A stretch of 64,000 nt of DNA from Takakia lepidozioides. Taxonomy: Eukaryota > Plantae > Bryophyta. Made by a program: the position numbers and the translations under genes. Below are positions 1 through 64,000 of this stretch, in pieces. Below the pieces are notes generated by a model. That model had not been told where the DNA came from, made no database searches, and was given only the letters and a program-made list of their open reading frames with translations. The DNA is taken from NCBI GenBank assembly GCA_030704615.1, contig CM060732.1:37882001-37946000 (forward strand). The letters are read 5' to 3'. Each line of letters starts with the position of its first letter. The first letter of the stretch is position 1.

Positions 1-1043
1 AGAACGGGTCAAGCGGGGTTTGTCAAAGGAAGGTACATTCTAGACAATATCCTTCCTGCACATGAGGCCTCTTCTTATGCCTCCAAGAATGGTCAAGCCC
101 TCTCACTATGGCACCTGGACTTTGAAAAAGCCTTCGATAAGGTGGACTGGACTTTCCTCTTGGCAGTTCTGAGAAAGACCGGGCTCCCACCCAACTTCTG
201 CCATTGGGTGGAAATTCTCTTGCAGGGTTCAACAAGCAGAGTCTTAATGAATGGCCACCTGTCTAAACCCTCCTCTCTTCATAGATCGGTTCGACAAGGA
301 TGCCCTCTAGCCCCTTTTCTCTTTATGTTTGTGGCAGACACTTTGGGTTACCTTTTGGACTCTGTAGAATAATATGAATTTCTGACTTAATGACAATTTT
401 CAGAACTTTTTAATATCTTTCTCATCAATATAGCCTGCGATACCTTCGATATTGTTGCGGTAGGGCAGTGTTCTTCGATATCTTGTATACAGTCGATAGT
501 CTATCTTGGACTGAATGATAGAAGAGATGGATGAATAATTGTAAATGATGGATGAAGAGCGGTTATTACAGTTATTGAAGCGCCCTGCTATATAATGCGT
601 TCATGAGAAGCAGAATGGGTCAATTGAGCCAGACAGCCGTGACCGGGAGTAGGGAGAGTAGAGTGAGTAGAAGATAGACTATAGAGTTATTCTACAATGG
701 TAGATTTAGTACTGCGTTCTTGCAGTGTTGTGATTTATGAGAAGAAGAAAAATAAATAAATAAAATGCAATTCACTTTGTGTATGTGTGAAGAATGGAGT
801 GATGGAATGAGAATGTGTTTCTGTGTGTAAGAACTGAAGAACCATAATTATATGAGATGGTGAGAATGCGCACAAATGCAACAGATAAGAATTCAATGTG
901 AGAATTAGTTTCTGGTCTATCAAGAGAAATATCGATAGAGAGATATCCAAAGCTCAAGAAGGAGCAGATTAAGGAAACAAAAATAGAAAGAGTCTTCAAT
1001 TGGATTCAGGGTAGGAGTACAATTGTGAAGTAAAATCATTTGC

Positions 1044-1340
1044 ATGGCAGAGAGCAATGGTGAGGGAATAAAGGAAGTGTCAGAGTTGATCACTGGATTA
1101 CCAGACCATTTATCGATAACAATCTTTCAGAAGCTTTGTTGTAGTGATAAAGAAGTATTCTTATTGCAATTGGTCAACAAAGGATGGTATAGGGAGATCT
1201 ACATCTTATACATGAGTTGTTATTGGAAACATAGTTGGTTGCAGAAGTGGTATAGACCATTTAAAGGCTATCATGAACTTATGAGAGAATGGAATCATAA
1301 TTTTGGTGAGGGAAAATCCCTGGAGCGACTGGAGAAATAG
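1044..1340 (+). CDS. Small F-box-motif protein 1 (98 aa)
   Basis: LITGLPDHLSITIFQKL...LQLVNKGWY fits the plant F-box consensus LIPGLPDDL..I..RL...L..V.K.W. It is paralogous to the next ORF. Confidence 0.65.
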   Translation: MAESNGEGIKEVSELITGLPDHLSITIFQKLCCSDKEVFLLQLVNKGWYREIYILYMSCYWKHSWLQKWYRPFKGYHELMREWNHNFGEGKSLERLEK

Positions 1341-1368
1341 AATTGGTGGTGAAGAATGATCATTAACG

Positions 1369-1671
1369 ATGTGTGAAGGAGGACAGCTAGCATATCCTAT
1401 AGAATTAATTATTGGACTGCCTAATAGTTTGTCTCTAGATATCTTTAAAAGACTACAATGTAGTGACAAAGAGATAATCAATCTATGGTCAGTCAGTAAA
1501 GAATGGCATCGGGAGCTGTTGACTTTGTATCAGAGAGATTATTGGAGGAAGAATATAGTGGAGCAATGGTATTTGATTTCAGCCGATGGAGCAGAGTTAA
1601 TAGAAGATGGAGAGAAAATTTATGAATCTGGGAGAGTGATGATCGTGTTAGATGAAGATGACTGTTGGTAA
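1369..1671 (+). CDS. Small F-box-motif protein 2 (100 aa)
   Basis: LIIGLPNSLSLDIFKRL...LWSVSKEWH. It shares CSDKE and YW..W motifs with ORF 1044-1340. Confidence 0.65.
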   Translation: MCEGGQLAYPIELIIGLPNSLSLDIFKRLQCSDKEIINLWSVSKEWHRELLTLYQRDYWRKNIVEQWYLISADGAELIEDGEKIYESGRVMIVLDEDDCW

Positions 1672-4600
1672 AAGTTGTTTCAAAGAAGGGATAGAGAGAG
1701 ATAGAATAGTCTAGCATCATTATGTATTAGTCATATAGTGCTTTCCCCAGCGAACGAACCTTAGAACTGATTGATCCTCTTTTAGGATTGATTCTAGTTT
1801 TTATTCTACAGATTCCAATGCATCGGTGATTGGGCTTAAAATATCCAGTCAATTAACACAGAACACCATGCAAGTGAAGGACTCCATGTTTGTGGATGAC
1901 ACCTTCCTGATTTTAGACGCCAATCCCGTTACCCTGGAGGCTGCCCTTGACACCCTCACGCAATTCTGTGATGTCTCCGGATTCAGGGTCAATTGGTCAA
2001 AAACTAAAGCCATCTTGGTTGGAGATATCTCACAGTCCACTATAGAAGTCAACCCTACCTGGGGAAATGATATTGGACTGGTTTGGCTCCAGCCAGGGGA
2101 GACAATGATACTCCTGGGTTATGTCTTTGGTAAAGATCTAACAGACAGCCAAAGGATGGGTCCCATCTTTGCATTGCTCAAAAAGAAGCTATCGCACCAG
2201 GGTTGCCGCTTCCTTTCAATTAAGGGAGAGCTCTTGAAGCAAACCAAGTCCTTCAAGCCGGAATCTGGTATTTCGCCTCAACTTGGGGACCGGACTCTGA
2301 ATTTATAAATGAGGTCAACGATGTATCAGGAACTTCATCTGGGGAGCTCATAGCTATGCTAAGAACAGACGGCCCTAGGTCTCTTGGAGGCAGATTTGCC
2401 TCCCAAAGAAGAAAGGTGGTCTAGGGATCTTGGACCCGGAAATGCAGATCCAGGCTCTCATTGGCAAATGGCTCCCCAGATTCCTGGGTCCTGAGGGGGG
2501 CTGGTGAAAACTCTTGATTGAGGACAATATAGCTTTCAGCTCCCCTTTGCTTTTTACACACTGGAGAAAATCCACAAGAAGGATAACTCAGGGCTTCAAT
2601 CATAAAGCGGTTGGCTCCCCCCTATGGAAATCTATCTGGAAGGCATGGAAAAAACTCAGACATTTTCTTCTTAAATCTGAGCCAACCACTTACCAAGAAA
2701 CTATGAGGCAGCATCTCTTTCTAAACTCTTCTAGGCCATTTGCTGACGAGAGAGGCCAAGCAAGACGTTGGGTTGCATGAGAATTGAGAGGTCTCTCCCA
2801 GATAGCTCACTTGTGGAGCAGCACCCCGGGCTCCCTCAGAGCGGCGCTAGGGCAGAACAGGCTCACAACAGGTATTCAAAACATCATCTGCAGTATCCCG
2901 GATCAGTGGAAGATCAATCTGAGAGAGGGCAAAGAGATTCACAAAGAACATCAATGGGTTCAAGCCATCAACAAACCCTTCTCTATTTTATACATCACAC
3001 AAGCCACGGAAAACTCCATTTCTGGTTATGGTTTTAACGCGGAACCCTACTCTGGTTTCCTCTCCATATTCTCCTGTCAAAAACACTGTCCATGGAAAGA
3101 AGCCAAGCCATGCCCATTAGAGTCTGCCTTTGGTCGAGTTCGGGCAAAGAGTTGAACCCAATGGCCCTACTGGATAAACCTATCATGCATTGGATCCATG
3201 GTAGCTCCTTTGCCTGGATAGGGAGGGTGCAAATCCAGGATCTCCAACTCGACCCAGGCGAGTGGCAGTGGAATCTTGAGGGGGCCTGTTCCCAATTCTT
3301 TTCCTACTCAGCCAAGAAGGCCTACAGATCCCTGAACAACACCACGGCTCTTGAAGCTAAATGGAATGACAAATGGGGACATCATAACTTTCATGAGGAG
3401 AATTGGGATACTATATGGAGTCTTGTGTGGGAAAAATCTAAACCAGCAAAGCTGAGTGCCTTCTTGTGGCAAATCACCAACAGAGTCTTAAAAGTGGGGC
3501 AATTTCTAAACTTTCAAGAGGCCTTGCTTTGCACTTGTTGCAACATGGGAACAATAGAAACCCTGGAACACTGCCTCATCTCATGTCAAGGACCATCTCT
3601 CATCTGGCCCATGGTTGCATCCCTTGATCATTAAGAATGTGGTCACCAGTGTTCAAATGGTTATTGAGATTGAAAGGATTTAAATCTGACTTGGTTATAT
3701 ATATGAAATCCAAGACCCCCAGAAGCCATAAACAACCGACGGTTACCAGCAATGTGAAACCCACTATACTACTAGACGGGAGATTTTTGGTTCTAACTGG
3801 AACATCATGTGTCAATAGCCTTAATGAGTTATACCTATAGAGTATATAAATATATACATACATATGCATAATATCTCAATAACTTTAATAAAGTGTTAAA
3901 GGGCTACGTCCCCTTTCTCAAAAAAATAAAAATAACAAAAATATAATATATATTCTATTTATTGTTGGGATCTATGTCACGATAAGTGCTAGGCTTATGT
4001 CATAATATGATTATAAACAACATATTTATGAGACTTTTTCTTTCAATAACCGTCAGGTAAGTCAAGGTGTGTCTTCGTATCTCTTGTGACATATATCTGC
4101 TATTGAGATCCACTACTGAGTTTCGCGGTACCAATCTTGGGCCCTTGGTGGTGTCCCATTAGCTTTGTGTTCGTTAAAGGGCTCGCTTGTAAGTAGTCGT
4201 TCATGGGTATTGTTATATATATATATATATAATTTGAAAAAAATGACTTTTACAAAATGCTTACACTCACAGTATTATGATTCACTAGCAAATGCATGCA
4301 TAGCACAAAATGCTCTCATATTAGTTGACAAAAGTCAAGCAATATAAAATAGATTTCATATTTCATATTTTATATGTATTTTTTGGTTGGATGGAGATGA
4401 AATCAGTTATCTTCATAGAAATGTGAAGAATATCAATTATAGTTTTTTTACAAAATAAATAAAGGGGATGGCTCAGCCCCGATATTTTATTGCTGGGGAA
4501 AAAATAAACCCATGTGGGACCATGAAGCATACACACTTGGTAGTGAGGGTCTAACCCAAGATACTTAATAAAGAGAGAACCATCCAGGAGGATGAATGTA

Positions 4601-5039
4601 GAGGAGACCCTAGAGCTACCCTAGAGCCTAGGCTAGGCAAGAGCTCACCAGTTGCGAGCTCCCGCATGAGGGTGAAGAATTGTGAAGGGTGAATGCCAAT
4701 TAGAGATTCCTGAATCTACCTCCGCCAGGAAGAATGCATACCCTAATACTTGCAGCATATTGAAAGAGGAACAGCCTGGACCGGCCAGTCAGGGAGATGG
4801 TGAATCGAGATAACCGTTAGTCTGGACGTCATTATAGTTATATAGGGCTGTAAAAGTATTTTGCATTGAATGGTTGACTATTGAGAATTGTGAGATCTTA
4901 GCATAAGGTCCGTCAAGATTAATGGACTGATTAGCTACGATAACCACAAGTATTTTCTATACTCTATACTAGTCATTTTTCTTGCAAAAATGATTGTTCA
5001 TGGTCCAAGGTCTCCTGCGTTCTTGGACTATGAACACCA

Positions 5040-6125
5040 TTTGTATCCGTGAAGGAAAGTTTGTTGCACTTCCGAGCTTAAGTTGTGTGCTGTTAGGCTG
5101 TTGTATGTGCAATTCCAAAGATCCTATGTAGTCCAACCCCTCATGTTTGCCCACAGATCTTTAGTATGGAACTGTGATATGTAAGAAGTATTGTTCTCTG
5201 GCGGCCAATGTCCTGCTTGCCACATTCAGCCTTACTAGGAGTGAGGTTTCTTCTCTGCTGCTACAATCTGAATTGTGCATATTCTGAAGTTCAATGAGTG
5301 TATGCAGGTTCCACCTTTTTAAAGTTTATTTTCATCCACATTTTATTCCTGACATCCCCTCCTGTTATCCGTGGCTGGCAGAAAGTCTATGGTCAAGTCG
5401 TGATGGTAAGAACTCGGTGCAGAATTTGTCCAAGCATACCAGCCTTTCTTCAAGCATGCCATCCTGTCAGCATACACTGCCGCTTCCTCAGCTGTGTGTG
5501 CAGTCAATCAGATCCATCCCATAATATATGCAGTTGGTTAGGATGTGTCAAAGGTAAGGCTCATTGATGAGAAAGATTCGACCCCTTGCCCGGAGCAATT
5601 GCATAAATTACGTTGATTTCTCTTGTGTTCAAGTGATTTTGTTGTGAGAGTTGAGTGTACAAGTCACGCATAGCTCACCAAATGATTTACATGGGAACTT
5701 TTGCCCATCTTTACCAAGATCTTTACAGCTCAGGCGTCCGTCGAATCTCATGCCCTTTGTTTTAGAGACGCGCTTGCACGCAGAAGACAAATAGATATAA
5801 TCAGAAGAGACGTTCATCATCATCTGGAATGACTCGATCGGTATTGTTATCGTATGAAAATTAGGCAAGTGTGTTAAATGGCGGATGAATCATCACTAAT
5901 TGGGATTTGCGTTCGACCTTACCGGTGTACATTCTTGTAGTCTGGAGATCCGTCGGGAAAGATCCTCCATCTACGTAAATAAGTCACTCTCTCAGTAGCA
6001 TCTTAGCAAACCCGAGCCCAAACTTTGCTTCAAAATTGAATGATGTATGTACGGTAGATTATTAAATCATTGATGGAGAACTGCGAATCTGCTCTAGAGA
6101 TATAGGGTCCAAGAATCATGTCACA
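5040..6125 (-). pseudogene. Degenerate coding-like segment, copy 1 (homologous to 61075-62045), with an AP2-like motif
   Basis: Long runs are shared with 61075-62045 (e.g. GATCCTATGTAGTCCAACCCCTCATGTTTGCCCAC; CGTTCGACCTTACCGGTGTACATTCTTGTAGTC). The minus strand reads TAEEAAVYADRMACLKKGWYAWTN. Confidence 0.55.
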
Positions 6126-6399
6126 CAAACCGTCTTGTACAAAATGTTGACAGAGTTTATAAATCTACACACATCTACAACGAGATTCCACAGCCAGAGT
6201 CCTACGATCTGTATATTCAGACATGAGAGAGAGAGAAAACAATAAGTAAGAGACAACAAGACAACTCTACTTGATTCTTGAAAAACAAGATAACATAATA
6301 GTCAGGCTTCACGTCTATCTGTATTCTGTCCAGTAACGAGCCGTCAACATATTTGACCAGCTGTCACTAATTTAAAATCAAACTCCTCATGATGAAGGT

Positions 6400-6695
6400 G
6401 TGTGGATGTAAATTGTTGTAATCCTATACTCCCACTCATACACATAAGCTTCATGCATGAGCCTTAGGGTGCCATGCTCATAAATCTGATAAATTTATTA
6501 GCTGGTAGAGCCTTAGTAAACATGTCTGCAAGGTATCCTGCGTAGGAACATAAGCTACGTCTACCTCCCCTGCAACCTTGTCTCGCACATAGTGATACTG
6601 GATATCTATGTGCTTTGTATGCTTGTGAAATTCAGGATTTCTCACCAAACGAATAGCACTCTGATTATCTGAGAATAAATCAGTTGGTCAGCATA
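6400..6695 (-). mobile_element. Ty1/Copia RNase H C-terminal remnant
   Basis: The minus strand reads SDNQSAIRLVRNPEFHKHTKHIDIQYHYVRDKV. Confidence 0.85.
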
Positions 6696-8370
6696 CTGGA
6701 ATACTTTACTAAGGAGGAACATCAGGAATACAGTACCCTTAACGGGTTCCCTATCTATCTAAGAGCTAGCATTGATTGCCGGTAGGTGGCACTAAACCCC
6801 ATTAGCTGGAATTCAGCTAATGCTTACCAACTAGATGACTCTTACTTAATAAAGAGATAAAGCAAACAGGTGTCACCCTGGTGGGACCATGCTGATATAG
6901 CTTTATAAATCTAAAACCCCCTCTCAATATCAGCATCTTTCTTCTAGGGTTCTGCACTTGAGTTTCGAAAAGACTGCAAACACCTAGAGCTGCTCTAAAT
7001 TTCTCGAATTTATGTCTGCCAAGAGGTTTAGTCATAATATCTGCAACCTGTTCTTGTGACGCAACATGCACCAGGTCGACTTCTTTGCTTTCCACTTTCT
7101 CACAAATATAATGATAGTGAACCTCGATATGTTTCGTACGAGCGTGAAATACTGGGTTGCGAGCAATTTTTGCGCTACTCTGATTGTCACAGCTTATAAC
7201 AGTAGGACCATCCTCCAAAATTCCGAGTTCTTTATAGAGTCTTCTCAACCAAACTGTCTCCTTAGCACCCTCGGTGAGTGCGCACGATACTCAGCTTCTG
7301 TTGAGGACAATGCAACGGTAGGTTGCTTCTTCGAACTCCAAGTTACTGCACCATCACCCATTCTGAAGACATAACCTGAGGTTGAGTGTCAAACTATCAT
7401 TATCGCCTTTCCAGTCGGCATCTGTGAAACCACTTAAAGTGATGTTCACTCCTCTCTTGTATAGCAGCCCGTAGTCAACTGTTCCAGCCACATATCGAAG
7501 AATGTGATCAACAACATCCATGTGAGCTGTTTGTGGCGACTCCATGTACCTACTCACTGCTCCGACAAGATACACAAGATCAGGTCTTGTGTTTGTCAAG
7601 TATACTAGCTTGCCAACTTTCCTCCTGTATAGAGTTTGATCAGAAGCTGCAGTGCCCATATCCATAGAGAGTTTAAGGTTCTCGGTCATGGAACAGTGTG
7701 AGGATTGCAATCAGAAAACCCAAACTCCTCAAGCATTTTTTTAATATACCCCCTCTACGTGATCATGATGCCTCAAGGTGAAGAAATTCAGCTCCACGGT
7801 ACAGCGTGATGAGGCCTAGATCGGTCATATCAAATGCTTGCTTGAGTTGTTGGCGCAGATAAGCGATTTTCACAATGTGATTGCCAGTCAGCAAGAGGTC
7901 ATCTACATAAAGAATTAACAAAACAATTTTGCCATCTTCCTTGAAATAGTAGAGGTTGTAGTCAGCATTAGATCTGTGAAGACCTGAGTCTTGAGAAAAG
8001 AGTCAATTTTAGCATACCATGCTCTCGGCGCTTGCTTAAGACCGTATAGGGCCTTCAAAAGTCTATAGACCTTCGTCTCATGGCCAAGCTTGGAAAAGCC
8101 CTCAGGCTGTCACATGTAAACCTCTTTGAACAAATCCCCGTTCAAGAATGTCGTTTTGACGTCCATATGAACAATTTCCCAGTCCATGTGAGCTGCAAGG
8201 GCAACAAAAGAGCGGATAGTCGCCCATTTGACAACTGGAGCGAACGTTTCGTCATAGTCTATGCCCTCTTTCTGCTGGAAACCTCTTGCAACAAGACGCG
8301 CTTTCAACTTATCAGGTGAGCCATCAGCCTTTTGCTTCACTTTATACACCCATTTTGAAGTGATTCGTGG
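6696..8370 (-). mobile_element. Ty1/Copia RT-RNase H remnant with PPT and partial 3' LTR
   Basis: Motifs KARLVARGFQQKEGIDYDETFAPV, MDVK, YVDDLL, TRPDL, GFTDADW and CDNQS..NPVFHARTKHIEV. The purine tract TTGAGAGGGGG is on the minus strand at ~6917-6927. Confidence 0.9.
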
Positions 8371-11062
8371 AATACGATGCTTGAAGATTCTGCTGGAGTT
8401 GTACCAAATGTCACCCTAACACAACCGTTGGTAGGCAAACAATGGCGTAAGCAAAATCGAAACTTACCAGGGGAGAGTATGGGCACTGTAAATGTATGTC
8501 AAGTTGCCAACACCAACACCATGAGGCCTCCCTGCACTCGTGCACACCACCAATGTGCGACCTACTTAGAAAAAGCTCCCCTGCCCATTAGATTGGAACT
8601 ACGAGCTGAAGCTCATGTGACACCAGCCGAAGGAACTGGAGCTACGACACAAGCTGAATGGTTCAGTTTAAGCTGTAGTGACTTTCCACACTCCCGTAAT
8701 GCCGCCAACCCAGCCACGGGGAAGCTGGACTCCTTGGGACAAGACACCATATATCAGAAAAATAAAACGCTGTACAGAGAGCTGGCGTCCATACTCCAGG
8801 AAGACCTCACCCAAGCTCTGAACTATGACAAATGGAAATTGCATTCCGGACTGTCGAATGGCATATCACAATGCATGAGGTCCATACAAGTCGATTTGGC
8901 CCGGGAAAAAAAGAAAGCCAGCGCCACAACTAACTTTTTGTATCTGGGTATGAAAGCCTACTTTATGTGGAAACTAACCTCAACCAGACCCTCCCGCTCT
9001 CGCCATGTGGCAATACTTAATTGTCACTTGATCCATACATTGACACTCTCCTCCAGAACTTCATCCATGATCATTCATCCGCACCGGAGGCCTAATTTAC
9101 ATCCAGTATCCACTTTGAAAACGCCAACCCAACCCACATCTCAATTATGGTACCTTCATACAATACGCCATATGTACACTATACCCCATATGAACACTCC
9201 CTCTATACAATATTATGCTCTACCCGGCCGACCGCTACTCCAATTTTATTTTAGCTCCATACCCAGCCTACGCTGACTCATGCTATCCACACCTTTATAA
9301 TGTGCCACTACCCATGTCAATATCCTAGCCCCAGTAAGATGGCCGTTAAGGTACTCCAAAAAGATTTCCCAACCAACCCATTTCCGATATTTTCTCCAGG
9401 CCATGTATTCAACTGCTACAAGCTCCACTACTCCCTATCCTACCCGACAACCCTCTCCACCATTCCCTAGCCCTGCACTCCATCATACAGGCCGCCAATC
9501 TAATCCCCTCATTCATGGCCCATATGGTCGATATCACCTACACCCAACAAAATCTAAACATTACTACCACCACCCCCCTGCTCTTAATAAACGCATATAT
9601 AAATACGTGCCTCGACCTAATCCTATTACTTGTGGATATTCACCCGAACCCAGGACCGATCACTATTAGTGAAATTATCAGCAACCTATCCACGGATGCA
9701 CAAGACAAGATATGCCTATACTTTCAGCAGCGAAACCATCTCACTCATACGTAGGAGGTTTACTATTTCATGAGCGCATGAGCCCATGAGCCTATGAGCC
9801 TATGAGCTCATGAGCGGGCATCCGCGGAATTGGAATTTTCTTGCCTTTATTGACGGTGTTATGTCCTCTTACCTCGGTAATAGGGTCTGTTCTCCTGGTC
9901 CAGGATGCGGAATGAGGTATTTTCGGCGCCGTTATTCCCAAGAGCAGTGTGCTAAAATGGTGTTTTGAAGACATTCCACCGGGGTATTTTGGCACCGAAA
10001 TTACCTCTTAAATGTGATATAGTGCGGTATTTAATGGCGCGGAAACGGGCTATTTGGGTGGCGCCGAAATACCCAAGTGGAATGTGCTGAAGTGCCTTGT
10101 GCTGAAGGCTTCCATCGCGATATTTTGGTAGCAGTAATCCATCCGTGGATTTTTGAGGCCCATATAACGCAGGCGCGCACTGGGCTATTTCGGCGGCCAA
10201 ATTTCCCAATAGGAATGTTAGAAACGGCAGGGTTTTCATGGCTTCAAGTTCTCGTCTCGATGGTGTGCATAAATTACTTGTAGGGTTTTTCACTGAAGTT
10301 TGCGTCTCTTCTGCTTTTATTATACATTTTGGTTGGCGGAAGAAATGTAGGGAATCGGACAAGCAGTCTGAACACAATGATTTTTCAAATCGTCAATATT
10401 TTCATTAAGTGTTTCAGAACTGTACAACAAAAAGATCCAAATGAGACTTTGCTATGGTGAGGATCCGCTATCACTGTCTGATGCATCCCGGCCTCATGCA
10501 AGGATGGCTGCTTCCACCTGCCTCCGAACCTGCACTGCCGCTACCACTGTTACTCTGAGAAGCCCTCCCCTCAAAAATACCATCCTCACCAGCCGGAACT
10601 GTCCACCTGGGTGCGGAAGTGTCCTCAACATTCCCCTCACTCTCGGACGCGGATTCTATTACGAACTTCCCTACTCTGCCTTTCACAATTCTATGTTTGG
10701 CCTCACGCCTCATTATAATTCTCTGCTCATTCCCGTATGTCAATTGCTCTAACCGAGTAGGCCTATCCTCCCTCCTGATGGCTTCTCTGGCACCGTGTCT
10801 GCATAGGCTGGTAGAAAAAAGGGCTTCTGGGGACTCGCGAGAAACGATTTTCTGGCAAAGAATGGCCGATGCGATTCTGTCTCCTCCTCTGCAACAGGGT
10901 CCGATTCGGGCAAGTCTCCCAGCTTCTCCTCGTCGGACGACTCTGCAAGGCTGAGTGTACGCACAAACATAGAATGAAGTACATTAGAGAATTCAAACAG
11001 GGAATCATCGGCAGGTTGCATGGTCCCTACAACCGAAACCAATACACTTACTATGGTGCAAC

Positions 11063-11681
11063 TCACTCGAAGACAGGCATTGGGGGAAGCGGCTTTGGGC
11101 GCCCCTGCATCGAACGAATTTCCTGGACTTCCTCCTCTTCATCTTCCTCCTCCCCTTCCACGTCATCTTCTGCGTTTTTGGGATCCTCGGTCGGAGGCAG
11201 ACGCTGAAGGCCCGCCAAATTGTAATTGTACAAGGCCGTATCCCCCTCAAATGAGAACACAAATCGGTTCGACATCCTTCCCGCCCACATACAGGCACCT
11301 GCGAATTCATACGACACAACCACAGCCAAACTCAAGAATGAGTCGCTTCCTTGCACAAGCAAACATACACAAACGAAAATGGTGTCAATTTCGGTGCCGC
11401 ATTCAATTAACGTTCTCACCTGTATTTGCAGTGACGTTGAGGACCCTGCCTTCAACATCCGTACATGTTTCCATGAGCGTCTGGATGAATGCAGGACTCC
11501 TGGTCCTGCCATACCTCCATGGCTTGCCCGACAAATCACAAAGAATGTCCTTCTCTCCCACATGGTTGAACAGGACGTTATACTCCAGTGGATCAACTGT
11601 GGAATCAACAAGTCTTCCTGCTTCACGTAATTTGAATTTCAAATGTTCCTTCACGAAGCAAAATGCCTGAAAGATAAGAGT
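11063..11681 (-). pseudogene. C-terminal half of a beta-class N4-C/N6-A methyltransferase-like gene (exons 11681-11420, 11298-11063)
   Basis: The spliced product reads ...PWRYGRTRSPAFIQTLMETCTDVEGRVLNVTANTG|ACMWAGRMSNRFVFSFEGD (motifs X, I, II-like). AG/GT sites fall at the same codon positions as in 51627-52650. No catalytic motif IV exon was seen. Confidence 0.65.
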
Positions 11682-12767
11682 CTGCAGAGAAGGAAATGTC
11701 CTGGAGGTTTTGCTCCTCCGCAAGCTCCAGCAGGTTCTGATCGTCGCCAAGTCGTACCACGTTGTCGTCCTCTCCTTCTGTCAGCTCAATGGGCCGCCCT
11801 TCTGCAGATCCAACTCCCACATCTCCAGCGGTCTCCACCGCATCTGTGTTTTTTGAAATTGACTGCAAACCCAATATCTCCGCTTCCAGTCTCCCTAGGG
11901 GTTTTACTGGCGAAGCCATGGGCTCATTCTGCTTCCTCGGCTTCCGAACTCTAGGTGGGCTTTTCTGAGGCGATATCTGAGGTGTTGAATGAGGACTCGT
12001 CTGCCTCAATGCACTTCCACCTTGCGAGCGCAGCACCCAGGCAGGAGTATCCAAAGTTGACTGTGTTGCCTCGCCCCCCTGCGATCCCTCCCCAGCTCCC
12101 ATGTTCAAACAAACAGGAAAACATGAGACACTGCACGCAAAAAAAAAGGTGTAAAAGGAATATTGCGTATGGAGTGCTTCACATCCGCAAAGCACGAATC
12201 TCTCACTGGTGGGCGATCCGAGTCTCCGGATAACGAGGTCTGCATTTCATGCATGAGACGGAGCTTAAGTCCTGTCGTCGGCGGCTTCCCAAAATCCCGC
12301 GTCCTCCTTCTCTTTGCCGGAGTCGCCTGACCTTCCACAAACTTTATGCTACCACTATGCCGCATAAGGAGAGGAAACGCAGGAGAATGTCACTGCAGAA
12401 GGGCAAGGAGCGAGAGAGCGAAGCGGTGGAACATACAACCACTATGCACGAGCAGATGTGTAAGCAGCCACGTCTCCCGAAGCGTTGCCACCGTCCACCA
12501 CTTTCTGCCGTATGGGTGATGAAGAGATTGTGACCCCTGACACGTTCGCACGGATGAAGTCGACTGGAACACGACGCGTGCCAGTTCCGACCACCAGTAC
12601 AAGACGGTTTATCCGAATTGCGGCTCCGAAATACCTTCCGTTCACCGGATGTTGTTCCCGGAGCAGCCGGCATTGAATGAAATATCCGCACATCATGAAA
12701 CCCAACCGCCATGAAAATCCCCTGCCTATGACATTCAACAGTCAGGTCGGTACGTTTCATCAGCGGA

Positions 12768-14068
12768 CGGATGAATTTCGGCGCCGCAATTCATCGCTTC
12801 CCAAGTCCTCATTCGTCATGAGCAAACCTGTCAGTGGGATATCGGAGCCGGAATTAATTCCGGGATAGTGGAAACGGCTGCACTTGGGCACATTTCATCC
12901 ATATTTCGGCGCCGAAATTCATTACGAATATCTCCGTCCGCGCGTAGATGAGGTGAAATCATCCATATTTCGGCGCCGAAATTCATCCAGAGCGAAGACT
13001 AAATCGGCACCATGCTATGCTTTGCCGCCATCATTGCCCCTGACGGATGTTGTCCATGCCTGTTGGACTTGCCATTTCTGGACATTTAACTATAATTTCG
13101 GCACCGAAATTATACTTTATGTGCGGCAACGTCCCATGTGAAAAAGACCACTTAATGGATACTGTCGGTTTCAAATGAAAAAAACGGCTCAAATGCAATT
13201 AATTTTGACAGAAGGGGTTCAATATGCCGATTTCTCCATTAAATGCAGAATATTCCTATTATCTTCGTCGGAACGGGGTATTTCCAACGATTTACGGAAA
13301 ATTATATCATCCAGAAGCAAAAAGTAAATGTCGGGTTTGGACGAATTTCGGCGCCGAAATTCATCCGTCGCATAGCAAATGTAATATTAGAGTTACTCAT
13401 TGCGGATAGTAAGGATGAATTTCGGCGCCGAAATTCATCCATTTCAAAGAAAAATAAATATTGGAGGGAGGGCATTGGATGAATTTCGGCTCCGAAATCC
13501 GGCGTTCAAACCCTGAAAAGAATTTGGAGGGATGAAGTCGGTTGAATTTCGGCGCCGAAATTCATTGCTCGCGAAGAAAAAGGAAAATTAGAAGGGAGTA
13601 CTTGGATGAGATTCGGCGCCGAAGTTCATCTGTCGCAAAAAAAAAAAAAAAAAAAAAAAAAAACTTCAGATGAATTTCGGCACCGAAATCCATCCGCAGG
13701 GCAGCAGAATTAGGGTCGGAAAAGGAGATGAAGAATGAATTTCGGCGCCGAAATACATCCATTCTGCCGATTCAGGATTACTGTCATTTGGATGTCGGCA
13801 CCGATATCCGGACACGTGGTGAATCACGACTGTAATCAGGAACACATTCATCCGTATTTTGGCATCCAAATTCAACCCTCATGTGCAGAAACAATTTGAT
13901 GAAGAAGATGTTCATCCGAATTTCGGCACCGAAATCCATCCGTTGGGTGCTTGGTCAGTTTCATGAGGTGAACAAATTACTATTTCTGTCGCCGGAATTC
14001 ATCCCCTGGCTTCCAAAGTTGTTACATGACAGAGATGTTCATCTAGATTTTGGTGCCGAAATTCATGG
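12768..14068. repeat. Phased array of ~16 palindromes, consensus GGATGAATTTCGGCGCCGAAATTCATCC, period ~62-66 bp
   Basis: A perfect 28-bp palindrome lies at 13413-13440, with variants at ~13340, 13477, 13541, 13603, 13669, 13735, 13790, 13850, 13912, 13985, 14045 and four more in 12768-13112. Confidence 0.9.
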
Positions 14069-14186
14069 GAAGGCCTGATTTATTGTAGCCCAAGTGGTTG
14101 TACATTACAATTCAGGCACCAAATATCCGATGTGAACTTCCTGTTGTCGTCCGTTTTTGTAACGTACGAGAAGCTCTTCGCCCCGC

Positions 14187-16760
14187 ATGCCGGTGGGTAA
14201 CCCCGCAGCTTGGCCCACCCATTGGTGGGGGAAACTGAAAAGACGGCGGCCACCAACAAAGGCGAACGACACCAGGATGGCCAACGCTCTTGCAATACCC
14301 TGCATAGTGCAAGGTTGCAGAGGTGTTCCTCACCCCGGGATGGGGCGTATATTTCAGTTGTCAACAGCCGGGTCTGATGCGCGCAGTGTCGTGTATACAA
14401 TCACGGTTTCACAGTACCCAGCTTGCAACTGTGAGGACTTCTGTAGTGTGAAAAGAAGGGGGCATAAATCCCCCTTCTAGTTAACTCCTAAATTGTTCCT
14501 TACCCAAATACACACTTACTCACACCACACTTAATCACTCCTACTCTATTCATGATCAGAGATTGGGTACCCTCATCCACGCCGCAGCGGAAGAGAAGAC
14601 ATGGACAGGGGTTGAGAAGTTTCTCAAACTTATAACTTGGCTCATTTGTAAACAGGGTATTGCATATGCCAGGGTTCTGTTTCCTAAATGTTTCAAGACA
14701 TACATTATCACAAAATCAGGTTAGCCAGCACCCATGAAGGGCAATCCCTTCATAATACTGGCAGGCTAGTTCCATGAAATACACATCAAGTTTTATGGTC
14801 ACTGGTTCAACTACAACGGGCTCCGGGTTTTTCACACACACATAGCCTCACTTTGATGATCCACCATTCCTCTTTCAAGATCTCTTTTCCCCATCCCTTT
14901 GCATCAAGGACATATGACACTTTCAACCCTCTCAATCCCTTCTTGCAGATACAAAATGGGCTACCAATAATCACCCTCAAGTGATCTTCTCTGTTGCAGC
15001 CCTCAGCCCCTGCATGCTTCTAAGTAATCATGCAATCAGCAGCCAACAGGTTTACTTCTACCTGATTCATTCTCTCTGAAAAATGCTACTTCCTAACCTA
15101 ATTATATGCATGTTGCCCTCATTGTAAGTCATGGGCACTTCTTCTTTACTCAACCTCATTCACATCCGCCCAAAATAGGAAGCATCCTTTGTTTAAGAAC
15201 TGACTTCCCAACTTCTTGCAGCACTCCACACAACTTCCACCCTGCCTCACTTTCTCTCTACCACCAGGACTGGTATGAATTCCAGAAGTCTCCATTCCAT
15301 TTGCCAAAATCTTTTTCTATCTCCCTCATTTCCATTGAGAGTATCTCTACCAGAATTCCATAGCAACTATCCCTAAGTAAGAGAAGGTCCTTGTATCTAT
15401 CAACTTAGCTCTCTTATACTCCAGCTGAAGCGGTGGGATCGCCTGCCTGAAATGGCACCTCACCATCTCTGTCAGCAGCTCCCCTAACTCCTTTTGTCGT
15501 TTGAATGCCACGTTGTAAAAACAAAGATCTATGCATGTCAGATCCTGTCATTGCTATGCCACTCCACCTTCAGATATTTCGTCGATTCAAGCGTTCCGTG
15601 AGTCTTGACAGCTCTGTTTCAACCTATGGCAGTAACCTTGTTGCTTGCCAACTAACTACCCTATCCTACCATCTCTGCTAATCTACCCTAAGATCTGATG
15701 TGATAACAAGAAGACAGTCATTATCTGAAAGCTTCATGCTCTACATATTTCACTCTTTGCTTCTTTATTTACAGATAACCTGTATCACTGTCCACAAGCC
15801 AATGCCCTCATTCTGGCGATTGCACCATTTCACAAGTGGTCAAGTCAGTAATCCCATCTCTGCCCTTGATCTGGCAGCAATTGCTTCTCCACAAGTGCAG
15901 CTTTCTATAATTGCACATGAATGCAATGGCGGCGGTATCAGTTTGCACACCCTACCTCTGGCAGATGCCCGTCATGATGGAGCTGCTCCATCATCTTAAC
16001 TAGCCTTTGATCAAGTCTGCAACCCCACCTTCCTATTCCCTGGCAGCAGGTTGTTTCCCTTGCAGGTTCATCCTCCTTGTCATCGTGGTTATGAGAGTAA
16101 CGACGGCACTGCTGCCCCTCCACCGAGCTGCTTTCCCCGCAACTCCTACACCTTCAGCGGTCAAATCACAGGAAGCACCACCTCTATGCCTTCATTACTT
16201 CTGTCAGTAGTACATGATATTACTTCCCTTGCCCTTGATGAATCGTCCTGCAACACTCCCTCTCTTCAAAGCCATGAAACGATTACTGCACTGCCTCCCT
16301 TCTCCTGGCTTGAGCAAAATTACCTAGCTGTTCCCTGCACGATTACCCTCCAGCAAGCCCTAAGCTTCCTCGACCCGCGTTTCTACGGTAATCACCAGCG
16401 ATGAAAGCCATTCATCCTATGGATGAAAAGGCGTATTTCATGACTTAGCCACATTTTGTCCTGGCAGAGCAATAGCATAGTGTGCCCATGGAATTACCTG
16501 TAGGCATGGATAGTTCCCTCCCGTTATTAGTACCAGGGCACTCCCTTTGTAGTAATGCCGGATCCTGATGCCAAGCAAAATTTCCATGTTACTCCCCTGC
16601 ATTCACACTACACTTCCTTGTTATGGAATCGAAGAATTCAGCATACGTCCCCTGCAAACACCTTTATTACTTTTTTCTGAAGCGCATGAGTTGCATATCC
16701 GCAGTGGACGTCTTCATCCATGGTCCAACACTGAGTTTCAACGAGCTGCACAAGGCCCTA
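14187..16760 (+). pseudogene. SWIM zinc-finger ORF of the MULE, split by solo LTR 14442-16612
   Basis: After LTR excision it reads YTITVSQYPACNCEDFLVMESKNSAYVPCKHLYY (CxC-xn-CxH). It is homologous to ORFs at 24640-25050 and 34820-35265. Confidence 0.8.
14442..16612. mobile_element. Solo LTR, TGTAGTGTGAA family, copy 1
   Basis: Termini TGTAGTGTGAA...TTCACACTACA with a 4-bp TSD CTTC. It is homologous to 28269-30535. Confidence 0.9.
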
Positions 16761-17469
16761 CGGCAGGATACTGGTCGGACTGCTTGACATTCCACATTCG
16801 GGAAGGAGAAAGTGGCAATTATATTACATTCATCTTCTTGCACCCTATTTTTTTGTGAGGAATTATACACTTGGTGGTGCCGCATCGCCATGGCTACATG
16901 TGAATTTCGGTGCCGCAATACATGAGAATGTGGTTTTTGGCCATGAATGACATGCGCATGCTTTTTTTATTTGGTTGTCTACAAATGGATCCGAGTAAAG
17001 CATACATTGTGTGGAGATTAACGGGCATTGAGGCCTATTTCAGCGTCGTTTATGGTCTGTATACTGCATAGTGCTTGTTTGTTACTGCTCTTCATTCAAT
17101 TTGTAGTGATTTCGCAGCCCATCCTGGCGTTTTCGTCCACCTTTATGAGAAGACTCCAATTTGCTACAAATGCATTGTTACTGTTCTGCAAATGTGATGC
17201 CTTTACAAGATTGCTAGTTCTGTGTCCCAGTGGGAAGGGTCCTACTGCACATTCCAGCATTTGCATACTACACCTTGTGCAAACAACAATCCATACGACA
17301 AAGGACACGTCCCAGCATACTGGCAGTGAATTGCAAAAAACCTTAACAGAAGATTATCCAAGCATGTATATTCCCCATATGGCATAGGGAAGCTGCTTGA
17401 TTTCTGAATGAAATTGTATGTGCCATGAGTGTCGGCGAGTCGAAACATGTCTACTCTAGCATGCAAGAC

Positions 17470-18021
17470 CTATGGTCCCCTCGCCCAAGAAGAAGGAACT
17501 CTAACTAGCCTCTCAAGGACCTCCTGAGTGACCGGGTGCCTATATTTGAACAAAATATCAGTGGTTTCTGTCGCCCGGTTGAAACTAACGAGGATGTCGT
17601 GTTTATCGATAGCGCCCCCTTGGTAGAAGGACATTTTCATAGTGGGCCCTGTGTTCCCCTCCTCCTCATCCTCATAACTGAAGAGAATGTCCCCACTTTC
17701 CGAGCCAGTCCGTCCACGCGTAAAGTTTTCACCTATGCACTCATCATACGTCCACTTGCAACAATTCCAACGATACAGCAACGCTGTGCGTGATCTGTTC
17801 GGCTCCCACTCATGCGGAAAGTCCAGGTCCATGATGCGTAGGAACCACCTGCTCCCCAGCCGGGGTCCAGGAGAATCGTGCAATCCTGGAAGAAACTCCA
17901 TTGCTCTCAGCTGGACAAGTCGAGGATCGTCCCTGTAAACATCCAGGAAAACAATGATGTCGTGTGCTTTCGGGAAAATGACTCCCGTCTGGCGTCGATA
18001 GATGTGATTCGGGCACGACAT
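17470..18021 (-). CDS. Uncharacterised intronless 183-aa ORF carried by the MULE
   Basis: Uninterrupted ORF from the ATG at 18021 with globular-protein-like composition. No family was recognised. Confidence 0.45.
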   Translation of the reverse strand: MSCPNHIYRRQTGVIFPKAHDIIVFLDVYRDDPRLVQLRAMEFLPGLHDSPGPRLGSRWFLRIMDLDFPHEWEPNRSRTALLYRWNCCKWTYDECIGENFTRGRTGSESGDILFSYEDEEEGNTGPTMKMSFYQGGAIDKHDILVSFNRATETTDILFKYRHPVTQEVLERLVRVPSSWARGP

Positions 18022-18139
18022 GGCCTCACGACATAGCACGAACTCAAAGCAAGGAGGAGATGGGCACAACAGAGAAGAGTGAAGAGCAAAATGAGAGCAA
18101 GGCCTCCCTTACCGTAAGGTGGGTATTTGCTCTCCGGAG

Positions 18140-18612
18140 CCCAATTTCGGCGCCGTTATTGGATGGAGTGCGGAAGCTTCAACCGAGAATTTTGTTTCCG
18201 CAGGTCAATTTCGGCACCGTTATTGGTTGCAATCCCCAGCCTTCAGCCGGGTATTTGGTTTCCGGACCCAATTTCGGCGCCGTTATCGACTGCACTCCGG
18301 TGGCTTCAGCCGAGTATTTGGTTTCCGGGGCCCATTTCGGCGCCGTTATCGCCTGCACTCCGGAGGATGCAGCCGGGTATTTGGTTGGTGGAGCCCAATT
18401 ACTTTCACCGTTGTTGGCTTCACTCCCGAGCCTTCAGCCGGCTATTTCTTTTCCTGCGCCCAATTACGGCGCCGTTATACCCAACCATCTTGCACTTCTG
18501 CAACAGTACTATCCACGGTTATAGGTCGCCATTGCGTTTTCGGAGTCTGCAAACCCGGATCCTAATTCCGCTTGCGTCTCTGCCTCAGGGATAATTTCGG
18601 TGCCGTTATTGC
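18140..18612. repeat. Subterminal ~63-bp tandem array with AATTTCGGCGCCGTTAT core
   Basis: Cores at ~18143, 18207, 18270, 18333, 18397, 18461 and 18592. Related cores also occur at 9920-10200 near the other end of the element. Confidence 0.85.
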
Positions 18613-19599
18613 CCAGAATTCAGTTTTTCTATGACCTGGCCTGGCGGTCCATGAGCCTGGGCTCCAAGTCATGAGCGTACACTGGTACTCATGAGCGGAG
18701 TGCTTCCAGCATGAGCGCGGAAATCTTCGATTTTCAATTATTTTATAGTTTTGGGCCCGAAAAAAATCTGCCGAAATTTGAAGTGTGTTACTTTGCGGCT
18801 CATGGGTGAGCCATGCCCACTCATGAGCTCATGGAATAGCAACCCCCCATACGTAGCTACCATCACATTCTAGACCACTTCACACCTTTCTTCCCAAACT
18901 GTCAAAACTCCGAATATACACCCACACACCACATTGTAACTTTTGGGCTACCCTCTAGCTGCTACCCAGCACTTACTAAAGCCCTATGCAAACTCAAAAC
19001 TTTTACCGCATCACAGCTCCTTTTCTCCCTTGTCGTCATCATCTCCCCTCTCCCAGAGACATGTTATGGATATCTTTACTCACACTCAATCTCCCAAATC
19101 CGATCCCTCCTACGTCAATTAAAAGAGCTACCTCCGTATCACCACCAATATTTGCCCCCCACTGCTTATCCGAGATCCAGAATTCCCTCAAACTTTTATA
19201 CTCTCAAACCGGGGTTGTACATAATATCCTAGGGGACCACCTAGCAACGGTCACCACACCCGACCAAGACCACCAGCTCATTAACAAATTCCCCTTCCTC
19301 TCCACGGATATCCTGGCCATCACACTTAACGCAATTACCCCGATACCCGGCTATGATCCCCCAACTGTTAGATCCCATACCGAGGATCCCTCACCTGCCC
19401 CCCCCCCCCCCCCGCCCAGCCACACTCCCACCACCCCAGAGGCTTGCTCCAAGGCACTTACTATCACTTCATGGAACGTGGGCTCTCTAACAACCGGCAT
19501 ACAAAGTTTGCTCCACCTTTTCTCCAACACTTCACAACCACATATTTTCCTCTTGCAAGAAACCAAGCTGCACACCAACAATACCAGCAGCTCTTAGAA

Positions 19600-20830
19600 A
19601 ATCAGAATGACAACTCCCCCACACCAAAAAACTCCACGGTGTTGCTCCTGCAAAGACACCCCAGCCCAAACCCGGACTGACTCTTGCCTCCACCTACGGA
19701 AAGGTCTTGGCCTAATGAGAGGGTGGAAAAACTACGAGGAAGAGAAGCTAAAGCAATGCCTAACCCCAGCATGCCCTCATCCCAACACTCTTCCTCTCCT
19801 CTCTTCTCTCACTTGCATGACCATGGGAATATCATGAAGATACTCCTCAAATCGCCCTCCACGAGCTTCGACATTTGGCCTTCAAGACCACATGTCAGTC
19901 CTCAGGCAGTCCACCAGTGCCTCCACGAGTTAGCATAGGCCGTCCATATGTCAACACGGGCCACCACAGACCAGCACAGGCCCACACAGATCACTGGTCA
20001 CAGCCGTCACAACCCCATACAAGCCACCGGTCACAGCCTGTCACAGCCCCTCACAGCCCCCAAGGCCACAGGTCACAGCCCGTCACAACCCCAAAGGCCA
20101 CATGGCACAGCCTATCACAGCCCCTCACGGCCCATCACAGCCTGTCACAGTCCATCACAGCCCCACAGGCCACAGGCCACAGTTTGTCACAGCCTGTCAC
20201 AGCCCCATCCATGGCCACTCATGGCAGTTTAGCCATTTCTCCAAGGGGTTTAGCCACGCCAAGCTAGGGTTTGTGTCTCTTGGACTCTAGGCTTCTTTGC
20301 ACCGAGCTATGGCGGTTGTGAGGAAATCAGCAAGGTATTCTTGTTCTTTATGGCTCCCACACACCCCCAATAGTAGCTCTAATTCCAAAGGAAGATGCTT
20401 GCAACCAAAACTAAGTGCACAAGCTTCCTTTTAACTCACAAAACAACGCCGTTGATCCCTATGGCGACTAACCAAACATGGCTGATTTCCAACCCTTGTA
20501 GGCACTCATTCACGCATTTTTCTTGACCATAGCACGCCCCTTCGCACCTAATCCAGCTCCTGCACTTGCTGCTTCAAGAGTTGTGTTCCCTTCAAGCTTG
20601 AAGTTGAAACCCCAACTCACATATGCCCTACAAGTGCTTTTCTTTCACCCCAAGTGAAAACCAGCCCTAGCCCTTCCATTCTAGCTCTCTAAAGCTAGAA
20701 AACAAGAGCCTCAATGGGCTGAAGGCATGCTCCACACATGCCCCACTCTCACCATAAGAGAATCAGCTCCTTTGCTTCCTTTCTTGCACCCACAAACCTG
20801 AAAATACAAGCTTCAGCGGGCTGAAAGCAT
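19600..20830 (-). mobile_element. LTR-retrotransposon leader fragment with a (CACAGCC)n-type tract at 19960-20215
   Basis: 19615-19695 resembles 43210-43290 of the DNMT-bearing Gypsy (CCCCACACCAAAA...CCCAGCCCAAA..CCGGACTGACT). The tract is degenerate CACAGCC repeats. Confidence 0.5.
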
Positions 20831-23785
20831 TGTCAAGTTAAATAAGCACAGTGTGAAAACAACTAGAATAAAGCTAGTTATTTGTATTTAACACTTGGAT
20901 TTAGGTCAAGTGTTAAATCAGGTGTGAAGTTTAGTTTGACACCTGAACCGCCTTATCTTCACGAGAGCGGCAGTCGCGCAGCTCATCTCTCTCGAGTTGA
21001 GCCTGCGCGACCGAGCTCCTGCATCGTTTAGGACTGAGTGTGCTTATGATGGGAGTATAGGTTGTTGTGGGGTGGAGTCCCCATAGCTTGGGGTGCCCCT
21101 GGCTCGACTTCTGTTTTATTGAGTGATAGCGATGGATTTCATGTTGTTTCTGGTGTGAACAGTGTGTCTCTTAGCTTGTTCTATCACTCGAGAGAGATGA
21201 GTTTGCATCTGTGAGTGCAAGATGTGAGCTTAATTAGTTTTTAGCACTTGTGGGTTTTGTGTGAAGATGAGAGAGAAACACGAGGGTGCAATGGCAAGTT
21301 AGGCTTCTGTGTGTTGAAAGCGGTAACACGAAAGTGCATGGGTATTCTCCCTTTATAACGGTCACTGGCTGAGTGGCAGATTGAGAGCCGAGCATGGTGA
21401 AACGATCAGCATTATTGTTGTCTCGCAAGGCTGGGATGCAAGCCTTCATTGTCTTGGTGGTTAGAAGCGGAGGTGCAGCTGGTTACGCGAGTAGGTGGAC
21501 CGTGGTCTTCAACTTCAGCTGCAGAGATAAAAATACCATGCTATAGGTAATTCCTGAGCAGACTGATGGTTTCAGACCTGCACATAGTGAGCAGCCAAGG
21601 TGTTGGACTGGTTGATGGGCTCATGTCTACAAGTCGTCGTGCCAATGTTATATCGGTACTGATGACAAACGATTTGGTGAAGTTGTTCATGGCATATATC
21701 ATGGTGTGCAATCAGTAAAGGCCGAGTTGAGAAGTTGGCTGGCTATCGTTGGTTTTCTTGGTCAGCGAGCAGGGACAGGCTGGCATGAAGGCAAATTGTG
21801 CCGTCGTTGGCTTTCATGTGGAATAGTTACAGCAGAACCGGTGGGAATATTTGTAGTCAAATAAGATCAACAAGCAAGTGAGGCTTGGTGATTATGCTTG
21901 AGGAATTCGATCTTGGACTTGGACGGGTCTGTAATAATTTTTATAAAAAATCGAGCATGGATGAACTGGCCAAGTGGCGATGGTGCTGTCCTCGATTAGC
22001 TGTGGATTGCAATAGGACAAGGAAAGCAAGAATAAGGTGATGAAGGGGTGCAGACAACAACACCTAGTTCGGTTAAGGTCTCCAGGCCTCTTTGCATCCA
22101 TCAACTGTGTGGCTAGAGCCCATAAAGCTTGACTATAGCTGATGTTTTGTTAGAAGATATGGCTCGTAGCCTGCAGAAAACACAAATAACATTGCCATCC
22201 ACCACTGGGACTGCATGCTAGAAAGCCATGGAGGCGATGGCACCTGCTGTGTAGTTGCCAGTGCAGAAGAGGTTGAGGGAGAAGCCATGAAGCAGCGTCA
22301 GCCACGGTAGTTTGATCATCATCCTTCAACAAGTCGCTACATTCAGTTTCAGGCACTGCAGCAACGAAGTTGTTAACGCGGGCCTCTTTTACAACATTCG
22401 GACACTCAAAGAAATGAGTGACTGATACATGCTCATGCCGACAGGCAAGTGAGTTGGCTGAATGGATATCTGTGTCGCCTGAAACGCAAAGTGCAGCTAC
22501 ATCGTCCTTACAAGTGACAACGGCTTGAGCTAGCCCACACACCTCGCACATCCACACACGCCAGCTTGTTTATGCCATGCACCTTGTTATCGCAACCTAC
22601 ACACAAAAATGCTGCATCTGCCCTACAGTACATAGCCATGCTTGACGCATGACAAGACGTGTCTATGGTAGCCAGGCTTCCTGAACGAGGGAGAAGGACG
22701 CCGGTGCACGTTTGAGGACAGACAATCCCTGCACAACAACTCCCGAAGTTGAAGATTTCTCCAAAGAACGAGCAGCAATTGCCATAGTTACCAAAACGGC
22801 TGGTACAGTTGTAACGACCATGCTTGCAAGATCGCATCTCGGATTTAACGAAACAGGTTCGGGATGAGCTGACTCCCTTGTCATTCCTTCCAGGATTCTT
22901 GCTGTGAGTGCGATCTTCACATTCTATAAGGGAGGCCGGACGGAGTGGATCGTAGCCCAAGATATTTTCGTGCTGGGAGCTCAAAAATGTTGTTTATAGT
23001 GCAGAACTTAGAATTCGCAGGGAACCAGGGAACAGGGAACCAAGACGGATTATTGGAAATAGATTTTTCATTTGAATGACATATATTATGTTTAAAGAGC
23101 CTGTTTGGCCATAACTTTGTCATACAAAGGCTGTTTGACCTCAAATTTGCGCGAAGACCTGCAGATTGTGGAAATCTACATACTCAGACCTGGTTTTAGT
23201 TTTTTGGACTCTGCTAAAAATCTATGGAATTTTTTTGAGTGTGAGTGTGTGGATGCTATGAAAGATCCACAACTCTGTTTCAGCTAGAACCTGTTGTGGT
23301 CTACATGAGAGACAAGTTTGTGGATGTCCTCCTTGTATGGCTGGGGGCAATGAGGACGTAATTGAAGGGCATGTCTCTTCTCTTAGCCTGTGCACACACG
23401 GAGACAAGATTTATGTTTCTCAAGGAACTCGGACTGATTTGAGTGGAGAGCAGTTGGACGAGTTGATTGCATACTGGGAGTCAGGCATTAGCAATAGACA
23501 ACAAACTGCTATAGTTGGCGTTGAGGGCCTCAATATTGCTTTGGCCAGTCAGAACTCTGTTGGAGCAAGCAGTTCTGCAGCTGTAGATGACCAAAGTGGG
23601 TGAAAGCTAGGCTTGGAACACAGCCAAAGACAGCCCCAGGGACCAAGGTGTTCAGCCACAAGGCCGTGGTGTACTGGAGCAGAGGAGCAGGAGCTGCACA
23701 AGTTTGTGCAATCAGACATGGTTGCAGCCGGATACGCTCTACACAAGGCAACTACGAGCGGGGGTTCATTAGCAATGACAAGTTA
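20831..23785 (+). mobile_element. 5' end of a second copy of the DNMT-Gypsy family (LTR start, variable cassette, accessory ORF), truncated
   Basis: 20831-21220 (TGTCAAGTTAAATAAGCACAG...) is the reverse complement of ~46555-46944. 23050-23780 matches ~43690-44400, including the MAGGNEDVIEG ORF, which is frameshifted here near 23590. Confidence 0.9.
22270..22670 (-). pseudogene. Captured CONSTANS-like double B-box fragment
   Basis: [32 protein letters not shown] and [44 protein letters not shown]. There is a frameshift between the B-boxes and no CCT domain was seen. Confidence 0.9.
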
Positions 23786-23827
23786 ATTCTTTAGTGTTCC
23801 ATGAGCGGGAGATAGGGGAGTATTGCT

Positions 23828-25052
23828 GAGGTTAGCTATTTCATGAGCATGAGCGGCATGAGCGGCATGAGCAGAGTAGTAAGACAATCGGTTTTCATGA
23901 GCAGAAGTACAAATTTCGAAAATAAAAAACAATAAAAACAATAATTTAATGCAATGTGTCACGAAAAACAAATATATTATTCGGCCTCTTGAAGGGAAAA
24001 TTGTAGTTTTGACAGTTGTGCTCATGATATTTCGTCTTCCGCTCATGCCAATTCCCAGCGACATGTGCAAATATGGCGCCGAATTTCGCGGTAATAGGGT
24101 CCGTAACCTGAAAAAACGGCGACGTATTTTGCGGTAATAGGTCTCTCTGGCGAAAAATGGTGCCGAATCCGCGGCTATAGGTCCCCTCATGACAGGTAAT
24201 TCGGCGCCATTTTTCCAGTGCATGTTCGGACCTTAGCCAGTTTTCGGCGCAAATAGGGAAATTCGCGCCATTTTTCCAGACACTGACCAGTGCATGTTGG
24301 GACTTGGCCAGTTTTCGGCCCAAAAAAGAGAAATTCGGCGCCATTTTTCAGACACGGTACCATTGCATGTTGGAACTTAGCCACGTTTCGGCCCCCAAAA
24401 AAAGAGAGAAATTCGGACGCCATTTTCCCAGACACATGGTACCAGTGCATGTTGGGACTTAGCAGTTTGCGGCCCAAAAGAGAAATTCGGCGCCATTTTT
24501 CCAGAAATGGCCCCACAACTGCTTCTGTTGGATCTCAGTTTGAATGGAATATTGCTCATTCCAGGAGTTTTGGGGTGCATTTCATTACACTGCAAAAAAA
24601 AGTCTGATTGATACAGCAAATGCAATTGAAAATATCCATATGGAGGATTCCCTTTGCCCCATCAATGATCTCTGGAATCCCTAAGGAGGAGTTTGTGCAG
24701 CTCGTTCACGCTCAACGCCGGTGCATGAAAATCAATAGTCACGTTCATCTCAACATCTTCAGGTAAATGTAATGATGTTTGCAAGGATATAATAATTCGA
24801 ACCCTTCTTTGCTTCCATCACCGAGAAGTCCGTACAATGCAAGTCGGCTCCACTCCAATTGTAATTGTGTATACATCGTCGCGTACAGCCGAGCCGGCCG
24901 TTGCCATCCGATACACACGCCCAAGGCCGGGTGGGGTACGTCCACGGAGCTCTGAATAGTGCAAGCCATGGAAAAGCAGGATCCGAGTCTCATTCAACTT
25001 ATGGGAGGGTGTCGTCTCTTCACTCTTCGAATCGCATTGTGGGATGTGCAGA
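23828..25052 (-). mobile_element. End of another MULE-family copy (TIR, GGCGCC array, SWIM ORF), running into the gap
   Basis: GAGGTTAGCTATTTCATGAGC at 23828 matches the TIR at 9755. AAATTCGGCGCCATTTTT repeats occupy 24070-24500, and the minus strand reads YPCKHHYIYLK. Confidence 0.8.
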
Positions 25053-25552
25053 NNNNNNNNNNNNNNNNNNNNNNNNNNNNNNNNNNNNNNNNNNNNNNNN
25101 NNNNNNNNNNNNNNNNNNNNNNNNNNNNNNNNNNNNNNNNNNNNNNNNNNNNNNNNNNNNNNNNNNNNNNNNNNNNNNNNNNNNNNNNNNNNNNNNNNNN
25201 NNNNNNNNNNNNNNNNNNNNNNNNNNNNNNNNNNNNNNNNNNNNNNNNNNNNNNNNNNNNNNNNNNNNNNNNNNNNNNNNNNNNNNNNNNNNNNNNNNNN
25301 NNNNNNNNNNNNNNNNNNNNNNNNNNNNNNNNNNNNNNNNNNNNNNNNNNNNNNNNNNNNNNNNNNNNNNNNNNNNNNNNNNNNNNNNNNNNNNNNNNNN
25401 NNNNNNNNNNNNNNNNNNNNNNNNNNNNNNNNNNNNNNNNNNNNNNNNNNNNNNNNNNNNNNNNNNNNNNNNNNNNNNNNNNNNNNNNNNNNNNNNNNNN
25501 NNNNNNNNNNNNNNNNNNNNNNNNNNNNNNNNNNNNNNNNNNNNNNNNNNNN
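25053..25552. other. Assembly gap (500 N)
   Basis: Run of N. The ORFs spanning it are artefacts. Confidence 1.
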
Positions 25553-27680
25553 ATCTCCTATGCCGGAAAGATTACCTCGATATCAGCCTCCAGAAGGCCT
25601 CACTTATCCAGGTAATGATCAACCATCTCCGTCAACCAGAGACAGACCTCGGGCTCGTACACACAGCCCGCCACGAAACTCTCAACGTCAACAAGGTGCT
25701 CACTCACAAAGGGTTGCTACTCAGAAACAGTAAACCGTGAGGACACGGCTTTTTGAGGGAGGAAGGGGTAAATGTTAGAGGACTGTAGGGGACTTAGACA
25801 CTTATACGGGATCTGTAGGGTACCCTTAATTTTTGCACAGACTGAGACAAACAGGAACCTTAGGGGTGACAGCAGCGCACTGTAGAGGGGGGTTACATAG
25901 CCCACACAGCCGTCACAACCCACACAGCCAACACAGCCCGTCACAGTCGTCACAGCCCACACAGCCGTCACAGCCCACACAGCCAACACATCCCGTCACA
26001 GTCGTCACAGCCCACACAGCCGTCACAGCCCACACAGCCCACACAGCCGTCACAGTCGTCACAGCCCACACAGCCCACACAGCCCGTCACAGTCGTCACA
26101 GCAGACACAGCCCACACAGCCAGTCACAACCCGGCACAGCCACACAGCCAGTCACAGCCCGACACAGCCAAACACAGCCAGTCACCGCTTGACACAGCTG
26201 TCACGATAATAGGGAACGAAGAGTAGGACAGGGAACGACTGTGGGGAACAACACCAGTGAAGGGAACATGTTAGTTCACATACGACGGTTAGAGAGGGAA
26301 ACGGTTAGAACCGCGGATAGGAGGATAAAGGGAAGAACGGGGAATGATGAGGGGATCATGATTATTATTATGGGAAGGAGGATTACGGAGTCATACGGGA
26401 GCGGAAGTCGGTGAGCACGATGAAGGAGGAAAGAGGATTAGTAGATGCTTGTTATATGCAAAGCTGTAGGGATATTGTAGAGGAGAATAGAGACACAATG
26501 GCTTCGGCCTGATACCTGATAAATCATAATCTGATACTTATACGATACAATCACACTATGTAGAGAGATCTGAGTGAAGCTGTGGATTGAATGGAGGAGT
26601 GAAGGAAACCGATAAATTGATGAAGCAAACTGATACTTAATTATCAATGGTAAGGTAGCTAAGATGAATGCGGAAAAGGAAACAAATAGGAAACACCCCC
26701 ATGATACACTAGCTGTAGGTCATGACTGATTGTTCTGCGCGGGCTGAGTACTTAGAGATTTCCAACTCTTCTATCTTGGAGTTTCCGCCTCGGATAGCGA
26801 AGGGATGGGTGAGTAAAAGCCGCGCGACAAACATCAACCCAGAAACAAAGAAAGCACGAGATGCCACAATTGCAAGAAAGAGGGACACTGGAAACATGAA
26901 TGTCAGTTGCGAATCAAGCATGAGACAGAATTGGGAAATATGGAAGCCGGACCAAGTATAGCCATAAGTGTGGTAACCCCTGTAGTGGATACTCTTGCGG
27001 TAACCCAAACTCAGGCCAAGAAACAGAAACCTCCAGATAAGGAGATTGAAGAAGAACGGAAACAATATCCAGAAAGTGCAGCATGGCAGGAGGAAAAGAG
27101 CTTACACCAAGAAGTCAGTAAAACCATAGCTCAAATGCAAGAGGGAACCCATATACCTTCTGGAGAGCCAAATCCAAATAAGCAAATCAGACCAACGGTG
27201 AAGACCATGAATACAACCACGGAAACAGAATTGGCCGAAGTAATCTGCCAGACCAAGACCCAAATTACCATTGGACAATTATTAAAAATTGCTCCACATT
27301 GCAAGAAAACTTTATTTTGGGCAATCGAGGCATTGACCCCCACACCAAAACAAAAACCAACACCAGAGGTTTACACGATTAAAACCACAACTATACGACA
27401 AACTCCAGATTACGACGAAGTAGTACCCGTAATACAAGTACATATTGGACGGAAGATGGTAACAAATGTACTCATCGATGGAGGATTAGGAGTGAATATC
27501 ATGACAGAAAAGATGAAGAAGTCATTAGGATTGGGGCACATGGAACCTGCTCCATTCACGGTACGAATGGCTGATCAACGAAAAGTGCAGCCATTAGGGA
27601 TCATCAGACGACTTGCAATGGAAGTAGCAGGACTGGTATACGAAATATCAGTAACCATTCTCAGAATGGAGGAATTTGCT
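25553..27680 (+). mobile_element. Ty3/Gypsy fragment: LTR/leader with CACAGCC tract (25895-26200), then gag end and aspartic protease
   Basis: Protease VLIDGGLGVNIM...VRMADQRKVQPLG is homologous to 33118-33591. The leader 25815-26260 is homologous (inverted) to 35920-36310. Confidence 0.8.
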
Positions 27681-28806
27681 CCATACTCCGTTGGTATCAT
27701 TGGCGCAGCCCGTGACTGCTTTTGCGTTTCAACATGCAAATCGTGCTGCAATGGTTTGTCATGGATACCACTGTACCTCTTCAACTTATTGGCATTGACT
27801 CTTCCCAACATCTCATTGTTAATGGTTTGTAACATGGCTGTGTTGTTATCATACATCTTCTGTATGACATAAGGTCCTTTCCATGGTGATTTAAGCTTAG
27901 AAACTTTAATCTTCCCCTTCTTCTGCAACCAGAGAACCAAATCTCCCGTCTTAAAAGTCTTTAATTTGCCTTCATCAAACTGTTCCTTCCTCTTCATCTG
28001 AATTCTGGTCATGTTATCAGCTACATCAGCTCGTACTTCTTCCACATGGTATAATTCATGTTTCCTGACCTTAATTGAATCTTCCAATTCCATTCTCTTT
28101 CCCCATTCCGTTCTCATGGTAGGTAACAAGAATTCCACTGGAAGTAAAGCTTCCATGCCATACACTAATTGGAATGGTGTATACTTAGTGGTGACTTTAT
28201 ATGAAGTCCTGTATGACCACAAAGCTGTCAGCAGCTTTGTATCCCAATCCGTTCTGTTTGCATTGACTTGTAGTGTGAAAAGAAGGGGCGTGAATCCCCT
28301 TCTGGGTGATTCTAATCTGTACTCCTCCCCAGTTGAAGTCAAAGCAAAAGGAAGGAACGTTCTAGTGATCCAACCATCTTCACATGGTTGTGGGTTTCCC
28401 TCAATTCGTTCGTGATCAGAGTTCATGCAATCCTCATCCACGCTGCAGCGGAAGAGAAGACATGGATGGGGAGTTTTGAATTGTTCTTGCTCTTGGTTCT
28501 ACTTTTACACAACAGCCTTTGCCCTATGATCACAGCGCCAGCAGTGCTGCCATGATCTTTTCAGGTGATGCAACCAGCCCTATGACAGCGATAAACACGA
28601 CCCTTAATGTGAAGCTCCCTTGAGCAGTGACACGTCGGAAGCCCCCTTTGTAATGGTGGTTCAGGTTTAGAGGGTGGCAGCTCAGATCTGCCATGAACTG
28701 CAGGGCCACTGGTCTCTTTCAGGGTTCATGTTTCCTTCATCTCATCTCCCCAAATTGGCCATCCCCCATCAACCCCAATTACTGAGCAGCTCTCTCCCTT
28801 CCCAAA

Positions 28807-28850
<44 letters not shown>

Positions 28851-28981
28851 GGTCTACAGGTTCCTCACTTCTTCAACAGCAGCATATCTACCATGCAATG
28901 CAATGCACACTCAGCCAGGCATCCAGTGCACCCAGCCTTGAAATCATCCTCGGTCACACAAGACATAACCATCCCATTCAT

Positions 28982-29029
<48 letters not shown>

Positions 29030-32000
29030 CCAATGTCCAACCCTTCACACTACCTTTTTCCAAAAGAGGCCATTGCCCAAACAGCTCTCAACCTTTCTAC
29101 AGGTTTCAACCAAATACCCCAACAACCCTCTTTTCCCTTCAACTGTGAACCTCAGTTGTTCATACCCTGAGACCATACTGGAATTCAGTTCCAAAAGCAA
29201 ATCAGTGTCGGTGTTGCTTCCCCATCCACATTATCCTTACTCTATTTTCAACAGTTCTAACTAACCCTCATTGGTGTATGCAATCAGGCAAGCTAGGTCT
29301 ACATTGGTTCCAGTGTACCAATACCCAGGGCAGCATTGTGTGCAGGTTCATAACACTGAAACAAAGAACAAGAATGAAGACAGACAGTGACCGTTCTGAT
29401 TCAGTGACAAGCAGTCTCTTCCCCCACTCATTTCTCCTACTGACACTATGACATCAGGTGCATCCATCTTTTCCCTATCCTGGTTTGAAGTCCAGAGTCT
29501 CCATTCCATTTCCAAAACCTTTTTCCTTCATCACATATCTCTACCTCCTTCTCTTCTACAAAGAGCCAGTCCTAAATCCACATCAAAACGATTTCTAAGT
29601 CTCCCCCCAAAAACCCCCGAAAACCGAAGCCCACAGTCTACGAACTTATCTGTTTTATCCTCCAGCGAAGCGGTGGATCTGCCTGCCAAGATGGCACCTC
29701 ACCATCGCCTGTCAGCAGCCACTTCAACCTATTCTCCTTGTCTTGATTCCAGTATTTATCATGCCATGATGGCTCCTCTTCATCCTATGGAACATCCTGT
29801 GGCTTGCCAACTAAATACTCTATCCTTCTATGCGTGCAATTCTTCCCTAAGAATTGACATGGTCCTATAGTAAGAAGACACAAAAGCAGCTATAAGCTTT
29901 GATTACAGATAACTTGAGTTGCCATCCAGCCAGCACTTCACATGCCTCATCTCCTCCATTGATTGTGCCCACAACTCACTTCCTTGTGCTTCCGGCAGCT
30001 GGCCGTTTTCCTTGCTTGCTCATCTGCCCATAACTGTTCTCTTCAAGTCAATGGCGACAGCGGTGGCGTGCTGCTCTTCTTACATGCTCCTACTCCAGGA
30101 ATTGATCATCACTACGAGAAAAGCGGCACCGCTTCCCTTTACACAGAATACCAAGCAGAAGCACTTAATGCCGCTCTCTAAACCAAGCAGAGTCCCATAG
30201 CGTAGGTACAACCTCCCAAAAACAGACTGCCCTGCCAACCCCACTGCTCCAGCAGCTGCTAAGAGTTGCCCGTCATCTTCCTCTTCGTTTTCCTCAACCC
30301 ACGTTTCTAGGTTAAACACCTGGGATGAAAACGTTCATCCTACGGATGAAAATACGCATGGTCATGACTTAGCCATTTTTATCCTGGCAAAGCATAAGCA
30401 CAGTATGCCCATGAAATTACCTGCATGCAGGGATATATCCCTCCTGCAGTTGTACCCGGGCACTCCCGTTGTAGTGATGCAGAATCTTAATGGTAAAACA
30501 AATTTTTTATGTCACTCCCCTGCATTCACACTACAGACTATCTTAGCCAAGATAGTACATAGTATTTTGTTGGTAGCCTCTGCCTGCCCATTACCTTGTG
30601 GGTAATACGTTCTACTCTTCCTATGCACAATCATGAACTCTTTAGTCAATAGATCAATGGTCTCATTAATGAAGTGACTTCCCTGATCACTGATAAATTC
30701 CAAGGGACAGCCAAATCGGGTAATTATGTTCTCATACAGGAACCTTGTTGTGGACTTGGCTGTGTTGTCCCTCAAAGCTTTAGCTTCCACCCACTTCGTA
30801 GTATAATCAGTGGCTGTAATTATATACTTGTTCTGCGTATTCTTGGCCGGTGGGTTAATTGGTCCAACAAAGTCTAGTCCCCATTTCTGAAATGGTTCAG
30901 TAGGCATCGTAGGATGCAAAGCCATCTTTCCAGATCTCTGCAAAGGTCCTAGCCTCTGACATTCATCACAACTCTGACAATACTTGTGTACATCTTTGAA
31001 CAAAGTAGGCCACCAGTAACCCGCAAGTAGTATCTTCCTACTAGTAGTCTCTTCTCCAAAATGACCTCCAGCCACTCCTTTATGAACTTCCTCCAAAACT
31101 TTATTCACTTCATGGTGGTACAAGCATCGTTTAAGTACTCCATCAGGTCCTAGCTTATACATTCTGCCCCCTACCATAGTATAAGGTAAAGCCTTGATAG
31201 CGATTCTCTTCCTCTGCTCCTTACCATAACTAGGTGGGCACTGACCATGAGTAAGGTAGTATCTGATTGGCCACTGCCAATCTAACCATTCATCTGCACT
31301 TCCTTGCACCTCCATTGCAAATAAACTCGCATCAGGTAATTGGTCGTCTACTCCTGTGGCGGCCTCTCCTGTTGTTAGGCATGACAAATGATCTGCCACA
31401 AGATGCAAACGGCTAGGCTTGTAAACAACTTCGAACTCAAACTCGTGCAAGATTATTAACCACCTCGTTATCCTTCCACTTATCAAAGGTTTGTTCACCA
31501 GATATATCAGAGCCTGGTGATCCACATAAAACATAAACTTTCTTCCCAATAGGTAATGCCTGAATTTCTTGACTGCATAAATCATTGCCAGTGCTTCTCT
31601 TTCAGTTGTGCTATAGTTCCTTTCAGCACTGTTCATCAACCTGCTAGCATAGTACACAGGTGAATCTATATTTCCTGTAACATTTTGGGCTAACACTGCT
31701 CCCAACGCTTCTCCTGAGGCATCACAGTGAACATGAAATACTACATGCCAGTGAGGGTTAATCAGCACAGGTGTAGTTGTTACTGACAATGTAAGTTCCT
31801 CAAAAGCCTGTTGACATTCAGCTGTCCATGCAAACACTGCATCTTTCTTCAGAAGCTTGCTCAATGGTGCTGCTATCTGTGCATACCTTTTGACAAATCT
31901 TTTGTAATAACTGGTTTGTCCAAGGAATCTCCTTAGACTCTTAACATTTACTGGTGGTGGTGAGGCTTTAATGGCCTCTGTCTTCCTGGGATCCATAAGA

Positions 32001-34735
32001 AGTCCTCTCTTACACACAATGTATCCCAGAAGCACCCCTGAGTTCACACAGAAAGTACACTTCTCTGGATTCAGGCCCAGACCTCTCATTCTGCATCTGG
32101 CCAAACATAACTCCAATTTATGCAAGTGCTCATTCTTAGAGTTGTACACACTGAAATCATCCAAGAACACCTGCATGAAATCATCTAGATACTCATGAAA
32201 AGATTCACTTATCACTCTCTGAAAGGTTGCTGGTGCATTACAAAGACCAAAAGGCATGACTTTGTATGCATAAGCACCCCAGTCTGTGATGAAAGCCGTC
32301 TTTCCCTTGTCTTCTTCTGCCACTTGCACTTGATTATAACCACTGAAGCCATCCATGAATGAGTACATCTCATGGCCTGCCACAGTGTCCAATACCGCTT
32401 CTGTGAATGGCAAAGGGAAAGGATCTTTCTTCGTGCAAGCATTCAACTCCTTATAGTTCACACAAACTCTCAGTTACCATTCTTCTTGGGAACTATCACA
32501 ATGGGTGACAACCAAGTTGTATACTCTATCGGGTATATAAACTTAGCCTCAGCCAACTTCTTGATCTCTTCTCCAACCTTTTGTGCATAGTTGGGATTCA
32601 TTCTGTACCTTGCTTGTTTGATTGGTACTGACCCTGGTTCCAGTTCAATCTTATGCTGACAGATCTCAGGTGGTATCCTTTTTAGATCCTCGCAGCTCCA
32701 AGCAAATACATCTTTGTATTTGATGAACAAACTCTTAGCTTCCTCAAAGAATTCTGGCTCCAAATCAGCCCCTACCTTCACCATCCTCGGTTCCTCTTCA
32801 GTTCCCACATTCACTTCTCTCACCTGCTCATCAGCTGTGATTGTCCAACCAGTCACCACTTCATCCTGTAAACTCACAGTGGCTGGTTCCTCTAGGATTT
32901 CCATTTCTCCTTCTCTTTCTTCATAAAAATGTGGTGGGTAACTGCTTATTTCTCCTTCAATTGGTGTTGCTGTCACTACACCACAACAGATACCTTTTAA
33001 ACAACTTAGGCCTTCCAGCTGCATCTCTGCAACCTGCTCCCACTCTAGGTGTGCAGCAAATAGGGTAGCTTCCTGCTCCTCATCCAGTCTTCCCCTCCAG
33101 TCATACTCCCTGACCCCTCAAGGTCTTCTCGTAGCAGGTAATCTACTAGATTTCTTAGTGGTAATTTGTATCTTGTGCATCCCCTTATGCACAGTTAGTA
33201 ACTGGGAATTCCAGTCATGGAATACCCTGGCCTGTTTCAGCCACGGACATCCCAATAATAAGGAGTAAGCCTCCATGACTTCATCCATTTTCAACACAGT
33301 TACTGTGATCATAAATATCATCTTTTGAATCTGTATCTTAACTCCTCTTATCAATCCCAATGGCTGTACACTTCTTTGATCTGCCATTGTTACTGTAAAT
33401 GGGGCTGGTTTCATGTTACTTAGACCAAGCTTCTGTCTTAATTGGTCTGTCATGATATTCACTCCAGAGCCTCCATCTATCAGTACATCAGTTAGTTCTG
33501 TGCTTCCAATTCTCAATTGGATTATTGGCATAGAATCATCAAAGTCCATGACTGTTTTTCGCCCTTCCGGCTTCACATTATAACTGGTCACCTTGTTGTT
33601 CAGGTCTGTGTTTCCTGTTGTCTACAATAAGGTGCCACAGCCAATAGCTGTCCAATGGTAATCTCTGCTTTGGACTGGCATATTACTTCAGCCAAAGTCC
33701 CTTCATTACTCTGCATGTCTGCAGCTTCTTTCTTCCCTTCATCCTCACTCACTTCCTCTTCTCCATCAGAATCAGAGGAATCTGCCATAGGAATATCAGT
33801 ACTCTTCTGCATTTCCCTTATGGTATCTGCCACTTCCTTGTGCAGTTCCTTCTCATCTCTCCAAGCCTCATCATCTTCAGGCACATCACTGCCATCTTCA
33901 TTATCATCATCTTCCTCAACCACTGGAGGTATTAGTTTGGCTTTGCTTCTTGTTACTATCATTGTACTTACTTTTGGTACAACACATGGCCTAACCATGT
34001 GAGCTGCCACCACTGGGCCCTCATTCACAGGAGCTCTCATCTCATTCTGGTGTCTGATCCAGAACAAACAGACTGCCTTGCGATGTCCTGGCTGATTACA
34101 ATAGTAACACAGTTCTTCACCATTGGGTCCTCACCCTTGGTCTGTTCTAGGATTATTTCTGTAATCCTGATTCCCTGGCTAGTAATTCCCCCTTGGATTA
34201 CCCTGATAGTTGGCCCTGGAATTTCATTGGTAATTCCCTCTTGGATTACCTCTCCCTTCCATACCATTGTTATAACCACCAGGCCTACCATAGTGGTCCT
34301 GATCACTGTTTCTTCTTGGCTAGGGCTGCACTTGATGCACCCTTACTTGCCTAGGTTCTGTAACTGCTGTCCTTCTGTTGTAGTAACAATTCTCAGTAGA
34401 ATGGTTATCCATTTTACAGATAGTACAGTGTTTCTCCTTCATGTGGCATTCAGTGGTGGTATGGCCTTCATTCTGACACTTTGCACACCAAACACCCTTC
34501 CTCCAATGTGTTGCAGCCTCTGTGGCATACTTCTTGAAGATTTCTTCTAATCTTTTCTCATAGTTATCCCTCTTCAACTTCTCTTTTCTCTTACTCTTCC
34601 TTTTCAGTTCTTGCTCTTCTTCTTCATCTGACTCATCCTCAGAGTCCTCATCATCCATTTTCTCTCTCCTGAGCATTCCCAATTGCTCAATTCTGTTAGC
34701 TCTTTCAAATGCCTCCTCCATTGTATTATGGGGTA
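27681..34735 (-). mobile_element. Ty3/Gypsy gag-PR-RT-RNaseH-INT, degenerate, integrase split by solo LTR 28269-30535
   Basis: gag CCHC knuckles (34100-34500), protease [28 protein letters not shown] and FLDD, RNase [10 protein letters not shown], integrase WGLDF, SDQG and GQAEATN, and C-terminal WKGPY. Confidence 0.95.
28269..30535. mobile_element. Solo LTR, TGTAGTGTGAA family, copy 2, with (CT)n tracts
   Basis: Termini TGTAGTGTGAA...TTCACACTACA with a 4-bp TSD GACT. Excision restores integrase ILAKIVNANRTDW. Confidence 0.92.
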
Positions 34736-35621
34736 ACATATCCGTGCAGCAGGATTTCGAATGGTGCAACGCACAGACATCCCGGCCCACGCATTTCCGG
34801 TTCCTCAGACCTAGCCATTGCAGACTGCTCGGTCCAGTAGAGACGGATTGGACAATTCTGCACATCCCACAATGCGATTCGGAAGAGTGAAGAGACAACA
34901 CCCTCCCAACAAGTTGAATGAGACTCGGATTGCCAATGCTCTTGGGATGGCTTGCACTATTCAGAGCTCCGTGGACGTACCCCCACCCGGCCTTGGGCGT
35001 GTGTATCGGATGGCAATGGCCGGCTCGGCTGTACGCGACGATGTATACCCAATTTACGATTGGAGTAGAGCCGACTTGCAATTGTACGGACTTCTCGTTG
35101 ATGGAAGCAAAGAAGGGTTCGAAGTATTATCCGTGCAAGCATCTGTATTACATTTACCTGAAGAGGTTGAGGATGAACGTGACTATTGATGACTTTATTC
35201 ATGCACCGGCGTTGAGCGTGAACGAGCTGCACAAACTCCTCTTTAGGGATTCCAGAAATCATTGATGGGGCAAAGGGAATCCTCCATATGGATATTTTCA
35301 ATTGCATTTTGCTGTATCAGACTTTTTTTTTGCAGTGTAATGAAATGCACCCCAAAACTCCTGGAATGAGGCAATATTCCATTCAAACTGAGATCTAACA
35401 GAAGCAGTTGTGGGGCCATTTCTGGAAAAATGGCGCCGAATTTCTCTTTTTGGGGCCGAAAACTGGCTAAGTCCCAACATGCACTGGTACCTGTGTCTGG
35501 GAAAATGGCGCCGAATTTCTCTTTTTTGGGCCAAAAACTGGCTAAGTCCCAACATGCACTAGTACCATGTCTGGAAAAATGGCGCCGAATTACCTGTCAT
35601 GAGGGGACCTATAGCCGCGGA
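34736..35621 (+). mobile_element. MULE-family fragment (SWIM ORF plus GGCGCC array), inverted homolog of 24170-25052
   Basis: PTCNCTDFSLMEAKKGSKYYPCKHLYY. AAAATGGCGCCGAATTTC repeats at 35425-35592. Confidence 0.85.
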
Positions 35622-36320
35622 AGTGTCTCTCTACACAGTATGTTTGTATCGATTCAGTATCAGATTAAGATTAATCATGTATCATGCCTATGCCATGGTG
35701 TCTCTATTTTATCTACTGTATAATTTTACAGCTTGCATGAACTAAGCCTCATTCAAGTCATCATCTCCTCTTCACTGTTTCCGCTCTCCGTTACGTCTCC
35801 TCCTCTCCTGAACAAGTCGCCCTCCTCAAGAAGTGATCCCCTTCCTGTTGCCGCTCTGCCTAATCTACCCGCAAGCTGTTCTAGCCACCTAACTAACTAA
35901 CCGTCACCCCTGAAGTAACACGTTCCCTCTACAAATGTCGTTCCCACACAGTCGTTCCCTGCCATTGATAACTGTTCCCCATGCACTGTGACAGGTTGTG
36001 TCAAGCTGTGCCGAGCTGTGACTGGCTGTGTAAAGCTGTGTCGGGTTGTGACTGGCTGTGTCTAGCTGTGATAGACCGTGACGGGCTGTGTAAAGTTGTG
36101 TCGGGCTGTGACTGGCTGTGCGAAGCTGTGTCGGGCTGTGTGAAGCTGTGTCGGATTGTGACTGGATGTGCGAAGCTGTGTCGGGCTGTGATAGACTGTG
36201 ACGGGCTGTGTAAATCTGTGTCCTGCCACCCCTAAGGCTCCTGTTGGTCTCAGTCTGCGCAAAAATTAAGGGTACCCCACAGAACCCATAAAAGCGTCTA
36301 AGTCCCAAGCAGCCCTCTAA
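35622..36320 (-). mobile_element. LTR/leader fragment with GGCTGTG (CACAGCC) tract
   Basis: Reverse-complement homology to 25815-26260 (e.g. GGGTACCCTTAATTTTTGC.CAGACTGAGAC). Confidence 0.75.
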
Positions 36321-38204
36321 CAGATTCATGGCACTCAAAGCCATTGGGGAAGACAGTATACATGGGGCATCGACGTTACCTTGCAAGAAACCACCCCTAC
36401 CGACGAGCAAGAAGGCACTTCAATGGATGTGTTGAAAGGAGAATGGCACCAAATGCTGTGACACCGGAGGAGACATTGCAATTTGCAAGAAAGAGGCATT
36501 CATAGAGATTGGAGGGAGAGAAGGAAGTAGTGCGGATCCAGCCATGGAGCACGGGGTGAAGCGCCGGACAATCCTTTGGGATTTGCCATACTGAAAGGTG
36601 CATGAATTCTCTCCCCCCCCCCCCCCCCATTCACTCACTTTCTTTCACATTGTGCATCCTGGAATTACCTTTACTGTCAGGAGTCCTTCCACCAACTCCT
36701 AAGTCAGTGTAACTACTATGCAGTAGATGTTGAAGTCATACACCTCACTGTGGAGAGGATCGTGCAGTTGTTGAAAGCAGAACGTAGTAACATGGACAAC
36801 TTCTGCCACATATTCTACTATTTTTGCCCATCTAACTTGGTCTCAATTGAGGACATCTGGCATTTCAAGACCTCTTGCAGCGGTACCTCCTGGACCCCAT
36901 GCATTGTGAGAAGAACTTTTGCGAGAACATTCTGAAGACGATCTTTGGGGAGAAGGATACGATAAACGTACGAAAGGACATGGAGATTTGTGAAGGTGTG
37001 GGATACGAGGGACATTACATCGTTGCGTGAGGATGTGGCTATGACCCTTTGTTTGTTGGAGAAAGAATTCCCTCCATCATTCTTTGACGTCATGATGCAC
37101 TTGCTAGTGCATCTTGTAGAGGAGCTGCATGTGTGTGAGCCCATAGCCAGCCATTGGATGTACCCCATGGAGAGGTACATGAAGGATCTGAAGGGGTATG
37201 TACGCAACATGGCACGGCCAGAGGGGAGTATGGTGGAGGGCTACATCCGCGATGAAGCCCTGGGCTTCATGACAGAGTATATGTCTTCATTTGATGCAAC
37301 ACAACGACGGGTGTGGGACGAGAATGAGGAAGAAGGAGTTGTAGGCGAGGTCCTAGAAGGTGGTGGAACAAAGCGTGCCATGAGCCCGCGCATTCGGGAT
37401 GTGGCACATGATTATGTGTTGAACAACACAACAACCATGACACCATGGAGACAGTGGTTGTAAACTTACATCCCTCTTGTGCTTTTCCTAATGGTCTTTG
37501 TATGCTGGAATTACCTATACTGTCACAAGTCATTCTGGCCAATATGGGAGTGGGATCGTGTACTAACAAGGTGCTTCAGACGACTACAGAGGGTGTTTCG
37601 TAGTTAGTGTTATTGCTTGCAAGTGATTATGAAGTAGGCTGCATCACTACAGTGTGCTTGAAAGGGCACAATCTGCATGTGGCATGCATGTACAGTACGG
37701 TGTTGGTCAGGGGGACTAAGTTGCAGCTTCTATTTGGTTTCTGCCAGAAAGTACGCAGTGGAGAAGGTCCGCCTAAAAACGGAACGGAGTGCATTTGCAA
37801 AAGCATGGCGGAGGGGCGGTTGTAGGCGCAGATCCCCGGTGGAGTACCCCACAACAATGGAGGAGTTGCAGCCCTTTGTAGTGTGGGTCAGATCTGCAGT
37901 TGCAGTGTACGCATCAGAGAACGAGGACCCAGATCAGGGCATGGTGAGTCTGTCATTCCCCCCGGGGTTGATTGCCACTTCGTACCGCTCAATGAAAGCT
38001 TATGGCAATCATTATAGAGTGGACGATGCCAACACCAGCCTCCTGGTGACTTATGACAGCGGATTGACATCATTTTTTGAACAAGAGAGTAGGAGCTGTG
38101 CACGAGATCGGAATCCAATGTCGTGCGCATACACATCGCTACACAACTACATCGCTGTCCAAACCACACCACACATATATGTACAATAAAGTAGTATACC
38201 ACAA

Positions 38205-38860
38205 TGGTGAGAAGGAGGCAAGTGATGCTTGCTTGCTGAACCTGTAGCCCATGGCTAACCAGGGTAACTGAAGGTCCCAATCTCCTAGGTGTCCCTTCTG
38301 CAAGCCATACTTGCGCAAACCCCTCTTTACTGTCTGAACAACTCTCTCTGCCAAGCCATCGGCCTCAGGATGATCCCGAGAAGTGGTGCGGTGGTCTATC
38401 AAGGCCTTGTCACACAAAGCCTGAAACTCCCCCAAGAACTCTCTCCCTTGGTCCGTGAGTACCTCAGCTGGAGCACCGAATCGGCTAAGCACACAATCCA
38501 AGAATGCATACGCAGCTCCCTCACTAGCCTTATCAGGCAATGGAACCAATTCAATCCACTTGGAGAAGTGCTCCACCATCACCAACACGTACTTGTTGTG
38601 GCGCATGGTCAGTGGCAACGGCCCTGCGAAGTCAAGACTCCACCTGTAGCCCAATCCCATGATCGGAAGAGGGTGCAATTGTGGAGTAGGGGCGTTGAAT
38701 GAAGCACGCACCCTGTCACACACCATGCACCTAGCCACAAATTGTTGCACCTCTGTGTGCATACCACGCCACCAATACTGCCCCTGCAGTAGGCTATGGG
38801 TGCGTCGCACCCCAAAATGCCCCAACTCCTCGTGGGCATGCCGCACTAACCGTGCCCGCT
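38205..38860 (-). CDS. Gypsy integrase (HHCC plus DDE core), C-terminally truncated
   Basis: AHEELGHFG...CMVCDR, WSLDF, LTDQG and GLAERVV. Confidence 0.92.
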
Positions 38861-41466
38861 GTGTTGACCTCGAGCACCTCCCACGTGTGCCATGGATGTC
38901 TACACCCCGTGGTCCTCACCGGCTCACCCCCACTCGTTGCCTGTACCGTCTCGGTAGGCAGAGAGACCGTCAAGGGAAGTGCACTCCGCACTCTACGTTG
39001 CTCAGCCATAGCCAAGCTGATAATCCAGGTCAAGCAATTGAGATCCATTGCTTGCCCCAACACCTGACGACGTGATGCCTCAGAAAGAGAAGGCACCGCC
39101 GTGGTCCCAGTGGAAAACCCCATAGCCCGCTCTCGCTCGTCGGCATTAGGCTCCACTAACTGCTGCAACTGAGCATCCCACAGGAGGCCAGGTCCACCAT
39201 CCCGAAAAGCATGGGAGCCTGGGAAGCTGAGCAATGTAGGTAATGCTGCTCGTGGGTGACCCATCCTGTTGACCACTGCCAACGGCGAACGGTCATTATG
39301 TCTCACACATTGAGACTGCCTCCCTGTGTCCAAAATGCCATCCACGGTGAGGTGTGCTGGGCTCTGCACCCCATCAAATGCACGCTTGAGCAGTGCGGGT
39401 GGCATCAAGTTAGTCCACCAAAGCCGTGGACGATGAGCCCGTGACCCCACTGCAGCTGCATCCAGCAACACTGCTGACCCAAGCCACGACCGGACTTGAT
39501 GCACACTGGCCATCACCCTGGCCCGAGAATCACCCATCAGTGGCACATTCTCCAAGATGTATGCCGGAGATACAGCCTGATGAAGCTGCAAGTAGCGCAA
39601 AATCCGCACCATCTCCCAAAACAGACCCGTCCTTGAGTCTCGCAATCCATTGCCATGCCCGGCTGATGAATGCCCTTGGCAGGGCCAACCTGCCACTACC
39701 AAATCAATGGAGCCAATCCGCTCCAAATCCTGCGCCCCCAGCAACGCAATGTCTGCTGGCAAGGCCTGCTGATATCCACGAACTGCAGACACCGGCAACA
39801 ACTCAGGGTACTGCTGCAGCATCTGAGCAACATGGCGCAGTGAGACGCGTCGTGCAGTCTCATCCCTCTCCACATACAGGTAACGTCGAACTCGTACATC
39901 TGCCTGCAACACTGCAGCCAATCCAGTGCTGATCCCGCCAAATAAGTCCAGAAGGCATATGCCTTGATCCGGCCGCTGCCACACAAGAGGTGTGGTGTCC
40001 AATGGCGACAACTGAGGTTTCCCTGGTGCAATCACCGCACTCTCCTCCTCTCCTGACGGTACAAAAGCTTCTACCCAAGCTTGTTGCACCCGTCTATCAG
40101 CAGCTTGCTGCAAATCCTTGCTCGTACCCCACAATGGGGTGTGAGCAACCATGGCAGGCAACTCCACCGTACCATGCATGTCATCCTGCTCTGCTGGAGG
40201 TGGCACATCCTCTGCATGGGCATTGCCTTCCAGCAACTCTCCAGGCCAACTAACTGCAGCTGTGAAGGCAGCTAGTGTTGGTATCTTGCCCCGCTGGACA
40301 GCTGCAATACCCCCAATGAATGTCACAGGGAGCTGTGCACGGCGACCATCCCCTGACTGCCATCCAGGCCTGTAGGATGCTGACTCCTCCCAAAAGTCTA
40401 GGGTGAAGCCCATGGGATATAATACTGCCCCACCAACGAGGACATCGTAAGAGATCGCGTCTGTCACAATGGCCTTGGCTCGCATCACTGAGCCATCTAT
40501 AGGATGATCCGGCTGCAGTCTAATGGCCAACTGATGCCGTGTCATGCCCCGAGCCTGCTCTGATCCTCCCAGAGATGTCTGTATCTGGAAATGACAAGGC
40601 TCCATATCCGCCTCCATGAGGCCCAAACCTGCAATAGCAGCTCTGCCCAACATCAGTGGCTGGGCTCCCGAGTCCAACAAGACCCGCAGTGGCCGGTACT
40701 TCTTGCCTGCCGGTCCACTCAAAGTGAAAATGCCTCCCTGGTTGTCTAACAAGACAACTCCAGGTGTCACTGTGGCGCGCTCAAAGGCTGGCCTAGCTGG
40801 CAGCTCCGTCAATCTGGCAGCTGCAGCTTGCCAGGGCGCTGCCGTGGCAGTCTTGACCCTCAAATCCGAGGATCCCTCTGCCACTACACCTTTCACTAAC
40901 TCCGCAGAAGATGAAGTGACCTCCCCACTCTCACAGAGTGTTGCTGCTAGTCTGAACACTGCAGCTGGTCTCACTCCCTGCATCGCAATCATGGTTGTCG
41001 AGAACAGTGGGGCTTGACACACAGAGGTGGCTGCTCCCAACAACACACCGGCTGCACTAGCCTTGGTAGCAGGTGTCAGTGCTGCACGTGTAGCTCTCCC
41101 CAATGGCATAGTAACCTCCGCCTCGGTAACAGTCGGGCGAGAACTAGGTGCCATGGATGGCGTCGACACAGTCTCCGCCAATGTGAATGACTGAGGAAGC
41201 CTCGCCTGACGGCTTGCCTCCCCACGCTGTGGATCCGATTCCACCTCTGCACCTCGTGGCTCAGGAACTCGTGCTGCTCCTCGAGTCACGGCTGCAGCAG
41301 ACTCCACCTGCTCTAGTGGTAGTGCTGCTCCGCACATAAATCCCATGCCTCCCATATCTCCTCCCTCAGGAGCAGGAGGTGGACCATCCCGCCTGGGAGC
41401 TGGTACCGCCTGAGCTATAGCCATGGCAGCGAGCCTCTGCTCTAGCTGTTGAAGCCGATTGGCCAT
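38794..41466 (-). CDS. Pol segment: aspartic protease fused in frame to a DNMT3-like C5-cytosine methyltransferase (domain ~39020-39965)
   Basis: 890-aa open frame. Protease LLDSGAQP at ~40660-40680. C5-MTase motifs: I LLDLFGGISTG, II YVERD, IV DLVVAGWPCQGHS, VI ILENV, VIII AHRPRLWWTNL, IX ERERAMGF, X RRQVLGQAM. Confidence 0.95.
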   Translation of the reverse strand: MANRLQQLEQRLAAMAIAQAVPAPRRDGPPPAPEGGDMGGMGFMCGAALPLEQVESAAAVTRGAARVPEPRGAEVESDPQRGEASRQARLPQSFTLAETVSTPSMAPSSRPTVTEAEVTMPLGRATRAALTPATKASAAGVLLGAATSVCQAPLFSTTMIAMQGVRPAAVFRLAATLCESGEVTSSSAELVKGVVAEGSSDLRVKTATAAPWQAAAARLTELPARPAFERATVTPGVVLLDNQGGIFTLSGPAGKKYRPLRVLLDSGAQPLMLGRAAIAGLGLMEADMEPCHFQIQTSLGGSEQARGMTRHQLAIRLQPDHPIDGSVMRAKAIVTDAISYDVLVGGAVLYPMGFTLDFWEESASYRPGWQSGDGRRAQLPVTFIGGIAAVQRGKIPTLAAFTAAVSWPGELLEGNAHAEDVPPPAEQDDMHGTVELPAMVAHTPLWGTSKDLQQAADRRVQQAWVEAFVPSGEEESAVIAPGKPQLSPLDTTPLVWQRPDQGICLLDLFGGISTGLAAVLQADVRVRRYLYVERDETARRVSLRHVAQMLQQYPELLPVSAVRGYQQALPADIALLGAQDLERIGSIDLVVAGWPCQGHSSAGHGNGLRDSRTGLFWEMVRILRYLQLHQAVSPAYILENVPLMGDSRARVMASVHQVRSWLGSAVLLDAAAVGSRAHRPRLWWTNLMPPALLKRAFDGVQSPAHLTVDGILDTGRQSQCVRHNDRSPLAVVNRMGHPRAALPTLLSFPGSHAFRDGGPGLLWDAQLQQLVEPNADERERAMGFSTGTTAVPSLSEASRRQVLGQAMDLNCLTWIISLAMAEQRRVRSALPLTVSLPTETVQATSGGEPVRTTGCRHPWHTWEVLEVNTAGTVSAACPRGVGAFWGATHP

Positions 41467-42868
41467 GCCTTGGTCAACACCCTGACCTCTGCGTCATTGG
41501 CCATGTGGAGCTTGCCCTTAGCCTGCACCTCGTGCCCGACCACCTCGTCCTCTTTGGGCTGGTCCACCTCGCCCCCGGCCACCATTGTTCCCTTGGAACT
41601 GGCCTGGGCGCAACTCAGGATGCAAGTCATAACACTGGGCATCTCCATGCCCATACTTGCCACAATGCCCACATTGCAACTGTGCAGGCTGTGCTTGTGC
41701 CGGCCTTTTGCCACTCTCTGGGCAATCTCTCTTGACATGGGGTCCTCCACATGTCCAACATATCACCCCTGGTTGCTGTTGGCCTGCAAAAGACACCACA
41801 GGCCTCTGCACTTGAGGTCCCCTGTAAGCTCCATGGAACTTGGGCTGGGCAGCCTTGCCCCCCTGACCACGCTGTTGGGCAGTCCCTTGTGCCTGTGGGC
41901 TGAAAGCTGTGCCCCGTGCAGGCATGTCCTTGCCAAATCCAATTGTAACAACTCGCTCCTCCACCATGTTGAGCTCAATCCGCTCAGCCAGCAGAAACAC
42001 ATCTGCTAATGTGGGTTGGGCTGCTTGTAACAGGGTTACATCTCGCACCCTTCTTTTGAGCTCCTTGTCCAGAATTCCATACCAAGCGCCTCATACGAGT
42101 GTACGCCTCTCGCAGGCTCTCACTGGGTTTGCGCTGGAAATCTTGCAAACTTCGCAGCTTCTCTGTCCGTACGCCTTGGTAGTTCCTCCGCAACTCCTGG
42201 AAGAACTCCACCACCGGGTTGAATCTAGGCACATGTGTTGTAGTCGTAGCAGGAGGAGTAGTAGCACCTTTTGAACTGGTACCACCTGCAGAAGCACCAG
42301 CACTACTTGCTCCACTACTAGTGCTGGCAGTGGGAGCTATTGGTACTGATGCAGCTACTGGTCGCGTCGTGCCTCAAGTAATGGAGACGTAGTCAGGTGA
42401 CCAATACATCCTCCACTCCTCAATCTCTGCTTCATGTCCTCGCCTGAACTCGTGGTAATCGTCCATAGGCGGGCCTTCCAAATGCTGGAACAGTCCCTTC
42501 CACGCCATGAATGGGGTGAATAGCTGTGGGTTGCGCATCTGCTGCAAATCACACCAGCTGTCGAACTCCTGGATAAAGTCATCCAACTCGATTGTGCCCA
42601 CAGCTCCAGAGTACCTACAAGGCCCCTTGGTAGCTCCATACATCTCCTCCATGTCGTCCCACAACAATGGCGAATGAAAGTGCACACCTGTTGATGAAGC
42701 CTCCAAGTCTGTGTCTGACTCTACAGTAGTTGAGGGTGGCGGTGAAGGTGGTCTGAACCGAATACCTCGTCTTGTGAACCCACTCTCACTGTTACTGCTT
42801 GTAGCCGTACTCCCCTCAAAACCCTTGGATAACTCCGTAATGACACTCACAATGTGCACCTCCTCCAA
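41467..42868 (-). pseudogene. Gypsy gag (capsid-like region and two zinc knuckles), with stop and frameshifts
   Basis: LQDFQRKPSESLREAYTRM, CWTCGGPHVKRDC and CGHCGKYGHGDAQC. Confidence 0.88.
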
Positions 42869-43387
42869 GTGACACTATAAGGCTCTAGTACTAATCTAAT
42901 AGTGACACGGGTGGGCACCTGTTGCAGTCTAAGGGTCATATCCCAATGGCTCAGGGCACCTGCACCTGCATCCACCGCAAGAACTCCTATGGTTGGCTGG
43001 TCATCAACCCAGCCTCACCATAGAAGAAACACTGGTGGTCTTGCTGGTCATCACTCCAGCCTCACCACCGACAGCATACTCTAGGATTGACCGGTGATCA
43101 AATCCGGCCTAATCCCTATGAAAGCAAGCACCCACACAAAACCAACATGGCGCACAGTCAAGCATGCAGGTGTTGGGGGGGATCCAAACACAAGAAATCA
43201 AAGCATCAACACCCCCACACCAAAATCCAGCAGCAACGTTGATCCTGCAGAATATCCCAGCCCAAAACCCCGGACTGACTGGCCTCCACCAAGAGAGGCT
43301 TTGGCAACTACGAGTACAAGGTAATGAAAATAGTACAGAGATGGAGGGGAAGAATAGAAGCCCGCCCAAGCAAGATCTAATCCTGAT

Positions 43388-44137
43388 CTATGCTATCAAC
43401 TTCCAGACTTCTCTCAAAGTGCCTCGCTCTGCGTGATGGTAAGGTGTAGGAGGTATATCTATGTCCAGAAACCTACCACTAACCTTGTCCCAAGATACAG
43501 TAGCTCGCTCTAACCAACCCTCCTCCTCTTTCTGCCAGGTAGAGACAAAGCAATACTCCCTTATCTCCCGCTCACTGAACACTAAAGAAAACAAAGGTAG
43601 GGTCTGATAGTCTCTCAACTCGAAAGCTTTGAGACGGTTGCGGGTGTCCTCATTGCGAATGAGTGCATCTCCTTCACGCACAACAAACATGTCATTGCTG
43701 ATGAACCCCCGCTCGTGGTTGCCCTGTGCAGAGCGTATCCGGCTGCAACCATGTCTGATTGCACAAACTTGTGTAGCTCCTGCTCCTCTGCTCCAGTACA
43801 CCACGGCCTTGTGGCTGAACACCTTGGTCCCCGGGGCTGTCTTTGGCTGTGTTCCAAGCCTAGCTTTCACCCACTTTGGTATTTCACCTACAGCTGCAGA
43901 ACTGCTGGCTCCAACAGAGTTCTGACTGTCCAAGGCAATATTGAGGCCCTCAATGCCAACTACAGCAGTCTGTTGTCTACTGCTAATGCCTGACTCCCAG
44001 TATGCAATCAACTCGTCCAACTGTTCTCCACTCAAATCAGTCTGAGTTCCTTGGGAAACATAAATCCTGTCCCCTTGTGTGCACAGACTAAGAGAAGAGA
44101 CCTGCCCTTCAATTACGTCCTCATTTCCCCCAGCCAT
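43388..44137 (-). CDS. Accessory 249-aa ORF upstream of gag, unknown function
   Basis: Intact ORF in the sense of the element, with a near-identical frameshifted copy at 23337-23785. Confidence 0.7.
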   Translation of the reverse strand: MAGGNEDVIEGQVSSLSLCTQGDRIYVSQGTQTDLSGEQLDELIAYWESGISSRQQTAVVGIEGLNIALDSQNSVGASSSAAVGEIPKWVKARLGTQPKTAPGTKVFSHKAVVYWSRGAGATQVCAIRHGCSRIRSAQGNHERGFISNDMFVVREGDALIRNEDTRNRLKAFELRDYQTLPLFSLVFSEREIREYCFVSTWQKEEEGWLERATVSWDKVSGRFLDIDIPPTPYHHAERGTLREVWKLIA

Positions 44138-45109
44138 GCAAGGAGTACATCCACCAATTTGTCTCTCATATAGACCAGCACAGGTTCTAGAGACAGGATT
44201 GTGGATCTTTCATAGCACACTCACACTCTAAAAATTCCATAGATTTTTAGCAGAGCCCCAAAAACAAAAACCAGGTCTAGATAGGTAGATATCCCCTTTC
44301 TGCAGCTATCCCCTCAAAAACTGAGTCAAACGGAGCTCATTTGACAAAGATATGACCAACCAGGCTCTTTAAACATTTAAATTAGATCAAAAGGCCATTT
44401 TTTTTTCTTTTTTTTTCTTTTTTTTAAAATAAATTTTTATTAACACCAAAACGTTCTTGCCATTAAAAGCTGTTCCCAGGTTATCTACGGGTTCCCGAGG
44501 CCGTTCCCCTCCAGGTCTATGCCAAATCAAGCTGGTGTCGAACAACGCTCAAGTACTGGGGTTGTTGGGTCCTTCTGATCCTCACTGCGATCCTGTGTCT
44601 TCAGTGCTACTTGCTTCTTCTTGCGTGCTCGCTGCCATGGACGCCCTGCATCGTCTCCTCACTATGCCACACAACGTCACTCCAATGGCTGGGGATGCTT
44701 ATACATGCGGTATGAGGTCTTTCCCACATGTATTGATGTCTGTTGGGATTTAATATTTTGAAAGAGGTACTCAGGATTGAAGACCCAAAGTGCTTCTATC
44801 TCGCCTCACCAACAGCCGACTCTACTGCCTGCAGCAACTCTCACACCAGCAGGGCTTGTACCCGCAGGCCCTTGTCTCAAGCGAGCCTCCAGCACACTGA
44901 ATAGCGATATCGCCAGCTCTCTCTCTCTCACATAGAGCAGGCAAGCGCTTAGCACCATGGTTCAGCGGCTCACCTGCCGCAAACTCGCGTTGTAAAGACG
45001 TCAGGTGGAAGGCTTGTATTTCAAACCGCCAAGAAGTGGGCGAAAGGTCCCAAATGCTCCATTGTCACGGACCAGCTGCAACCTGGCCCCTCGTTGCAAG
45101 CTTCTACAG

Positions 45110-45320
45110 GACTTGGGGACACATAAACCTCCCACCGGCGGCCATTCTCATTGCGACTGGAATGGGGTCATCTGCAACAGCCCCCTGCTGCCTGATTGTC
45201 CTGTCGCATTGTTGCTGGAGGGCTCAACCCAAGCACAGAGTCGGAAGGAATGTCACCAGGCTTCACACCAACTTACTACCAGAAGGAAGGATCTCAGCAA
45301 CAGAGAGAGGGTTGGGTGGC
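45110..45320 (+). pseudogene. Captured LRR N-terminal cap fragment (LRR-RLK type)
   Basis: HCDWNGVICNS at 45149-45181 fits the C.W.GV.C LRRNT motif and is followed by V.LLL. The match is short and degenerate. Confidence 0.5.
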
Positions 45321-46067
45321 GAGAACCAGACCTCCACCTTCCAAACGCTACAATGGTTCGGCCTGGGGACGGAGAGAGCTGGGCACTGCTTGCCACCCTC
45401 TCTGCCTTTCTGCCTCCTTCAGCTTGACGGGCGACTCATACGTAGCATAGAGAGCGAAGCAAATCGACCCCAAAATGACAGAGGTTGTGTGCCATTACAG
45501 TTCGCTGTCTTTGCGCCCGCTCACGACATACAACTGATGAAATTTAACAGCTATCTTGAGCTCAACTGAGAAGAGGTAGAGTCACCGCGAGTTCTTCAAA
45601 ATTATTCTCCCACAGTTCATCAAGAGCTCATCCCAGTCTCACATTCTTTAGGATGCCCTACAGACTTGCAGATTGATGCAACCCTGCACAAAACCTCCGC
45701 ATGTCTACACCGTCTGCAGTAATTACCTCTCTGGCTTTCGGAGCGCATGCGTGCAAATCAGCGCGACTCCCTCAGTCTCTCAGTCAGAAAAGACGAAGTC
45801 TTCACAGTCTCTACTCGGCATCCGCCTTCCTTTGCCCATAGGGTATGAATGCTTCTTTTTGTTGTCTTCCAATGAGATACTTTGCAAGAGTTTAGTTTCT
45901 TCTTGCATAAAGCGTAGGAAACGCAGACTGCAGTTCACAAGCACTAAGCTCGCCACATAAACAGAATCAGTTTCAAGAAACATGGCATGAGAGATACAAG
46001 ACACTGGTCTTCGATTCAAATGTCGGGCACTGCTTTTCCTCTGCTCGAGAAGAAACGAGGACCCACT

Positions 46068-46300
46068 TTACCGCTGCTGGTGCTGGATTCCAATGAGCAC
46101 CTTTAGCATGTCTTGCATGGAGGGGCGTCTATCAGGCACCTCGTGTGTGCAAAGCATGGCCATATCCATCAGCTGCAGCAGCTGCTTGTCAATACATGTG
46201 GTCTTCAGCAGGTTCACATCAAGAACTTGCCTGTCCAGCTCTGGCTTCGCCAATGCTTGCCGCACCCACTGTGAGCTGTTCACGCCCTCACTGACCAGAA
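46068..46300 (-). pseudogene. Captured receptor-like kinase C-terminal fragment (subdomains X-XI)
   Basis: WVRQALAKPELDRQVLDVNL...QLMDMAMLCTHEVPDRRPSMQDMLKVL. Confidence 0.85.
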
Positions 46301-48229
46301 CGAAGGCTGCTTCCTCGTAGTATAGCTCCGTCCTGCCCCTGCGGCCTCATGCCAGAACCAACGCTATCCTTACCAGTGGAAAGACACCAGTTCTTTGCCC
46401 CTGCTTGACATGCTGCCTGCCTCCATGGACCATCTATATACCCAGAAACCAAAGATGATCGAAACCTGCATGTTTTTTTTTGTTTTTTTTTTTTAAAGCT
46501 TAAACTAAGCACTACTTCACAGAGGTAATCATACAAGTGCTAACCCTCAACTCCTACCTTGCACTCACAGGTAAGAGGTTATCTCTCTCGAGTGATAGAA
46601 AGGCTCTTTAACACACTGTTGACACAAAACATGGAAACCAAAATCATCACTCTTTGAAATAGAAGTCGAGCCAGGGGCACCCCAAGCTATGGGGACTCCA
46701 CCCCACAACAACCTACACTCCCATCATAAGCACACACAGCTTCTAAACGCAGGAAGGAGCTCAGTCGCGCAGGCTCAACTCGAGAGAGATGAGCCACGCG
46801 ACTGCCGCTCTCGTGAAGATAAGACGGACCAGGTGTCAAACTAAACTTGACACCTGATTTAACACTTGACCTAAATCCAAGTGTTAAATACAAATAACTA
46901 GTTTTATGCTAGCTGTTTTCACACTGTGCTTATTTAACTTGACACCAATTTCATGCCCTGTGTAATATGTAGGAGTCATCAAAGAGATCCTTAAAGTAGA
47001 CTATGGTCTTGTGAAGCCAATTCTATTCCGTTGTTCTTGGGTAAAAGCCAATATGGTGGGAGAGAATGCCACCATGAAACGGGATGAGTACGGGTTCCTC
47101 CTTGCTGATTTCAGAAAAATGCTACCATCAGATGAAGAGCCATTCATCTTCCCATCGCAAGTTGAGCAAGTTTTCTTTTCAGATGACACCCAAGCGCCGG
47201 GATGGAAGGTGGTTCTTCACAAGGACCCTCGGGCCAAATGAGTCGTGGCCGACATCCATGATCTGGACCTAGGGGAGAATGCCGACCACGAGGGTCTGAG
47301 GGAACCATGAAATCTACCAGATACGGCTGAACCAGTCTGTTTGGAAGGAGCAGTTACCTTTAATGAGGAAGACATTCCAGGGTTGGTAATTACCGCAAGG
47401 CAAATTGCAGATGTGGGTAGTGAAGGGGAAGATTCTTTGGATACGGATAGTGAGCCCAACTGAATCTCAGTGTCCATTAAGCTGGCAGCTCTTAGATGAG
47501 AGCTGTGCTAAGGACTCTTACTGTCCTTAGAACCCATTTTGTACAGTCCTACAAGTGCGCAAGGGCGAGACAGTTAATCGTATCGATAATGTCCCGGAAT
47601 GTGGTCCGTATTGACTTGTGAACAAACCTATATTTACTTGCCAATACTGTTTTTGATATGTGAGGAGAGGATCGTGAATGTGTGCATGCCTTTTCTGGCA
47701 CATCTGCATGCTTTCCAGGAACAAAGACCAATGGAATGGGGGGTGTCTCCAAAGGAGCAGGACCGGACGACATCTTTTTGTGCTTCCTTTGCTTTCCTTT
47801 TCACCATTGCTACATTTTCCCACCTGCCCAATAGTAGCACTCTCGAAGCAATAGCATGACATATGTTGCAACATGGTCTTCTTCACCAATGAAGGAGCTT
47901 TTTGCTACATGTACTGCCACGTCCGCATTAACGTTGATCCCTGCAAGCACTTGGCAAGACCCCCCAGAGCCGCAGATCCAGCAACCACCACACACACATC
48001 TAACTGATTGTAGTGAGATGTGAATAGCTCACTTGCAGAGGAATTGAACCTCCAGCCAAATGAATGGCTCTGCCCCTTGCAGCACAAGTGTGATGCAAAA
48101 ACAAGGTGAGTACCAAATGAAGAAGCACTTACGAGGTCCCCATCCCTCGGATGGGCTCCTACTTTTGCGGAGGAATTGTGCAGGCCTGACCAACACCAAA
48201 TTGCATGAATCCTAACCCTGAATGTCAAA

Positions 48230-49520
48230 TGCAGGTTTATGTCGCGATGCAGCACGCCATCATATTGAAATCTACATTCCCAGTACATTTCTTGGATGAA
48301 TCTGGATCCAAACTCTATCTCTGCACATTCGCTATCCATGCTCTGCAGAAATCATGCATACATGCTTGCCTTGGTGCTAGCAGCTGACAATGACTGCCTT
48401 CATTTGTTCTAGGAAAAACCCAATTCAAACTCATCACACTAGTTCCTACGCTCAATGGATGCATTTACCCTTTTGCCTCGGTTGACCCACCGTTGCCTGC
48501 CAGGGTCAGAAAAGCAGTCATTCCACAGCTTTGACGACGTCTGTGTTACCTGTTTCCCCTCACTTTCCTGTTGTGACATTGGCATCATCACTTCAAAGTC
48601 ACTCCAAACTGTCAAAGATTAACTGAAGTAGCAAACTTGCAGAATTGAACATGAAAATTTAGGGCCAATTTTGATAAGAGGGGAAAAACGCCTGAAATGT
48701 GTTGAACGCGGTGCCTTCATTAGCAGTGCCTGGTTTTCCAGATATGAGTCGGCTGCTGTTGCGCTTCCACTTGACCATCTGCCCATGCAGGTTTGTTGCC
48801 GCTATTGATCCACATGGAATCATAGGTAATCTTGTGCTTGAAATCTGGCCCTCTTGGATGAATGTGGACCCACACTCCATCCCTGCTCCTTCAGGTATCA
48901 CTGCCTCTGTAGAAAAGATGCGTACATCCTTACCTTGCAGCTGATAATGGTAGCCTAGATTTGTTCTAGGAAACACCTAACACAACTTATCACACTAGTT
49001 CCTATGTTGTCTTGCATCTGGTACTCTCTGCAATCCAACAGGCATACACCATTTGCCTCGATTGTCCCACTATTGACTGCCAGGGTCACAAAAGTGTTCA
49101 TTCCACCGCTTTGCCTCGTATGTGTCACCTGTTTTTGGATACTTTCCTGTTGACTCATTGGAAGCATCATGTCAAAGTCACTCCAAACCATCAAAGGTTC
49201 ACTCAACCAATTGAACCAGAAAATTTAGGGCAGGATCTGACAAGAGGGAAAAACATGGTGAATTGGGTCTCGAAGGAAGTGCCTTCATTAGCAGCGCCTG
49301 ATTTGGTCAATTGTGCCGCAACTGCTGCAGATTCCAGTTGAGCATGTACCCATGCAGGTTTCTTGTAGCTAAAACCAGCAGAGAATCAAAGGTAATCTCG
49401 AGCTTGAAGGCCGGCTCTGTTGGAAGAATCTGGACCCACACTGTATCCCTACTCCTTCAGCTAGGCATGCCTCTGCACAAATCATGCATACAGGGTTGGA
49501 TGATAGCTGAAAATCACAGT
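48230..49520. repeat. Diverged tandem repeat, unit ~565 bp (2 to 3 copies)
   Basis: Anchor TGGA.GAAT.TGGA.CCA.ACT..ATC at ~48293, 48856 and 49421. The downstream blocks 48400-48700 and 48960-49290 align. Confidence 0.75.
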
Positions 49521-49534
49521 TTGGAGAAAACGAG

Positions 49535-50755
49535 ACGAATACATGACTATCTGGCAAGTTTCAACTTTTTTGGCGGTACGTTCCAGTTTCTCTGGTGTCA
49601 TAACTACCTTCAAGTCAACATCCAAATTAAGTCCACCTACTCCCAAATGCAGAATGTCTCATGAGACCATCAGCGACGGGAAAAGCTGGTTTGGCATGAC
49701 ATGGTTGTAGTTCACAACCTTAAAGAACGCCTTCAGCCTTGACCTCTTTGCGATCTTTTTCTGTGACGCCTTCTCGAAAACCTGTGAAATGGAAAAGCAG
49801 CTACACATCAAATTGCGGGAAAGTAAAAGGGGTACTCAGGCCTCCTTGGGAGAAAGAGTGCCATAAACACAGAGACCTTCTTAAATGTAAAAATTTGAGA
49901 AGCCAACGTGTGGTGGCAAGAAATGCCTAACCCAGAATTATACTCCATCCAGTCCGAATCCAAAGGGTCAGATGATAACTTGGAATCGCTGGAGATGACG
50001 AGATTGATACACGACTATCTTGCGAGTTTCAACTTTCTTGGAGGTAGTTTCCAGTTTCTCAAGTGTCACAACTGCCTCCAAGTCAACATCGAAATTAAGT
50101 CCACCTACGCGCAAATCGCAGAATGTCTCATGACACCATCTGCGTCAGGAAAAGCTGGTTTGGCATGATATGATTTTAGAATCCTAACCCTTAATGAACG
50201 CCTTCAGCCTTGACCTCTTTGCGATCTTCTTCTGTGACTGCTTCTTCATAACTTATGAAAGGGAAAAGCAGCTACACATCAAATTCTTGCAAGTACAGGG
50301 GGGTACTCAGGCCTCCTTGGGAGAAAGAGTGTCATAAACACAGACACATCCTTAAATGTAAAAATTGGAGAAGCGAACGTCTGGTGGCAGGAAATGCCTA
50401 AACCAGAATTATACTCCATCCAGCGCACATGTAAAGGGTCGGCTGATAACTCGGAATCCCAGTTTGGAGATAATGAGACGAATACATGACTATCTTGCGA
50501 GTTTCAACTTTCTTGGAGGTAGTTTCCAGTTTCTCTGGTGTCACAACTGCCTTCAAGCTAAAGCAAGGAATTAAGTCCCACTACTCGCAAATGCAGAATG
50601 TCTCCCTCATCTGCGTGGGGAAAATGGGGTTTGGCATGATATGATTGTAGTTCACAACCAAAGGGCATATCCTTCAGCCTTGACGTCTTTGAGATCTTCT
50701 TTTGTGACGCCTTCTTCATAACTTGTGAAATGGAAAAGCAGCTACATATCAAATT
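49535..50755 (-). pseudogene. RPL27: Three tandem ~475-bp units, each containing a 60S ribosomal protein L27 (eL27) fragment
   Basis: The minus strand reads KKQSQKKIAKRSRLKAFIK, KAFFKVVNYNHVMP and LDVDLKVVMTPEKLE..KKVET at ~49540-49785, 50010-50255 and 50480-50725. Confidence 0.85.
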
Positions 50756-51626
50756 ATTGCAAGGCCACTCAATGGCACTATGAACGTTTTGAGCATGCTG
50801 TCAGAAAACTAGACGGGCAAAAACCCAATTCAGCAGCCTCACCTTGCGTGGATACTTGGGAATTGATGCCAGAAGGGCATGCCCATATGCGCGCTCCATC
50901 GTGCCTCCATCCAACGCATTCTGTAAATGTTGAATGACGAAGACCCCGATGTCACACCCTTCTGAGAAGCCACTATGCGCGCTCACAGTATACGAAGGCC
51001 TTGCCGTGTCAGGATTCGCATTCCCACGTCCCGCCATTTCCGACGGAGCACTTGCATCCTTGTCTCTGCTAGGTGGAGGCAGCACGTATTAAAATATCTA
51101 TTCCCCCAATGCCACATTTTGTTTACTTCTTTTTGTGAAAGCCACGTCAGCAAATGTGCTACCGAATCACGGGTGCAATTAATGCACAGTGGTTCATGGA
51201 GTCGTTGAGTCGACTACATATTCACTTTAATGAATAAATATCTTTATTCCATTAATCGAATTAGGAAAGAAAATTTGTAGTCGCATGTGCAGTAATTACA
51301 ACCACTTGTAATTTTGGCTTTTTTCAAATTTTATGTATTTACGCAATTCGTTAAATAGCCCGGTATTCTGCTACGACTCCGGAGTCGTTGACCCCACTTC
51401 TGTCCGCCGTCTGAAATGCCCCCGTGAACCCACATTGTCTGTTTTGACTCTCCAGTAGTCCCGCTTACTACCAAGTGGTTCCCGGAGTGGTCGCGGACAT
51501 GCAGTCGATTCGGAAAAGACATGAATGCTTCTAGTGCCACACAAAACTTCGCCTGGTGTGTTTTTCACTTCGTTGAAGATTCTGTTATGTTCCTAACTAG
51601 TCTACTGTTTTTGTTATGTGGAATAG

Positions 51627-52650
51627 GTCACCAAAAGGCCTGAATGGGTGAATGGAAGCCAACAAGCGTACGCAACAGACCTGGTGGTCCTAGACATTCC
51701 AGATGGTTTGCCTGTGCCGGATGTTCTCCCATCCAACACAACGCCATCGTGGAACAAGTCGGATGCCCTTTTCTGGCAGTGGGTTTTTTCTTTCAGCAAC
51801 AAATTTTTGTCTGATGCAGGAGCACTTCTTTTTTTGCAGGCAAAAGATATGCTGGCGCGCAGAACCCTTTTCAGTTACATATTGAAGGCTTCCGGATTTA
51901 AGGTCATCAAAACATGGACCTGTATCAACACGCTTCCACTTTCCAAGGGAGAGTTCCCAGGACAGAGGGTGAGTTCATGGTGGTGGACTGCCTCTTCTTG
52001 TAATGTCATTCGGTTGAGTTCATTATGCATGTTCAAAAACTGAATTTGGGGGGGGGGGGGGGGGGTTGCATGCAGACTCGGGTGTTTGAGGCTTTATGCT
52101 TGGTGAGGTTGCGAAAGGACACCCTCCCTCTTGGTATTGCGGAGTTCCAGTTGAGAGACCTTGCAGCACACATCGACCCCACCTGTGAGCCTGTGGGGGA
52201 CGATGTCCTGTTCAATTACGTGGACTCCGGGCGGACCTTGAAAAGGACGAATGGTGTCCCTTGGAGAGGTGCTCGGGAGAAATCTCCAGCATTCATGCAG
52301 ACTCTGGTGGAGACTTGCAGCCGGTATGGGGGGCGGGTGGTGGACTTGTCTTTGGGAACAGGTGTGCCCTGCCAAGTCTCATGCTCTACCGTAACTATGA
52401 TCTTGAATTTTGTGATGATTCATGGTTTTTTAACCATTCGTTCTGTGCATTTGCAGGTGCAACATTCCATGCCTGTAAGAGCGCCGGTAGACACTTCTTC
52501 GGCATGGAGGGGGATGCGGAGCTGTTTTCATGCGAGATTCAACAACTCACCTCCGGCTCAACATCAGCCCCACACAAAGAAACAGTTTTCGACGAGCGGA
52601 AAGTTCCAGATGAAGACCTCGACATGGACTCCGACTTTGAGTGTACGTAA
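51627..52650 (+). CDS. Spliced beta-class N4-C/N6-A methyltransferase-like gene (exons 51627-51968, 52076-52361, 52457-~52650; 5' exons unresolved)
   Basis: Motif IV-like DLVVLDIPDG, then WVFSFSNKFLSDAGALLFL (VI-like), WRGAREKSPAFMQTLVETCS (X-like) and GGRVVDLSLGTG|ATFHACKSAGRHFFGMEGD (I, II). Canonical GT-AG introns keep the frame. Confidence 0.75.
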
Positions 52651-53609
52651 GTCCGGTTTGTTTTGGATGACATGTCGGATTTTTCATTATTCAGACCTTC
52701 TTTTTTGTGACAAAGCATTTCCCTTCCGCGGTCCTGTCTTTCTGCTTACTGGTCTTGCAACTTTGGGAATCTTTGCAGGACACCAAAAACGAGGAGAAGT
52801 ATCCCTTTCTTTGCTATCTCGGAATTTTTCCCGAGCCTACCTGCCCCCCTAGAGTTGCCATGCTATGCCGAGGCTGCCGCTACGGAGTTTACTCTCTGCG
52901 ACTCTCCCCCTCTAGTTTGCTTCGATCGTGTAGAAATGGTGGACAGCAGGGCTAGGATCTTTATGGACATTAGTGTGTCGGAGTCCGGTGCTATCACCAG
53001 TTCCAGTGCATAGACATTTTCCGACTAGTTCCACCTGTTTAGGAATATCTAGGGAATCAACTGTGAGGAGATTGCTTCTCTTGCGTCAAGTGTGTGCCTC
53101 CCTTCCCAACATTGTCTACATAAGACATTTCCTAGACATAAAATTTTTCATCTTCACTTGCAAGTCCATTCATAGAATCTGTGTGGGTCCACAATACTTC
53201 CAGTCTTCAAACATACGCACGTAAATTGTTCATGCATCCAAAACATATGTCCATCAACTATCAGAAATTCTACCATTCCAAATTTGTCCCTCCGTCATTC
53301 ATCCAGTGTTCCAGCATATATCATCCATCATTCACCCCACACTCAGTAATCATGCATCCAACATCCAACCAACATTCATCCACCATTCATCCAACGTTCA
53401 TCTAGCTTCACATCCTGGTACGCATTACATTTTTACTCGTTCCCACGGGAATAGGTCCCCTGGGTTATCACCGTCCGCGGATGTGGGCCCCTATACCCTC
53501 TGGCGTGAGCATCTTTGCGCTCACGGATTGAAAGATGTTCACGGATTGGCATCTTCCCGCTCACGTGAGCCGCTCATGGACTAGCAATCCCCTGGAAGAT
53601 CGAGCAGAA

Positions 53610-56357
53610 TCATATCGTAGGCTCTGTCCACCTGAACTCCCCCCGGGTGCTTGTACAATCCATGCTGCAAGCCGTGATCAAGAACTCCATCATGGCGACG
53701 AATCTAGGGGTGTCCTTAGGGGCCTCAACAACAACCCTCTTCTTCGCTTTCCCCTTGAGCTCCTCCAGAGACTTGGTGTGTGACACCTTCCTCGCCCTGG
53801 CAGCCAGAGCGTCAATGAAGCTCTCGTTGACACATTGGATGAGTGTTCTGGGTTCTAACTTGGGCATATCGGGAAACGTCAGCACCGAATATCGATGTGA
53901 AAGCTCGGCCTCAAATGCCAACTTCTTGGCGGAGCCAGTGCCACTCTGGTTTGACTTCGGAACCCGGACTAGCAGTGACTTGGTAGCATCAGCAGCAGCA
54001 GGGGCAAGGCCTTGGACAAATTCATCTTCAGAGTCATCCCCCTCGGACCCCTCCCACGCATCCTCTCGTGCCCCGCCGGTTTTTTGTTTCTTTGGGGTTG
54101 CTGTAGTCGCCTGTTTCAGTGTCTTTTTCTTTGCCCTCTTCGCCTTCTCATTCAACTTCTCCTGGATACCTGCCTGAGCTAGCTCAGCCACTTTCCTGGA
54201 CTTGGCAAGTGCTTTTGCCTCCTTTGCACCCAGCGGAGGCAGCGGAGCTCGATTTTGGCGTAATTCAGCATCCAGCTTCAATTGGAACTCTGATGGGTCG
54301 AGCTTGCCGGCGGAAGGTCCACATACCAAGGGCAGTCAACCAAATGCTCCACGTGCCAGTCCTTCACCATAACGTCAGTGTACATGGAGTCCGGGCTAGG
54401 GTTACGCCATGCAAGGAAAAAGAGAGGCTCTTTGGTAAGATGGCATTTTTCCAACACGGAGATGTACCTGTATTCAGAAAAACCAAAATAGAATCAGCTC
54501 CACGGAATGAGGTTCCGGTAGCGACCCAATATTCCCAGTCTGAAATGGGCCCCTAATGGCTAAGGTCCGGAGGTGGCCTCCAACGAGACAGGAAATTCGG
54601 TGCCATTTTTCCATTTTCCGGGCGAGGCACCCCGGGGACTTAGCCATGTTGGGCCCAAAGCTGCAAATATGGTGCCGAATTTCCTGTTTTGGGGCCAGAA
54701 ATGGCTAAGTCCCAGAAGTGCCGTTCCACGGATCTAGAAATTCGGCGCTATTTTTCCAGAGTCGGATACATGCACTCATGGGACTTAGCCGTTTTGGGCC
54801 CCAAGCTGGATATATGGCGCCGAATTTCCAGTCTGGGGGGCCAAAATGGCTGAGTCCCTGAGTAGCTTCCGATGACAGTGGAATTTTGGCGCCATTTTTT
54901 CGGTCTCGGGTCAGCCACACCTGGGACTTGGCCATGTTGGGCCTGAAGCTGCAAATATGGTGCCGAATTTCCTGTTTTGGGGCCGGAAATGGCTAAGCCC
55001 CAGGGGTGCTGTTCCCCGGATCCGGAAATTCGGCGCCATTTTTCTAGAGTCGGATTCAGGCACTCATGGGACTTAGCCGTTTTGGGCTCCAAGCTGGATA
55101 TATGACGCCGAATTTCTGGTCTGGGGCCGGAAATGGCCAAGTCCCAGGGGTGACGTTGCCCGAATCTAGAAATTCGGTGCCATATTTCTAGTTTCGGAGG
55201 AAGCCGCTCATGGGACAGCCATTTCCAGGCCAAAGAACTGGGCGACATAGAAAATGGGTACGAAGCAAATAAGAGCCCAGCAGGTTTACCTGTACAGAAG
55301 GCGCATTGCCACTTTGTCCGCGTTCGACTGATCGGTGAACTCATGACTCCTCCGAGCATGCGACATCTCTCGATAGAATAGGTCAGTTTTGAATAGCAGA
55401 AAGTACCTCGTCACATAGTCGGTGAGGTTCTCTGCTCCTGCCGCTATCTTCAGCTTGAACTGTTGGGCTTGGGTGTCCAACTGCTCTTGCGCATTTGTGG
55501 TGACCTGCGGACAGTCCCCATCAGTCAGCATTCTTCAAGAAATGCAGGAAATCTATGTGATACAAGAGGGGAAACACCCCAAAAGCCTGAAAACAACCTG
55601 AAACCACCATATCATGCGGTTCATCCAGAGGTCAAATGTGGGGTCGGACACTTTGTCAGGTTTTGGGAAGCTCCACATGTCCCGAATACTCTGAGAGCCA
55701 TCGGGTTTGTCCAACCAATGTGGATATTAGTAAGCGAAATAAACAATGGGAACACATTGTTGCATGAAGACGAAAAGTTGGTTCAGAATGACTAACCTTC
55801 TCAGTTGCATCCACACACGCTGTGGCTAGATGATGTAGTTTCTTGATTGTCATTGTTGGCTTAAGAGCCCGGGAGTAGTGCTTCCCCACCTCCACAAGAA
55901 AGTCGTCACCTAGTGCCGGATCAGCAATGGCCACGTACTTCACCATCCTAGACTTGTACTTGATTCGCGCCTTTGCCTCGGCAGCGCTGAGATACGATTC
56001 AAGTGCACCCAGGGTCAGTTTCTTCTCCCCTGACTCCATGTAGAACCTCCTCGCATGTGCCAAATCTTGGTCAATTCTGGTTTGTCAGCAAAGCACATAA
56101 CAATTACAAAGCATGGTCTTCAAATTCAACAACAAGAAATCAAGAAATGAGGAAATGAAGAGAGCAGAATGCAATACCCGAAAGATATAGTCCACCATGG
56201 CGTCCATGCTCAGCCTGTACCATGTTCTGTCAGCCTTAGCTTCCCGACTTCCGCAAGAGATCGGCACCAAGGGAATTGGCAAAGTTAGACACCGGCTGCC
56301 TCCGCACATCCTTTGACTCGGAAGAGCACGTGGGATAAGTTCCCCTAAATCTAGCAT
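53610..56357 (-). CDS. Multi-exon gene of unknown function, probably a transposon accessory gene, with the GGCGCC array in an intron
   Basis: Coding-like blocks at 53610-54320, 55290-55505, 55797-56085 and 56180-56357, bounded by plausible GT/AG sites, with lysine-rich and acidic tracts. The exon structure is approximate. Confidence 0.5.
54590..55195. repeat. Array of GAAATTCGGCGCCATTTTT / ATATGGCGCCGAATTTC motifs in alternating orientation
   Basis: About 9 cores at ~70-75-bp spacing with GGGACTTAGCC linkers, the same unit type as 24190-24520 and 35425-35592. Confidence 0.85.
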
Positions 56358-57359
56358 GTGTCCATTGAACTCTTCAACAAAACAATCACGGAGTCAAGAG
56401 TCAGAATAGACACCATCATACTATTCTGGGTTGTAGCATGTGACCCCTCACACTCTCAGAGCTAAATTTGTTAGCTTCCCAAATCTACTTTACAACTCTA
56501 AAACTTCCGAGGATAATTGTAAACAAAACAATGTCCAGAAGCTTTTGATACTGAAAAGAGTTATGATGTTGGGTAAGACTTTACATCCTTCTATGGCTGC
56601 GAATAACTGTCATTATTGTCATCAATGTGGGGCATAGTACCTTTTGGTGAAAGTTGCAGATTGTGACTCCTGTCAGGCAGTATATGGCGGTGGAAGCTGC
56701 ACTCTCATCTGTCTTTGTATGTACACAGTACACCCGCTGCTGAACAAACCTTCAAGCTGGCATCTACCGGTCTCTCAAGAGTGTTGATCTTGCTTGCTTG
56801 TCTCTTCGATGCCTCCTACTTCACACCGGGAGGGAGATGCAGGGATGCAGGGATGTGACTGGCCTGGCCAGCAATATGGGAAGGAAGGGAGCCGCTGGGT
56901 TATTCTGCTGATGCTGCAGAAATGGTGAAGCTGGCCCCTCTGCTTGGGAGGAAGGGAAGGTTGAGTCGTATGATTTGGTGAGAGAGATGGAATTTGAACA
57001 TCCATTGATCTGCGCCCATTGTTTTTCTTATGAAGGGAAATTGTCCGAGGCCTGTAGAGAGTAGATAGAGCTACATCTTTTGGGGAAACACCGCAGCTCA
57101 AGGCTGACAGAGAGTATAATCTGAAACATTTTGCTTTGAGCATTTCATTTGTAGCATTCGTGGAGGTGATGTGAGTGCCTGTTGACTGTTAGATCACGCA
57201 GAGGGAAGGAGTATTGTGGGCTTATGGATTTTTTCGCTCATAATCCATGGGGAGAGAGACCAACAGGAAGATTGTAGAGAACAGAAGCTGTGTATACCAC
57301 ACGGTTTCCCTTTCCTTTTTCGGATGTTGTTTCCGTCCAATCCACTGGGGGTGTAGGGG

Positions 57360-60230
57360 ATGAAGAAGAAATGGGTGCAGCAAGTCGTGGGCGTGCTGTT
57401 GGTGTTGAATGCAGCCCAGCTGCTCATCTTCTTCTTTCATTCTTCTACTGACAAGGAGGAGGCGCTTGCCAGTTTATCCTTTTCAAATTTGAGGCAGGGC
57501 CCCGGGAAGCCTTGGCCGCATCTGCCCTCATTCACTTCATGGGCTGTGAAACCATATGTTGCCACAAATTCTTGCGAAGCGTTCTTTGGCAACGGATTCA
57601 CTCAACCATTCCATCTTCTAGATCCGGTGGCTTGGCCCAGGGCGAATCGCACTCGGAACAGAGCACCAAAGAATTCAAACAGGTACAAGCTCAGGGGGGT
57701 ATTGCGGGATTGGATAAGGGGAAAGTTGGAACAGCTGGAGGCGAATGGTGGTGATCACTTGAAGCTGACGGGATGGACTGTGTCGGACCTACGAGGTCGA
57801 AGACGCTATGCAACTCAACCGCTTCGTGATGGGTTGTTTCAATGTTATTTTAGCGAGACATTGCAGACCTCTATTTGTGAAGGAACCCAGATGATAATGC
57901 ACCCAAGGAAGATTAAGATGTCTAAGGGTGGGGAGCCTTTAGAATCGGTCATTGGACGCAATGAGGAAGAAGAGCTGCCATACTTCACGTCCGGGTCTTT
58001 CCAAATCATGGTTGCCGAGAGAGGTGAGAGACGACCGCTATTCAATAAGACAATGCTGGACCGCCTCATCCCACAGGGCCAAGTACAAGAGCACACTCTG
58101 TACCACTTGTTCGAACAGCTACGCACAGTGCCGCTGGACGAGGTGTCCTGCGCTCAGGTAAACTTCGGTCACGTTTCACTTCCTGTCAACTGCCCATTTC
58201 GCGCCTACTGACGCAAGTCTTACGGGGACCTCACTGGACGATAAGGAGAGCAGTTGAACACAGTAAATATCAGATACTTCATGTTGGAATCCCGAACTGC
58301 ATCTACCCCTTTCTGTATACGTTCCTCCTTGTATTCTAGGAGTGTTGAAACCGAGTCTCAAAATCGGTGTTGCATTGATGCAGAGAGTGTTCCAGCCAAC
58401 TTTGGTGGTCACCCGGTTTGCATATGCCAATCTTTTTCATGCGGTCACAGATTGGTACAACGCCTACATCACTTCCCGCATTGTAAACCTGAAAAGACGC
58501 CCACGCCTGATTTTCATAGACGGTCATTGCAAGGTAAGGGACAGATCCTTTCTATTTCATGTAGCTGAATGATGGAGGACTGTGGTCTGGCTCAAGACCT
58601 TTAGACATCCTGTGTGTGTGTGTGTGTGTGGGTAGGGAGGAATCATGGATCCCCTGACTATGTATAGCGCCCAGACCAGTTATCCTTCTGCCGCCTTGGC
58701 TTTGTACGCTCACTATTTTGTACTGTCCAGACCTTTCCGCCGAATATCAGGTGCATCTCTATATCATCATTCGCGCGACCGAACACAGCGCACCAGCTCT
58801 TAGGAAAAGGTCTGGACGGTCCAGAGTGGCATTGGATCTTGGACCGCCACCATGCCCTAAGGGCCCGGCTGCAAAACCTACGTTGGAAAATGTATGGGGC
58901 TTTGGCATTCCAAATACTTTACATAAAGCATCATAGCATTGCTAAGGAGAGACATTCAGATAGACAGACATGGGGGCTGTTGGTTTACCTAGCATTTCAA
59001 ATATTTGCTTTGGCTTTAGGAGAAAAGGTCAGGCTGTGAGCACAAAACGAATCTGACACATGCCTTTGAACTCAACTGTTCTGTTGTTCTCTTGGTGTAA
59101 ACTCTCCATGTTTCATTTTCGAGCAGTGGTAACAAACTACCTTAAAAAAAATGTGCAGGATTCAAATGCCCTGGTTTGTAGGACTGGCTGTAATCTCCTG
59201 GGATATGCTACAGTGAGCAGTGCTTAGCATTTTCCTGGGGTAATATGTTTGCTGCCATGATCTACTTATGTACATACCTCCTACAACTGGACTTTGCACC
59301 TGGTGTCTCGATTGGAGTTGAGCCTCTTGTCCCTGAAGTCAGGGGATGAACATTGAAAATCTTTATCTCATGATCAAATGTTGTTGCTTGGAATGTGATG
59401 TTTGGCAGTCTCCTTTGGATTCTGGATGGCAAGCTATGTTCAGTGGAGTCAACTTTGCCAGGCATTTGACAGGGCCAGTGTGCTTTGACCATCTCATTTT
59501 TGCACCCTTGGGATACAATAGCCCCCTCTCCATGGGCCTCACTGTAGAACCTCCTTGCCAGGGCTGCATGGTGTCAGAAGTGAAGGACAGATTCCAAACT
59601 GCCCGGTTGCGGGAGTTTGGTGAAATGTTCACATCAGCATTTAATATTACTCTTGACTCTACAGGGTCCAAGAGTAGCTCAGAAATGAAGGTTTTGTTTG
59701 TTCGCCAAGAGGACTACCTAGTGGATCCACTACACACAGGAAACCCGGACTTTCACCTCACTAACGAAGAGGAGGTCCTGGAGGCACTTGAAACATGGGC
59801 AGCCCACAGGTCTAGTTCCAACCGTGTGTCTGGTTCTGATCACCTTCATAAAAATGGGGGTGACAGCAGACAGAGGCTTCTGGATGGTGAAGTGGAGAAG
59901 GAGATTGAGTGGAATATCACTATTGTAAATGGGATGCTTGGTCATATGTCCATGGAAGAACAGTTATGCCAAGTAGTAGAGGCTTCTATCATAGTGGGGG
60001 TTCATGGCTTGGGCCTCTCACACCTTATGTTTGCAAGGCCTGAAAGGACTGCGATCCTAGAACTTGTGAACCCAGATTTTGCACACCCACATTTCACAAC
60101 CATGTCCAAATGGATGGGAATTGAGCATCACTCAATCCTAATGGAGAGCTCGACTGCTGATTGTGCGGACTTGACTGAAGCCATTGAAGAAATTTTTGCT
60201 GGCTTAAGGCAGAGGCTTGGTACTCCTTAG
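57360..60230 (+). CDS. XYLT: GT61 beta-1,2-xylosyltransferase-like gene, exons 57360-58157, 58384-58533, 59409-60230 (589 aa)
   Basis: N-terminal signal anchor. Motifs SCEAFFGNGF, CYFSETLQTSICEG, MSKGGEPLESVIGRNEEEELP, TRFAYANLFH..DWY, DGHCK|SPL and GVHGLGLSH. Both introns are phase 0 GT-AG. Confidence 0.9.
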
Positions 60231-61074
60231 AGAGTCAATAGACTCCAGGTTAAGCAAGCTACAACTATTGGGGACTCTGAGAGTGTTTGCCATGGCAGAT
60301 CAGGATGTTCTGCCAAGCCAGAGCCTGGGTAATGTATTGCATTCCACCAAGGCTGAAATGTATGAACAGTTATTCATGCAGAGAGAAGATGATGGAGGGG
60401 ATGGACTCCAAGTTCAGCTATTCGCAACAGTCGATTGAAACTGGATTCACGTTCAGCCATTGATATGAACCTATTGTGGAACACAATTTTGCAGTTGTCC
60501 GATGCGGCAAAGGCAGCAAACTTGTTGGGACTGGATGCATCTCCACTGTGTCTTTGTGACTTGAAACCAGGTGAGGTATCAGTGGGACCCGAGAAGTCAG
60601 ATCTGCAGGCCGATGGCAAGAAAAAAAGGTTTTGGAGCTAAAAGTGAGAAAGGGAAGGACTTTTGATAATGATATTGCTGTCACCCGGGGCATAATGGCC
60701 TGCCCGTTTTGGGAGGTGTGGTGACATTTAGCACCCTGCCAAAATACAAAATGTAGATTAGTATCTTGCACTTGGCTGTTTGTGCCTGATGTTCTCAAGA
60801 GAGATGAAATACAAGTGGGGTTCTGATGTCAGAATGAGCGGACTACCACAGAAAAGGATTTTCCCCCACTAATCACCTTGGATATGGGGTAGGGTGTATC
60901 GTCCATATTAAAATCTGGAAGCAGTAAGAGGAAGGTGTTATTGACAAGATAGAGTTGTTTGCACTTTGCCCCTTATGGAAATTTTGTGTCTTTCGAGTTC
61001 TTGGTAGGTTAGTTTGTGTGTTGATTACTTCCCTTTGAAGATATCGGAGTGGTCAATATATCCATGAAGGGAAA

Positions 61075-63990
61075 CTTTGTTGCACTCCTGAGCTCAAGTC
61101 TTGTGCTGTTAGGCTGTTGTATGTGTAACCCCAGAGATCCTATGTAGTCCAACCCCTCATGTTTGCCCACATATCTTTAGTATGGAACTGCTATAGGAAA
61201 AAGTATTGTTCTCTTGCGGCCAATGTCCTGCCTGCACTTCTAGCTTTACTAGGATTGAGATTTCTTCTCTGGTGCTTCAATCTGAATTGTCCATCTGAAA
61301 GTTCAATGTAGTCACGAATGTTTGCAGGTTCCACCTTTTAAAGCTTATGTGCGCTACCATTTTATTCCTGACATTCCCTCATGTCTGCCGCCTCGGAGGT
61401 AAGAACTCTGTAAAATTTGTCCAAGCATACCAGCGTTTCTTGGAGCATGCAATCTTGTCGGCATATACTGCCGCCTCCTCAGCCGTGTCTGTCAAACAGA
61501 TCACTCCCATGATATATGCAGTTGGTTAGGATACTATCGAAAGCAAGGCCCACCCTTGGGATCACGATTTCTTTTGTGTTAAAGTGAATTTGCTGTGAAA
61601 GTTGACGATATACAAAAGTAAAGCTTACCAAATGAACTTTTGCCCATCTTTATAGCTCAAGCGTCCCTCGAAGCTTGTATCCTTTGTTTGAGTGATGCGC
61701 CTGCATGCATAGGACAGATAGATGTAATTAGAAGAGAAGTTAATCATCTGGACTGACTCGATGGGTATCATATGAAAATTAGTTCAAACTAGTGTACTGT
61801 TAAATGGCATCACAAATCACCTGCGGGGATCTGCGTTCGACCTTACCGGTGTACATTCTTGTAGTCAGGAGATCCATCGGGAAAGATCCTCTCGAACCTC
61901 CATTTGCGTAAATAAGTCGCTCTCTCAGTACCATCGCAGCAAACATCGAGACCGAACTTTGCTTCAAAATTGAATGCTGTACGGTAGATTACTAAATCAT
62001 CGATTGAGAACTGCAAATCTGCTGATATAGGGTCCAAGAATCATGTGCACTGTCCACAATACTTGAACTGATGTGCTCAAATGGCACCTGCTTTTATGGA
62101 CACAGTTGCCCATCAAATCAGGAAGCACATCGCTCTGAGCATTGTCTTATACATGTACCCATCATCCAGTAGTGTTGAAGATAAATGATCATAAATTCAA
62201 TTGTACTTCTGAACTCATATCAAACGTGCTTTACCAGCTTCGCAATTGGCAAACCATGTCGGCCATCCCACTCCGCCAAGTCTTCGTCATACTTTGTGGC
62301 CTACAAAAATGTTCAATGAATACCACAATCAAATCTCATTTAGAGGCGCCCTCCTTGCCTGCATGTTGACTCCTCATCTTGATTACCCAGGCAGCCCAAA
62401 ATTCCTAAGCAATGTCGTTTTTGAGCTGGTTTGGACCGAGGCCCATTCAACAATATCTGAGCAGCTTCAACTTAAGTTTGTTGGATCTCAAAACATAATC
62501 AATCCCTTGTTAGATAAGGTACACATTAGCCGTATCTTGTCGCTTGGTGATGCTCAAATGAGCAGTAGCTAGATTCACATTCGCCCAAATTATTCTTCAA
62601 GATTGCATATGTGGTTTGGGGTTCTGAGTGCCTACCGGGTAGAGTGGGTCAATAGCTGCATCCTTCCCGTTGAGTCTAAGCGCCAAAAGAGTATATGCAT
62701 CCACAGCTGCTTCGGCTGTCGGAAAGTCACGGACGGAGGGAGGATCGTGCTTTTTCGATCAGATGAATGTGGACATAGCACTAATTCAGCTACTATAATA
62801 GCGCTAGGTAATGAATCTTCCATAGACATGGGGAGACTCTGTTCAGTCCACAGACGAAGGTGCTTGACGTCGAGAAGGAAATAATGAGTGCTTTGGAGAA
62901 TGTCAAGCTATATAAAGAGGGCGATTAGCTGGACGTCGAAATCGAACTTATGAACTCTTTGGAGAGTCCCTACCGTTTCACCCGCTTGGACAATTTTGGC
63001 TTCTTGGTAGCTCTTTCTACGCTTTGATTTAATTCAACTGCACATCTGGGACCACGCCGTCCATTTGTCGGAGGTTCATGTGCGTTCGGCACGTCAGGTA
63101 AATCCTAAGCACTCATTATTTCCTTTTCGACGTCAAGCGAGTCATCACTTTCTTCTGTGGAATGAAGAGAATTTCCCCACGTCTCCATTGGCCCAAGTAC
63201 CACTTGCATCGCAGAGTTTTCAACTCCAAATACACCCACTTCAACACGTTGTTGCAGCAACCTTTTGTAAACGGAATTTTCGGTACCATGACCCAACACA
63301 ATGGGAGTTTGAGAAATCTTCGGTGCAGCTTGTTTTACGGGACCCACGGATTCAGTCTTCTCTCCGAGATGCATTGGTGAGAGCCCCTGAACTATTTTCA
63401 CCATGTCAATAGTGGAGCAATAGTGAAATCGGAAAAGGAATCTTGGACCACACGAATAGGTCTTTGTGCATCCTCCCGGTCCGGCGAAACCTAAATCTTA
63501 GAGGAAGAGGACTGTTGATCCTCACGTTCACCATTTTGGTAGAATCCCATGCATTCATGAATCAATGTCATCCTCAATACAGATCACATGGTTCGATGGC
63601 ATTTTTCATGCTGACGCGTGGTGAATCCTGCAACATCCCACTGATATTGCTCGAGGACGTAGGAAACAGAGCCCCAAGTTTGTTCAAAGATCTCCCACAT
63701 TGACGCACACCAGAGAATTCGATGGGATCGAAATGGAGGACGTCGGAAAAGAGCCCCAAGTTTCTGTTTCAAAGACCTCTTCCATTGATCGCACACCTAG
63801 AGCATTCGCCAGCCGGGGGTCGAGCACATACTCTTATTCAACCCACATTTCACTGAGATCGTCATCTTGTGGACGCACTTCTGAATTCTCCAGTAGTTAA
63901 TTTGTTGCAGGCTCCACATTATTTTCAAAAATTTAAGAGAAACCAGCGCCAATCAATTGGGGATGATCGATGTGCAGATGATCTATGGAA
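61075..63990 (-). pseudogene. Degenerate coding-like region; 61075-62045 duplicates 5040-6125; AP2-like motif
   Basis: DTAEEAAVYADKIACSKKRWYAWTNF at ~61410-61495, with many stops and frameshifts and a short internal duplication near 63650-63800. Confidence 0.45.
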
Positions 63991-64000
63991 CTCCAAGCCC

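Follow-up and report, generated by a model that had tools for sequence, protein, structure and literature searches.

What could keep a palindromic sequence in place at regular intervals while the DNA between its copies diverges is the question raised by a repeat array in a 64,000-nucleotide stretch of DNA (the window). A sequence-only reading had counted about 16 copies of a 28-bp palindrome, recurring every ~62-66 bp and resembling a CRISPR array. The array is real and lies far above chance, as a 20-mer searched at ≤3 mismatches matches 14 sites across the window, of which 13 are in the array and one is at 16902, against none in 100 shuffles. A repeat search recovers 17 copies, 16 within positions 12768-14068 and one at 12613, while the array comprises 19 units (12611-14131) when two weaker units are counted in. 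The 28-mer itself is, however, exact in only 1/19 units (at 13413), with the remaining units carrying 1-11 mismatches to it (17 units scored). The conserved part of the unit is an 18-bp palindromic core, AATTTCGGCGCCGAAATT (inner 16-18 bp), in which the G-G of each half-site is most fixed (38/38 and 36/38) and the central pair least (28/38). Pairwise core identity is 73-77%, short of near-identical direct repeats. The unit-to-unit gaps, in order, are 158, 64, 64, 64, 128, 250, 74, 64, 63, 64, 64, 65, 53, 64, 64, 63, 64 and 63 bp. The proposed recurrence thus stands for 13 of the 18 gaps (63-65 bp), but the remainder (53, 74, 128, 158 and 250 bp) include empty slots (128 and 250 bp) which split the array into two blocks rather than one run. 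Spacers are 35-37 bp long in 13/18 intervals, and the one previously noted as nearly pure poly-A indeed contains 27 A (13637-13663); this is the only part of the array that Tandem Repeats Finder detects.

The spacers, which had been described as mostly dissimilar, are distantly related, with 5/78 pairs exceeding z>3 in direct orientation versus 0/78 in reverse. Because this faint homology occurs in direct orientation only, the units appear to be old tandem duplicates, and their spacers not foreign or acquired DNA. Among nine units compared without gaps, identity is 73% in the cores versus 34% in the spacers and is higher in the core in 36/36 pairs, although each core contains three CpGs; as the cores were picked by motif match, their identity is inflated. 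The period likewise outlasts the spacers: in five contig joints from the same organism, four listed with inserted letters and one further joint of the central array (13581-13733), cores are connected at exactly 64 bp, by arithmetic, across spacers that differ from those of the present copy, with the qualification that these contigs were found through their core match and may derive from element parts missing in the present copy. At copy level, a diverged copy (X6/X7 contigs) shows changes at 6/77 core versus 15/224 non-core bases, and thus no excess conservation of cores at the right end of the array, a part that is already degenerate. Of 12 listed run X1 variants at ≥10%, one falls in a core, with cores making up 27% of the stretch, and this number is too small to judge.

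The array is located within a transposable element, as the Mutator-type context suggested in the sequence-only reading implied (Table 1). The element is inserted in a LINE ORF and is internally deleted. An empty-site LINE contig from the same organism joins position 9707 to 18848, while another copy of the element has a different flank before 9754, and two sister ends show the same 9-nt terminal register, favouring a 9-bp duplication. According to the available text of PMC6446971, target-site duplications of Mutator-like elements (MULEs) measure 8-11 bp and their terminal inverted repeats (TIRs) typically exceed 100 bp, with groups carrying 20-50 bp also listed. The present element combines a 9-bp duplication, TIRs of 21 bp and a SWIM finger. 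SWIM zinc fingers are common in plant MULE transposases. A MULE DDE transposase domain was not found by Pfam among the ORFs scanned in the present copy, which is missing sequence upstream of the SWIM ORF. Assignment to the Mutator-like group, for which the target-site duplication, the termini and the SWIM finger are the grounds, is likely, with duplications of 8-9 bp being shared by other superfamilies.

Table 1. Positions of the element, its core motifs and its genes in the window.
Feature	Position	Strand	Remarks
Mutator-like TIR DNA transposon	9755-18847		9,093 bp; ~6.9 kb without nested solo LTR
Left target-site duplication, CATACGTAG	9746-9754		9 bp; 7-8 bp possible
Right target-site duplication	18848-18856		Empty-site contig and sequence reading
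Left imperfect 21-bp TIR, then short CATGAGC repeats	9755-9815	+	Sequence reading
Right CATGAGC repeats and 21-bp TIR	18650-18847	-	Sequence reading
Left subterminal cores	9914-10208		Scored at 9914, 9980 and 10181; extra GGCGCC at 10060
Amino-methyltransferase-like gene, putative last exon	11063-11298	-	GT-AG intron; matches homolog P0008 by eye
Single core within 121-bp intron	11382-11409		Motif scoring
Amino-methyltransferase-like gene, middle exon	11420-11681	-	Homologs and paralog
S/P-rich open frame, putative N-terminal part of amino-methyltransferase-like gene	11698-12102	-	No family match
Central array, 18-bp palindromic core at 64-bp period	12611-14131		Blocks 12769-13116 and 13339-14131; outlier at 12611
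SWIM-finger ORF, 5' part	14163-14441	+	47% identity to sister copy 34857-35054
Nested solo LTR, TGTAGTG...CACTACA	14442-16611		2.17 kb; splits SWIM finger; no scored core
SWIM-finger ORF, 3' part	16612-16787	+	56% identity to sister copy 35092-35253
Single core between convergent SWIM and 183-aa genes	16898-16925		Motif scoring
Intact 183-aa cargo ORF	17470-18021	-	No usable match
Right subterminal array, asymmetric core variant, 63-64 bp	18121-18615		Alignable spacers

The element is multi-copy. Alignments to the stretch were obtained for 9,352 run X1 contigs, with a summed depth that exceeds the depth of single divergent contigs by a factor of hundreds, although contig depth is not a copy number. 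Sequence present in other copies is missing here at 11697/11698 and 14166-14168. The nested solo LTR is absent from the X1 and X5 contigs, while homologous pieces occur at 28.3-30.5 kb; an assignment of the 14.4-16.6 kb segment to a LINE piece was rejected in favour of this solo LTR.

The 18-bp core is not restricted to the central array. Motif scoring returned 41 matches in the window, 28 in this element, 11 in the arrays of sister elements and two weak ones elsewhere, against 0-7 weak and no strong matches in controls. Eleven further sites within the element lie near both of its ends, in an intron and between genes. The right subterminal array would be younger than the central one, because its spacers can still be aligned. 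None of the 28 matches in the element falls in a putative exon, nor does any fall in the nested LTR. This agrees with the VANC analogy put forward earlier, the motif being confined to non-coding parts of the element as VANC motifs are, although the avoidance of exons is weak once the matches are grouped as five clusters (p 0.12). In sister elements with related ends, a GGCGCC motif akin to the core recurs every 72-75 bp. At 10.5 bp per turn, the off-period gaps of 53, 74 and 158 bp correspond to 5.05, 7.05 and 15.05 helical turns, while the gap of 250 bp is out of phase (three of four in phase, p about 0.07 for the array alone). The sister periods are also near whole helical turns and, as judged from these periods, the spacing shifts by one helical turn between sister families.

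Two sister-element pieces with related TIR and SWIM ORF (23828-25052 and 34857-35621) are 91% identical, and their subterminal arrays repeat GGCGCC every 73-75 bp. The design occurs in a third variant at 54531-55224, between two unassigned minus-strand ORFs, as a GGCGCC-core array of alternating orientation with units 71-73 bp apart (145-bp dimer). The window is eukaryotic and plant-like, with B-box, F-box, LINE, Ty3 and CACTA-type pieces. These include a degenerate double B-box (CONSTANS-like; 22150-22993, minus strand), an F-box fragment (1029-1671, plus strand) and plus-strand CACTA-type transposase pieces split by nested insertions (36966-38130 and 46966-47480; DUF4218, E 1e-34; DUF4216, E 1.5e-7). 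Related 9-10-bp degenerate repeats of the GTCACAGCC type occur at 19965-20207, 25895-26204 and 35985-36222, within larger homologous segments, and are probably part of a retroelement family. An 899-aa ORF on the minus strand (38794-41493), in which Pfam places a C5 DNA methylase domain (E 3e-12) and which has a PCQ motif, sits between a retrotransposon gag piece (41984-42373) and an integrase (38139-38915) and is read from this arrangement as belonging to a DNMT-carrying LTR retrotransposon. Such retrotransposons have been reported in dinoflagellates and charophytes in the available text of PMC5890265, and the present one may extend their known range if the host is a land plant.

The central array lies between a gene resembling amino-methyltransferases and the SWIM-finger gene, in confirmation of the earlier reading. 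Since these genes are divergent and both read away from the array, the array probably makes up the upstream region that they share. The middle exon of the methyltransferase-like gene has eight non-zinc-finger homologs among ten matches (E 1.7e-15 to 1.6e-4); the other two, P0003 and P0007, were dropped as false C2H2 zinc-finger matches. The catalytic exon upstream of it is missing in the present copy (break at 11697/11698). A three-exon paralog is encoded on a different element (51630-52650, plus strand), with 39% identity to the middle exon at 52070-52363, and its first exon scores 0.92 to N6_N4_Mtase clusters (Atlas). This paralog lies upstream of a TIR-like sister end (53572-53592), with no duplication partner for it in the window; a 471-bp tandem repeat (2.7 copies) with a neighbouring duplication of ~560 bp is located upstream of this second gene (48290-50763). 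Pfam returned weak DNA-methyltransferase matches, below cutoff, for 3/9 homologs (E 0.13-0.19) and none for the pieces in the window. PHROGs matches of the homologs were likewise weak (E 0.002-0.08), and a fold search with a methyltransferase fragment modelled at pLDDT 60 gave no matches. At the position aligned by eye with the catalytic (D/S/N)PP(Y/F) motif of amino-methyltransferases, the paralog reads D-I-P-D, so that this motif is found neither here, where the exon is absent, nor in the paralog. The available text of PMC8885841, which also lists the catalytic motifs, gives SPPY as required in rotifer N4CMT, while that of PMC4738411 holds no description of the present methyltransferase group under the terms looked for.

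For the SWIM gene, which lacks sequence at its upstream break (14166-14168), the sister copy at 35092-35253 has a Pfam SWIM match of E 1e-3 (19.1 bits versus a cutoff of 19.6). The 183-aa ORF has no usable match in Pfam, NCBIfam, PHROGs or Atlas, and its structure was modelled at pLDDT 38. Across the ORFs scanned, no DDE transposase, DUF1985/DUF287 or other DNA-binding family was detected. Word-based searches among longer proteins only gave no matches to the methyltransferase exon, to the tail of the SWIM ORF or to alignment A1, and a PDB sequence search with alignment A1 gave chance matches only.

The sequence-only reading had further held that the array keeps its CpGs, but protection of CpGs specific to the array is not supported. 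The CpG observed/expected ratio is 0.91 in the non-core part of the array, 0.80-0.81 in the arms of the element and 0.54 in the window, while TpG or CpA occupies 11/57 core CpG slots, one of these transitions (14051) being private to the present copy. The central CpG of the core is intact in 9/19 units and the two outer ones in 15/19 and 17/19. As CpG retention is element-wide and the core CpGs decay, the kept CpGs do not single out the array. Among 36 differences between the present copy and its family, hand-picked from displayed tables at ≥75% of run X1 depth, 27 are of C-to-T type (10 CG, 10 CHG and 7 CHH), an excess which fits a methylated, decaying copy.

We suggest, with about an even chance of being right, that a dimeric protein encoded by the element family binds the cores, with a function like that of VANDAL/VANC or Spm/TnpA. 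A symmetric site with fixed half-sites, presented on one helix face and found upstream of both genes as well as within an intron and towards the ends, is what such a binder would select. The units would have been multiplied by tandem duplication and the spacers would have drifted, while selection among transposing copies would have retained the inverted half-sites AATTTCGG and CCGAAATT together with a spacing of about six helical turns, so that dimers bound to them would all face the same side of the helix. Candidate binders are the transposase on the SWIM side and an accessory protein; the 183-aa ORF product, or the methyltransferase-fold protein in a binding role, could be this accessory protein. 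Once bound, this protein may keep the shared upstream region open and activate both genes against 5mC silencing by the host, a role modelled on Spm TnpA, the AtMu1 transposase and VANC, while the subterminal cores may help to assemble the transposition complex.

An old neutral 64-bp minisatellite, in which the palindrome persists by self-correction of inverted repeats or by conversion between cores, is an unlikely explanation. The spacers are indeed those of a decayed 64-bp minisatellite, in line with the outcome that the sequence-only reading had named as adverse to itself; their residual homology in direct orientation, the loss of the core in at least four slots, the X6/X7 copy and the right subterminal array, where decay of this unit is less advanced, all favour it. 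The palindrome is, however, clearly over-conserved. Self-correction preserves symmetry but not one particular sequence, yet one core sequence is retained across 28 sites and also among sister families, its arms lack unit-level covariation, and the exact 64-bp spacing persists with different spacers. Furthermore, methylation of the element, with which the C-to-T excess (27/36) is consistent, should make the CpG-rich cores decay sooner than the spacers. The lack of covariation also bears on a hairpin or cruciform scaffold in DNA or RNA, which had been offered earlier alongside a protein-binding role and which we consider very improbable: motif and spacing do outlast the freely drifting spacers, but no covariation is seen within the central array, whether in the core arms (p 0.13) or in the outer arms (p 0.28). 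For the perfect unit a folding energy of -10.8 kcal/mol (z -5.0) was obtained, and the outer arms pooled over all 30 element sites pair more often than permuted ones (62/150, p 0.003); three other units fold weakly (z -0.5 to -2.0), the subterminal and sister motifs are asymmetric, and no Rfam family reaches its gathering score. The CRISPR-like character, with acquired spacers between palindromic repeats of ~28 bp at near-constant spacer length, is effectively refuted by the eukaryotic transposon context, the degenerate repeats, the mutual relatedness of the spacers, the lack of any cas family among 93 ORFs (Pfam) and the lack of an Rfam CRISPR repeat over the array. The external spacer matches that had been proposed as a check amounted, in a search of phages and plasmids, to one phage match driven by poly-A and one 50-bp plasmid match (E 0.03).

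The cores could alternatively be sites for a host transcription factor, amplified by the element as an enhancer of its two genes. E2F-, AP2/ERF- and LBD-type factors, which have GC-rich core motifs, are example candidates. The position of the array between divergent genes is consistent with this, as are putative RNA contigs (X6 and X7, an RNA origin being a guess) that span the right end of the array and continue ~1 kb further towards the SWIM gene. We nevertheless regard it as rather unlikely, since copies of the core are also present close to both termini and within an intron, and since it differs from one sister family to another, a pattern that co-evolution with an element protein fits better than a host factor. 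The core, moreover, does not match the plant E2F consensus by eye, and no E2F sites in transposon minisatellites were found in the open-access literature. In one form of the self-recognition idea of the sequence-only reading, the amino-methyltransferase of the element would write 4mC or 6mA on the arrayed sites, blocking 5mC or flagging self. A methyltransferase-like gene does occur on at least two different elements in the window, the first exon of the paralog resembles N6_N4_Mtase clusters, the homologs have weak DNA-methyltransferase matches (Pfam as above; PHROGs, E about 0.003), and the outer CpGs are largely intact. Against this stand Pfam matches that are all below cutoff, the core CpG transitions, including the private one, and the consideration that a short enzyme site needs neither 18-bp symmetry nor fixed spacing. 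Marking of GGCGCC sites by the methyltransferase thus appears weaker than the binding-site reading, because the catalytic exon is lost, the paralog reads D-I-P-D in place of a PP-aromatic motif, CpG retention is element-wide and the core CpGs decay, and we hold it to be doubtful. In a broader and rather improbable version, a group of plant Mutator-like elements would carry a bacterial-type amino-methyltransferase and phased palindrome arrays as a matched pair, with the enzyme, or a dead-fold reader, occupying or marking the arrays and so shielding the element from 5mC silencing in a manner resembling restriction-modification; the phasing would be six turns in this family and seven in its sisters.

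The combination of a palindrome, fixed spacing with drifted spacers, a one-turn shift in sister elements and methyltransferase-like cargo was not found in listings of the open-access literature. A metagenome pattern scan gave five single matches in contigs of 58-60% GC, with neither an array nor a relative of the element, and the viral and prokaryotic contigs held no related loci, those of viruses also lacking any two-core phased pattern. Sequence-specific anti-silencing by transposons has been characterised mainly in Arabidopsis, and a multi-copy family in another plant offers a candidate site and candidate proteins for testing. If the methyltransferase were the partner, the family would represent DNA transposons that counter silencing by the host with a mark other than 5mC, of which no case was found in the open-access literature.

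Among known systems, CRISPR arrays share the palindromic repeat and similar spacer lengths, with all other tested features failing. The available text of PMC5735166 describes VANC motifs in tandem repeats located upstream of the transposase as well as within introns, and VANDAL/VANC is alike in its Mutator-type element, in a short motif duplicated in tandem in non-coding parts and in the change of motif between sister families. In contrast to the 9-bp asymmetric VANC motif, the present one is a CpG-rich 18-bp palindrome at a fixed 64 bp with drifted spacers, the cargo is methyltransferase-like, and binding is predicted here. As no VANC domains were found (DUF1985/DUF287 being absent by Pfam from the ORFs retained in the present copy), the element does not appear to be a VANDAL/VANC member.

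AtMu1, Spm TnpA and Muta1 likewise have element-specific repeated sites near their ends, which are bound by an element protein with effects on transcription, methylation or excision (10.64898/2026.08.24.746577; PMC5499845; available text). The transposase of AtMu1 both binds the elements of its family and switches them on (10.64898/2026.08.24.746577), while subterminal repeats strengthen transposase binding in Muta1 (PMC5499845). Unlike in these systems, the largest array here is internal, between divergent genes, its cores are separated by ~46-bp linkers rather than by 3-4 bp, and the present copy lacks the transposase core. The methyltransferase-like gene, finally, shares with MpDN4MT1 (10.1101/2021.02.12.428880) and rotifer N4CMT (PMC8885841) a bacterial-type N6_N4 methyltransferase fold in a eukaryote, with weak-to-moderate sequence support here. 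As described in the available text of these sources, the latter two are host genes with a (T)SPPY motif and demonstrated activity, whereas here an intron-containing gene is carried as cargo by a transposon, and the one catalytic exon available, that of the paralog, shows D-I-P-D.

Follow-up and report, generated by a model that had tools for sequence, protein, structure and literature searches.

The window, by which we mean the whole stretch analysed (64,000 nucleotides of Takakia lepidozioides contig CM060732.1), contains a Gypsy copy at 38119–46944 on the minus strand that carries a cytosine methyltransferase (DNMT) domain (Table 1). The copy is a single insertion within a CACTA transposase: its ends read TGTC..GACA, the 4-bp target-site duplication (TSD) CCAA flanks both sides, and the CACTA frame is continuous over the reconstructed empty site, in agreement with the TG..CA ends and 4-bp TSD of the initial annotation. 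Repeat comparison in the window found no LTR pair in the copy, and the ends are split repeats rather than LTRs. The window also contains a three-exon GT61 gene whose nearest proteins come from Sphagnum and Physcomitrium, so that the earlier objection of algal contamination fails; the DNA is bryophyte.

Table 1. Features of the Gypsy–DNMT copy and of a second relative, in window positions.
Feature	Position	Strand	Basis or remark
TSD CCAA, left copy	38115..38118	.	direct repeat at element border
Repeat B, 87 bp, ends GACA, 3′ end of element	38119..38205	-	alignment with B in loci L019, L059, L036, L046
Integrase zinc finger and core, open	38206..38866	-	PF17921 E 2.6e-16, PF00665 E 1.7e-14
Deletion junction: ORF1 end, RT and RNase H gone (~2.0 kb)	38866..38867	-	loose ends, bridging contig
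DNMT3-like C5 cytosine methyltransferase domain, open, intronless	39013..39999	-	Pfam, PDB, AlphaFold model, motifs
Aspartic protease, DSG 40674-40666	40330..40755	-	same frame as DNMT
Gag with zinc knuckle (41673), broken	41494..42652	-	3′ half in PR–DNMT frame
Leader open frame, 273 codons	43391..44209	-	part common to second copy 20831..23827
Low-copy passenger DNA bounded by two A-rich tracts	44440..46470	-	depth drop several hundred-fold
Primer-binding-site-like segment just after repeat A	46581..46593	-	13/14 bases pair with 46778-46793
Repeat A, 352 bp, begins TGTC, 5′ end of element	46593..46944	-	shared with 20831-21221; end set by pairing segment
Predicted self-primer, likely 5′ end of transcript	46778..46793	-	pairing with 46581..46593
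TSD CCAA, right copy	46945..46948	.	direct repeat at element border
Second relative, non-coding; repeat A and leader shared, passenger DNA different	20831..23827	+	sequence comparison

The open reading frame at 38797–41493 (minus strand; 899 aa between stops, 890 aa when counted from the ATG at 41466) unites the gag tail, the protease (LLDSGAQ at 40680) and a motif-complete DNMT3-like domain, much as first described. The protease has only a sub-threshold Pfam match (E=0.012), but its likeness to the Marchantia domain in the moss-type loci is 61–74%. Gag is interrupted by stops at 42374, 41518 and 41494 and by a deletion with frameshift near 42084. At 38866/38867, runs X1 and X5 show loose ends on both sides and contig X9/24 spans the junction with 2,017 letters; the DNMT adjoins the integrase in this copy because RT and RNase H (RH) are deleted there. 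The earlier placement of the DNMT between gag and integrase overlooked this deletion; in the family the domain lies between protease and RT. The final 23 codons of the frame are out-of-frame integrase sequence, and the natural C-terminus is lost. Also deleted are the integrase C-terminus, the PHD finger and the polypurine tract (PPT), contig X8/20 having 869 extra letters at 38204/38205; run X8, tentatively taken for RNA, is not counted as evidence of expression.

The copy is dead: its gag is broken, it has lost RT–RNase H together with the integrase tail, and it has no LTR pair. It constitutes an internally deleted, non-autonomous member of an abundant bryophyte Gypsy family. The initial annotation had stressed an open DNMT beside a broken gag; both are observed, but the openness is no sign of current function in a copy that cannot replicate. 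All four point or small lesions do fall within gag (~1.2 kb), PR–DNMT and the integrase core (~3.3 kb) being free of them, and the frame has an in-frame ATG, as would be expected had the host preserved PR–DNMT while gag, RT and the integrase tail decayed. We nevertheless regard such domestication as very unlikely: the lesion count is small and chosen post hoc, the integrase core is likewise open, the C-terminus is gone, and the surroundings of the copy are a dead CACTA in repeat-rich DNA.

The methyltransferase region matches PF00145 (E=3.3e-12) with 46.9 bits, the cut-off being 22. Motifs I, IV, VI, VIII, IX and X, in the usual numbering, occur in canonical order; among the stretches located are I (DLFGG, 39948), IV (AGWPCQG, 39693), VI (ILENV, 39558), VIII (AHRPRLW, 39438), ERERAMGF (39138) and X (RQVLGQAMD, 39069). 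A PDB sequence search ranked DNMT3A first (E 9e-10), ahead of DNMT3B, DRM2 (5e-5) and HhaI (5e-4), and the first structural match of an AlphaFold model (pLDDT 83) was DNMT3A/B (E 1.5e-16, TM 0.65, 19–22% identity), which bears out the DNMT3 likeness first noticed from motifs. A DRM was rejected, the motif order being canonical rather than permuted, as was a host plant DNMT3 gene, the domain being a single frame without introns with PF00145 only. The host proteins PpDNMT3a/b share the canonical motif order and DNMT3-type fold, but their genes contain introns and encode a DUF3444 at the C-terminus, according to the part of PMC6453930 available to us, and the element domain has neither. By motifs and fold, we assign the domain to the DNMT3-type C5 methyltransferases and predict that it methylates DNA.

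Relatives 65–74% identical to the domain occur in Marchantia, Calypogeia and Sphagnum, three genera represented in a set of 67 matches, and the family domain order is gag–PR–DNMT–RT–RH–IN–PHD. Copies were surveyed in metagenome loci and in run contigs. In a set of 80 loci, retrieved by DNMT and hence blind to DNMT-less copies, 59 of the 63 with sufficient flanking sequence have PR upstream of the DNMT, and 55 of the 60 with sufficient sequence on the other side have RT downstream of it. Summed read depth over the DNMT, a relative profile rather than a copy number, is similar to that over gag and integrase in runs X1 and X5. The DNMT and integrase trees agree, and the closest domains to that of the window are carried by elements of liverworts and mosses (clade SH-aLRT 100), in a quick DNMT tree of 68 rows hand-picked from the matches, with SH-aLRT support only and host DNMT3 not included. 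IMG/VR contributed 17 loci, all distant (23–50% over parts) and used only as outgroup. A sister group has the DNMT placed after RNase H; since its members include Scenedesmus, the Gypsy–DNMT system is not limited to streptophytes. No relative among the DNMT matches is named Klebsormidium. Relatives show the Ty3/Gypsy order PR–RT–RH–IN with a DDE integrase, of which the window copy has lost RT–RH and keeps the integrase core. A PHD finger follows the integrase in P0051, P0090 and relatives' loci, in the place of a chromodomain, which was not found there; Pfam scans detected an rve integrase and no tyrosine recombinase.

The intronless DNMT is therefore a family trait of a land-plant Gypsy element, as proposed at the outset, and neither a one-off capture nor a host pseudogene nor an algal contaminant. 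A recent retrocopy of a host DNMT3 gene, or contamination, would fit the finding that DNMT3 enzymes are the best solved relatives, and the tree held no bryophyte host DNMT3; either is extremely improbable, given the absence of the DUF3444 that host plant DNMT3 bears, the element-borne nearest kin and the bryophyte affinity of the GT61 gene.

The sequences indicate that the DNMT3-like domain of the family is under purifying selection. Comparison across copies, proposed in the initial annotation, gave dN/dS of 0.11–0.15 for the window domain against 13 moss-type loci, at a dS of 1.8–2.4 that is near saturation, and of 0.11–0.14 in three unsaturated pairs; among decayed copies the values are 0.27–0.50. 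What is selected could be a role other than cDNA methylation, such as nucleic-acid binding in the particle or, together with the PHD finger, methylation of integrated copies or host chromatin. A position at the end of Gag–PR suits a structural function, the constraint on the DNMT is weaker than that on the integrase (0.50 versus 0.31 in decayed subfamily 1), and the single Klebsormidium domain assayed in yeast gave no methylation, a result called inconclusive in the portion of PMC5890265 available. This role is possible rather than probable: among 178 full domains from green algae and bryophytes, the catalytic PC is kept in 146–167 and ENV in 165, most preserving the catalytic Cys, ENV and RxR, and the same source reports that DIRS-borne Dnmt3 domains methylated CG.

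In the nearest groups a stop follows the DNMT in 23/23 loci; all 13 that were inspected read TAR-CAR, and three conform fully to the CAR-YYA stop-context motif of PMC3542737. Subfamily 1 has an ATG two codons past the stop, permitting reinitiation. The initial annotation placed the DNMT inside the pol polyprotein; in these nearest subfamilies it closes the Gag–PR frame and is thus not simply a part of Pol. The site falls in the portion deleted from the window copy and is known from relatives, not from the window's family. The conserved stop suggests that the nearest subfamilies produce their DNMT at the level of Gag, Gag–PR–DNMT presumably being the abundant product and RT–RH–IN–PHD arising via readthrough; many DNMT copies would therefore enter the particle. 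Gag-level DNMT is not universal, because the second moss-type subfamily has the shared stop in 0/16 loci.

Whole relatives have the anatomy A–coding–PPT–B–GC–A–B, a DIRS-like layout in place of two terminal direct repeats, with B–A–B 3′ of the coding region in L032, L048, L059, L062, L064, L066/67, L070, L076 and L091. A G-rich tract (the PPT) lies directly upstream of B. Most copies have an exact A-to-B join, and a GACA-GC-TGTC palindrome supplies one half to each end of the element, the B/A spacer among 12 being GC in five, AC in four, GT in two and TC in one (four TG-spacer rows were excluded as chance matches). A 4-bp TSD is present in six of the eight loci having both ends. The runs of the window's family contain the same end-to-start junction, and read contigs show many unlike loose ends at 38119.

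Near gag, no tRNA-type primer site was convincing, and no TGG-type site was found after A. An 11–14 nt segment inside A is instead complementary to a segment immediately after A. Of 26 sequences, drawn from three families unlike in sequence, 19 have this self-priming pair at the same position, and in 13 at least 13 of 14 bases are paired; the window pairing was equalled by 0/60 shuffles. In both moss-type families the self-primer lies downstream of a TATA box, which is not evident in the window. Tf1/Sushi elements and plant Tcn1 likewise replace the tRNA site with a site after the 5′ repeat complementary to a segment in the repeat, but they carry a chromodomain and a pair of ordinary LTRs, where the bryophyte family has permuted repeats along with its PHD finger and DNMT (available parts of PMC4600332 and PMC6317226).

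Based on these observations, we consider it probable that this is a bryophyte Gypsy family with split repeats whose constrained DNMT3-like domain methylates its own cDNA and which integrates from a circle, where its relatives use linear DNA. Tf1-type self-priming and ordinary reverse transcription would give a linear cDNA with B–GC–A as its LTR; joining of the cDNA ends would produce a 2-LTR circle; and GACA-GC-TGTC would be cut by the DDE integrase with a 2-nt stagger, leaving normal CA ends. The DNMT, putatively released by the element protease as the initial annotation proposed, may act on the cDNA or the circle prior to integration. DDE enzymes open abutted ends a few bases apart in IS3/IS911 circles and in integrase cleavage of retroviral circle junctions, whereas the cut proposed here lies inside the LTR, away from the cDNA-end junction.

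The layout equals that of split-repeat DIRS elements (PMC5890265, part available), and the repeats could have been copied DIRS/PAT-style from a B–A–B transcript, or by other strand transfer, with linear A/B-ended DNA integrating without a 2-LTR circle. That only one of the two possible permutations occurs points the same way: B precedes the first A in 0/25 loci, though a symmetric 2-LTR circle should also yield A–B–A–coding–B, and this asymmetry seems to run against such a model, the circle itself being one that we infer. We judge DIRS/PAT-style copying unlikely, since the priming site after the first A and the PPT before the first B define the LTR as B–GC–A and place the last B beyond the stretch copied by reverse transcription, and the 2-bp spacer within a CA/TG palindrome suits an integrase cut site. 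Seven loci terminate at the first B, like an opened 1-LTR circle, although B–B recombination also explains them. Split-repeat DIRS and SymbioDIRS-Dnmt3 share the A–coding–B–A–B layout and a polyprotein Dnmt3 domain, but DIRS use a tyrosine recombinase (same source), where the bryophyte family encodes a DDE integrase and shows TG..CA ends with a 4-bp TSD. Returning to circle integration, a wider claim, that a Gypsy lineage from chlorophytes to mosses and liverworts integrates via a 2-LTR circle opened inside the LTR, packs DNMT3 in amounts matching Gag and methylates the cDNA ahead of insertion, is one we hold as doubtful; in its boldest form, methylation may shield one of two identical GACA-GC-TGTC sites, so that only A–coding–B–A–B is integrated.

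The known Gypsy-borne Dnmt3 is KnitGypsy-Dnmt3 of Klebsormidium nitens (de Mendoza et al. 2018, PMC5890265), compared here by its published description, as far as available, and not by sequence. Both have an intronless Dnmt3-like domain in a Gypsy polyprotein, under purifying selection, and DIRS-like A–coding–B–A–B repeats; the bryophyte family differs in its land-plant host and high abundance, and the available text makes no mention of a self-priming pair, palindromic B–GC–A site, post-DNMT stop or PHD finger. The literature within our scope, which left aside most subscription papers and Repbase, held no description of the element in land plants or of Gypsy split repeats outside Klebsormidium. 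Two later papers, in the parts available, say "streptophytes" for such elements without detail, and Marchantia and Sphagnum were not found in the supplements of PMC5890265 (three files) and PMC12344493 (one file). New here are the whole-element anatomy, the Tf1-like self-priming pair and the conserved post-DNMT stop of the nearest subfamilies.

These results extend retrotransposon-borne DNMT3 from one alga to land plants, and the copies in Marchantia polymorpha, for which methylomes, mutants and transformation exist, make the role of such enzymes testable. LTR circles are usually regarded as dead ends, whereas the arrangement of the repeats here points to a DDE retrotransposon that integrates from circles. 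Because it has no LTR pair, the family would be overlooked or wrongly labelled by LTR-finding pipelines, and its DNMT frames raise the number of DNMT genes annotated in bryophytes.

CpG and CHG ratios gave no interpretable separation of the element from other DNA, and an atlas search for a host exon returned no usable match. The leader frame has no family match in Pfam, relatives' loci or stored proteins. In the passenger DNA, the piece at 46071–46346 presumably resembles a receptor-kinase C-terminus, with no Pfam match, and that of the second copy carries a B-box piece at 22511–22993.

The initial annotation had described an 890-aa frame joining an aspartic protease DSG to the motifs of a C5 cytosine methyltransferase (DNMT). 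This was borne out: besides the protease (PR) motif the frame has the methyltransferase motifs, arranged in the canonical order, and its match to the PF00145 profile lies above the cut-off. The nearest solved proteins to the DNMT domain, by sequence and by predicted fold, are DNMT3A and DNMT3B, with DRM2 and HhaI ranking behind, in agreement with the proposed DNMT3 likeness. The proposed TG..CA ends and 4-bp target-site duplication (TSD) were likewise found, the insertion starting with TGTC, ending with GACA and carrying CCAA on either flank. Its target gene is a CACTA transposase, whose frame resumes across the empty site.

Features of the window discussed in the text
Feature	Position	Strand	Remarks
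DNMT-encoding Gypsy-type insertion	38119-46944	-	
PR-DNMT frame	38797-41493	-	899 aa stop to stop; 890 aa counted from ATG at 41466
Leader frame	43391-44209	-	273 codons
Passenger DNA, DNMT-encoding element	44440-46470		
Passenger DNA, second copy	21230-23080		
Decayed CACTA transposase (DUF4218, DUF4216), host of insertion	36966-38114 and 46949-47238	+	within larger inverted repeats
Larger inverted repeats around CACTA transposase	about 24168-26568 vs 34947-36322		
Unrelated Gypsy element (RT + RNase H + integrase, without DNMT)	27578-35126	-	
tRNA-Leu(CAG)	28649-28746	+	ARAGORN; inside unrelated Gypsy element
Glycosyltransferase family 61 (GT61) gene, three exons	57357-60215	+	sequence matches

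Algal contamination, raised in the initial annotation, is not supported. The GT61 gene finds its best matches in Sphagnum, Physcomitrium and Riccia (five matches, among proteins over 520 aa), its long exons being 49-55% like the Sphagnum and Physcomitrium proteins and 41-48% like those of Riccia. The window is land-plant DNA and, on sequence grounds, the plant is likely a moss. The tRNA-Leu(CAG) is probably spurious.

A sequence search returned 67 DNMT relatives, with Calypogeia and Marchantia among the leaders (65-74% identity) and Sphagnum next. Metagenome loci were chosen by their DNMT, and the best 80 of 307 confirmed matches were analyzed. Across these 80 the domain order is gag-PR-DNMT-RT-RH-IN-PHD (RT-RH, reverse transcriptase-RNase H; IN, integrase); where enough flank is present, 59 of 63 loci have PR upstream of the DNMT, and 55 of 60 have RT on its downstream side. 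Sequencing depth in runs X1 and X5, a profile independent of selection by DNMT, is similar in magnitude for gag, DNMT and IN, and falls several hundred-fold below that in passenger DNA. Taken together, the relatives, the domain order and the comparable depth argue against a one-off capture.

In a quick DNMT tree, the window domain forms one clade with those of Marchantia, Calypogeia and Sphagnum (SH-aLRT 100), and RT-RH-DNMT-IN-PHD proteins, including a Scenedesmus pol, form a separate clade. This sister group (proteins P0090 and P0219 and about 70 others) has its own DNMT clade with SH-aLRT 97; the Closterium order is PR-DNMT-RT. Within a single lineage, the DNMT domain has thus moved to another position. 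The integrase tree agrees in shape, with lower support. Between the window and 13 moss-type loci, DNMT dN/dS is 0.11-0.15 with dS near saturation; three unsaturated pairs gave 0.11-0.14, and integrase 0.02-0.07. Among decayed copies the DNMT is at 0.50 and 0.27, integrase at 0.31 and 0.32. Element copies appear in the Marchantia annotation as gene models (e.g. Mp_4g09160 and Mp_8g17980), some of them under the name DNA (cytosine-5)-methyltransferase.

A Gypsy element with a Dnmt3 domain is known from Klebsormidium (PMC5890265). The relatives in Marchantia, Calypogeia and Sphagnum, and the land-plant origin of the window, uphold the proposed extension of retrotransposon-borne DNMTs to land plants. 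No land-plant description was found in the literature covered, which was available in part and mostly without subscription papers or Repbase (including PMC12344493, 10.64898/2026.05.21.726589, PMC11982613, 10.1101/2021.11.30.470311, 10.1101/2021.02.12.428880, PMC6453930 and PMC6317226). What makes the family of interest is its range in land plants and the permuted anatomy of its LTRs; enzyme activity is predicted, and the circle route to integration is a putative one.

The family of the window copy is real and abundant; the copy itself is dead and incapable of autonomous replication. As claimed, an open DNMT frame stands beside a broken gag: aligned to Marchantia proteins, gag begins at 42652, has stops at 42374, 41518 and 41494 and carries a deletion with a frameshift near 42084, and its second half shares the PR-DNMT frame. 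The claimed position between gag and integrase holds in the window, where the DNMT abuts integrase only because RT and RNase H, present in relatives, have been lost at 38866/38867. Same-family contigs break off on both sides of this point, and 2,017 letters span it in one contig of another species. The integrase core is open and its tail has been lost at 38205/38206, where contig X8/20 (run X8) has 869 additional letters.

Among 39 loci picked for DNMT and RT being in frame, a stop at one shared place after the DNMT is present in all 23 that belong to the groups closest to the window and in 0 of the 16 loci of the second moss-type subfamily. It is seen in relatives only, its place falling in the window's deleted segment. 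The context is TAR-CAR in 13 of 13 printed cases, and three fit UAG-CAR-YYA, a plant-virus readthrough signal (PMC3542737). Many database proteins end 65-143 residues past motif X. This conserved stop and these protein ends point to Gag-PR-DNMT as the likely main product, with RT-IN made in smaller amounts. Given the kept catalytic residues and the proposal in PMC5890265 that an element-borne DNMT methylates cDNA, we put the chances that the predicted enzyme would do so here as about even.

No LTR pair was found in the window element. Whole relatives have the layout A-coding-G tract-B-NN-A-B, where A and B are split repeats that open and close the element, as does KnitGypsy-Dnmt3 (Fig. 4 legend, PMC5890265). 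A 4-bp TSD is present in six of the eight relative loci holding both ends, and the final 87 bp of the window element align with B of relative loci. The B-to-A junction is GACA-NN-TGTC, NN being GC (5/12), AC (4/12), GT (2/12) or TC (1/12); AC and GT would be the expected deamination products of methylated CAGCTG. Contigs joining 46942 or 46944 to 38119 or 38123 place this junction in the window's own family as well. The A-to-B join is exact in most copies. Seven loci (L024, L025, L034, L049, L057, L083 and L095) end at the first B, reading A-coding-B in those that include the 5' end, and L034 retains its 4-bp TSD.

A tRNA-type site was not found after the first A. In 19 of 26 sequences the bases following it are complementary to a segment lying some 155-188 bp inside A (at least 13 of 14 bases in 13/26; a score unreached by any shuffle in 15/26), the exceptions being five subfamily-1 copies, whose best pairing is at another place in A, and two copies of subfamily 2 without signal. 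Both arms vary in sequence between the three families and still match each other, so the complementarity has been preserved through base changes. The two moss-type families have a TATA box some 30 bp upstream of the pairing segment, and the window shows no clear one. Complementarity between a site behind the 5' repeat and a segment inside it is how self-priming is arranged in Tf1 and Tj1 (PMC4600332).

Because the primer site follows the first A and the polypurine tract precedes the first B, B-GC-A would be the unit duplicated by reverse transcription. The integrated element would then be a circular permutation of a 2-LTR circle, in which the A-to-B point would be the join of the cDNA ends and GACA-GC-TGTC the attachment site, a 2-nt staggered cut giving normal CA ends. 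The seven first-B loci would be compatible with a 1-LTR circle or with B-B recombination. We consider such a circle route to integration fairly probable, although none of 25 loci had the mirror product A-B-A-coding-B and circles were not observed.

The leader frame is 86-90% alike in the second, non-coding copy, up to a frameshift and deletion. At the same leader place, the two window copies carry different low-copy passenger DNA, so that the family apparently captures fragments of host genes; one copy holds a kinase-like tail and the other a B-box piece.
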